DNA of 64,000 nucleotides from Chrysomallon squamiferum (GCA_012295275.1 CM022677.1:23312001-23376000); one strand, 5' to 3'; positions 1 through 64,000 are shown, counted from the first letter of the stretch. The notes: a model not told the origin generated them from the sequence alone. Made by a program: numbers and translations.

Positions 1-1093
1 GCATTTAAGTCTGGAAATGGCAGACAAATGCTAGAAATTGAGTTTTAATCCATGATGGTGAAGAATAAAATTCAGTATGTAACGGTAACATTTCTTATAA
101 GACCTTTTTCTATTTGGTTTCAAGCAAAATGGACTGTTTTGATAGATGATCATAATCTGAAGCAAATTCTGCTCTGCAAAAGATGCAGTTTATTTTAAAG
201 CAATTTAATGCCTTCAGTTTCTAGTGTTCGTAATGTATGATAGGATAATTTATAATATTTGGGTAAGATGTAAATGTTACAAAATGTCTGCTAAACATAT
301 AATGTTAAATACATTCTCAGTATAAACATTAAAAGTGGAAATTTAGACTTCATAAGTGACACAAAATGTGTGACAGGAAGAAAAAGCAGCGTGTTATTGA
401 TTACAACATTTTATCAAAGAGATGTTCTGATTGGTGTAGAAATCTTTAATTTTTATAACCCTCATTACCATTAGTTGACATTTCATAACCTTTATTCCAT
501 GGTAATTCATTTGCAATAATATATGTTAAGCAGAATAATTGTTAATGTTTTCTCTATTGTTGATATATTCTCTAACCTATGTATGGCATATGTAATGTAT
601 ATTTGTTTACTACTGTGTGCAGGTGAATGGACATACAGCTGTTGATACGGCAAATTTTAATGTCCAATATAAATAATAAAATTTTGTTAGCAAAATCTGA
701 AATCAATAAATTTTTGTCTATGCATCTATAGATTGACTAGTTTTTGTTTTCCTTTTCTTTTTCTCGTGTGATTTGTTGTAAGAATTTTCTTGACACTTTT
801 TCACATTCATTATTCTATTTTTATTTTTATTTTATTGTAATTTGTTTATTTATTTTGTTTGTTCATTCGTGTTAGTTCTTTTTTTTCTTTATATAAATTA
901 TTCTTTTTTTTTTTTTTTTAATCTGTTTTATTACTTTTATGACTTTTATGATGTGTATACAGCTTCTCTGATTATAACTAGTTGAAATATAGATAGCAAA
1001 ATAAATAAATAAATGATAATAATAATAATGGCATACCCGTAAATGATAAAATTATAATCTGTACTTGTTGAGTAAATTTCATCTTGAAATCAT

Positions 1094-1225
1094 TTTTATA
1101 ACCGAGATCCAATAACTCTAGACATATTATAATAATCATCTGAGTCTATTAGGTAACCCTTTTTATAACAGAGATCCAACAACTCTAGATATATCATAAT
1201 AATCATCTGAGTCTACTGGGTAACA
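1094..1225 (+). repeat. Local ~66-bp direct duplication, present only in copy 1
   Basis: ttttataacc/agagatccaa..actctaga..aataatcatctgagtcta..ggtaac occurs twice; once at ~12451-12515. Confidence 0.8.
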
Positions 1226-2639
1226 GCTCTCAACTTTTTTGTGTTTCCTCTTTTATTGTTACAGAGCAGCAGGTTGGACCCTTTGAGGTAGGCAGTCTGA
1301 AACAATGTTCCGCAGTTAGTTTACTGAAAGATTATCTATATGATACATTTGAGTAAATCCAACTTAAAATGTATCTTTTGTGCTTGTTATCTTAAACCAT
1401 ACCCAATTATTCATGATGCCATTCATTTCTACGCAACAATAAACACATTATAAGCAGTTTCAGCTAAAGATGGTGTGAAGTACAGAAAACAACTGGCTAG
1501 GTACGATAATACTTTAATGGAATGGACAATGGAAGAGCTCAGAGCTACTGTAAACAATCTGAAGATGTGAAAGACATCTTTGATACGATTTAGAATATCT
1601 GCAGCTGAGCATGATGGAACTGATGGCCCTAATTAATTAACTGCTATAATGGGTGAAATTTGCAAAGAATCTGTTTTATAATAAATACCTGACAGATAAA
1701 GATGTGTTTATAATATTTTTAAATGTTATTTAGGTGTTTTTCACATTTATAATAACTGTTTCAAAATGTCCTAGTTCTAACATAACCGCGACATCGGGCA
1801 CATTTCAGTAGTAATCAACATTATTTTAGGTGAAACGTTTCACTGATGATATACTTGTCATAACTAAATTGGAGAAAAAAACTCAAAGAATGTGCTTCTC
1901 TTTCATCCCAATGAGAAACCTTGAACTTCGCAACAACATTGACCATGTGATGCAGTTAAAAAAAAACCCCAAAACAACCAAACAAACAAATAAATATTAA
2001 CATAAAATAACATAAATAGTAACTAAATAAATAAATAAATAATAAAAAATGCAATAAAGATAACAGAAAATAAACTTAATTTAAAAATAATCCTTTATTT
2101 AAACAGTTCATGAAAATAATGAAAGACCGTTGATAAAGCAGCTCTAGTCCCGTTTTCAACGGGAAGTAAGCAAACGGAATGTCAGAAGCGTTTAACTTGA
2201 CAAACGGCCTTAGATAAATAAATGAAAGATAAACAAACAGTTACTGGCTAAGCCTCGAAAAATATATAATAATAATAATAATAAAAGGTTCAAATTGATT
2301 GAATTCGGGGTAATTTAATAGTGGCGGATACTTTTGGGTACGAATTACTGTTAGACATCAAATTATTTGCTCTTGATTTTGTTTTCTTAGAACTAGGAAG
2401 TACAAAATCTTTATAAATTAATAAGACATCTCTTCATAAGGTAATAATAAAAATTAATAATTTCTGGTGTAGCACGGTTTGGGAACTAATGATTTTGCAA
2501 GATTAAGATAAACTGTTAAGAATTCATGGCGAATATTGTGTTAAGAAGACGATCGATTTCGAGCAATAACTGAATTTATTGAATTTATTTTATAAATTTA
2601 TTTATCTAGTCTAATTGTCATTAAAATAAATGTTTTCAG

Positions 2640-2727
2640 TTTATATTTGCACTTTGGGTGATAGAGAGACAGAAACAAGTATCAAATTATTGGGTTTATA
2701 CATGATGTCGCAATTTTAATTTATAAG
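2640..2727 (+). other. Putative 5'UTR exon of STAND-ANK copy 1 (homologue at ~13849-13937 in copy 2)
   Basis: tttcag| ... taag|gtaagt consensus sites conserved in both copies. Confidence 0.5.
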
Positions 2728-2981
2728 GTAAGTTGCTGAAAGTAAGTGTTATCGCCGGACGACACAACAAAATGGGTTACGTTGTTGTTTCTGTTTTAGG
2801 AAATAATTTTATTATCATTTTAATAATTTTTCTTCAGTTAACTTTTTAAAATAGTATTTAAAACTTATGAATTATAAAATCATTTGATTTCGCTTCCAGA
2901 TTTCCTCCCACCCACAAACTACTGTTTTGACATATTAACGAAACTAGGAAGTGTATTGGAATTCATCAAAGACTTCAAAAG

Positions 2982-5900
2982 ATGACCGACATGCAAAAGA
3001 TTACTAGACCGATGAATGCTCTCACTTTAGGTTCACCAAATCCTTCTCCACTGACAGGTAGGTTTTCTTAGACTTTTGTTTATTTGGTTTTTAGTTTGCT
3101 GAACTAAGAGAATTTGAAATAACAATGTAGGCCAACAAATGAAGGCTATTATTCAGATTTAGCAAAATAGTGATATCTTATTAGTTTTTGAATCATTTAT
3201 ACAAATATATAACTTTTTTTAATACAAAAAAGTATATACACTATAAACTATAATGAAATATAAATATACTTTGAATTTTTTATAATTTATATCCTTAGGT
3301 TATCCTTTATTAAAATGAAGATATATATTGTTCAAAGTTACATCTTTAGCATTTAGTTGTTGGGTTACATATTTAAAAAAAAAAAAACCCCAAAAACACA
3401 ACAAAATAAAAACAAAACATAAATTAAACAACAATAACAAAAAAATAAAAAACACAGCTATGAAAAAAGGTAATGAATAATTGTTTTTATTAATAATGAT
3501 TTTATTTTGTTACATCATTGTAAAAAACAACAGTGAAATAAATATGTAAAAATCTACAACCGTCAATGTATATTCCTAATTCCAAAAATCTGAAAACTTT
3601 TTGATCCCACAAATATTAGTAAGAGATCCTCATCTTATTTGACATTTTGGACACTTCTTGACAGTTCTTCTAGTTGTAGAACAATATTTCTTGTAAACTA
3701 TATGTATATGTATATATATATAAATTAACCATGGTAATTAAACACAATCACAGCTTGCAGTTAACACACATATATATATATATATATATATAGCTTAACA
3801 AAATAATCAGTATCATTTAGCAAAATAATATATTATACTTTAACAGATAATATTTTAAACATTATTACTGGAGCTGTTGATAAACAGTTACTAAAAATAG
3901 AAATAACATAATTTATGTATTGACATTTTAGCACTCTATCAGAATTCCTGAATGTTACAAAAATGACACTGCAAATTGCAATAATGATTTAAAATATTTA
4001 TTAAAATTATAATTCTTGTTTCAGTTCGGTCAGGCATTGCATCACCTGTGACTGTTGCTGGAGTAGAAGACACTGTGGCTTCACGTGAAAAAAGTAAGTT
4101 GAAGTTATAAATACACAGTGTAGTTTTTATCAATAGATGTGTGCAAATCTAAGAAAACGTCACTTGTGTCAATATACATGTGTCTGTAGTGCTCTGTGTT
4201 TTAGTATATGTCAGAAAATAAGTTTGTGTTCTTTTGTGTTAGGGTTAATGTGAATGTTTGCTGTTTGGCTCTGTGTTAATGTTGTTGTGTCTGTGAGTTA
4301 GGCTTGGTGTGTTTGTGTATTTTCAGGTATGTGTGATTTTTGTGTCTGATCTATGTGCTTCCTGTATGTATAAGTGTTTCTGTCTACCTGTGTGATGTAT
4401 GTGTGTGTGTGTGAGTGTATTTCTCTTTATTCTGTTTGTATGTGTATTACTGTATGTGTGTGTTTGTCTTTTAATGGAAATAATGTTTAATTTATCCAAA
4501 TGAATGTCATTTGTAGGTACATAATTAATGTATAAAAAGAAAAGAAAAAAACAAAAAGAAACAAAACAACAAAACAAAAAATCCCAATCCCTCCACAAAA
4601 AAACAACAGCAGCCGAATAGATTTACATGGTCGATAATAGGGTATAGGACACAGCCAGTGTCTATAACTATTAAATAATGACTTCTAAATAGATATTTAA
4701 AAAATATTGCCTTCTCATTGATATAAAACATGTTTAACTTGTGCAAGAAATAGTTTGATGTGTGAAGAAATTTTAAAAAAATATATTTTTGTTATAATTA
4801 AAATTTTGTTATAAAGAATAAAAGTTTGCTCAAACAAAATAAATATAAATATGTTTTTTTTAAATTCTAAGGCATTTCCCCCAGACATTCCCCCCAGGCA
4901 ATTCCCCCCAGTCATTTCCCTGCTCATTTCCCCTGTAGGATATTTCCTCCTAGGATATTTCCCCCCATATCTCTATTATGTTTATTATAATAATATACTA
5001 TTGTTAACATTATGTGTATATTAAAATATTTTATATTAAGTTTTAAGCTTAGTAATATTTTATTTTAAGTAATTGATGGGTTGTTTCTGAGTAGGAGAAT
5101 AATCAAATGCAATTGTGATAAACATAAAAAGGCTGGTTTTCCTTCAGTGAATGAATTAGTGTGAATTAATTACGATTAAGATTGTATGCAATATTAATTC
5201 CCCACAATTATATTTATAGAGTGGATTTTTCTTAATATGTTAATTGCAAGCTGTGATTGTGTTTAATTACCATGGTTAATTTTATTGACGTTAATTAAAT
5301 ACATGTTTGCTTGAATCAAAGAAATTAATTTACAAATGAAACAACTACTAATGAGAACTGCTCCAGAGCAGTAGGTACTCTTTGAGGATATAAAAGGAGG
5401 TAATATCTTAGTACGAGTCAGTTACTTTCAAATCTAACCATGGCTTCTATTACTTCTACATGCGGCAAAAATAAGATAGTTATAGATGGCTACATTTATG
5501 TGAAGCAGAAGGATCTCGAACGAGGTGTGGTGTCGTAAGAGTGTCATATATGTAGATGAGGAAAGGTTAATAGTGGACAGTGTAAGGTTAAGGTCAATGG
5601 AGAAACAGTGGGCAGACTGAATGAACATACTCATGCGCCAGTTGTTGGCAGATCTGAAGCAATACAAGTTTGGGCAACTATGAAACACCGCACATTGGAT
5701 ACCGTGGAAACACCACAGCAGATCCTTGCCACTGGCTTGCAGAAAATCACGCAACACAACTAATAACTCCACTCAGAACCATCAGAAGAGCAAACGACTC
5801 CTCACCAGTTGCTCAACAAGTAACCAATCTTCTAATTCCTGACAACTGTAAGCCTATCATGGATTATTTCGAGGATTTGTTCATTGGGCGTCCAGGTCAT

Positions 5901-8900
5901 CGAACAGGCGAGGTCCCACATTTCCACACTCCCTGTGGAACTGTTATGATCGTGTTGAAGCTGGTCTACCTCGAACCAATAACAACATTGATGGGTGGCA
6001 TCAACGCGTGGCTGCTTGTGTCAGCTGTCATCATCCAAACATCTGAATATTTCTGGACATTTTGAAGAAGGAACAGAATTCACCAAACAGAATGACTAGA
6101 TCCTAGCAGGAGAATGTCCACCCCCTCAGCTACAGGTATACAGAGATATCGGGCAACGCCTACAAACACTAGTCAGGGACTACCAGAACAAACCCCATCT
6201 CAATTTCCTGCATGGTGTGGCACACAATCTCTAAATGTAAATTTATTATGAAATCTAGGACATATATATAACTGTATATAAATGCATACAAATGTACAAA
6301 AAAGTTAACACGTTCAACATAATTTGCATTTCATTGTTTCATTTACGTTTTCATAATAAAAGATATAATAAAGGAGGGAAATATCCAAGGGGGAAATGAC
6401 TGGGGGAAGTGCCCGAGGGAAAACTATTCGAGAGGGAATTGCCCTGCAACTGTTTTTTTTTTTTTAAAACCTTTCACTTACACTGCTACAGACATATGTG
6501 GTTTTGTATCTCTGTTTCTCTGCATTGTGTTTATGTAACATTCTTATTTATATGTTTAATGTTTTAATTTGTTAAATTGTAGGACATCTCAACAATAGGA
6601 TTACTGAAGCCCACAGTCTGTTTGTGGAAACAAAAGCTTTCAGACATGCTAGAGATGCTCTGGCTGATGTTCAACACTTGATTCTTCTAGATGCGCCAGG
6701 CTGTGGCAAAACAACCATCTCCCTGATGCTGATGAGAAAATACATTAAAAAAAAATATCGTTATTATTTTATTGATTCCTACGATGATTTTAATGTAATA
6801 CATAAAATTGATACTCGTGATAAAAATGTGTTGATTTTTGATGACTTTTTTGGAAAAAGTGGTTTAAAAGATTTTGTAAAATTGTCCAAAACTCTACAAG
6901 ATTTGGACAGTATTAGTAGTAAACTGAATAATTTGAAACATGGTGAGGATTCGCAGCATGATTTAAAAGTGATTTTCACTTCAAGAAACTACATTTTCGC
7001 AATGGCAAAACCACAGCTTGGACAGTACGAACGTACAATTATGAAAGATTCAAATGTAGTTAACTTGTCTGAGTATCCACTTACAGAGACGGAAAGAAAA
7101 CAAATGTTATTAAAGCACTGCCAGTCTGTAAATATTGAAATGAGTGAAGAAAAATTAGGAGACATTGTAAAGAAAACAGAAAACACGATAGGCTTTCCCT
7201 ACAGTTGTAAAATGTTTTCAAAAGTAAACGTTTTCCAGAAAATGCCTGAGTCATATTTTTCAACGCCATTCATCTATCTTAAAGATCATTTGGCAGAGAT
7301 TTTACTGAAAGGGACAGTGCCTGGTCAAGCGTCTGCTTTGGTATTAATGTTTTTACTGGAAGGAAAACTCATGATCAGAGATCTTGATCCCTGGACACGA
7401 AAGGAACCAAAAGTAGAAGAATATATGAACTGTTTATATGCTAATATGACTAAGGAGCCACATGAAATAACTCAAGGTGCCGTGTCTTTGGAAGGTTCAT
7501 TTTTAGAAAGAAACAACCAGACATATGTGTTTACTCATCCAGCAGTCTATGATGCTATAGCTTCTATCATGGGTAAAAAAGATCCCAATTTGATCCTTAA
7601 ACATTGTCAGATGTCATTCATCCTAGAATATGTTCATCTAGAGACGAACAAGTCAGGGATGAACAAAACAGATGATTATGAGTGTTCAGTTACCATACCC
7701 GAAGTACATACAGCAATGATGGTAAAACGTTTTGCTGATGAAATAAAGGAACGTAATTTCAGAGAGACTTTACCACATGATGTTTTCCAGGAAGAAACAT
7801 TTGTTGATGAAGTCATTGGAGAATTGGAAAGTGATGACAGTTTGCCTGATATATTTCACAAGTGTGACAGAACACATGGACACTGTTTTTTATTTTGGGC
7901 CACACTTTACTCGACACCACAAATTGTGAAAACATCACAAGAAACTAATTTTGTTAAACATTTTTTGGTGCAGAAAGCCTGTGAACGTTCTGAGTTTAAT
8001 AACAGCGAACTGCTTGCTGGATTTCTTGGCTGTGCCTTAAGTGGGAACATGAAATCATTTGAAAGAATCATTGAAAATAAGAATAAATCTTCTAACTTAG
8101 AGAACGATAATGTGGCATCAGCAACAGTGGAAGAAATAATAAAAGGAAATTTGTTAAGATCACTTTCAGAGGAAAATGAACAAAATTCACAGTTTGCATT
8201 CTTTGGCAACCAGAGAGATGGCCTACTTCATGTTGCCTGCATTCATGGTTATGCAGACATTGTAAAAGAGTTTCTGAAATTAGGGTGTATTGTGAACGGT
8301 CGGGGAGAGCTTGGCCGAACACCCTTAATGTACGCCAGCAGATATGGACATGAGGATGTTGTAAACATTTTACTAGACTTCGATGCTGATATTAACCTTA
8401 CAGATGACGAAGGAGCAAGTGCACTTCACCTTGCTGCGCGTGGTGGTCACATCAGTGTGATGAAAATGTTCACTGATCATGGAGTTGATATCAATGAGAG
8501 AGGAGAGCACCAGAGAACACCACTGTTGTATGCCTGCAGATATGGATACTATGAGTTTGTAAAGTTTTGTCTTGACAATGGAGGTGACCTCAGCTTGAAA
8601 TGTGATTATGATTCGTGTTTACATCTGGCTTGTATTTCTGGTAGACTTGATACAGTGAAACTTCTGGTGGAGAAGGGAATGGATGTTAATGAACCAGGAC
8701 AGTTTTCTCGTAGCCCTGTAATGTTTGCAATCCGACATGGAAATATTGAAATTGTTGAGTATTTGAAAGAACATGGAGCAGATTTAAATATTGCTGACGA
8801 CAAAGGGGAAACTGCATTTTCTCTTGCAGTAGTTAGTGGAAACGTTGAACTGGCCAAACAGTTCCTTCCAATTGTTGAAGGTCTAGAGAATGTATGTGAC

Positions 8901-10271
8901 AAGGAAGGGCTTACTCCTTTTGAAAAAGCCAGTGCACTGGGTCACACTGACATGATAAAATATTTCATGGACAACAACAGGGAAGTCCTTCCTTTATCTC
9001 GTTGGCTTATTGCTGCATCTTACAAGGGTAGAATGGATATCATCAAACTGTTGGTAAAACAGTGTGATATCAATGAAAAAGGACACAAAGGACGGACTGC
9101 TTTAATCACTGCTTGTCTTGGAGGGCAGGCAGAAACTGCAGAGTTCCTCATTGAAAATGAAGCAGAGGTCAATCTTTGTGATGAATGTGACAATAATTGT
9201 TGGAACTATGCATGCAGTAGCGGTTCAGTAGATTTAGTCAAAGTGCTCCTCAAAAAAGGATTTACACTGAAAACAAGATGTCAAAATGAAAAGACTGCTT
9301 TAATGTGTGCTTGCAGAACAAATTCTTGTGAGCTTTTTGAGTTCCTTCTTGAAGCTGATAAAAAAAGTGTTGAAACATTGGATAAACATGGTTTAAACTG
9401 TCTTCATCACTGCTGCTTTTCAAAAAGTGACTCTCCAGTGTTATTAGAAAAACTGATTGCTCTTGGGTTAGATGTTAACAGCAGAGATGACAGTTTGAAG
9501 ACTCCGGCTATGTACGCTTGTAGAAATGGTCTGACAAAAATTCTTAAATGTCTTATTAAGCATAATGCCAACTTAGAACTAAAAGACAAGAATGATCAGA
9601 ACTGTCTACATTTTGCTTGCTGGACTAAGAGAAGAGATATTGTACAAATTTTGATTGATCATGGGCTGAACATTAACTGCATAGACAACAATAAAACTAC
9701 TCCTTTAATGGTTGCTTCATATAAAGGTAATCCAGCAGTGGCTGAGTTTCTTCTGGAGAACGGGGCTGATGTCAACAAACAAAATAGCTTTGCTCGAAAC
9801 TGTGTACATGAAGCTGCAAAAGAAAGACAGATACCAGTACTTGAAGTCTTCATCAAACATGGTGTTGACATGTACATGGAGGGCAAATATGGAAGGACAC
9901 CATTCTTGTGTGCATGTCAGTACGGAAACACAGATGTTGTAGAGTTTTTTAAAAAACACGATGTTAGGGTATTGGACAGAGATAGCAATGGAGCCAATGG
10001 CCTTCACCTTTGCTGCATGGGAAAGAAAGATACTTCTTCTGTAGCTAGAAAACTGATACACTATGGAATAAATGTCAATGATAGGGACAATAATGGAATG
10101 AGTCCAATTATGTATGCTTGTTTACATGGTAATGAGGTACTTTTTAATTTTTTATATTCAAAAGGAGCTAGCATTCATTTTCAGGATAAACACAGAAGAA
10201 CATGTTTGCAGTTAGCTAGAAGAGGAGGGAACTCACGGATAGAAGCTAAGATTAGAGAATATCTAAACTGA
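2982..10271 (+). CDS. nSTAND3-type STAND NTPase + ~21 ankyrin repeat protein (NLR-like), copy 1, ~1277 aa; coding exons 2982-3057, 4025-4093, 6583-10271
   Basis: GT-AG phase-1 introns join MTDMQKITRPMNALTLGSPNPSPLT / VRSGIASPVTVAGVEDTVASREK / RHLNNRITEAHSLFVETKAF in frame with the 1215-aa ORF; Walker A DAPGCGKTT, Walker B VLIFDDFFG, sensor VIFTSR, FTHP motif; 21 ANK motifs (e.g. GRTPLMYAS, GASALHLAA). The ORF-track start at 6624 is an internal GTG. Confidence 0.85.
4871..6448 (+). mobile_element. Decayed Mutator-like (MULE) DNA transposon with FLYWCH domain, in intron 2 of copy 1
   Basis: C-rich left end (ggcatttccccc...cagtcatttccc...ggatatttcctcc) is inverted to G-rich right end (ggagggaaatatcc...gggaaatgactggggg...gggaattgcc); from ~5440 translates as MASITSTCGKNKIVIDGYIYVKQKDLERGVVS*EC..R*...CKVKV...NEHTHAP (FLYWCH-like); C-terminal FPHSLWNCYDRVEAGLPRTNNNIDGWH is typical of MULE transposases. 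Confidence 0.85.
6583..10271 (+). CDS. Large terminal exon of STAND-ANK gene copy 1
   Basis: Acceptor ttgtag at 6577-6582; uninterrupted ORF to TGA at 10269-10271. Confidence 0.95.
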
Positions 10272-10698
10272 CTGCTGTGTAGAGGTTTCTTCTCGTACAT
10301 GTTGTGTCTTGTAACTACATGTATTTGGAAAAAGTCATTTATTAAATGCACAAAAGGTTTGCTAATAAGATGTGTTTTATTACAAATAGTGAAGACGGTC
10401 ACCTGTCAAGTATGCTGATTTCTTCTTATTTAAAAGCTAAATATCAAATATTCAAGCTGCTTGCAAAATACATACCCCAAAAACATAAAAGAAGATAAAA
10501 ATATCCACATATATACACATAGATATTTATACATAAATAAGCATGTAATAAGCATGTAAAATAACAGAATATGCACTGATTAACTGTTTACTGTCTGCAG
10601 ATACCAGCCTTATTCAGCACAGGTTAGAATGGAAACTGCAGAGAGGCTCTGCAAATATTCTGATACTTATTAGTATTGGTACATTTCTTTATTTGTTA

Positions 10699-10699
<1 letters not shown>

Positions 10700-10741
<42 letters not shown>
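10700..10741. repeat. (TG)n microsatellite
   Basis: Direct reading. Confidence 0.95.
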
Positions 10742-10742
<1 letters not shown>

Positions 10743-13408
10743 TTTTTATGCCATTTCAGATGTTCTTAATTCACATACTTAATTAGAAAGATAGAAACAT
10801 AATTCAATTTGTGATTGTTTACAGATGTAAATTTACTTCTATGAATATATTTTGAATGTTGTCACAGTTATGAATATTTATAATAATATGTATGATGTCT
10901 TCTGTTTTATAAATTTTTACATTTTATGGAGATATTATATACCTAATTATAATATATTTGACATTGCATATTTTCTGACAGAAAGTTAATGTGTTTGTGA
11001 CGGATAAGGTATTTATTTATTTATTTTGTAAGTTTATCTTGTTGATATCTTCCAAATTATCATATTATACTTTCTATACATTAATATACATTTTATTACT
11101 TACTTTTGGTGTTTGATAGTTGTTATTTAAAAATATATGATTTATTATTTAATATTTGATATTTTAAACATAATTATTGCTGCCGCTGCTTCTAACTGAA
11201 TTTTAATGACAATTAAATATATATATATATATATATAATTTTTATTTATTATTCATGTTGCATGTTATTTAAAATGCTTATTAAAGACATTGATTCCTAT
11301 TTCTCTTTTATTTTCTATTTAGTTATGTTACAAAAATAAAATATAATTAATCATTTATCCCTTTTCTTCTATTCAGAAATGAATGCGTTTTTTATACGCG
11401 TATATTTACGTGATGAAATACACTTAATTATATGCTAACGATCGATCTGGAACTGTGAATCTTTTGGTCGATAGCATTTGAAAGGCACTCGCGCGCGCGC
11501 GCACGCTCGCACACACAAACACTGGCACAATACAACATAACATATAGTTACTAAAATTAGGGCATGCAGGTTGAAAAATCTTAGACGGTTGGTTAGCATT
11601 TTCTTTGTTGCTTAACCACATAAATTTAAAATCAAAACAGAAATCGAAAGAGCAACATAAAAAGAAATTAAACAAAACAAAACGAACAAATAAATAAACA
11701 ACAACAGCTAACGAACGTAGAGGTACGAAATGCAACTATTTCTGACATTTTTGCAGACAGATGTCTTTCTCTTCTGTCCAGTCAAACGCATTGTTTGCTG
11801 ATATATTGCAACTTGCTCTGAATGCGAGACTACGGAAGCCCATTTCCGCCATTAGTAAAACAAGTGTTTATTACGTTATTAAGAGATAATATTTTACAGC
11901 GTGTTATTATAACTAGACAATTTTTGCGTTACTGCGAGATATTGCATTATTAAGAGATAACCACTGCGTTATTTTTGAGAAAACATTGCATTATTACGAG
12001 ATAACGTTTTAGGCTTAATTGCTACATGTTTTACGGACATGACGATTGTTGCTTATGGATATGGATTTCCACATAATGAAAAATCTGAAATCAATAAATG
12101 TTTAGCTATGCATCTATAGACTAATTTTTATTTTCCTTTACTTTTTCTCTTGTGATTTGTTGTGAGAATTTTCTTGACACTTTTTCACATTCATTTGATT
12201 GTAATTTATTTATTTATTTATTTTGTTTGTTCATTCCCTTTAGTTCTTTTTTTTTCTTTATATAAATTCTTTATTTTTTTCTTTATTAATCTATTTTAAT
12301 GCTTTTATGATGTGTATACAGCTTCTCTGACTATAACTAATTGAAATACCAAAATGATAATAATAATAATGGCATACCCATAAATGATAATATTCAAGTG
12401 ATATCTAAAATTAAATGTGTACTTGTTGAGTAAATTTCATCTTGAAATCGTTTTATAACAGAGATCCAATAACTCTAGATATATCATAATAATCATCTGA
12501 GTCTATTGGGTAACTGCTCTTAAATTTTTTGTTTTCCTCTTCTTGATGCCATTCATTTCTACGCAACAATAAACACATTATAAACAGTTTCTGCTAAATT
12601 CAGCTAAAGAAGTTATGAAGTACAGAAAACAAGTGGCCAGGTATGATGATGCTTTAATGGAATGGACAATGGAAGAGCTCAGAGCTACTGTAAACAATCT
12701 GAAGATGTGAAAGACATCTTTGATACGATTTAGAATATCTGCAGCTGAGCATGATGGAACTGATGGCTCTAATTAATTAACTGCTATAATGGGTGAAATT
12801 TGCAAGAATCTGTTTTATAATAAATACCTGTCAGATAAAGATGTGTTTATAATATTTTAAAATGTTATTTAGGTGTTTTTCACAATTATAATAACTGTTC
12901 CAAAATGTACTAGTCTTAACATAACAGCGACATCTAACAGTTTCAATAGTAATCAACATTATTTTAGATGAAACGTTTCACTGATGATATACTTGTCATA
13001 ACTAAATTGGAGAAAAAAAACAAAGAATGTGCTTCACGTTCATCCCAATGAGAAACCTTGAACTTCGCAACAACATTGACCATGTGATGTAGTTAAAAAA
13101 ACAACAACAAAAAAAACAACAAAAAAATAAATATTAACATAAAATAAAATAAAATAAAATAAATAGTAACTAAATAAGTAAATAAATAATAAAAAATGCA
13201 ATGAAGATAACAGAAAATAAACTTAATTTAAAAATAATCCTTTATTTAAACAGTTCATGAAAATAATGAAAGACCGTTGATAAAGCAGCTCTAGTATCGT
13301 TTTCAACGGGAAGTAAGCAAACGGAATGTCAGAAGCGTTTAACCTGACAAACGGCCTTAGATAAATAAATGAAAGATAAACCAACAGTTACTGGCTAAGC
13401 TTCGAAAA

Positions 13409-13541
<133 letters not shown>

Positions 13542-14197
13542 GTTTCAAATTGATTAAATTCGGGGAAGTTTAATAGTGGCGGATAGGTTTGGGTACGAAT
13601 TACTGTTAGACATCAAATTATTTGCTCTTGATTTTGTTTGTTTTCTTGAAACTAGGAAGTACAAAATCTTTTTAAGTTAATGACATCTCTTCATAAGGTA
13701 ATACTAAAAATTAATATATTTATTGTGTAACACGGTTAAGAAGTCATAGCCAATATTGTGTTAAGAAGACGATCGATTTCGAACAATAACTGAGGTTATT
13801 GAAGTTATTTTATAAATTTATTTATCTAGTTTAAAATAAATGTTTTCAGTTTATATTTGCACTTTGGGTGATAGAGAGACAGAAACAAGTATCTAATTAC
13901 TGGGTTTATACATGATGTCGCGATTTTAATTTATAAGGTAAGTTGCTGAAAGTAAGTGTTATCGCCGGACGACACAACAAAATGGGTTACGTTGTCGTTT
14001 CTCAGTTTTAGGAAATAATTTTATTGTTATTTTAATATTAATTTTTCTTCAGTTTATTTTTTAAAATAGTTTTTATATTTAAAACTTATGAATTATAATT
14101 TGATTTCGCTTCCAGATTTCCTCCCACCCACAAACTATTGTTTTGACATATTAACGAAACTAGGAAGTGTATTGGAATTCATCAAAGACTTCAAAAG

Positions 14198-14599
14198 ATG
14201 ACCGACATGCAAAAGATTACTGGACCGATGAATGCTCTCACTTTAGGTTCACCAATTCCTTCTCCACTGTCTGGTATGTTTATTTGGGTTTTAGTTTGCT
14301 GAACTAGGAGATTTATTTATTTATTTACTTATTTATTTTCAAATAGTTCTAAATTTGAAATAACTATATAGGCCTACAAATGAAGGCTAATGAAAAAAGG
14401 TAATGAATAATTTTTTTTTAGTAAAAAACAACAGTGAAATAAATATGTAAAAATCTACAACCGTCAATGTATATTCCTAATTCCAAAAATCTGAAAACTT
14501 TTTGATCCCACAAATATTAGTAAGAGATCCTCATCATATTTCGCACTTTGGACACTTCTTGACAGTTCTTCTAGTTGTGGAACAATATTTCTTGTAAAG

Positions 14600-14630
<31 letters not shown>

Positions 14631-17600
14631 AAAAATTAACCATGGTAATTAAACACAATCACAGCTTGCAATTAACATATATATATATAGCTTAACAAAA
14701 TAATAAATATCATTTAGCAAAATAATATATTATACTTTAACAAATAATATTTTAATCATTAAGTAAAATATCAACATATTTTAAAAATAGATTTTATAAT
14801 GTAGATAATAAGATGTAGTCTTTTCCTATAATTATTATTATTTTTTAATTATCATTATTATTGTGATTGTAATATTATTTATCTTACTTATAATATTATT
14901 ACTGGAGCTGTTGATAAACAGTTACTAAAAATTGAAATAACATAATATATGAATTGACGAAATTTCGGAATGTTACAAAAACAACACTGCAAATTGCAAT
15001 AATGATTTAAAATATTTATTAAAATTATAATTCTTGTTTCAGTTCGGTCAGGCATTGCATCACCTGTGACTGTTGCTGGAGTAGAAGACACTGTGGCTTC
15101 ACGTGAGAAAAGTAAGTTGAAGTTATAAATACACAGTGTAGTTTTTATCAATAGATGTGTGCAAATCTAAGAAAACGTCACTTGTGTCAATATACATGTG
15201 TCTGTAGTGCTCTGTGTTTTAGTATATGTCAGAAAATAAGTTTGTGTTCTTTTGTGTTAGGGTTAATGTGAATGTTTGCTGTTTGGCTCTGTGTTAATGT
15301 TGATGTGTTTGTGAGTTAGGCTTGCTGTATTTGTGGGTATGTGCATGTGTATTTTCAGATATGTGTGATTTTGTGTCTGATCTCTGTGCTTACTATATGT
15401 GTAAGTGTTTCTGTCTACCTCTGTGATGTATGTGTGTGTGCAAATTAATTTCATCTGTAGGTACATAATTAATTTATAAAAAGAAAAGAAAAAAAAAAGA
15501 ACAAAAAGAAACCAAAAAACCAATACAATCCCTGCACAAAAAAACAACAACAAGGAGGTAATATCTTAGTACGAGTCATAACTTTCAAAACAAACCATGG
15601 CTTCTGTTACTTCTACACGTGACAAAAATAAGATAGTTATAGATGGCTACATTTATGTGAAGCAGAAGGATCTCGAACGAGATGTGGTGTCGTACGAGTG
15701 TCAAATATGTAGATGAGGAAAGGTTAATAGTGGACAGTGTAAGGTTAAGGTCAATGGAGAAGCAGTGGGCAGACTGAATGAACCTACTCATGCGCCAGTT
15801 GTCGGCAGATCTCAAGCAATACAAGCTTGGGCAACTATGAAACGCCCCGCATTGGATACCATGGAAACACCACAGCAGATCCTTGCCACTGGCTTGCAGC
15901 AAATCACAATTAATAACTCCATTCAGAACCATGAGAAGGGCAAACAACACCTCAACCGTGACACAGTTCTCGTCCATTTCTAAACGGGAGCAATCATGTT
16001 CCCAGATGTTAATGTTCACGGATGCCTCTATCATCTAGCCCACTATGTCTGTCGTCGGATGCAGACTTCAGGATTACAGCAGCGCTATCATAACGCTAAT
16101 CATGGATTATTTCCAGGTTTCGTTCATTGGGCGTCCAGGTCATCGAACAGGCGAGGTCCCACATTTCCACACTCCCTGTGGAACTGTTATGATCGTGTTG
16201 AAGCTGGTCTACCTCGAACCAATAACAACATTGATGGGTGGCATCAACGCGTGGCTGCTTGTGTCAGCTGTTATCATCCAAACATCTGAATATTTCTGGA
16301 CATTTTGAAGAAGGAACACTCACCTAACAGAATGACTAGATCCTAGCAGGAGAAGGTCCACCCTCTCAGCGACAGGTATACAGAGATATCGGGCAACGCC
16401 TACAAACACTAGTCAGGGACTACCAGAACAGACCCCGTCTCAATTTCCTGCGTGGTGTGGCACACAATCTCTAAATGTAAATTTATTATAAACTCATTCA
16501 ACAGAATTTGCATTTCATTGTTTCATTTACGTTTTCATAATAAAAGATATAATAAACGGGGTAAACATCGGAGAGGGAATTGCCCTGCAACTGGTTTTTT
16601 TTAAACCTTTCACTTACACCACTACAGACATATGTGGTTTTGTATCTCTGTTTCTCTGCATTGTGTTTATGTAACTTTCTTATTTATGATATTAATTTTT
16701 TTTATTTGTTAAATTGTAGGTCATCTCAACAATAGGATTACTGAAGCCCACAGTCTGTTTGTGGAAACAAAAGCTTTCAGACATGCTAGAGATGCTCTGG
16801 CTGATGTTCAACACTTGATTCTTCTAGATGCGCCAGGCTGTGGCAAAACAACCATCTCCCTGATGCTGATGAGAAAATACATTAAAAAAAAATATCGTTA
16901 TTATTTTATTGATTCCAACGATGATTTTAATGTTATACATGACATTAATACTCGTGATAAAAATGTGTTGATTTTTGATGACTTTTTTGGAAAAAGTGGT
17001 TTAAAAGATTTTGTAAAATTGTCCAAAACTCTACAAGATTTGGACAGTATTAGTAGTAAACTGAATAATTTGAAACATGATGAGGATTCGCAGCATGATT
17101 TAAAAGTGATTTTCACTTCAAGAAACTACATTTTCGCAATGGCAAAACCACAGCTTGGACAGTACAAACGTACAATTATGAAAAATTCAAACGTAATTAA
17201 CTTGTCTGAGTATCCACTTACAGAGACGGAAAGAAAACAAATGTTATTAAAGCACTGCCAGTCTGTAAATATTGAAATGAGTGAAGAAAAATTAGGAGAC
17301 ATTGTAAAGAAAACAGAAAACACGATAGGCTTTCCCTACAGTTGTAAAATGTTTTCAAAAGTAAACGTTTTCCAGAAAATGCCTGAGTCATATTTTTCAA
17401 CGCCATTCATCTATCTTAAAGATCATTTGGCAGAGATTTTATTGAAAGGGACAGTGCCTGGTCAAGCGTCTGCTTTGGTATTAATGTTTCTACTGGAAGG
17501 AAAACTCATGATCAGAGATCTTGATCCCCGGACACGAAAGGAACCAAAAGTTGAAGAATATATGAACTGTTTATATGCTGATATGACTAAGGAGCCACAT

Positions 17601-20408
17601 GAAATAACTCAAGGTGCCAGGTCTTTGGAAGGTTCATTTTTAGAAAGAGACAACCAGACGTATGTGTTTACTCATCCAGCAGTCTATGATGCTATAGCTT
17701 CTATCATGGGTGAAAGAGATCCCAATTTGATCCTTAAACATTGTCAGATGTCATTCATCCTAGAATATGTTCATCTAGAGACGAACAAGTCAGGGATGAA
17801 CAAAACAGATGATTATGAGTGTTCAGTTACCATACCCGAAGTACATACAGCAATGATGGTAAAACGTTTTGCTGATGAAATAAAGGAACGTAATTTCAGA
17901 GAGACTTTACCACATGAGGTCTTCGAGGAAGAAACATTTGTTGATGATGTCATTGAAGAATTGGAAAGTGATGACAGTTTGCCTGATATATTTCACAAGT
18001 GTGACAGAACACATGGACACTGTTTTTTATTTTGGGCCACACTTTACTCGACACCACAAATTGTGAAAACATCACAAGAAACTAATTTTGTTAAACATTT
18101 TTTGGTGCAGAAAGCCTGTGAACGTTCTGAGTTTAATAACAGCGAACTGCTGGCTGGATTTCTTGGCTGTGCCTTAAGTGGGAACATGAAATCATTTGAA
18201 AGAATCATTGAAAATAAGAATAAATCTTCTAACTTAGAGAACGATAATGTGGCATCAGCAACAGTGGAAGAAATAATAAAAGGAAATTTGTTAAGATCAC
18301 TTTCAGAGGAAAATGAACAAAATTCACAGTTTGCATTCTTTGGCAACCAGAGAGATGGCCTACTTCATGTTGCCTGCATTCATGGTTATGCAGACATTGT
18401 AAAAGAGTTTCTGAAATTAGGGTGTATTGTGAACGGTCGGGGAGAGCTTGGCCGAACACCCTTAATGTACGCCAGCAGATATGGACATGAGGATGTTGTA
18501 AACATTTTACTAGACTTCCATGCTGATATTAACCTTACAGATGACGAAGGAGCAAGTGCACTTCACCTTGCTGCGCGTGGTGGTCACATCAGTGTGATGA
18601 AAATGTTCACTGATCATGGAGTTGATATCAATGAGAGAGGAGAGCACCAGAGAACACCACTGTTGTATGCCTGCAGATATGGATACTATGAGTTTGTAAA
18701 GTTTTGTCTTGACAATGGAGGTGACCTCAGCTTGAAATGCGATTATGATTCTTGTTTACATCTGGCTTGTATTTCTGGTAGACTTGATACAGTGAAACTT
18801 CTGGTGGAGAAGGGAATGGATGTTAATGAACGAGGAACGTTTTCTCGTAGCCCTGTTATGTATGCAATCCGACATGGAAATATTGAAATTGTTGAGTATT
18901 TGAAAGAACATGGAGCAGATTTAAATATTGCTGACGACAGAGGGGAAACTGCATTTTCTCTTGCAGTAGTTAGTGGAAACGTTGAACTGGCAAAACAGTT
19001 CCTTCCATTTGTTGAAGATCTAGTGAATGTATGTGACAAGGAAGGGACTACTCCTTTTGAAAAAGCCAGTGCATTGGGTCACACTGACATGATAAAATAT
19101 TTCATGGACAACAACAGGGAAGTCCTTCCTTTATCTCGTTGGCTTATTTCTGCATCTTACAAGGGTAGAATGGATATCATCAAACTGTTGGTAAAACAGT
19201 GTGATATCAATGAAAAAGGTCACAAAGGACGGACTGCTTTAATCACTGCTTGTCTTGGAGGGCAGGCAGAAACTGCAGAGTTCCTCATTTCACATGGAGC
19301 AGAGGTCAATCTTTGTGATGAATGTGACAATAATTGTTGGAACTATGCATGCAATAGCGGTTCAGTAGATTTAGTCAAAATGCTGCTCAAAAAAGGATTT
19401 ACACTGAAAACAAGAAGTCAAAATGAAATTACTGCTTTAATGTGTGCGTGCAGAAAAAATTCTTGTGAGCTTTTTGAGTTCCTTCTTGAAGCTGATAAAA
19501 AAAGTGTTGAAACATTGGATAAACATGGTTTAAACTGTCTTCATCACTGCTGCTTTTCAAAAAGTGATTGTCCAGTGTTATTAGAAAAACTGATTGCTCT
19601 TGGGTTAGATGTTAACAGCAGAGATGACAGTTTGAAGACTCCGGCTATGTACGCTTGTAGAAATGGTCTGACAAAAATTCTTAAATGTCTTATTAAGCAT
19701 AATGCCAACTTAAAACTAAAAGACAAGAAAGATCAGAACTGTCTACATTTTGCTTGCTGGACTAAGAGAACAGATATTGTACAAATTTTGATTGATCATG
19801 GGCTGAACATTAACTGCATAGACAACAATAAAACTACTCCTTTAATGGTTGCTTCATATAAAGGTAATCCAGCAGTGGCTGAGTTTCTTCTGGAGCAGGG
19901 GGCTGATGTCAACAAACAAAATAGCTTTGCTCGAAACTGTGTACACGAAGCTGCAAAAGGAAGACAGATACCAGTACTTGAAGTCTTCATCAAACATGGT
20001 GTTGACATGTACATAGAGGGCAGATATGGAAGGACACCATTCTTGTGTGCATGTCAGCAGGGAAACACAGATGTTGTAGAGTTTTTTAAAAAACAGGATG
20101 TTAGAATATTGGACAGAGATAGCAATGGAGCCAATGGCCTTCACCTTTGCTGCATGGGAAAGAAAGATAATTCTTCTGTAGCTAGAAAACTGATACACTA
20201 TGGAATAAATGTCAATGATAGGGACAATAATGGAATGAGTCCAATTATGTATGCTTGTTTACATGGTAATGAAGTACTTTTTAATTTTTTATATTCAAAA
20301 GGAGCTAGCATTCATTTTCAGGATAAACGCAGAAGAACATGTTTGGAGTTAGCTAGAAGTGGAGGGAACTCACGGATAGAAGCTAAGATTAGAGAATATC
20401 TAAACTGA
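14198..20408 (+). CDS. nSTAND3-type STAND NTPase + ~21 ankyrin repeat protein, copy 2, ~1277 aa; coding exons 14198-14273, 15043-15111, 16720-20408
   Basis: Same exon sizes, phases and splice sites as copy 1; ~50 aa differences in the 1215-aa ORF (manual count); no stops or frameshifts. Confidence 0.85.
15553..16588 (+). mobile_element. Decayed MULE transposon, intron 2 of copy 2 (left end deleted)
   Basis: FPDVNVHGCLYHLAHYVCRRMQTSGLQQRY (MULE GCxxH motif), PRTNNNIDGWH..HPNI, FLYWCH-like DGYIY..SYEC; stops and deletions. Confidence 0.85.
16720..20408 (+). CDS. Large terminal exon of STAND-ANK gene copy 2
   Basis: Acceptor ttgtag ending 16719; ORF to TGA at 20406-20408. Confidence 0.95.
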
Positions 20409-20728
20409 CTGGTGTGTAGAGGTTTCTTCTCGTACATGTTGTTGTTCGTAACAGCTAATATTCAAGCTGCTTGCAAAATACATACAGAAAAATCAAAAAA
20501 GAAGATAAAAATATCCACATATACACACATACATATTTATACATAAAATACACTGTGTAATAAGCATGTAAAATAACAGAATATGCAGTGATTAACTGTT
20601 TACTCTCTGCAGATACCAGCTTTATTCAGCACAGGTTAGAATGGAAAATGCAGAGAGGCTCTGCAAATATTCTGATACTGATTAGTCATTGATATTGGTA
20701 CATTTCTTTATTTGTATATGTATGTATG

Positions 20729-20762
<34 letters not shown>

Positions 20763-22267
20763 GTTTTTATGCCATTTCAGATGTTCTTAATTCACATACT
20801 TAATTAGAAAGATAGAAACATAATTCAGTTTGTGATTGTTTACAGATGTAAATTTACTTCTATGAATATATTTTGAATATTGTCACTGTTATGAATATTT
20901 ACAATAATATGTATGATGTCTTCTGTTTTATAAATTTTTACATTTTATGGAGATATTATATACCTAATTATAATTTATATTTGACATTGCATATTTTCTG
21001 ACAGAAAGTTAATGTGTTTGTGACGGATAAGGTATTTATTTAGAAACTATGTGAGATAGTATATACCAAATTATTGTTTGATAGTTGTTATTTAAAAATA
21101 TATGGTTTATTATTTAATATTTGATATTTTTATCATAATTATTGCTGCTGCTGCTCCTAACTGAATTTTAATGACAATTAAATATATATATTTAAATTAA
21201 TTTTACTGGAGATGTTTCTAATTTATATTATTTTTATTTATTATTCATGCTGCATCTTATTTAAAATGCTTATTAAAGACATTAATTCCCTATTTTTCTT
21301 TTCTTTTCTATTTAGTTATGTTATAAAAATAAAATATAATTAATCATTTATCCATTTTCTTCTATTCAGAAATGAATGCGTTTTTTATACACCTGTGTTT
21401 ATATGTTGAACTATACATAATTACGTGCTAACGACCGATCTCGAACTGTGAATCTTTTGGTCGATAGCATTTGAAAGGCACTCGCGCACGCTCTCACACA
21501 GTTCAACATAACATACAGTTACTAAAAGGAGGTTGCAAATCTTAGACCCTTTTCTTTGTTGCTTAACCACATAAATTTAAAATCAAGACAGAAATCGAAA
21601 GAACAATAACATAAAAAGATATTAAACAAAACAAAACGAACAAATAAATAATAACAGCTAATGAACGTAGATGTACGAAATGCAACTATTTCTGCGTTTT
21701 TTGCAGACAGATGTCTTTCTAATCTGTCCAGTCGGACGCATTGTTTGCTGATATATTGCAACTTGCTCTGAACACGAGGCAACGGAAGCACATTTCTGCC
21801 ATTAGTAAAACAAGTGTTTATTACGTTATTAAGAGATAATATTTTACAGCGTGTTAATATAACTAGACAATTATTGCGTTATTGCGAGATATTGCATTAT
21901 TAAGAGATAACCACTGCGTTATTTTTTAGAAAACATTGCATTATTACGAGATCACGTTTTAGGCTTTATTACTACATGTTTGTCGGGCATGACGATTGCT
22001 GCTTATGGATATGGCTTTCCGCATAATGAAATATGTGGGACACCAAGATAAGGTTGAAGTAGTTCTGATACCTTTGATATAGCTTAGTACTTTACGAGAA
22101 ACAGCACATACGCTGGACAATGGAAGATATTCTATGATTTTTATCGCAGTATATAGGCTTAACGACGTCAAACATCCTTTTGGCAGAAGTATTTCAAGGG
22201 AGTCCTGGATAACAAGGGTTGTATATATGGAGAATCGAATTATCCCGTATCAATCCAGTAGTATTAA

Positions 22268-22271
<4 letters not shown>

Positions 22272-22325
<54 letters not shown>
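22272..22325. repeat. (GA)n microsatellite
   Basis: Direct reading. Confidence 0.95.
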
Positions 22326-22327
<2 letters not shown>

Positions 22328-22895
22328 CATTCAGATCAAATGTTTACATTAATCTTATAATGAAAAATAAAAGATAAACTTAAGCAATTAATCGGTAAAC
22401 AAGTTAGCTTCATGCTATCTGTAAGAATATTCTTGCATTTTGATATTTCAATTTAAATCAGTGCTTCACAGATTGCTTCTTCTTTTTTTCTTGACTGAAT
22501 CGTTGACATACATAGGCCGAAGAACAATAAAAGTACTCTAGTAAGTTATCAATTTTGGATCGAACGAGGGCTAGGACGTTTTATGGTTTTCCATACTTCC
22601 CTCCAACTTGGAGAGCATTCATGATACCTCAAAATAGATGTTACATGTAACTTCGGAAAATTCCGAGTGCCGTCGTTTACGTAGCTATTAGTGCCCGTGA
22701 CGTTACTGACCGCCATAATTATAATCTGAAAACCATCGGACAGAAAACTAAACAGCAACATGTTTTAATTGCTGCAATTGCATTCAAACAGATATTTGTA
22801 TGTCAGTAAGATATTTTGATCATCTTTTTCATAACAAATATTAATATACACAATTATAAATAAATAAATAAATAAATAAATGAACGAATAAAATA

Positions 22896-22948
<53 letters not shown>

Positions 22949-23455
22949 GAAGAAGAAGAAGAAATAAATAAATAAATAAATAAATAAAAGTTAGTATTGT
23001 AAACCGAATTATCCCGTCAGTGCTCCAGAATTAAATGGATATTCTCCTAATATTAATAATAGTTATCAAACAATCTTATTTCTGATTCCATTTGTACTCA
23101 AAAACAAGACATAAACTACAGCAAAACAGCAGAAAACTGCAAACAAAACAGAATACAAATGACAACAACATAAAAAAAAAAAAAAAAAAAAAATAAACAA
23201 CTGATGATAGGAATAATTAAAAATAAATATTCACAAAAATAGCCTAAACGTGAAACGACCTTCAAAGAATATTAAAATAAATAAAAACGAAAGCAAACAA
23301 CAACAACAACCACAATAAAAAGAAATTTAAAAAAAAAATGATTCAGATCCAATATATTACGGCCACAGACTGTATTTATGCCAAATGATTCATTTCAGAA
23401 ACTGACAAAGAAAACAAAACTCAAGTTTACTTAAAATACAGATCTTCTTAACAAC

Positions 23456-23501
23456 ATGACGATTCTACTGTGGCTTGTTTTTATTCTGGGATTTTTTATA
23501 G
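23456..23501 (+). CDS. Signal-peptide exon
   Basis: ATG in acaacATGa context, hydrophobic [15 protein letters not shown], donor ag|gtaacg phase 1. Confidence 0.75.
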
Positions 23502-23685
23502 GTAACGTTGTACTATTATTACTGTTAGTTATTAGAAATATATATATAGAGGGCTTATTAATAGGATTAAAAATATATAAAATTTTGTATGAAGACAAAA
23601 TTCTACTTTTTAAAGTTGCAAAATGATTGATAACATTCCAAAGGAATTTCCAACACTGATCTGAGTGTTTTTGCAAAAGGCAAGT

Positions 23686-23724
<39 letters not shown>

Positions 23725-23853
23725 TATAATTAATATATTTTTGAATGGAAGAGAACATTTACAAATATCCCTATTCAGTATTAAAAATTGAGAGTAAACA
23801 CTTTTACTGCTGTTTTCATTTTTTACATTATTATTTTTTTTCATTTTGTTGCC

Positions 23854-23905
<52 letters not shown>

Positions 23906-24438
23906 GTTCTTGCATCATCATCAAAATCTGTTTTCTTTTAGCTGAACCATTGGATTCAGGATCAGGTAAAAACACATACATAAAATAAAAATATTGTTTT
24001 GATTTTTCTATCATTATGAGTGATGACACTGCATAATACCTGTACAGGGTAATGGCTATCTTAATGCTTATGAACTGCTTTTGTTTTGAATGTTTATTGT
24101 TAGCAAAGAAAAGTATTTACAATTATAATTACTGAGGATAGCTGTTTATGTATTGTAAATTAAAATCATTTTTTAAAAATGAAAAAAAAAAAAGAAGAAA
24201 AAAGAAGAAACAAAAATTAGAATTACCATGAAAATATACTCTCAGGTGGAAGAAAACAAAATGATAGTTACTGTATTGTATATATAACTGTCACTTTCAC
24301 AGAAAAATCTTAATATTTTATTTATCTTCCTGACCAGTACTGTTACTGTGATAGTTGGCAGAATAAATTTGACATTATTTTATTGTCTTGCAGATTATGA
24401 CAGTAATGACAATGAAAGAGGTAGGTTCACACTGTACA

Positions 24439-24473
<35 letters not shown>

Positions 24474-27320
24474 CTGTGTTAGGTTTTCAGCAATAATATA
24501 ACATGATAAAAAAATGGTCATACTGCTTTTATTAAATATACATTTATATATTACTTTTTTATTTCATTTTAGATATATATTTATAATAATCTGTTTTTAG
24601 GAGATTAATAGTCTTTTAAAGGGTCTTCACATTAAATTATTTTATTTTCATCTATTTCTTGTTCTTATTATTCTCCTTCTTCTTATTATTATTGTTATCA
24701 TCATATTATTATTATTATGTTATTCTATTATTACTACTACTAATGTTGTCAATAATAAATATAATTATTAGTATTATAATTTGTTGTTATTCTTTTTATT
24801 ATTGCTGCAGATGTTTTTTCTTTTCCTTATTTTCACTGAAACTGTTAATTATGTATATCCATTTCTTTTGAAACTGTGGTACTTTGTGCAATGAACATAA
24901 AATTATTTTATTTTATTTTTAGACCATCAAACTAATGAATTTGAATTGTACATGAATAATTATAATTGTACATATATGTGTGTGTGTGTGTGTGTGTGTG
25001 TCTGTCTGCCTAAGAAATGCACATACAAATGTACTTGAACATCAAAAGCTATATAATCCAAAAAAATACTAATTAAATGTCAAAATTTAAGAATCTTTTA
25101 GTACATTTTGCATTATTTATTATACATTATATACATCTATGTCTATATATATATTTATATATGCATATTTTTCCATCAAAACTCCCAGTATTTTCTCCTG
25201 CCTTCAGAAAGGTGAATGTGGAAAAGCTTTTTGCTGCTAATAGAAAAGCATTCATATTATTTACTTGAATAAAATTAAAGAAATAAATAGCTGGTTTTAA
25301 TGAAATAGTATAATCAAAGCTGAATCTTGTTTGTGGCCCATTAGGCTAAAATAAGATTGATGAGTGGTCAATGAGAGTGACCTAACTTTGATTTAAAAAC
25401 TGTTGTTTGTTATTACATAGATGTTGTTAAGAATGATTGTTATTGTTGATATTTATATACTTTTTTTTTACTTATTAAATGCATTTAAAATTTCAGTTGA
25501 ACCATCTGAATCAGGAGCAGGTAAAACTAATTTAAAACATTTATTTATTTATTTATTTATTTATTTATTTGTTTATTTTTATTTGCTTTAGGCAATTTTA
25601 CTTATCTAAAAGATTTAGCCTGTAATCTTACTGCTTAGTGTTTGATGCATTTTCATCTAGAAAAAGGTTATTCCATATAAAGTGCATGAAATACCATTCT
25701 TGCTAATATATGTTCTTTATTATATACATATTCTAAAGGTTCTTATAAATAAATTAATATAATTAACATGTCTTCCCAAATAAATGGAAATAAAATACAT
25801 TGTAATGAAGGATCAAAAATTATTTATTAATTTATTCTGTTTTCAGGTCCACCTATCATTACAGGTGAATATATATATATATATATATTTTTTTTTTATA
25901 TATATATTTTTTATATATTTTATATATGCAGCATACAGACACACACAGACACCCAGACACACACAGACACACACACACACACACACACAAAAACACACAT
26001 CTTACTACACACCAGAGGCAGCACTGTTTTATTTTGTTTATTAATTTATTGAAAAACAGATTCACAGAAAATGTTTTTAACATTTATCTGTTTCTTCTTC
26101 TTATTATTGATACTAATCATAATATTCATCATCATAATCGTCATAATGATTATTATGATTATTTTACAATTTTATTAACATTATTAATATTACTGTTGTC
26201 TTTATTATCACAATTCTTCTTAAAATTTTGTTATTATTATTACTATTAGTATTGTTATTATCTACTTGCTGTTAAAATCTTATATTATATTAATTATCAC
26301 TGCAAATAATCTTCTTATTTTTTATAGATGAAGAAATCCCCAGTGAAAAAGGTATCTTCAAAAAAACAATGACCCCCCCAAAACATCTTAAATAAATAAA
26401 CAAACCAAAACTACCTAAAAAACCACATAAGAATTATCTTTAGGCATTAGTTGGTTTAAACCTGTATTTATGTAATTTTATTATCAGAAAAGGTTCTACA
26501 TTATTGTACTATATTGTAATATTATTCACTATTATTACAGTATTTTATATTTAGCAGATCACTTTTTGATACAGTTATTACAGACTATATTGTACAGTGA
26601 ACAAACAGCTGTTTAATACATAGGCAGGCCAAAATATCTGCATTCTTGTTTTGTTTGTTAATTTATTTATATAAAAAAACTAAAACTAAAATAAATTATT
26701 GTCAAAAAATAAACAATAAAAAAAATTAAAAAATACATAATAAATAAATAAAATAAAATGAAATAAAATAAGAAAAATAATTTAAAAAATGAAATAATAG
26801 ATTTGATAAAGGGTCTTCATATTAAATTATTTTCTTTTCATCTATTTCTTGTTTATATTATTCTCCTTATTATTATTGTTATCATCTTCATCATCATCAT
26901 ATTATTATTATTATTATTATTATGTTATTCTATTATTACTACTACTAATGTTGTCAATAATAAATATAATTATTAGTATTATAATTTGTTGTTACTATTC
27001 TTTTTATTATTGGTGCATATGTTTTTCTTTTCCTTATTTTTACAGAAAATGTTTATAGTGAAACAGGTATTGTGTTTTAATCTTACATAAAGAAACAAAT
27101 AAACAATTATAATTTGTACAATCAGAACAATTTTAAATGTGGCCTTGCTGTGTGGTGAGAAATAACAGAAGGAAAACGCATGTACTAGACAGTATTGTAC
27201 ATTTAATAAAACACTTTTTAGTACTAAACTGTGAGAAATAAAATTAGGAACAAACCACTATACAGCATGTACATTTAATATAACAGATTTTGATATTATT
27301 TTTAGGTCTATACACTGTAC

Positions 27321-27357
<37 letters not shown>

Positions 27358-30300
27358 TGAAATAAAATTAGGTCAAAACAGTACATTTAATAGAACAGAT
27401 TTTAATACGATTATTATATGTCTATGCTGTACAGTTATTATTATTATTATTCCCATCATGTGAAATGGAAATTAGGCCAAACACTACAGCATGTATATTT
27501 AATAAAATAGATTTTGAAATGATTATTATAGTTATTATTATTATTAGTGGTAGTAGTAGTAATATTTTATAGTCTTATTAGAATTAGTATTAGTATTAAT
27601 ATTATTTTCTGGTTTGTATTATCACTGCAAATGATTTTCTTTTCTTATTTTTAGCAGATGAAACCTCCACTGAAACAGGTATTCTGTTTTATATTAAATA
27701 AACAAACAAGAATAATTAATCAGTTTAGTTAGTACTTGATTTACAACTAGTTTCTATTCATAAAGCTGCATTTATCTAAATTTAGAACTATTTTGAACAC
27801 TATCAATGCTTTAAATCCTACACTTTCCAGTGAAAAATAACAATAGGAACAAACTACTTTACAATACAGCACTGTATTTTTATTTGATTATTATAGTCTA
27901 TTCCATGCTGTTGTTATTATTGTTCTGTTAGTATTAATATTATTATGTGGTTGCTATTAGAATCTGTATTATCACTGCAAATGTTTTTTCTTTTACAGAA
28001 GAAAGCTCTGCTGAGACAGGTATTCTGTTTTATCTTAAGAAAAAAATAGAAACACAAAAACAAAAAACAAAGAAAGAAACAAAAGAATTAATCTGTTCAG
28101 ATAGTACTGGATTAACCAATGGTTTTCGTTCTTGTAGCTGCATGTACACACATTTGTACACTTAGAACAACTTTGAATACACTGTCAATGCTTTAATGCA
28201 GCCTACACTACAGAGAGAATTACAATTATGAACAAAGTATTGTATATTGAATAGAATGGAGATTTAATACGATTATTATACGATAGAACAGGTCTGATAT
28301 AGGTTATAATATACTATTTCCTTGCACATTGCAATTAATTCTTGATTATCTTTTTAATCTTGAATTTTAGATGTTGACGAATGTTTGACTGGCCAACATT
28401 ACTGTAATCCAGTGGAAGAGGAGTGTAAAAACACAATTGGCTCATTTAAATGTGTTTGTAAGTCAGGATATATAAAAGTCATGGGCAACTGCTTTGGTGA
28501 GTTTATCATGCTACATATTTGTTGTTAATGTAAATGTAACACACAGATTAAAATATATTAAAACCCTTTTTGTTATTTTAAGATACAGATTAATGTTGTG
28601 GTAATATTTAACTAGTCAGTCCTGAAAGTTTGGGTTCTTTAGTCCTTGTGGTCCAGATGGTGTAGCCTTTTCAGAATCTGTACCAAGTGTCTGAGACACT
28701 CCTGGATGCAGCTTGCGTATCTTCTCAAGGACTAGCCCCAGAGTTTGCTGTAAGTTCTGTCTTCAAGTCTCTATTTGAATGAGGGTTGTCTTCATAGACA
28801 TGATCTTTCAGCTAGCCCAGTAGAAATCTCAGGGCTTAAAATCAGGTGGGGCTCATTTAGGGTCACCTACTGATCAGTCAGTCTGCCATTTGTTGCTGCA
28901 GCTGCATGTCAGTGTTTGGTTTGAAGAGTCCAAGGTAGCACCACCCTGCTGAAACCACTGCTCATTATGAGTTATGCCTGCACATCTCCCTGCTGTATTC
29001 AATCCTCTGGTTGTGTAGTGCTGCTGACATGGCCTAACAGAAGAAAATGAGGCTCAGCAGAGAATCATCAAGAAAGTCGGGGTCTTAATACTTTTTTTTC
29101 AATACAACATCAACACATGACAATTATTTTGACCAATTCAGCTTCTGTTTAATCTTTGTTTTGTAATGGAACAACTTAACATCCATGATCAGAATCCACC
29201 TCACTGGTTCACTGGGAATGTGTAGCTGCACCTTTGGCTGGACTTCTTAGGGCTGCAACCAACAGCATCCTGGACAGCACCAACATTACCTGCCACTCTC
29301 ACATTCAAACGTCGTCCATTTTTGACCCTTCACGTTTAGAGGTCAGGCTTTGAACAGCTCCCTTTTCTCTAAACTTACTGACCTATCTGCAAAATCTTGC
29401 TTTTGTACAGATAATGATTAAAATGGAAATGCCTTCAAAATTTTGCCTGTACAGATTTAAACAACTTGGTTTCAAAACATGAGTGCATGCAAGACCTTTT
29501 CTGTTCAGTTTCCATGGCATTCTCACAAAACAAAATTATTGATGAATCTTTTTGTTATCATGTCCTTTAGAAGAATCTGCATAATAAGAACAACAGCATT
29601 ATTATTCATCGTTTCATCTGCTGTAGTATGGGTTGCAACCATTTTGGGTCTTTTAAACCTATTTAATCAAGTGTGTTTGGATACTATTGTTTAAAATATT
29701 CTGTAAGTTGTATTTTTTTCTGCTTAATTAAAATTAATTTATAATGTAAAGGGTGGGCTTGATGTCTTATTGTTAATTTTATTGTATTATCATTATGATT
29801 CAAAAGTATTATTATTTTTAATTTTATTTCATGAGGTGCTTGCCTACTAAGATAACTTAATTGTGAATCTTTATTCAAATCATGTCAGCATTTAAACAGT
29901 TATAAAATAATATTTTCTCAGTCATTTTATTTCAATAAAACAAAACGTTCAGTATCCCCAATTTAAGAACCACTAGAAGATGTTTGGACCCTTAGAACAT
30001 TTTCAAATTACATTTCTTTTAATTTTTTTTGTTGAATAAATTATTGTAAATCTGAATTTAAATCCTGATTCAATAATTTTAATAAAGTTTGAATCTTCAT
30101 TTAGAGAGATCTCAGTTTCTGCATTAAAGTTTAGTAGAAAAAGGCTAGTTTCATTCTTACTTACCTAAATATTTGTAAATCTTGTATTGTAGAATGCTCA
30201 CATTTTTATTTATCCAATTATTTATAAATCTAGACTTAGAAAGATAATTCTTTCTCTTTAGTAAAAATCTTTATTTACTTGCTGGTAATTCTAGTGGGTA

Positions 30301-33300
30301 CTGTTTTTAACAAACATTTTTAAAAGTTAATTTGATTTTTTCAGACATTGATGAATGTTTTGTTGGAACACATAACTGCCCAGAAGATCAGCAGTGTTTT
30401 AATCTACAAGGAGCTTTCTTGTGTTGTAATGTTGATGAAGAATGTGGTAAATATAAAGGGTGTAACTGTATTAATTATGTGTGAAAGTATATTTTTGTGT
30501 TATATGCATTTGTAATAATTTGGTTTTGTGTGTGTGTTTGTGAATATTTGTTTTTAGGTGTTTATATTGTTTATACTTGTATTGATATATTAGAATAAAA
30601 CTGCAGCTTTGCATCAATGTTTATGTATTTGTTGATTTATTGTTATTACTACTATTATTATTAATATTATTGTTATTGTTATTGTTTTGTCTTGATTATA
30701 TAAACATTTGTCTTCTTAGATCTTTATTAAATTATTTTTATTATTTATTTATTTATTTTTTATTATTTTTACTTTTTTTATGATTTCAGTTCCATCATCA
30801 ACACCAACATTAGGTAAATAATTTAAAACATTTTATTTATTGTATAAAAATATTTATATTTATGTATTTATTTTAAACTATCATCAGTGTAAATATAATT
30901 TAGATATAAAGGTATATTCACAAAAATTTCATAAACTTCATATTGATACAAAAAACATCTCATTATTCCTAGTTAAATGCTTGGTTAAAGTAAAATTTGA
31001 AAGCTGTGTTTAGAGAAATTTGATTTAAAAGAAAATGATAGATAACCTAATATATACCTTTATCAGCCAACCCACCATGTACATTTAAAATACAGATACC
31101 ACTGATTCTAAATTCAAAACCAGAACCTACTTTTTTATTTATTATTTTTATTTTTTAAATTAAATTAATCATGCTGGTTTGAAACAGATCCCTGATTGGA
31201 GCTGCTGGCCACAGTTACTCATGCTTGTTTATAAATATCTGCAGAGTCTCTCTGGCAATAGAAAACACTGTGCTGTATATCCCAGCAACTTCAGATCAAC
31301 TTATAAATCTAGCCTCTGAACTTACATATTGGTACTAAACCAAAATTTCATGAGGACCACCATAAAAAAACTAGAAATGAAAGATGTAATTAATTTTATT
31401 TTGAAATGCTTCAGATGGGTAAAAGCATAAGAAAACAGATAATTCATTTATATATATATTGTTGATTTTTCAATTGATAATATTTTTCAATTTACTCCAT
31501 TTTTCTCAACAATGAAAATTTTCAAAAGTGTCTGAATATCGGTACATACACAACCAGAGCTACTTCATTAATAGATGAATACGTCTGTGTTATAATAAAA
31601 GAATTAAAAACAAGTGAACTAAGTCTGTGTTATAATAAAAGAGTAAAAACATTCATTTTTGTTTTAATTTTAATACAATGCTTTTATTTGTTTATTTCTG
31701 TTTTCTTTATTTGTTTATTTTTAATTTCCTATTTTTTTTTTTTTTTTAGAGTTAACAACTGCTAGAGTCACTAGAGGTGAAGGTATATTAATTTTTTCTT
31801 TATCTTGTTCAGCTGCAAAAGAAGTACAAATATTTTAAAATACAAAATAGTTATCTTGAAATCATATCAGTAATAATGTTTCCTGTAGTTTGTGTCACTG
31901 CATACATAGTCTCTAAAATCTTTATAACCTTCCCTTAGTGATGTGAACTGTGTGTGTGTGTGTGTGTGTGTGTGTTCAGTTTATGTTTTATTTGTTATTT
32001 TCTTGATATTATTATTGTTATTATTATTATTATTTTTTTATTTTATTTCCAAAAAACTATTTTTCATTTGCTATCCAGTCTTAATTAATCAGTTATGAGA
32101 ATAAACAAGTAAAGTATTATTTTTTTTAATTATTGTTATTTATGACTGCATCCATTTGTCTGCATGCTATTTGCTTTCCTTGCTGTGAAATGTTAATTTG
32201 TAACAGAGAATAAAACAAAAGATTACATGTCCTGAGCATCATCACCTCTATGTTTCAGATGTTGATGAATGTGCAGAAGGCAGAGATAACTGCAATCGCG
32301 CTGAAGAGGAATGTCAGAACACAGCTGGCTCGTTCAGGTGTGTGTGCAGACAGGGATTCAAAAAGGTCATGGGCTCATGTTTTGGTGAGACATTTCCAAA
32401 ACATGTTTTAGTTCTGTTGCTAAATGAGTCTAACAAGAATCTTTCTAAATCATGTTGATTTTTTTTAAAGTGATATTCAAATTACTGAATGTAAAGTGAT
32501 ATTTAAATTACTGAATGTAAAGTGATATTTAAATTACTGATTGTAAAGTAATGTTTAAATTGTTAAATGATTGTAAAATCATATTTAAATTACTGATTGT
32601 AAAATCATATTTAAATTACTGATTGTAAAATCATATTTAAATTACTGATTATAAAATCATATTTAAATTACTGATTGTAAAGTGATGTTTAAATTACTGA
32701 TTGTAAAGTGATGTTTAAATTGTTAAATGATTGTAAAATGATATTTAATTACTAAATGATTCTAATAAAAATCTTTACAAATCATGTTGAATGATTGTAA
32801 AGTGATATTTAAATTATTGATTGTAAAATGATATTTAATTCCTAAATGATTCTAATAAAAATCCTTCTAAATCATGTTGAATGATTGTAAAGTGATATTT
32901 AAATTATTCTCATGTGTTGATAGGCTACATAGTTCATTTGAAATGTCTTCTTAAATTTGATGAATTCTTGCAAAATGATTCTCATTCATTTTAAAACATT
33001 CTGTTAGTAATTCATGACATGAATGGATATTATTTCCTGATTTGCTTACTAATTAAATTTAATTAAGAAAGAGAATACTTATTTATATAGATATGTGCAT
33101 AATTCATACATTTCAGATGTTGATGAATGTCACGTTGGTATACATAATTGTTCGTCAGATGAAAACTGTATTAATATTCGTGGCAGTTTCATGTGTGAAT
33201 GTAAACCAGGTCGAACATGCAGTAAGTTAAATTCAGTTAGATTTAGCGTAATGGGAGCATTTGATCTGAATGAATATGTGTGCTTGTCTATCTGTATTCT

Positions 33301-34625
33301 GTTTGATCTGAATGCATATGTATGTGTGTGATTGATGTGAATGTGTATGTGTGCTTGATATGAATGTGTATGTGTGCTTGATATGAATGTGTATGTGTGC
33401 TTGATACGAATGTGTATGTGTGCTTGATACGAATGTGTGTGAATGTGTATGTGTGTGCTTGATACGAATGTGTATTTGTGCTTGATACGAATGTGTATAT
33501 GTGTGCTTGATATGAATGTGTATATGTGTGCTTGATATGAATGTGTATGTATGTGCTTGATATGAATGTGTATGTGTGTGCTTGATACAAATGTGTATGT
33601 ATGCTTGATACGAATGTGTATGTGTGCTTGATACGAATGTGTGCTTGATGTGAATGTGTATATGTGTGCTTGATATGAATGTGTATGTATGTGCTTGATA
33701 CAAATGTGTATGTGTGCTTGATACGAATATGTATGTATGTGCTTGATACAAATGTGTATGTATGTGCTTGATATGAATGTGTACGTGTGTGCTTGATATG
33801 AATGTGTATGTGTGCTTGATATGAATGTGTGTGCTTGATATGAATGTGTATGTATGTGCTTGATATGAATGTGTATGTGTGTCCTTGATATGAATGTGTA
33901 TGTGTGCTTGATATGAATGTGTATGTATGTGCTTGATACGAATGTGTATGTGTGCTTGATACAAATATGTATGTATGTGCTTGATACAAATGTGTATGTA
34001 TGTGCTTGATATGAATGTGTATGTGTGCGTGATATGAATGTGTATATGTATGCTTGATATGAATGTGTATGTATGTGCTTGATATGAATGTGTATGTATG
34101 TGCTTGATATGAATGTGTATGTGTGTGCTTGATATGAATGTGTATGTGTATGCTTGATATGAATGTGTATGTATGTGCTTGATATGAATGTGTATGTATG
34201 TGCTTGATACGAATGTGTATGTGTGTGCTTGATATGAATGTGTATGTATGTGCTTGATATGAATGTGTATGTATGTGCTTGATATGAATGTGTATGTATG
34301 TGCTTGATATGAATGTGTATGTGTGTGCTTGATATGAATGTGTATGTGTGTGCTTGATATGAATGTGTATGTATGTGCTTGATATGAATGTGTATGTGTG
34401 TGCTTGATATGAATGTGTATGTGTGTTCTTGATATGAATGTGTGTGATCTGTGTGTAATCAGGACTCATAATGTGTGTTGAAACTACCATTGTTATAGGT
34501 ATTTTTATGATATTTGTAAGCAAAACATAAATTTGTTTTTGTTTTCTTCAGTAAATAATTTCTAATATTTATTGTTATTATTATTATTTTTCAGCAAAGA
34601 GGCAGGATGTGTTTGAAGATTTAGG

Positions 34626-34694
<69 letters not shown>

Positions 34695-36630
34695 ACAGAG
34701 CTTATTGTAAAGAGAGTAGTATAGTTTAGTGTTTAATAGTGTGTAGTGTCATTAGTCTAGTATAGTACAGTACTTTACTAACATTACATTACAGAACAAT
34801 AGAACAATATTAGTATTGTACAGTAAAATATAGCTTAGCTTATTATGCTTTCGTATCACATAGTATGGTATGGAATACAAAACCTATTTCAGTTACTGGT
34901 GGGTGGTCTGAATGGACAAAGTCAGTGAGTGAGTGTTTATCATCATGTTTTCAAGAAATTTATCTCTTAAGAAGCTGTACTAGTCCATCTCCATCGCGAG
35001 GAGGTCCTTCTTGTACTGGGGATGAGCAAATCATTTCATATCAGTCTTGTGTTGGAGAGGCTTGTGTAGCAGGTAAACAACAATAAAAACAAGAACCAGA
35101 TATACAACACATGTACATTAGCATGCACATGCACACACACAACACACACACAACAGATGCATACCAAATAAATACAAAAAATAAAAAAGTAACAAAACAA
35201 TCTATCCATGTTAATCTGTGCAGCATTACTGTTTTACTTTATCAGATTTGACCTCCTTTAGAAAACTGTTTACAATCAGGTGAAAAATTTGTTAAATTAT
35301 TATTAGTTCTTCCATTTATTTGATTATGTTTGAACAAACAGCAATTCAAATTAAGAAACTGTGGTTCTGTAAATAAAACACTGTGACCAGACATATCTGG
35401 TCTTCTTTACAAAACAAAAATGTTAAAGTGGACTTACTTTGTGTTTGATTTATTTTCAGGTCGCCCACAATGGCGTAAAAAGGGTAATTAAATAAATAAA
35501 ATTGTCTTAAGAACATTTTACAACTGTTAATACACACATTACAATAACAACAAGAAAAGATAATTGATGGGATATCAGTGGAAATGTCTTAAAATGAACT
35601 TTGTTGTTCATCTCTTTGTGGCAAAAATAAACAAAATTGACCTAGAATCAAATTAATAAACATCTCTTAATTTTTGTTTAGCTATAGCTACACACAAACA
35701 CACACACTCACACATACTTCTAATATGATGTCCTAATATAATATACCTTACTGAGTGATGTATAGTATTAAGTGACATACATTATGAAGTGATGTACAGT
35801 ATTATGTCACACATACACAAACGCATTATTTTTTGGATGAATACTTTATGATGATACATTTTACATTTTATGGTTGATTGATGTTTTATAATTTTACAAA
35901 ATTGCAATTATAAAGGGACATATAATGAACTGATATACATTCTAATAGGACATGATGAACTGATATACATTCTAATAGGATATATAATGAACTGATATAC
36001 ATTGTAATAGGACATAATGAACTGATATACATTCTAATAGGAGATATAATGAACTGATATACATTCTAATAGGACATATAATGAACTGATATACATTCTA
36101 ATAGGATATATAGATTTTGTTTTGATTACAGGGTTCTGGTCAGGTTGGAATATTTACTTCGTGTTTCCATGTATGACAACCTGTATAAAAGTTACCATAT
36201 TTGGGCGAAAGTGTGTTTCTGGATTTGACTGTACTGGAGTTTACCGAACAAGACGTGGGGAATCATGTATTGGTGATTACTGCGACCAAAGTGAATATTT
36301 TATTTCTCTTTCTTGATAAATGAAATTTAAGGAACAGGTTCATATCAGTTTTAACTGGTATAACATAAACCCACTCTTCAAGCATCAGAAATGTTTTAAT
36401 ATTTAACATTTTTTGTTTAGTTAACCTTTGTGGTTTTGTATATAGTGGTGCAGTGTAATGTAGCAGTGTTCAGCTACGGTAATTTGTGTAGTGTTTAGAG
36501 TAAGGTAATATTAGTATGGTATTTGTTGCAGAGTTTAGTTTAGTTATGCTAATAATGCATAACTTTATATAATATGTAAATAATAAAAAATTAGGAAACA
36601 ATAACTACAGATATATATATAATACAATAC

Positions 36631-36675
<45 letters not shown>

Positions 36676-37499
36676 AACAGTTAACAATACATGAAAAACT
36701 TGAATTAGAAAAGCAAGGAAACAAATTTATTATTTAAAAAATAATAATTGATAAAAACCACTATAAAAAAATAAAAAGTGAAGAAAGAAAAAAAAAAAAA
36801 ATGAAGAAGAATAAAAATAAAATAAAAAAGCTAGCAAATACAACAACTAGAAAGAAAACTAGTTTTGAAAATATATTTTATTATTATTTGTTATTATTGG
36901 TCTTGCTTTTTCTTCAGGTCAGATTGTTACAGTTTTTGAAGGTATGTTGTAAGTTGCATTGCTTTGTGTTACTTTAATACAATGTTGAATTTAGTCATTG
37001 AAAATAAATATATGCCTGAAAAAGACATATTACTGTCAGTCTGTATCTCTCTCTCTCTCCGTCTCTCTCTCATTTATGTTTTTATTTTATTTTCAGATCA
37101 ACCATCAGTAAATACGCCAGGTATTGAAATTATATTTATAAATGTTTTTTTTTTTTCTCTTGATCTAATATCCATTTTTCTTTCTACTTTTTGTTTGTTG
37201 TTTTTGTTTATTAGTCCAAATAGTACATTACAATTATTTAAGGAAAATCTCTGTGTGTGTTCATGCATACATGTGTGTTGTGTCTGTGTATGTGTCTAAA
37301 CTTTGGTACAGGACTAATTATTATTATTATTATTATTATTATTAAAAACATTGAATAAAATTTATTCATTTCATTTCAGAAGTAAAGTTTATACCACCAC
37401 AAGGTAGGTAAATCCTTTTTTTAAATTAAATTTTATTTTTCATGTTTCACATTCAGTGCATATTCTAAATACAGGTGTGCAAGGGTGTGCATGCATGTG

Positions 37500-37530
<31 letters not shown>

Positions 37531-38773
37531 TCTTGTTGGTGTAAAATAAACACATTTTTTTCTAAGGTCTCATGTTTCATTTATTTGTGATTTTTAAATA
37601 TTCTTTTTTCTTGTTAACATGAGACCATTTTTTCAAAATAGTTGTTTTAAATATATTTAAGGCATTCATTTGTTAATAAAACAATAACCTCAGAATTAGA
37701 TAAAGTAAACACACACAGAGAGAAAGAGAGTGGAAGGAACACACAGAGTTTGACCCAAAGAGAGAGCAAAACAATGTAAGAAGATATTTTGTTTCATTTC
37801 AGTCACATATCCTCCTTCAAGAGCAAAATATGGTAAATTACTAATTTTTTTAATCTGTTCATACCAACATATTCATATTATTCACACTAAAGGAGGTATA
37901 TGTGCACACACACACACACAAACAAGGACTGGTTTTTCATGGATTATATTCTTTCCCGTCTTTGTTAGAATAATACAAATACCACTTATTGAAAAGAACT
38001 GTCCATTGGGGGCAGAGCTTTCATCTCTTGCATCAGCATTGTAACTTTTCTTTACAAACAAATTAAGTAAAAACAATTTTGGTATTATTATGCTGTCAAG
38101 TGGTGTTAGTATATAGATAATATAAATGATATTGCACTGCATTCCATTTACTGAGATTTTGTTTCAGCTCTCCTAATGTATACCTACATTCCTACATACA
38201 TAAATACATATGTATGAACAAACAAACACACACACATAAGAATGTGTGTGTGTATATGTGTATTTGTACATATATTTTTATATATGTATGAAAACACACA
38301 CTGTACTATACTTGTATATATATCATGTATCTGTATATACAGAAACACACACAAATTTATACAAACATACATGCAGCTTTAGATATATATATATATATAT
38401 ATATATACAAACACCAGATTTATTATTTATTTATTTTGTATAGGTGGAGCATCAGATGAAGTTGTTGCTGCAGTAGCTGTTCTTGCTGTTCTTGTTATTT
38501 GTTTGTACACAGGTTTTCTTTTTTACTACAGGTAAATATCCAAGATAAAATAAAATTAAACCAATTAAAATAGCAAATAAAATAAATAAATAAATAATAC
38601 ATTGTATATGGTTTGTGTAATATACTTCACTCACAGATAGATAATGTAATATATGATTATTTTTAACAAGGAAAATGAGACTAATGGTGAAGAAACAAGA
38701 AGAAGTAACTGTGTCTAGGACAGCTGAGGCATCCAGCCACGAAAATAAAGGCCTAGAGAGAAATCCTACATAA
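23456..38773 (+). CDS. Micro-exon-rich type I transmembrane protein (~490 aa): signal peptide, acidic S/T stalk, 4 Ca-binding EGF, 2 TSP1, TM, short cytoplasmic tail
   Basis: Exons: 23456-23501 ([15 protein letters not shown]), 23644-23679, 23942-23965, 24394-24420, 25497-25520, 25847-25864, 26328-26351, 27046-27066, 27658-27678, 27999-28019, 28371-28496, 30345-30446, 30790-30813, 31750-31776(/31782), 32259-32384, 33117-33221, 34595-34624, 34893-35072, 35262-35279, 35460-35483, 36132-36290, 36918-36941, 37097-37120, 37380-37403, 37803-37832, 38444-38531 (TM), 38671-38773. All extracellular exons are phase 1-1 and stop-free. Confidence 0.75.
28371..28496 (+). CDS. Ca-binding EGF exon 1
   Basis: ttag|[42 protein letters not shown]|gtgagt, 126 nt. 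Confidence 0.93.
28640..29520 (-). mobile_element. Decayed Tc1/mariner-superfamily transposase remnant in an intron
   Basis: Minus-strand fragments: [40 protein letters not shown] (~FSDEAHF), WFQQGGAT (~WFQQDGA), PD..P.DF....[10 protein letters not shown]; many stops and frameshifts. Confidence 0.8.
30345..30446 (+). CDS. Ca-binding EGF exon 2 (shortened, adjacent CC)
   Basis: tcag|[34 protein letters not shown]|gtaaat, 102 nt. Confidence 0.9.
32259..32384 (+). CDS. Ca-binding EGF exon 3
   Basis: tcag|[42 protein letters not shown]|gtgaga, 126 nt. Confidence 0.93.
32468..32910. repeat. ~25-bp minisatellite (ttaaattactgattgtaaagtgatat)
   Basis: Direct reading, >12 imperfect units. Confidence 0.9.
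33117..33221 (+). CDS. Ca-binding EGF exon 4
   Basis: tcag|[35 protein letters not shown]|gtaagt, 105 nt. Confidence 0.93.
33310..34445. repeat. ~22-26-bp minisatellite (gtgcttgatatgaatgtgtatgtat), ~45 units
   Basis: Direct reading; explains the spurious His-rich ORFs. Confidence 0.97.
34630..34691. repeat. (CT)n microsatellite
   Basis: Direct reading. Confidence 0.95.
34893..35072 (+). CDS. Thrombospondin type-1 (TSP1) exon
   Basis: [14 protein letters not shown]...[17 protein letters not shown]...C....C; 180 nt, AG/GT bounded. Confidence 0.9.
35916..36112. repeat. ~32-bp minisatellite (ggacatataatgaactgatatacattctaata) x6
   Basis: Direct reading; ends at the TSP1 exon acceptor. Confidence 0.92.
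36132..36290 (+). CDS. Divergent TSP1 exon
   Basis: GFWSGWN...CMTTC...RKC..CTG...CIGDYC; phase 1-1; alternative in-frame acceptor at 36113. Confidence 0.8.
38444..38531 (+). CDS. Transmembrane exon
   Basis: [30 protein letters not shown], phase 1-2, followed by a basic stop-transfer sequence in the next exon. Confidence 0.85.
38671..38773 (+). CDS. Last exon, cytoplasmic tail
   Basis: Phase-2 acceptor; (R)[33 protein letters not shown]. Confidence 0.75.
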
Positions 38774-38819
38774 ATCATTTGAGAAGAACACATTTAACTA
38801 TTGTTGTATATATATTTAT

Positions 38820-39300
38820 GCTAACTGCACAATATTCTCAAACTGTGTCTGTTGTATTTATTATAATAATTGTACGTATTGTCAATGGTATTTTTTTATA
38901 TATTGTACGTATTGGCCAAATGTATTTGTTTTATGTTATATTGTTAACTGTACAGCATTTGTCAAATGTATTTGTTTTATGTTATAATGTTAATTGTACA
39001 GTATTTGCCAAATGTATTTGTTTTATATTATTATATTGTTAACTGTACAGTATTTGCCAAATGTATTTGTTTTATATTATTATATTTTTAACTGTACAGT
39101 ATTTGCCAAATTTTTTGTTTTATATTATTATATTTTAACTGTACAGTACTTTATATATTTCTTTTGTTATTATATTGTTAAAGTATTTTCTGTATGTATT
39201 TGCAACACTACTATTATGTTATTTATTTATTTGTTGTATGTTATTAGAGTGTTATAATGTTCAGTATTTTCTGTATGTATTTGTTATTACACTGTTTATT
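38820..39300. repeat. ~45-bp degenerate tandem repeat in the putative 3'UTR
   Basis: ttaactgtacagtatttgccaaatgtatttgttttatatta units. Confidence 0.8.
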
Positions 39301-41189
39301 GTATTTTGGACAAATACATGTTTTGATTAGATTCTTTTAATGCTGACTAATTATTTTAATAATATTTCAAAAATAATATTTACTTTTCATCGTTATTTTA
39401 CATTGTTATCTATTTATTAAAAAGTGTCATTTGTTATGTTAATTTATTCTGAATTTTTTATTAAATAATTTAATCAGTGGACTCACCAGCTTTTGTGAAA
39501 GGAATGGTACTGATATTGTTCAGGGTACAAGTACTTTAAACAATGTTCAAATTACTTGTTTGTCAAAAATACTCCTATAAATAATTGTATCAAACGCATT
39601 AACAAGTTTATTTTAAGTCTGTTGCAGGTGAGTTTCGTCTGGTTGTTCTGTGAATTATATTCTTTACATGAATATATTTATACAAAATAATATACATATA
39701 CACATCTATATATATATATATATATATATTGTTGTAGAACATTCTGTATATATTAATTGTTATATATACATGTTTGTGTGCATGTGAGAGAGAGAGAGAG
39801 AGATATTAATTTCTACTGGGAACTATGCTGGCAAAAGTTACTGCAATGAAAACTGTATTGGGAAACATATTCTCGAGACACTGAGAAAAAGTCATTGAAA
39901 GATCTACCAACATTATGTTTGACAAATACTCTGGAGGAAATAAACAAGGAAGTAAAAACAAAGTAGGCTAACTTATTCATGAAATGTAAACTTATTAAAT
40001 TTTTATTTGTCATAATCATCATCATCATCATCATTATTATTAAATGATTTTAAATACAGCACCAGCTCATGTTTTTATTCACTGTGCAGATGGCTTATTC
40101 TGAACATTGAAACAAATCCATAGTTTGTGTTCAACATTACTAAAGTAAAGAAAAATAAATAAATAAATGAATAAATAAAAATAAAAAAGTAAGTAAATAA
40201 ATAGATATAATAAATAAGTAAGTAAGGAAATAATAAAAGGAAGTAAATAAATGAATAAATAATATCTGGTATTTTTATTTTTTAATATTTATTTTATTTA
40301 TTTTATTATTTTTTTTACATTGGCAGTTACTGATTATAATTTTTCCATGAACAAAATATTTTTGTTAGAATTAAGATAACATTTCTGCCCATGGTCTACA
40401 TCTAAAAACAATTTTAATGACTTTATATATAGAAGTACATTGCTAATATTTCAGCGCATGGTCTTTAAAAATAAAAAAAAAAAAAACAAACATTTTTACA
40501 TCATCACAGCAATAAGAAAAAAAACTAGACTAGTATGATATTACAACAAATAGTAGTGTCAATGCGATAATAATGATTAAAAACATTAGTAGGCAGAGAA
40601 ACAGCAGTGACACACACACACACACCTATATTGAAATGTATTCACAAATAATAGGTTAACATTAAGCATATCTACTTCTTTGGAAGTAAGTTTTTATAAA
40701 TAATTGTAAACGGACATGTATAATTCAGTAAACCAATATTTCTTAAATAAGTGATATATATATAATTGTAATGAATGACACAAATATTCAATTCGTTATG
40801 CGCAGTATTTTCTATCTGTAATTTGGGGTTTTTATTTTTGCTTGGATATTACTGTATTGAGAAAAAAAAAAAACAGTGGGAACTTAAAATTATTTTTGAA
40901 CTATCCAAGAAGAATAGTTTCACCAAAAACAGGACTGTTTCGACAACTTTGATCTGCAGTCTATAAACAGAAATCAAAGCAAATTTGTTATGATTTATCT
41001 CACATTGTTGTCATTCATTTTGTTTTCACTTATGCCAATTTCACCAAACAGCTTTCAAATAATTTGTGCTGGACATCAAAAATGCGGAAACAACAGCATT
41101 TACTATTTTTGTAGAATTAGCAATGACTAGTGTACGTTTATTTCTCCTGTTTACTATGCAATGGTTTCATTTCATTCCGAATCGATATA

Positions 41190-41527
41190 CAGGTACCGAA
41201 CCCATTATCCGGCGTCCTGAAATCCTGAAAGACCAGAAAAATGGAAGGTTTTTTTTTCCGACGCCATTTTCATAGTTCGTGCGCGCGGGTGTTGTCCTCA
41301 CCAGACCGGAACTACTCTTTCAAGCCGCGTTGGCGTTCATTCACTCGCGGCATTGTTTACGTGTCGAGTCGCCACAATTGTGTTTCGTCAATTTTTTATG
41401 TTTTTGATTTTAAAATGTTTATGTAATTATTTACGTATTTAGATGCCTTACTACCAGAAAACCTGAAAATCCAGAAATCCGGAATGCCTCAGGCCCGAAG
41501 GAGACCGGATAATTGATCCGAAACCTG
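41190..41527. mobile_element. MITE (Tc1/mariner/pogo type)
   Basis: TA|caggtaccgaacccattatccgg ... ccggataattgatccgaaacctg|TA: imperfect 23-bp TIRs, TA TSD, CpG-rich interior. Confidence 0.8.
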
Positions 41528-42219
41528 TACAACGCTCCATAAGAAAGCAACTCTGGCATAAAACGAAGACTGGCTAAAATACTGTCTGAAGCAGCGTGAT
41601 TTCCAGGGCTTTTATTGTCGTATCCGCTCAGTTATTATTGTTCCTGACATTTCCCTTTATCATTACCATCATTTATTATAAAATAGCATACTGCCATGGA
41701 AATTGCAAAGTAAGCTTTGTGGAATCATATTTTGTTTCAATTTCGGTATTTTATACTGTTAAATAATTTAAAGAAATTTCAAAAAATAAAAATAAAACAA
41801 AATAAAAGAAAGAAGGAAAATATTTTAAAATATTTTTGTTAAAAAAAAAAAAAAGAAAAAGAAAAAGAAAAAAGAAAAGAAAGAAAGAAAAAACTTTAAA
41901 AAGATACGGGAATAACATTTCACTTTCAGTTGAAGGACGATTCATTTCTACAATATAAAAAAAAAAAAAAAAAAAGAAATAATAATAATAATACAAAATT
42001 CTCGCTTTTATAAACTAACCTGAACAGTGATTTAATAAATGAAAACGTATTCTTTAGATCTGGCATAACATTATTTATTCTGGCAACATTAACTTAGATT
42101 TCTTCTCTGAAATAAATATGTATATGTAGGGATATACATTTAATGTTTATAAAGAAAAAAAAAAAAAAAAAAAAAAAAAAGAAGTTTTTAACTAACAGAT
42201 ATTAAGCAAGTTTTTGCTT

Positions 42220-42258
42220 CAAAAAGTTATCTGCAAATTGATGGTATAATGTAAAATG

Positions 42259-42308
<50 letters not shown>

Positions 42309-44115
42309 CATAAAAAACAATAAAACACTGATTATTAAAAAGAAGTCATTCACGTTTAAACCTTTTATATTATTATTACTACTTTTTTTTTTTTTTTTTT
42401 TTTTTTTTATATTTCTGAACGAATTATGAAAAACTGAATCCGCATTTTGGCCCTTGCCATTCAGCCACTGACTGCAGACGATATGAAATCGTTAAGTGAT
42501 TTGGTAAAATGTCACACATATAACCCACCCCGAAAAACAAAATCACCCAGAAACAAAACAAATACGTTAATAAATATGTCAAACAGCACAGTTTATACTA
42601 ATAGTTATGAATTAATCTGATTTACGTAAATTTTCATTATTTCTTATTATTAACACATCAAATTTGATTTATACGATAATAAAATTTCTTTTAATTTTTT
42701 TTTTTTTTTTTTTTTTTTAACCTCCTACGCCCCCGAACCCTATTAATTTGTAAAAAGAAAAATAATTTTAAATGAATGCTTTCAGTCATAAAAATAATAC
42801 TTTAAAAACTTACAAAAATAGTTGCTGAAATGATATATTTCTAGCATTAAGTACCTTAATCAAAAATTCTTTGATATTAAACGTTATTTAAATGTTGATA
42901 TTTGCAACCATTTTACGGCCATCACTTAAGTTCTGTTATAATTACAAACAATAATGAACAAGCGCAGTGTGTAGCAAAAGTTCTGAATTCTCTAATTTAC
43001 CTTTTCAGTTCATTTAAATAGATGATATATTCCCCAAAATATTAAAACAAATACAGTTTAGACGATTTTACCTCATTGATTATCATGGATTTTTTGTTTT
43101 TGTTTTACTGGTCTGATGAATTTGAATATTATTTACCACATATAAAAAAAAAAACAAACAAAAAAAAAAAACCCATCAAAAACAAATAACAAAGATAATT
43201 TACTGGTAATCTTGATACATTTTTAAAGGTAATAATTATTTTTAAATTAATAATTAAATGATAATGTTGAAAATTAATCCTTAAGTGCACATTGTTGCAT
43301 ACTGATCAATTCTTTTCATTGTAGTAAACCTTTATCATTTTAATTATATCACCACTACTAATTAATTTCTTCTAATCTGTTAGAAATCTTTTCTTTAGCT
43401 CAGTACTCAATGGAATATAAAAAGTGATTTTTTATTAGTTGATGGCCTATGGACTAAATGGTACATAGTGTTAGAAAAGTGTAATGTTACATGTGGTAAT
43501 GGTATTCTAAGAACTGTCTACCAAAGGAGATGATACCCTGGATTCTGTGGATCACTTGAGAACAGATTCTTTGTTCTTTATTTTGTTTATGATTAGTAGT
43601 TTCAGTCATGTTTATATCAGTAGTACTTGATGCAGAGAATAATAAAATTTAAGATATTTTGCCAATAAAAATGATCACATAATTAATCAGGAGGTTGGAG
43701 TTCCTGGATCATATATATGAAACACCATGTTCAGGGACTTGTCAGGATGGTTTACATTTGGTTGTGAAAAAAGGCTGTATAATACACCCTCAAATGGAAA
43801 AATAGACTTTAATGGCAGCATACTACATTTTATTGAGGAGTCATATGGACCTGTGTTTAGAAGTAAGAGAATAAAGTTAATACTTTTATAATTAATACTT
43901 TTAATACTTTTTAAATAATTTTTATTAACAGTACTTATTTATACTATATGCTTGTTTTGTGTTATTTCAGTAATTACACATACACACCCACTCATTCCCT
44001 CTTTTCTCTATATTTAAAACACATCCATTTAAGAAAACAATGTTATTTTATATTATAAGAGTCAGCATGGTGAAGTAAGGATTTCTGTCTATGAGAAAAT
44101 GTGTAGCTCTGATTA
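42220..44115 (+). pseudogene. Decayed partial duplicate of the 5' part of the TSP1-array gene (homologous to ~51840-56120)
   Basis: Collinear intronic similarity; TSP1 remnant VDGLWTKW..CNVTCGNGILRTVYQRR* (from 43439) and frameshifted GGWSSWI exon (~43691-43862). Confidence 0.85.
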
Positions 44116-46083
44116 AGTCTAGGCTAAAATGATATTGAAGCCAGCTAAGTATATATCATATGACTCTGCCTCCAACTTGGTTAATAAATCATCAAAGTTA
44201 TTTATGCACATCACTTTTTAGCATAATGCTAGTTACTGATGTGTACTGGAGACCTTCAGCATAAAATCTGCGAAGATTTTGAGCAATTTATTTATTTCTG
44301 ATCCCATAAAAATTAAAATGTTATGGTCACATGACTTCACTTTCTGAACTGCTATGATCTAAAAGCAGCCTTCTCATTTGTGATTCTTGTTCTATAGTAA
44401 TTACATTTTTGTTGGATATTTTCGGTAGTTGTGGCAATACCTTGGAAATAAACTGGATATAATGACAGAATGCACATGTTTAGGTAGTGTCATTGGAGAA
44501 AATTAAGCTTGTTATGTTTGAAACTTGGTTCAAAACAAGTAATAACATACACAATAACAAATGATAAGATAGATCACTCAGTACAAAGTTCTTTATTCAG
44601 TCTCTGTTTTGCTTTTTCATATCCAAACTTAAATTCAAACAGGTTCTCAGCAACACTTCTTAAATCTTATCCAAGAGAAAATCAATATATGCACTACTTG
44701 CATTCATATCACCAAACTTGCAATTTTTGTAAGTACTATTACACCTGTAATATTCATCTAGTTTTTGACTACATGCACTTAATCTCACTATAAAGTGCTT
44801 TCAGCCCTGCTTACAGAATTAAGAATACTCATCAAGTCATTTGTATTATTATATAGATTTAACTAACATTAAGACTCTTCAACTTGTTAAAAGAAAACAG
44901 ATGAACACCTAAAAATAAACATTTCAGATTTTCTAATTTATCCCTTGTAAATGTACTTCATTATCTAGATCTTTTCATTTTGATTAATAGTATGTTAGTA
45001 GTAGTTTCAAAGATCTTAAATGTTTTTAAATTTTATTTGGTGCAAATGAATGGTTTTACTAACTTGGGCTTCACATGTCAGTGTAAATACATACTTTTTG
45101 AAAAAAGTAGACTGCATATTTGAAACATATTATAACACATTATGAAGTAGGCTTTATCACAGACAATATCATTTCAAGTTGTCACAAACAAACCTTTCAT
45201 GACCCATCATACACGTTTCAACCTCTGTGGCACACAAGTTTTTAACAGAAACTTTCATCCATGCTTCAGCTTTTCCTTAGAATATATGAGTTCTTGGTGA
45301 TTGGAGCAAAGCTGTGAGTGAAATAAATAAGATCTTCTTTTCTGGATAGGTTTCTTTCCTATTTGAAATTTGAAATTCAATAAATTTAGCTGCTTTCGAT
45401 GTTGTGCCTTATTATACTCACAAGAAGTTTTAATGCCAGAACATCTCTCTATTTTCATCACTTTCATCAAATGGATGCACATTTCCAGTTTTTCTGACAA
45501 AACTTCACTTTTGTTCTTATTTCAGTCCTAATATACACTTCTGCTTTTTTCTGTGACAGCATTTATTTTTTTCCTGAATAGGTTGTTTTTGACTTCAAAT
45601 TCCTTTATAATCCTATGGGTCTTACAATATCACCAGCCATGACAGGATTGTACTAAATCTAAGTCATGTATCCCTGCCACATTATAGATCACTTAGTGTA
45701 CATTAAAGCATTAGAATGGCTAAAATGGTCATTTTATGATCAAGAATGTCCCCCTTTAAGTGTATTTTTCTACTAAATTAGTTTTAATAAGATGTAAGTA
45801 GTATCTTGCAGTTTAAATCTGACACATCATTTTATGGTCAAGTGGAGCAAAAAGTTGAATTCAAGGTCAAAAGGTTACCAGAATTTAGCTTGCACGTTTC
45901 ATGAGATTTGGAATTCTTTTCAAGTTAGCTTTTCAATGAACCAAATTCATCAAAACTGACTCATTGCTATTCGATATCAAATATCAAATTTTTGGGGGAC
46001 AAATATACGTATCAAATTTTAGCAAAATCAAAGGTATTGAGGTTAATCCTTTGACACTGAATGACCCATAATCTGTCAAATAG

Positions 46084-46423
46084 ATCTTTTTAGATTTATG
46101 TAAATATTATTTATTTATATATTATCAAATAGATATAAAATTTAGAATTTAAATTTTAAATATATAAAAGAACTATATTAATATAACAAGGTGAGACAGT
46201 CTGTAGACAATGTATGCAAATGTCACTGAGTAAAGAAAAGGGTACAGCAGAATATTATTTATTTATATATTATCATAATAATACCCACAAATTATAAAAT
46301 TTATTAGAATATTAAATTTTAATATATATAAAAGAACTATATAATACTAGTAATATAACAAGGTGAGACAGTCTGCAGACAATGTAAGCAAATGTCACTG
46401 AGTAAAGAAAAGGGTACAGCAGA
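46084..46423. repeat. ~170-bp direct tandem duplication
   Basis: aatattatttatttatatattatca...taatataacaaggtgagacagtctg...gggtacagcagaa occurs twice. Confidence 0.9.
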
Positions 46424-47760
46424 ACAATGTAGTAGGCTAGGTGGGGTGAAGTTTGTCAGGTTAGGATGGTTATGGATGCACAATTTTCTATCATCTTGAT
46501 GGAAAGCTTGTTCAGAGGGGTTTGCTGTGGTCACATGGTAGGACTAAGAATAACAATGGTACCTAGAGGTAAGGTTTCAAGTGGGAAATATGGATAAGTT
46601 CACATTTTGTTATTTTTTCCCTCCTCAAATTGTGAAGATGCTAGGTACATGAAACTGGTTTAATAATATAATAAAAAAATAAAAAATAAAAAATAAAATA
46701 TAATAAAATAATAATAAAAAAATAAATGAATAAAAAAATAAAAAAATAAAAAATAAAAATTAATAATAATAAAAATAAACAAATATGTAAATAAAAATAA
46801 AAAATAAAAAAATAAATAAATAAGCTAAACAAAAACAATACAATTTTGAGTATTAAATTTTATTTCACTTTTTGCATCCACCATCTCTAGATTTTCTTAC
46901 TTCTTTGTCACACTTTGTTATAAAATTTGGTGTAGTTTTAGATTTCAGAATCTTACTTTACAGGCTTTGAGGTATGAAATAAATAAATAAATCTGTCTGG
47001 CAAATTTATTTAAAGTTATACTGCATATTTATTTAGCAAATGATGGACCAAAACCATTTTGAAAATGAGCCTTGTGATATTTAAATTCAAAGGCCAGTAT
47101 TTATTAATATTAAAATAATCCATAATATACTTTTATCAGTTACTGGGTATCATGTATTAACTATTATTATATGTATTATTTTGTTTCAAAATAACAATAA
47201 ACAAACCACCAAATTTTACAGATTCAAATAGAACTAATAATACATAGTTGATAGTTAATTTACTTATCAAATCATTCTTAAATCATACAAATGCATTTTT
47301 TTTAACTCGAATTCAGTACCAGTATCATAACCGTTTGACATTAAGAAGGTTTTCAACACCTGTTACCATCAGAAAATCAACTGAAAAGAAGAATTAAAAG
47401 TCAAACATCAACATTCACACACAGCAGTCTCCCGAAAAGACATTTTCTGCCATGAACGTCTTTACTATTTTGTTCCAAGATATGGTCATACATTTCTAAC
47501 ATTCCATTATACCAGTATTTGCTAGACAAGAGGAGGATGACCCCAATTCTCATTGTAAAAAAGATCTTGCAACAAAACACCATAAATATGTGCTGTCTGA
47601 AAGAAAAAATAGAACTTTGAGAATGAATCAGCTTTATTTCACCATTAGCCATATCCAAAACATGTTTAATAATTTGTCTTTTACATTTCAATAAGAAAAT
47701 CAAAATCATTTCTGTTTTAAATGTTACTATTAGTTTTTAAGATATCACCATTTAGACTCT

Positions 47761-47791
<31 letters not shown>

Positions 47792-48243
47792 CTATCCATG
47801 TAATATTTAATTATGTACAATCTATAACTTTTCCAAATGATGTTTACAGTCTACTGACATGGAGGTTTTCATTTGGAGTTTTTAGTGTGGGACTACAAGA
47901 GGTATCTGCCTTGAGACAACTTGTTTATTCTAAGGAATAATTTAAATGTTAACATGCCATTGTTCTAGAATTTTGTAAGAATATTAGGCAGTTAGTTGGC
48001 TGTACCTTCACTCAAACCATTTAACAATCACTAATGGCTACATTTGCTCACTATCAAACATATTTAAAATGTAATTAGTCATAAATGTATATAATAATAA
48101 ATCCAGGAAACCAATAAAGTTAGCCATTTCTGTTAATACCCTTGTCTATGTTTGTCTTTTAGTGAACAGTTTTACTGAACTGTATTTATTGCAGATGATT
48201 AACAATAAAACTAGATCACTGCAAACTGTTTTCCAGAGTTTTG

Positions 48244-48281
<38 letters not shown>

Positions 48282-49989
48282 CCAAAATAATTTTTAGATG
48301 ATTTTTATTTTTCCATTGATCTCCTGTCAGCATATACAAGAATAAAATAATGCATTGGCTTGAGAAGAATTGATCTACATGGTACATGATTATTTATTAT
48401 TTAATTATTATTTCTCTATGAGATGTAATATAATTTAATAATACATTCAAATACTTAATTATCTAAAGTGTTTAATGATCCACTTTTTGGAACTTTGAAA
48501 CTAAACATTTTACTGATTCCAAATCTGTTCTCAGCAGTATCTACTTTTGAGTTTTCAGCTACCCAGCTACCAGTCATTTATGCCAATTTTATTAGTCATT
48601 TATGCCAATTTTATTAGTATTATATATATATATATATTTTTTGTTTCTCTTTTGTTTTTATTAGGTATATTTTTTCGGTATTTTTAAATTATCACTAGAT
48701 TAAAAGGAATTCCACACCAAATGAATAGTAATTGTGTTTTTCTTAAAGCATTAAATAACATTAACAACAGATTTAGCATCAAACAGTCTCCCAGCTTTTT
48801 TCTGGCATTAGAAATGTGAGTTTGAGGTCATATGAAAACATAATTATCGGATAAGGCAATGTAAAAATGTAATTTTGTTCTTTTTCAAATTATTTTTTAG
48901 AATAGTTTAGTGCTCAGACTACCATTTCATGACTTAAGTTATAACCTTTCAGAATAATATGTACCAACATTGTATTTAAAAATACAGTAGCCTCATTCCA
49001 ATCACACACCCACATCCACACACACTCAGCCCTACACACACACATTCAATGTACAAAAGCCCACTCATTAACATTAATTGGTGCAAAACAACATTCAGAA
49101 AATTTCTAATTGCACTTTATTTTACTGACTGGTTTTATAAAAAGATATGTTCATTAGTAGAAACCTTCCTTAAAGAGCACCAATTATGAAACATTTAACT
49201 ACAGCATGTACACTTGTTTCACATTTATAATTTATAAAACCTTCAAAATATTGGATAATTTTTAATAAAGTCTTTTCGCAATAAACCATAGCAATTTTTT
49301 TGCCCTCATTGAAAGATTAAAATGTAACACAATAAGTCATGATCATGGAGACAGGCACCAAATCTAGAAGTAATATGAGGTAAATAACGGTAACTAAAAT
49401 GTAATGTTACACAAATACAATTTATCTAATAATGGTAGACCTTAAATAGTACAGCAAACAGTAACAAAATGCATGATCTAAACTAGAAAATTAACAACAA
49501 ATGACAGATGATCATAAAAATTAGAAATTACTGAAATGAAAAAGTAATTCTATTTCTAGTGATCGAAGTTGCTTTTAACATCTAGAAAAAATCTTTGAAA
49601 CATAAATTGAGGGCTATCGTTTTTAAATTATAGTTATGCAGAAACAAGACAACCAAATATATTAAATATAATAATAATAAATTGTAATAATTTTGTTCTG
49701 GTAAAAATGAAATATTTTAATATATGTGATTTCTTTGTTTACCAGCTTTCAAAAAGAAAAGTAAATATAAAAGACTAGTATAATACATCTATAAAATCAC
49801 TAAATAAATGAAAAAAAAGAATGAAATAAAATATAAATAAAATAAAATAAAAAGTATATATAACCACAAAATAATAATAATAATAATAGTAATAACAACA
49901 TCAAAAAATACAAAAATTCATAATACAATAATAGTATGTAAATGAATAAATGTGATGTGGTGTGTGCATAGATGCAAATTTGCTGTTTT

Positions 49990-50450
49990 ACACACACACA
50001 CAAACAAAATATTACATATGTATGTAACACAAATATATAATTTGACACATAATTAATACAGAACATTCTTTATATTTACCACATTCTTCATCAACATTAC
50101 AACACAAGAAAGCTCCTTGTAGATTAAAACACTGCTGATCTTCTTGGCAGTTATGTGTTCCAATCAAACATTCATCAATGTCTGAAAACATCAAATTAAC
50201 TTTTTTTTGAATGTTTGCTAAAAACAGTACCCACTAGAATTACCAATAAGTAAATCAAGATTTTTACTTAAAGAGAAATAATTATCTTTCTAAGTCTAGA
50301 TTTATAAATAATTGGATAAATAAAAATGTGAGCATTCTACAATTCAAGATTTACAAATATTTAGATAAGTAAGAATGAAACTAGCCTTTTTCTACTACAC
50401 TTTAATGTTGAAACAGATCTCTCTAAATGAAATTCAAACTTTATTAAAAT
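49990..50450 (-). pseudogene. Inverted duplicate of EGF exon 2 plus flanking introns (exon 50080-50181)
   Basis: Reverse complement matches ~30076-30540; encodes [34 protein letters not shown] with intact cag|...|gtaaat. Confidence 0.85.
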
Positions 50451-51062
50451 GTAATAGGGTTGTTGATTATTATTATTATTATTATTATTTTGTTTTAAAT
50501 ACTTTTTATATAGTTATCTTTACTATTCAAAAACAAATTTAAAAAGTTTTTAATATTTTTCTCTGTATTATGTGAATATACAAGGATGTAACAATAATCC
50601 ACTTTTCATGCATCCTTTTCGTTTTTATGATATTTAAATATAAAAAAATAAATTATATATATGTATATTTGTATGTGCATATATTTATATTTATTTTATT
50701 AAGGTAAAAATAAAACGGAAGAAGGATTTTTGAAAATAAAAATAGGAAACTTATTGCTTGCATACATAATAGTACATGTTTTAGTAGTTAAATGCTTTTA
50801 GTTTTAAAGAAAGAGAGTGAAAAATTAATTTCTAATTAAATTTTTTATACGGCCGGTTGACGGACTTTAACATTTTTTTTTTTCAATTTTCTGTTGTAAA
50901 ACTAGTATCAAGCATCATAATGAATGTATCAAGGCATTCATCCAAATAACGTGATCTATCTGCTTTTTACATGTAGATACCACCTCTAATGCATTGAAAA
51001 TGGAAATAAATATCTCAGAACTGTCGCCTATGGAGTTTAGCTGAGTAACGTATCCATATTAA

Positions 51063-51881
51063 GGTACTTAATGAGAATCGTCATCTTCGTATTCACGCGC
51101 AGTGTCTCTGAAAATTATTTATTTTATTTTATTTTATTTTATTATGACTAGTTTTTGGCTGCCGACGTCGTAATAATGTCTGAAAAAAGAAATGTAGTAC
51201 GAAACGGATACGAGATAGTATGACGTCAAAGTTATAAAAAAAAAAAAAAAAAAAAAAAAAGGTTTCGACCTTTGCAACAATTTCTTCTCCATAATAGATA
51301 TCTGTGTATACGAGACATTGATTAAATGGCATATTTCCCAAAATTACTTTAATAATGCATGTAGAATTTGTTGCATTATGAAGGAATACGCGTTTAAAAG
51401 TTTGTAAACACTGATCGGCGTTCGACGCTGTCATTTTGGATTTAGATCGGAAGTTTCCGTGAGCTCACGGAATTTTTTAACCTTCTAAATTCAATTATTT
51501 TCTGAACTTTTTATGATATTTACTGATAAAGAAAGAATGATTGTTCATATTCGTAACTACTTTTTCATCTTAATCAAAATTTTCAAAGTGGATTATTTTT
51601 GTGCAGATGCGTGCATAATAAACTAAAATTATAATTCGGTATAACATTAAAGTATTAACTTTTCTAATGGAAATATTTACCGTGACAGAACCCAACAGAA
51701 AGAACATTCAGGCGTAGTTTGCACCCATTAAATTCTGCATGCATTTTTTTCCGGTGACGTAATTTGTTCCCTTATGAGTTATCGTTCCTAGTGGTCCATG
51801 CTACTTATAATATGCAATTTTTTTGCTTCAAAATCATTAACATGGAGTTATCTGCGATTTGACGGTATGATGTAAAATGCG

Positions 51882-51912
<31 letters not shown>

Positions 51913-52355
51913 TAAATAATTAAGACATTTTATTTATTATTATTACTTTTTTAATTTCAGAACGAATTGTGAAAATCTTAATCCGCATTTTGGGCCTTAC
52001 CATTCAACCACTGACAACAGACGACACTGAAATCATTAACTGGCTTGGTAAAATGTAATAGAAAAAAACAAACAAACAAAACAAATAAAAACATTAAAAA
52101 GTATTTTAAACAAAAAATGTGTTTCTTAACTGTTAAGGATTAACCGGATTCAGGTAAATTTTAACTGTTTCAATTCTTAAATAATACATTTGATTTATAC
52201 GATGCTTGAGCAAAATACAAACACACACAAAACATAGCACCGCCCCCAAACCTCATTAATTTGAAAGAATCGGTCAACAGGAAAAATTATTTAAACTGAA
52301 CTCTACCTTTAAAAAAAGAAGACATTGGAATGATGTATCTCTAGCATTAAGTACC
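51063..52355. mobile_element. Putative non-autonomous TTAA-type (Kolobok-like) DNA transposon
   Basis: ttaa|ggtacttaatg ... cattaagtacc|ttta (ttaa in the 42.85-kb duplicate); 11-bp perfect TIR, CpG-rich interior. Confidence 0.4.
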
Positions 52356-52610
52356 TTTATTAAAAACTCTTGATTAAACGTACTTTTAAATGTTATTTGC
52401 GACCATTTTACGGCCATCATTTAAGAAGTTCTATTATAAATTTCAAATAAAAATAAGCGTGCACATTTTGTAGTAACAGATCTGAGTTCTTTTAAAGAGA
52501 TTACATATAAAAAACAAAAACAAAAAAACATTACATCAAATACAATGGATTACCTCATTCAGTTATCACATTCTTTTCTAAATTTTATTTATTTCTTAAT
52601 TAATTAATTA

Positions 52611-52664
<54 letters not shown>

Positions 52665-53872
52665 TACAGAAAAATTATTGTTTTAATTTGGTCTAGATAT
52701 CGCTGCTTTGGATTTATTGACAGATATTTAAATATTAAGGATTATGCTGTAAATTATGGATAGTACCTGTTTCGAGGGGATAGAGGACAGATTATCACAT
52801 CTACTTTGTTGCAGGTGCTTTTGGTACCCTTAGTTGGAACAACAGAAATACGGCTGTCTTATCAAAAGCAGTATTACGTAGAAATTGTATAAAAAAGATC
52901 ACGTACTGGTAAAGATCGTGTATTTGTCAAATTTTAAAGCAGATTAGTTTACTTAAACTAATAATATCAGTAAGAATAACTATTTGTACATATTTAATAT
53001 TTACATTTATATTAATCATAATATTCACAGAAAAAGAAAAGAAAACAGTAACAACAATAATAAATAATTTCCAGAGAAATGAAATATAAATATTGTAATG
53101 TTGATATTTCATCATTCCATTATTTTGCAGACAAAGAAACCATATGAGCTTTGTTACTATAATATGTTTTCTTATCTGTAGATTCCACATCTTTAAAGGT
53201 AATTTATGAATTCTTTTTACAGCTACTATTACATTTCATAATCTATCAAATAAATAATTAAATTCTAAAAAATAAAACAATAATAAATAAAAAAAGAAAA
53301 GATCTAATAATAATAATTTTTACCATAATTGATAATATCAAAAAATTGGCTCTTTAAACCATAATGAACTTGCTTTTAAATATATATATAAAAATAAAGA
53401 AAACAAAGTCTTTGTACTATTTGACAAAAGCATGGCATTAAAACACAGACTTCCCAGTTGAAGACACTGATGTCACAGTGACTGAATCAATAACATTGAC
53501 TTGAGAATAGAAGCCGATGTCACAATCACTGAATTTAAAATATTGTTTAAGTTTTCATTAGTTATTTAAATCTCAAAGCAGCAGCAATAACAACAGGAAG
53601 AACTGGAACAATGAAAGTAATAGTAACACTGTATTTTATGTTATATTAATACATATTTAAGATAATAATAATTTAAAAATTAATAATTAAATAATATTGA
53701 CAACTAATCCTTAAATGGACATAATATTGCTTTTAGGTTGGTTGATTGTGATAAACTTTTATTATTTTAATTATACCACCACTAGTACTAGTAATTACTG
53801 TCTTGTAATCGATTAGAAATATTTTCTTTGGCTTTATACTTATTTGAATATAATAAGTGATTTTTTTATTAG

Positions 53873-54046
53873 TTGATTGCTCATGGACTGAATGGGTGCA
53901 AGAATCAGAAACATGCAGTGTTACCTGTGGTAATGGCATTCAGAGAACTATCTACAGAAGAGGATGCTCCAGTCCTGGGTCAGAAGACTGTCAAGGAAAT
54001 GAAACAAAAACAGTAACCTCTGCATGTGTTTACAGTAACTGTTCAA
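53873..54046 (+). CDS. TSP1 exon A
   Basis: ttag|VDCSWTEW..TCSVTCGNG...CS|gtaatt, 174 nt. Confidence 0.85.
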
Positions 54047-54175
54047 GTAATTAAATTTGTTCTTATGTTTGTTCTTCCTCTTTAGTCATATATTTTTTTG
54101 TTCAGTCAAGAAAGAGAGGAAAAGAGAGAGAGAGAAAAGACAGAACAAAACAACTATATCAATATATGTCTATTT

Positions 54176-54222
<47 letters not shown>

Positions 54223-55381
54223 AACACAGTGTATATCCATTTGGATATTCTACAATTGTATATGTCTGTGTATTTTATACTGGCACATTTTATGACTGAA
54301 CGTTGTAGTTCCTGGAAGAAGGAGTGTGTGGTTTAACTTTAGAGAAGACTTATGTGATTCAACTTGTGTCAGAGCAAGTATTTGTTACCTCCTCTCTGTG
54401 ATTATTTTCAGGTGTAATTTCATTATTCTGTCTGTGATATTTACTGTAAATTTACTGTATATTAAAAATGACTAAATCCCACTGCAAACAGAGATTCACA
54501 AAATTTAAAACTGTAGTTAGTGGAGAAGTAATTGGGTAATACATTTTTCTGGATACATGATCATTACTCCAATCTTGTAAGTAGGGATATATATTTTTTA
54601 TGTGAAGGTGAAAACATTCATCCCTAAATTCATTTATCATTGGTAACTCTCTATGGTACTGCTGTAGGTCTATGCATTCCCTCTCTTGTCTGAACCTGAA
54701 GTAAGTCCAATGATGGACACCAATGATTATGATGAGAAAGATTAACTTTTGAAGCACTCAAGCTTGTAATGATCTTAAGTATTTTCACCTTCTCAAGCAA
54801 TATGATAAACAATGCCTTGATACAGTTATAAAGAGTATGTACTAGCAGTGTTAAACTGGTAGAAAAAGATTAATCATTACTCACGGTAGTTTCAGAATAT
54901 GCATATTTCAGAGCTTACTTGTGGAAATTTACAGTTTCTTTGAAATTGTCCTATAAATTTCATAGTTGTGATCATTACCTTCAGTACCAGTCTACCTGAA
55001 GTTCCTAAATGGATAACAAAATATGCAAACTCTTTGTGCCTTCATCATGTTAATATTGTCTACTTAAGTACAGCTGGACATAATCTTTCAGAACCAAAAG
55101 TGGAACAGTTCAGTGGTTTCCTATCATTAAGTTCACAAAACACAACGATTTATAGGACATGAGATCAAATTACTTTTAAATTAAGGAAATGCTATGTCTA
55201 TTGCACGATCAGAATAAGTTATCTGATAGTCATAATTCCACAGCGTGAGTAAAAAAAAATCTTGTTGAAAACTATCATGATGTCTTTATCCTAACAGCAT
55301 CTGAAAGCAAGTTATCTGTGTAACTTTAAAGTTCTGGCATACTTGTTATGTGATCAGTGCTAGGTAACATTGATGAATATA

Positions 55382-55520
55382 TACGGCGGTATTTCGACTT
55401 ACAAGTGTCCGAACTTAGGTGTTTTCCGAGTTACAAGCAGTCGCCCGGTCGAATTTTTGCTTTGAGTTCAGAGACAAAATATGAGGTAAAAGCGAGCTTC
55501 AGATACGCAGCCGCTAGTTG
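55382..55520 (+). mobile_element. Possible pogo/Tigger-like terminal fragment
   Basis: tacggcggtatttcgacttacaagtgtccgaactta...ttccgagttacaag resembles pogo-type MITE ends; no partner TIR found. Confidence 0.35.
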
Positions 55521-55731
55521 GCAAAATATGAATCAATGATGTTCTGCTAGATCCTTTTTCTTATTCTGTGATTCATCATTCTTTATAGCTTAATAGTTGC
55601 TATACCTTTCAGTAGTTGCAGATACAGAGGTGAGAATACTTATAATTTAATTAAGATATTATGATGTTGTTTGAAGATATCAGTAACAAAAATTATCATA
55701 ATTAACTACTGTGTTACTTTTAATCAATTAG

Positions 55732-55902
55732 ATGGAGGTTGGAGTTCCTGGACCAGAGATGAAAAAACATGTTCAGTGACATGTGGGCCTGGTACACGTA
55801 TTGTTGTAAAAACAAGGCAGTGTAATAACACAGGAGGAAGAGATTGTGAAGGCAGTACAATACAAAATATTACAGAGTCATGTGAGACAGTTGCATGTCC
55901 TA
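55732..55902 (+). CDS. TSP1 exon B1
   Basis: ttag|GGWSSW..CSVTCGPG...ACP|gtaaga, 171 nt. Confidence 0.8.
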
Positions 55903-56186
55903 GTAAGAAAGTAAATTTAATAAATTTTAAAATTGTGTCTGCATTGAATCCTTTTATTAACAGTACTTAATGTTATGTTTTATTTCAGTAATTACACACA
56001 TGCAGTCTACTCACTGACTCTATCTCTGGATCGCATATGCATTTAAAAAAGTAATTTTATATTACGAAAGTCAGCATAGTGAAGTAAGGATTTCTTAGTA
56101 TGAGAAAATGTATGGCTCTAGTTAGATTACTGCAGAGATAATGAAAATGATTTTTTTGATTAATTTTTATCCAACATTAAATTCAG

Positions 56187-56378
56187 TTGATGGAGATTGG
56201 AGTTCTTGGATACAAACTGAGGGCGAATGTTCAGTGACATGTGGACTTGGTTATAAAAACATGGAAAGGGTAAAAAAATGTAATAACCCAGCTCCACAAA
56301 ATGGAGGAAAACCTTGTCCACCAGCAAAAGGAGTCTATGTTGGATGGGCTATCCAATGCAGGGAAGGGCCGTGTCCAA
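56187..56378 (+). CDS. TSP1 exon C1
   Basis: tcag|DGDWSSW..CSVTCGLG..CNNPAPQNGGKPC..PCP|gtaaga, 192 nt. Confidence 0.85.
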
Positions 56379-56969
56379 GTAAGAAATAAATACATTTGTA
56401 AACATTTGTGACGTTTTTATGTCTGCTTTGGTGATGAATATAGTGCTATCTAAATTACTGTTTTAGATAGCACTATATTCATCACCAATTACTGTCTTGC
56501 ATTTAATTAATTTGATGGAGGTTGGAGTTCCTGGACCAGAGATGAAAAAACATGTTCAGTGACATATGGGCCTGGTACACGTATTGTTGTAAAAACAAGG
56601 CAGTGTAATAACACAGGAGGAAGAGATTGTGTAGGCAGTACAACACAAAATATTACAGAGTCATGTGAGACAGTTGCATGTCCTAGTAAGAAAGTAAATT
56701 TAATAAATTTTAAAATTGTATCTGCATTGAATCCTTTTATTAACAGTACTTAATGTTATGTTTTATTTCAGTAATTACACACATGCAGTCTACTCACTGA
56801 CTCTATCTCTAGATCGCATATGCATTTAAAAAAAGTAATTTTATATTATGAAAGTCAGGACTGAAGTAAGGATTTCTTAGTATGAGAAAATGTATGGCTC
56901 TACTTAGATTACTGCAGAGATAATGAAAATGATTTTTTTTGATTAATTTTTATCCAACATTAAATTCAG

Positions 56970-57161
56970 TTGATGGAGATTGGAGTTCTTGGATACAAAC
57001 TGAGGGTGAATGTTCAGTGACATGTGGACTTGGTTATAAAAACATGGAAAGGGTAAAAAAATGTAATAACCCAGCTCCACAAAATGGAGGAAAACCTTGT
57101 CCACCAGCAAAAGGAGTCTATGTTGGATGGGTTATCCAATGCAGGGAAGGGCCGTGTCCAA
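56970..57161 (+). CDS. TSP1 exon C2
   Basis: Near-identical to C1 (A>V), intact splice sites. Confidence 0.8.
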
Positions 57162-58127
57162 GTAAGAAATAAATACATTTGTAAACATTTGTGACGTTTT
57201 TATGTCTGCTTTGGTGATGAATATAGTGCTATCTAAATTACTGTTTTAGATAGCACTATATTCATCACCAATTACTGTCTTGCATTTAATTAATTTGATG
57301 GAGGTTGGAGTTCCTGGACCAGAGATGAAAAAACATGTTCAGTGACATGTGGGCCTGGTACACGTATTGTTGTAAAAACAAGGCAGTGTAATAACACAGG
57401 AGGAAGAGATTGTGAAGGCAGTACAATACAAAATATTACAGAGTCATGTGAGACAGTTGCATGTCATAGTAAGAAAGTAAATTTAATAAATTTTAAAATT
57501 GTGTCTGCATTGAATAATTTTATTAACAGTACTTAATGTTATGTTTTATTTCAGTAATTACACACATGCAGTCTACTCACTGATTCTATCTCTGGATCGC
57601 ATATGCATTTAAAAAAGTAATTTTATATTACGAAAGTCAGCATAGTGAAGTAAGGATTTCTTAGTATGAGAAAATGTATGGCTCTAGTTAGATTACTGCA
57701 GAGATAATGAAAATGATCTTTTTGATTAATTATTATCCAACATTAAATTAAGTTGATGGAGGATGGAGTTCTTGGATACAAAGTGATGGCCAATGTTCAA
57801 AGACGTGTGGTGTTGGTAGTAAAACCGTGGAACTCGTCAAGAAATGTAATAACCCACCACCACAAAATGGAGGAAAACCTTGCCCATCAACAGGAGGAGA
57901 CTATGTTGCATATAGTATACCCTGCAATGAAGGCCCATGTCCTAATAAGAAATCAATAGATTTTGTAAACATTTGTGATGTTGATGTCTCTGCTTTGGTT
58001 ATGAGTATATATATATAAAGTAATATAAGTGGCATTTGAACTGAGGACAGAAACAAATTGTTGGCTAATACTGTATTAAACATAACAGTCTTATGGAAAG
58101 AGATAATTAAAAAATATATAATAATAA

Positions 58128-58160
<33 letters not shown>

Positions 58161-58181
58161 ATTGTCTTGCATTTAATTAAG

Positions 58182-58367
58182 CTGATGGAAGTTGGAGTTC
58201 CTGGACGAGAAGTGAGGGATCATGTTCAGTGACTTGTGGGCCTGGTATACGACAGATAACACAGACAAGGCAATGTAACGATCCAGCACCAGAAAATGGA
58301 GGAGAAAACTGTGAAGGTTTAAATACAACGTCAACCACAGAGGCATGTGAATCTGTCCCATGTGCTA
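58182..58367 (+). CDS. TSP1 exon D
   Basis: taag|DGSWSSW..CSVTCGPG..CNDPAPENGGENC..PCA|gtaaga, 186 nt. Confidence 0.85.
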
Positions 58368-58883
58368 GTAAGAATTTAACACATTTAATAAACCTTTGTG
58401 ATGTTGTGTCTATGCTTTAAGATATAGATGCCATTAGAGATATAGGTTAAAAAAGAATAAAAAGTATATTAAGAAATAGAAATCAATGTCAGTTAAAAAA
58501 ATTATAGATAATGGTATTTGCATCTACAGCGGAGAAATAAAATAAAAAGCAAAATCCTAAACAGACTCTCGTACAGCAAAAATTGCAGGGTGATAAAAAA
58601 AATAATAATAAAGAAAAATTTAAAAAAAATTGATAGAGATAAATATCTATGCATCCACTTGATAATGACAACAGAAAAACAAAATGGCAATGTACAATAA
58701 TAATATTATTTGTTAGCTTTTTATATTAAGATATCTCCAGGTGTTTGTAAACATTAATTTATATAGTTTTTGCAATTCAGATTAACTAATTATAAATAAA
58801 TCATCATGAAAAAAGGAAAAGTAATAATCTTCAGTAATTTCAAAAATAGAATATTACAGCGAATGTATAATTACCTTTTTAAG

Positions 58884-59075
58884 TTGATGGTGGATGGTCA
58901 TCTTGGGAAGAAGGTCCCTCTGAATGTAGTAATACTTGTGGAAATGGTACTTATCGCAAAGTTTATACAAGGCAGTGTACAAATCCTGAACCACAACATG
59001 GAGGAAAGGATTGTCCTGGAGAATCTACGAGACAAACTAACCAGTCTTCTAGCTGCTGGGAACGACACTGTCCAG
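58884..59075 (+). CDS. TSP1 exon E
   Basis: taag|DGGWSSWEE..CSNTCGNG..CTNPEPQHGGKDCPG..CWERHCP|gtgata, 192 nt. Confidence 0.85.
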
Positions 59076-62000
59076 GTGATATACTCACAATATTTCATGT
59101 CATCGTTACCTAACATTTGTTGTTAATATAAAAGCACTATTAACTCAAGCTTGTTAATATTTTAATTAACAAATTTTTGGACTACATTATATTTATAATG
59201 GAACCTTCCTAGCTTTCAATGACGTAAATTGGTCTATAAATGTGATCAAAGTCAGTTTCACATTTTTCCGTTTCTTCTCTTTATACACAACAGAAAACAA
59301 AAAGAAAAGAAGATGCTTCAGTGAATTAAATTTGCTCAATAAATAAACTTTGACTGATAATTCAGCTATCGTGTGTTTATGTGCTAGAAGTAATGTTGAG
59401 ACAGAATATATATTTCAAATAGTTATAATTATACGTTTGAATAGATTACATGAAATCAGATATTTAGTATTCTGATTTAGTGCACTTTTAGTGTTATTTG
59501 TAAAGCTGAATTGACTCAATGTAAGTTTTATTGACTAACTGACAATCAGTTGTTTTCCTTTTAAAATGCAGTTACATCAGTATTCAAATAACAAAATAAA
59601 AATAATAAAGGAGAAATAAATACTGTGTTTGTGTGTGAATGTACAGATAAATATAAATTAATAAAAGAAAAAATAACTAATGTGTGTGTGTGTGTGTTTG
59701 TTTGTGAATGTACAGATATATAGATCTAATTAGATAAACAGTAGAAAATGACTGAATCTTTTAGCGTGCAAAACTACAAAAATGTCACCAACAGATATTG
59801 TTCAGGTTTTTGTTTATGTTAGTTGTTGTTGCATTAATTATGGTTTAAAATGTTATATTAAATGTTATGATTATAAAACAACATTATTTTTTACTAGAAA
59901 CATTTTAATGAATTTATACAATTTGTTTTGCACTAAAGATACACAAAGAACCCTGTACTGGTGGATAGTTTAATTCCATTATTAAAACAGATATTACATA
60001 GTATTCTTAATTTTCAACTGTACATATAAATTAAGCAACAAAGAGTAAAAATTCACATTTATTTTGTTAATCAAGATTTTTTTTGTAGTTTTCATTGATG
60101 ATATAATTAAATATCATGTACTAACTCCTACAAATAGTTCGTCTTGAAAATATAGACCATTTACCATATCATTCATAGGTTAATCTTCACTGATGTGACA
60201 GTTATTAAAGTATGAATTGAGGAAAAGTAATTTTGAAGATGTCTTTGTTGACTTTTCTGTTAACTGTTGTTGTGCCCATGGCAAGTGTTTCATTCCTTTG
60301 GAGTAATTTTCTTTTTGTTCAGATTCTTAAAACTGAAGCAAAATTACCACCCTCTCTGACTGATTTTAACAGATGTGGAAACTTCTTGATAATACATTAG
60401 GAATCTTTGACATGCTGTTTGGCAAGACCAGGTTTGACGTGCAGTTGAGGCATAAGGATTTCCGGTGATTTTACCAAAATAACTGGAATAATTTGTTCTC
60501 TTTAAGGCCAGTGTCATATGCATCAGTGTTGAGGTATAACACGATTGTATAACATGTATAGAAATCAAGAATGTTTTGAATAGCCTCTTTGGAGTCTTTT
60601 TAAGAAGCTAATTATTTTGAAATGGCCGCATACCTGGTAGTTTCACCTAATATAGCCTCTAATTTACAAACGAATTTTACATTTTCATCATTTTCATTTA
60701 TATGCAGAGAGTGTCCAATTTGTATTTAAATCGTCTAGAAGGTCACATTTTGAGACTTTGAGAAGAACTGTCTATAAAGAAATCACAGTATCCAGTTTTG
60801 CAACAAGTTATCGGTATCATTAAAGAAATAAACATCATCTGGAGCAGAACATATTTTCAGAACTTTTCATGTTTTTCTCAAGCAGCTGTATTTCGACACC
60901 TGTTGCCTGTCAGCCTCGTGAGCCCTAGATCTGGAATTAAATCTTCCAATTCATGCTGGTTTGGAAAGTGTGTTGCTTCTTTTCTTCATAAGTATGATTT
61001 AGATTCAGATTCATAATTTTCAAATTTTCCTTATTTAGCAGCTGGTCTCGGCACAAACTGTATGAAACTGAAGAAATGTATGATAACAGAATGTGTCATA
61101 CTATGTCAATTTTTTTATTTTTTATTTTTTTTATTTTTGAATATCCACCATGCAAGAGTAGCATCTTTCGCATGCTTCTGTGGTGCTCTCGTTATTCAGC
61201 TTCTAGCAAACGGTATTGCCAGCAAATCAACTCGCATCCATTCTTCCAAACCGCAAAACTTCATGTATTTGTGTTGAACCCCAAAGTATAATTCATGAGC
61301 TTCTGAAAATTTCAAAGATATTTTGATTTCATATGTTACCGCCTTAGCACAATATAGAATCCACAAAGATAAGTAAATGAATGCACACAATTTATTTATT
61401 TTATTTTAAAATATCAACGCATACATACATATATACAAACAGACAAACATACACCAACAAACACGTATTTTCCACCCATATAACTGATTTGAAAATATTT
61501 AAAATACTTACACGTACTAAAAATTAAATTGATTTATGCAGTGAATGGAGGCTGGAATTCTTGGACGAAAACCTATTCACCTTGTATGTTGACGTGTGGA
61601 CCTCCAAGAAGTGCATACAACACCAGTATCAAAGTACGACAGTGCACTAGACCACCACCAAAGTATGGAGGGCATTTTGTATCGGTATTAGTGCTGAAAC
61701 AAGAAGGAATTTATGTGATGTTCCTCTCTGTCCTGGTAATTATACTGTTTTTGTTATCAACGTGTATTTAATTACTGTAAGTGTGTAGTTTATAATCTGA
61801 GCAACATTTTTATCAAGATCGATCACAATTCTGATTAATGATAGTATTTACTATTCTGCTAACTGTACGAGTAAACATATTAGCTAATTTCTCATTTGAT
61901 GTGCTCTTATTGTCGGTTATCAGTTGAAAATTGCTATCTATTCCCGGCTTGGAACAGAAACACTTTTGTTCAAAGCAACATGCAATGTATACCACAATAA

Positions 62001-63316
62001 AGAACAACATTATTTTTGAATAATCGTGACGTAACTTTGGTACGTTTCGGAAAATAGACATAGTTTCGTTTCTACATTATCGTAGTTCCCCATTCCCACA
62101 AAAAGGCTTAAAATTAGTCTCATCTGAAGGTGAACGATTTCCTTTCAAAACTATGTTTTTGTTTCTTAAAATTGAGCAAAATTACGGAACCTTAGAAAAC
62201 AAGAATTTTTTTAACTGTAAATAATCTATGTTGTTTGCAAAAAAATCCCTAATCAAATATAATTTGTGAAAAGAGGAATTTCTGCGCTTTCTAATGAACA
62301 CGGAAATTATTCTTATTGTATAACGGCGAAAACCCGACGCGCGTTAAAACACGGTCACTCGTTGTCCAGAAAAGAACTTCGACATCGATCTACGTTCAAG
62401 ATAAGCAAATAGACTTTAATGGGTTGTGCAGGAAAATATGAGCGATGAACATGTATCTAGAGATTTACGTTTTTGGGGTAAAAATACGTACGGTTTGCAA
62501 AGATTAGCCATAAAATCCCCATAATAGAGCTATTTCTGGGAGAACCAGTAATATCCATGAAATGTACGTTTGAACTTTCTTTTGTCAGAGGATACTCGGG
62601 CTAGAGGAAAAGTCCAAAATGACTGGTGCCGACATTAGCAGGTAATCACGATATAAAAGTATGCACACTATGATTTGTCAGTTGTGTTTTGATCTTGTAC
62701 TTTTCAGTAACTTTCCGACTCACAATCCGGACACATCTAGCTTTTGTTGCTATACGTAATAATATGTCCAAATATATTTCTTGACTTTCTTTTTATAACT
62801 TGGATCGTTTGAATTAAAATCAAATTATATGTGTCCGTAACTAACACTGAAAGTGAAGCAAAAAGCAAGACTATAGGCTCAGTTTAATTACTGACCGAAG
62901 CTAACTTCCTTGACCTACCTTGTGGCGAGTTCGTTGGAAATTCCCCAAGTTCAGAAGCTAACCTATACAAAAATATTTTAAAATTTAAAGGATATTTTTT
63001 TATTCCTAAACAAAATAAAACACAAGTATGTAAGACAGTCATTGTTTATATGACAATGATTTCATCAGCAAAAAGCGGATGAAACTTATGAAGTAAGGGT
63101 ATTGTTTTCGCTGTCATGTTTTTCAAATGCGAACGACAAATTCTCTGAATCACGATAAAACAAACAACACACAGTTTAAGAGCATATCTTCATTATTATT
63201 TCTATGCAGTTCAAAATGTTACAGGTTTCTTGTAAGCCGAGACAAAGAGGTTAAAAACAACCTTTTTACATTTATTGGCTGAAACATAACTTAAATCATA
63301 GCTGCCTTCAGTCTCA

Positions 63317-63318
<2 letters not shown>

Positions 63319-63385
<67 letters not shown>

Positions 63386-63468
63386 AAATATAAAGTATAG
63401 AACATAATGTATTAACTAACTTAATACACAAAAACACCAACAAGAACACCACCACCACCAACAACAAT

Positions 63469-63500
<32 letters not shown>

Positions 63501-63513
63501 CTACAACAACAAC

Positions 63514-63573
<60 letters not shown>
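63319..63573. repeat. (CA)n, (AAC)n and (AAT)n microsatellite cluster
   Basis: Direct reading. Confidence 0.95.
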
Positions 63574-63576
<3 letters not shown>

Positions 63577-64000
63577 GTTAAATTGAAAGCAAAAAATGCC
63601 GTGTATAACAGAACATTAGACTTAGTAATTATCGTTTTAAGTCGATGGTGGATGGGCATCTTGGGAAACTGATCAAACGATGTGTGCGGTTTCGTGTGGA
63701 AATGGTAGTGAACACACGATTTATGAAAGGCAATGTACAAATCCAGAACCACAACACGGAGGAAACGATTTTGTAGGACAAGCATCGAAGACTAGTGTCT
63801 CTGGTAGCTGCTGGGAAAGATACTGTCCAGGGAAAGAAATCGCGCTGTTTACCTTGTCATTAAAATCACTGTTAATTAATTAATTTTGAGAGACATTTAT
63901 CTGCGTAAGGGAAATATATTTCATATTTTAAAGAAATGTTTAAAGACATAAAGGAAAAAGCATTACATCGAAGGAAGTTCAGAGTACTGTGTAATTATAT

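What the first reader, a model, noticed from the sequence alone, without database searches (positions are those of the whole stretch)
23456..38773. Hidden micro-exon gene: EGF/TSP1 surface receptor whose stalks are built from ~18 symmetric 18-36-nt exons
Seen: 18 short segments with AG acceptors and GT donors (one GC), all multiples of 3, phase 1-1 and stop-free. They encode [137 protein letters not shown] and [10 protein letters not shown], and link a signal peptide, 4 EGF-Ca, 2 TSP1 and a TM exon into one ~490-aa frame. Established: runs of symmetric micro-exons define Schistosoma micro-exon genes (MEGs), which diversify by exon skipping. Inference: a MEG-like membrane protein, probably outside flatworms, in which any extracellular exon can be skipped in frame, giving combinatorial control of stalk length, charge and glycosylation. 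Gene predictors would likely miss it.
Basis: partly seen in the sequence, partly recalled or inferred. Interest (0 to 1): 0.85.

Follow-up and report, generated by a model that had tools for sequence, protein, structure and literature searches.

The report
Snail surface protein with micro-exon linkers
An expressed gene, likely from a snail, is predicted to have 26 exons of which 17 are only 18-36 bases long; an RNA contig shows four of these tiny exons spliced in and one other proposed one left out, and they likely encode flexible spacers in a predicted cell-surface adhesion protein, while mix-and-match skipping remains untested.

Summary
The gene is real and expressed. All 18 proposed segments exist, are multiples of 3 and open in phase 1. 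A simple splice rule gives 16 of 17 frame-keeping candidates on the sense strand and none on the antisense strand; shuffles give 0.9. One spliced RNA contig tests five: four are included and the 18-nt exon at 35262 is left out. Thirteen are untested by RNA. The revised product is about 485 aa: signal peptide, acidic head, 4 EGF-Ca, 2 TSP1-type domains, one membrane helix, 34-aa tail. It is not a Schistosoma MEG: micro-exons give only 29% of the coding length, and the nearest named relatives are TSP1/EGF membrane proteins of the snail Gigantopelta aegis. Several micro-exons arose by tandem duplication of intron-exon units; one copy has decayed. That history explains the symmetry without alternative splicing. 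Combinatorial skipping is not shown, though annotated isoforms of the relatives differ by 7-16-aa linker pieces. Similar gene layouts are published (chicken BG, SmVAL6, SmPoMuc), and this scan has noted micro-exon genes on other DNA (81 notes, at least 32 genomes).

The parts
23456..23501 (+). First coding exon, predicted signal peptide (46 nt, ends in phase 1)
   Evidence: ATG, GT donor, mean hydropathy 2.59 over residues 2-16; no SignalP run; not tested by RNA
23644..23679 (+). Micro-exon 1 (36 nt), GC donor; the weakest of the untested ones
   Evidence: Good GC-type donor but AAG acceptor without a pyrimidine tract, acceptor score -6.4; not tested by RNA
23942..23965 (+). Micro-exon 2 (24 nt), acidic head
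   Evidence: Found by the fixed rule; 19 of 24 nt identical to micro-exon 4; not tested by RNA
24394..24420 (+). Micro-exon 3 (27 nt), acidic head
   Evidence: Found by the fixed rule; not tested by RNA
24600..24870 (+). Decayed copy of the intron-exon unit of micro-exon 7: upstream intron nearly identical, acceptor AG and donor lost
   Evidence: Alignment A1
25497..25520 (+). Micro-exon 4 (24 nt), acidic head
   Evidence: Second-best score with matrices trained on large exons only; missed by the fixed rule; not tested by RNA
25847..25864 (+). Micro-exon 5 (18 nt)
   Evidence: Best score; found; not tested by RNA
26328..26351 (+). Micro-exon 6 (24 nt), first of four duplicated units
   Evidence: not tested by RNA
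27046..27066 (+). Micro-exon 7 (21 nt), duplicated unit
   Evidence: not tested by RNA
27658..27678 (+). Micro-exon 8 (21 nt; tandem acceptor at 27655 gives 24 nt), duplicated unit
   Evidence: not tested by RNA
27999..28019 (+). Micro-exon 9 (21 nt), duplicated unit
   Evidence: not tested by RNA
28371..28496 (+). EGF-Ca exon 1 (126 nt)
   Evidence: PF07645 E 6.9e-13; 56% identical to an EGF of P0047
30345..30446 (+). EGF-Ca exon 2 (102 nt)
   Evidence: PF07645 27.2 bits, cut-off 27
30790..30813 (+). Micro-exon 10 (24 nt), linker
   Evidence: included if the contig-length arithmetic holds (weak)
31750..31782 (+). Micro-exon 11, linker: 27 nt (donor after 31776) or 33 nt (donor after 31782)
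   Evidence: contig-length arithmetic weakly favours 33 nt
32259..32384 (+). EGF-Ca exon 3 (126 nt), paralogue of EGF exon 1
   Evidence: PF07645 E 3.6e-13; 64% amino-acid identity to EGF 1
33117..33221 (+). EGF-Ca exon 4 (105 nt)
   Evidence: PF07645 E 4e-9; its last 2 nt precede micro-exon 12 in the RNA loose end
34595..34624 (+). Micro-exon 12 (30 nt), linker; in the RNA
   Evidence: Loose end of the X1 contig matches the model at 30 of 30 nt
34893..35072 (+). TSP1 exon a (180 nt); in the RNA
   Evidence: X1 contig, 0 differences; thrombospondin-1 E 1.6e-7
35262..35279 (+). Proposed 18-nt micro-exon that the RNA contig leaves out; likely not a functional exon
   Evidence: Joint 35072 to 35460; G>T at 35279 in run X2; acceptor score -2.7; only micro-exon that codes for a cysteine
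35460..35483 (+). Micro-exon 13 (24 nt), basic linker between the TSP1 units; in the RNA
   Evidence: Piece of the X1 contig between two GT..AG joints
36132..36290 (+). Divergent TSP1-like exon b (159 nt); in the RNA
   Evidence: X1 contig, 0 differences; hhalign probability 78; 33% over 57 aa to P0024
36918..36941 (+). Micro-exon 14 (24 nt), next to the membrane; in the RNA
   Evidence: Loose end of the X1 contig matches the model
37097..37120 (+). Micro-exon 15 (24 nt); first 8 nt seen in the RNA
   Evidence: Last 8 letters of the 30-letter loose end
37380..37403 (+). Micro-exon 16 (24 nt)
   Evidence: not tested by RNA
37803..37832 (+). Micro-exon 17 (30 nt)
   Evidence: missed by the fixed rule; not tested by RNA
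38444..38531 (+). Exon for the predicted membrane helix (88 nt, phase 1-2)
   Evidence: Best 19-residue hydropathy 2.69
38671..38773 (+). Last coding exon: cytoplasmic tail without tyrosine, stop
   Evidence: Open to TAA in the model

Best explanation
This is an expressed gene, likely of a gastropod, predicted to encode a single-pass cell-surface adhesion protein of about 485 aa whose likely unstructured parts are built from 17 micro-exons (four seen in RNA, 13 predicted) that are likely spliced in together in the main transcript. Shown: splicing of TSP1-a, TSP1-b and four flanking micro-exons into one RNA; EGF-Ca and TSP1 homology; tandem duplication of intron-exon units. Inferred: EGF-Ca and TSP1 domains bind partners or matrix outside the cell; the micro-exon-coded pieces (no cysteine, 23% Ser/Thr, an acidic 72-aa head with 21 Asp/Glu against 3 Lys/Arg) act as spacers; the 34-aa tail without tyrosine points to adhesion or coating rather than ITAM/ITIM signalling. 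Inferred origin: because the whole extracellular part is in phase 1-1, any small intron-exon unit can be duplicated or lost without a frameshift, so spacer length and charge change by exon birth and death over evolutionary time. A few linker exons are likely optional, as annotated isoforms of relatives suggest.
For: RNA contig with four micro-exons included in a row and both loose ends matching the model at 30 of 30 nt. Frame-keeping enrichment 16 of 17 against 0 antisense candidates. Four micro-exons sit in duplicated intron-exon units, a fifth copy has lost its splice sites, and two more pairs resemble each other. Among the four units exon identity (12-16 of 21 nt) is no higher than that of the upstream flank (72-93%), which fits selection on frame and splice sites rather than on exact sequence. 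0 of 12 differences in run X2 fall in the 363 nt of RNA-confirmed exons (p 0.05). Nearest named relatives are G. aegis single-pass TSP1 or EGF-Ca/TSP1 proteins, whose RefSeq isoforms differ by 7-, 13- and 16-aa linker pieces and by whole domains.
Against: 13 of 18 proposed micro-exons were not tested by RNA, among them the whole acidic head. One contig at depth 13.5 from 1 of 3 RNA runs cannot show how constant inclusion is, since contigs drop rare forms. 1 of 5 tested predictions failed, so 2-3 more may be wrong. No ligand, localisation or tissue is known; adhesion is inferred from domain type alone. Signal peptide and membrane helix rest on hydropathy only. The exon structures of the G. aegis relatives were not seen, and their isoforms are computed annotations.
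Confidence: 0.65

Rival explanations
1. MEG-like diversifier: the micro-exons are skipped in many combinations, giving a pool of surface isoforms that differ in spacer length, charge and glycosylation, for example at a host-microbe or self-recognition interface.
For: All 24 internal extracellular exons of the 27-exon model are 3n and phase 1-1. One proposed exon is absent from the RNA. Tandem acceptor at 27655/27658 and two donors at 31776/31782. Isoforms of three G. aegis relatives differ by 7-16-aa linker pieces. Duplicated micro-exons have diverged as much as their introns. MEG skipping is described in PMC4015677 (passages).
Against: Only one spliced form was laid (2 records from X1, the other a 62-nt repeat piece). 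The four strong micro-exons tested are all included. The absent exon has the marks of a false call. Symmetry follows from duplication alone. No excess of variants in confirmed exons (0 of 12). The gene seems single-copy in the window, unlike MEG families.
Confidence: 0.22
2. The domain exons and 3' micro-exons are real, but much of the 5' micro-exon run is decayed or never used, so the true protein has a much shorter head.
For: 1 of 5 tested predictions failed. One duplicated unit has visibly lost its splice sites. Micro-exon 1 has a poor acceptor and a GC donor. A G. aegis relative goes from signal peptide to first TSP1 with only 0-16 residues between.
Against: 7 of the 9 head exons pass the fixed rule and all 9 are 3n and open; diverged duplicates kept both splice sites and 3n length; micro-exon GC content (39%) equals that of large exons (40%), not introns (26%).
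Confidence: 0.08
3. Same gene structure, other role: the acidic head and calcium-binding EGF units serve as a membrane-tethered matrix protein in shell or other mineral formation rather than in cell adhesion.
For: Acidic 72-aa head (21 Asp/Glu) and four EGF-Ca units; relatives carry the automatic name 'coadhesin-like', and coadhesin is recalled as a coral skeletal matrix protein (from memory, no call).
Against: No tissue data; the automatic name reflects shared TSP1 repeats; acidic spacers are common in surface proteins.
Confidence: 0.05

Closest known systems
Gigantopelta aegis single-pass TSP1 and EGF-Ca/TSP1 proteins (XP_041376280.1 LOC121388832; 'coadhesin-like' XP_041356405.1, XP_041356389.1, XP_041355826.1)
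   Same: Same style of EGF-Ca (56% over 39 aa) and TSP1 units (33-42%), N-terminal hydrophobic leader, one C-terminal membrane helix, short tail; annotated isoforms differ by short linker pieces.
   Different: None has this domain order; best full-model match is 28.7% over 317 aa; they lack a long acidic head; their exon structure was not seen. The name is automatic, not a defined family.
Schistosoma micro-exon genes (MEGs)
   Same: Runs of symmetric exons of at most 36 nt, signal peptide, secreted or membrane-anchored product, exon duplication (PMC4350168, PMC8293314, PMC4015677, PMC5825161: passages read).
   Different: MEGs are mostly micro-exon (up to 75%), lack homologues outside flatworms and have demonstrated skipping and high dN/dS. 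Here 29%, six known domains, gastropod relatives, skipping not shown.
SmVAL6 of Schistosoma mansoni
   Same: Ordinary domain exons combined with a MEG-like run of small symmetric exons (PMC4015677, PMC4350168: passages).
   Different: SCP domain, Group 2 VAL without signal peptide, isoforms shown; here a membrane protein with micro-exons in five separate places.
Chicken BG genes
   Same: Single-pass membrane proteins with 13-36 exons of 21 or 24 nt, with alternative splicing among them (PMC4046983: passages). Shows that the layout is published outside flatworms.
   Different: BG micro-exons code for cytoplasmic heptad repeats; here they are extracellular and non-repetitive.
SmPoMuc polymorphic mucins
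   Same: A 27-nt exon amplified with its flanking introns as tandem units (PMC2576457: passages).
   Different: SmPoMuc units are near-identical (introns over 94%) and give large transcript diversity; here units are old and diverged and diversity is not shown.

Membership tests
Schistosoma micro-exon genes (MEG) | Coding region made mainly of exons of at most 36 nt (up to 75%) | tested here: not met
   441 of 1476 nt (30%) with 18 exons, 423 of 1458 nt (29%) with 17; definition from PMC8293314, PMC4015677 passages
Schistosoma micro-exon genes (MEG) | Micro-exons symmetric (3n, same phase both sides) | tested here: met
   18 of 18 are 3n and phase 1-1
Schistosoma micro-exon genes (MEG) | Signal peptide; secreted or membrane-anchored | tested here: met
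   Hydropathy only: 2.59 over residues 2-16 and one 19-residue window of 2.69; no SignalP or TM predictor on hand
Schistosoma micro-exon genes (MEG) | Restricted to flatworms, no homologues elsewhere | tested here: not met
   EGF-Ca and TSP1 domains; nearest named relatives of this gene and of the neighbouring ankyrin gene are from the gastropod G. aegis
Schistosoma micro-exon genes (MEG) | Pool of isoforms by micro-exon skipping | tested here: inconclusive
   One contig, one form: 4 included, 1 doubtful exon absent; contigs drop rare forms
Schistosoma micro-exon genes (MEG) | Raised dN/dS | tested here: inconclusive
   No orthologue to compare. 0 of 12 variants in confirmed exons; duplicated micro-exons no more conserved than flanks
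Gastropod 'coadhesin-like' TSP1/EGF-Ca single-pass proteins (informal group) | TSP1 units of the same type | tested here: met
   TSP-a 42% to P0168, TSP-b 33% over 57 aa to P0024; 723 proteins at E up to 0.001, best 150 listed, none above 48%
Gastropod 'coadhesin-like' TSP1/EGF-Ca single-pass proteins (informal group) | Leader, one C-terminal membrane helix, short tail | tested here: met
   (hydropathy and inspection)
Gastropod 'coadhesin-like' TSP1/EGF-Ca single-pass proteins (informal group) | Common descent of the whole gene rather than shared shuffled modules | not tested
   No tree built; domain orders differ; relatives' gene structures not available

The most novel reading that the evidence does not exclude
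A gastropod surface-protein family has independently evolved MEG-style variation: micro-exon cassettes placed between folded EGF and TSP1 modules are skipped in many combinations, so each cell or tissue sets the reach, charge and glycosylation of a recognition protein, and new cassettes are still being born and lost by tandem duplication.
Probability: 0.22. Interest if true: 0.75.

Novelty: new variant of a known kind. Interest (0 to 1): 0.48.

Why it matters
It is an RNA-backed case of a micro-exon-rich surface gene in a likely mollusc, where my nine literature searches found no description of one. The locus records how such exons arise and decay (duplicated intron-exon units, one dead copy), which bears on how MEG-like genes originate. 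It also shows that symmetric micro-exon runs alone are no evidence of antigenic-style variation. If skipping proved combinatorial, it would be a convergent diversification system in a free-living animal. Practically, no close match to it came back from the protein searches, so mollusc annotations may be missing such surface proteins.

Tried and rejected
No whole genome is held, so copy number and paralogues outside the window are unknown. Searches for a full-length match: TSP-a exon, longer proteins, no candidate; EGF exon 1, 3 generic EGF proteins; TSP-a against 1.84 billion representatives, best 150 of 723 listed, at most 48% identity, while an identical domain would score about 121 bits and rank among them. 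ESM Atlas on TSP-b gave only scores of 0.76-0.78, uninformative. Pfam does not recognise either TSP exon; EGF exon 2 was first scanned in a wrong frame and rescanned. RNA runs X3 and X4 laid nothing; no proof of absence. Contig-length arithmetic: 1 of 12 exon combinations leaves exactly 30 nt of EGF exon 2, the overlap expected at an assembly branch; kept as a weak hint only. The 3' length fits several combinations and decides nothing. Extra candidates 30262-30297 and 37457-37474 pass the rule but were not added: no RNA, and the first lies in a recently duplicated intron piece. A second micro-exon gene around the inverted EGF copy at 50.1 kb was sought and not found. Chance origin of the segments rejected. 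MEG membership rejected (membership test). DeMarco et al. 2010 is not held and is cited second-hand only. No structure prediction or complex prediction was run. Earlier-findings look-ups by sequence, place and specific words returned nothing.


Full report
Observation. Reading 22.5-40.5 kb and scanning for splice sites recovers the proposed segments. A 27-exon model built from coordinates is open from ATG 23456 to the stop at 38773: 1476 nt, 491 aa. The 18 micro-exons are 18, 18, 21, 21, 21, 24 (eight times), 27, 27, 30, 30 and 36 nt; their GC content is 39% against 40% for large exons and 26% for introns. All 18 end in G and 16 in AG.

Is it more than chance? With matrices trained only on large domain exons, candidates scoring 12 or more that are 3n and open number 15 of 28 on the sense strand and 0 of 7 on the antisense strand. 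A fixed rule gives 16 of 17 on the sense strand, no candidate on the antisense strand and 7 of 16 in the other 95.8 kb; at a looser cut-off 16 of 21, against 0.88 +/- 0.86 (maximum 4) in 200 shuffles. On the + strand outside the gene 0 of 8 candidates are 3n and open. The rule was set after seeing the donors, so the frame result, not the candidate count, is the independent part. It recovers 14 of the 18 and adds two unlisted candidates.

RNA. Four runs were listed and laid on 34750-36400. RNA run X1 has a 1043-nt contig (depth 13.5) in three pieces with no differing letter, joined by two GT..AG introns: 35072 to 35460 and 35483 to 36132. Its loose ends equal the model's prediction at 30 of 30 nt on each side: the end of EGF exon 4 plus micro-exon 34595 before, micro-exon 36918 plus 8 nt of 37097 behind. 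So four of five testable micro-exons are spliced in. The fifth, 35262-35279, is left out. It has a weak acceptor, carries a G>T change at its last base in run X2, and is the only micro-exon coding for a cysteine, which would leave the ectodomain with an odd number. I treat it as a probable false call; allele-dependent or rare inclusion is not excluded. X3 and X4 laid nothing. Of 12 differences in X2, none lies in the 363 nt of confirmed exons (p 0.05); X2 may be the sample the window came from. Thirteen micro-exons remain predicted. The 348 nt of contig upstream of TSP-a equal the two linker micro-exons (24 and 33 nt), EGF 3, EGF 4, micro-exon 34595 and exactly 30 nt of EGF 2, the overlap expected at an assembly branch (word length 31, assembler behaviour recalled); an inverted copy shares the last 65 nt of that exon and could cause such a branch. 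This is a weak hint, 1 of 12 combinations.

Protein. Without the doubtful exon: 26 exons, 485 aa. Four EGF-Ca units reach the Pfam cut-off. TSP-a matches thrombospondin-1 in PDB (E 1.6e-7); TSP-b is divergent. Micro-exons code for 141 aa without cysteine, 23% Ser/Thr: an acidic head of 72 aa (21 Asp/Glu, 3 Lys/Arg), linkers of 17, 10 and 8 aa, and 34 aa next to the membrane. The single N-glycosylation sequon is in EGF 4. The tail has 34 aa and no tyrosine.

Origin of the micro-exons. Exons 26328, 27046, 27658 and 27999 lie in homologous intron-exon units, and a fifth unit near 24836 keeps about 240 nt of nearly identical upstream intron but has lost acceptor and donor. Exons 23942 and 25497 share 19 of 24 nt, and 25497 and 30790 share donor flanks. 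EGF 1 and 3 are 64% identical, suggesting duplication of a linker-plus-EGF-pair block (inference). Among the four units exons are no more alike than their flanks, yet splice sites and 3n length persist. That EGF and TSP1 modules are typically class 1-1 exons is recalled knowledge; it makes symmetry the default in such a gene and removes it as evidence for alternative splicing.

Organism and relatives. The neighbouring nSTAND3-ankyrin gene has its best match in the gastropod Gigantopelta aegis (50% over residues 1-520). Of 144 fetched proteins hit by the model, 13 matched both the EGF and TSP regions; six proteins were looked up, five were named and all five are from G. aegis. P0047 (Ig, EGF-Ca, TSP1-type units, membrane helix) is the closest. 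RefSeq isoforms of three relatives differ by 7-aa (two genes), 13-aa and 16-aa pieces between domains, and by whole domains. These are computed annotations and I did not see their exons, but they are the best support for optional linker exons in this group. No close match to this gene was found.

Comparison with what is known. MEGs are described as mainly made of symmetric exons of at most 36 nt, up to 75% of the coding length, restricted to flatworms, with skipping and high dN/dS (PMC4350168, introduction and passages; PMC8293314, passages; PMC4015677, passages; PMC5825161, passages; bioRxiv 10.1101/2023.06.21.545858, first third; PMC3512318, passages, little used). This gene fails two defining features. 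Domain-plus-micro-exon hybrids (SmVAL6), micro-exon units amplified with their introns (SmPoMuc, PMC2576457, passages) and membrane proteins with 13-36 exons of 21-24 nt (chicken BG, PMC4046983, passages) are published. Searches (listings only) showed no paper on such a gene in a mollusc; most subscription papers are outside the library and no supplements were read. That vertebrate mucin-type surface genes, caseins and tropoelastin also use small symmetric exons is recalled, not checked. The scan's own index holds 81 notes on symmetric micro-exon genes in at least 32 genomes, including cephalopods; these are unchecked notes and were used only as leads.

Verdict. A real, expressed micro-exon-rich surface gene of a likely gastropod: a new variant of a known gene layout, not a MEG.

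Noticed in passing
window 49990-50450 (- strand): Inverted 465-nt copy (92%) of EGF exon 2 with its flanks; exon open with intact splice sites; 3 differences in 102 nt, all changing amino acids; no micro-exon run or clear host gene around it.
   Followed up: partly
window 6576-10271 and 16713-20408: Two tandem, near-identical 1231-codon open frames for nSTAND3 NTPase plus ankyrin repeats, about 10.1 kb apart; best match 50% in G. aegis.
   Followed up: partly
window 53.8-63.9 kb (+ strand): A run of at least ten TSP1 exons with recently duplicated pairs (55.7, 56.5, 57.3 kb; 56.2, 57.0 kb); several use AAG acceptors; probably a neighbouring TSP1-repeat gene.
   Followed up: partly
P0004, P0017, P0023, P0024: The G. 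aegis relative of the ankyrin gene and three 'coadhesin-like' proteins are all listed on a contig of 40,821,028 bases, which may mean a conserved neighbourhood.
   Followed up: no
window 33312-34443: A 25-nt tandem repeat of 46 copies fills most of the intron between EGF exon 4 and the next micro-exon; smaller arrays at 32466-32908, 35916-36112 and 38854-39203.
   Followed up: no
   Followed up: no
window 5434-6065, 15585-16308 and near 21.5-22.7 kb: Repeated fragments that look like transposon remains beside the duplicated ankyrin genes.
   Followed up: no
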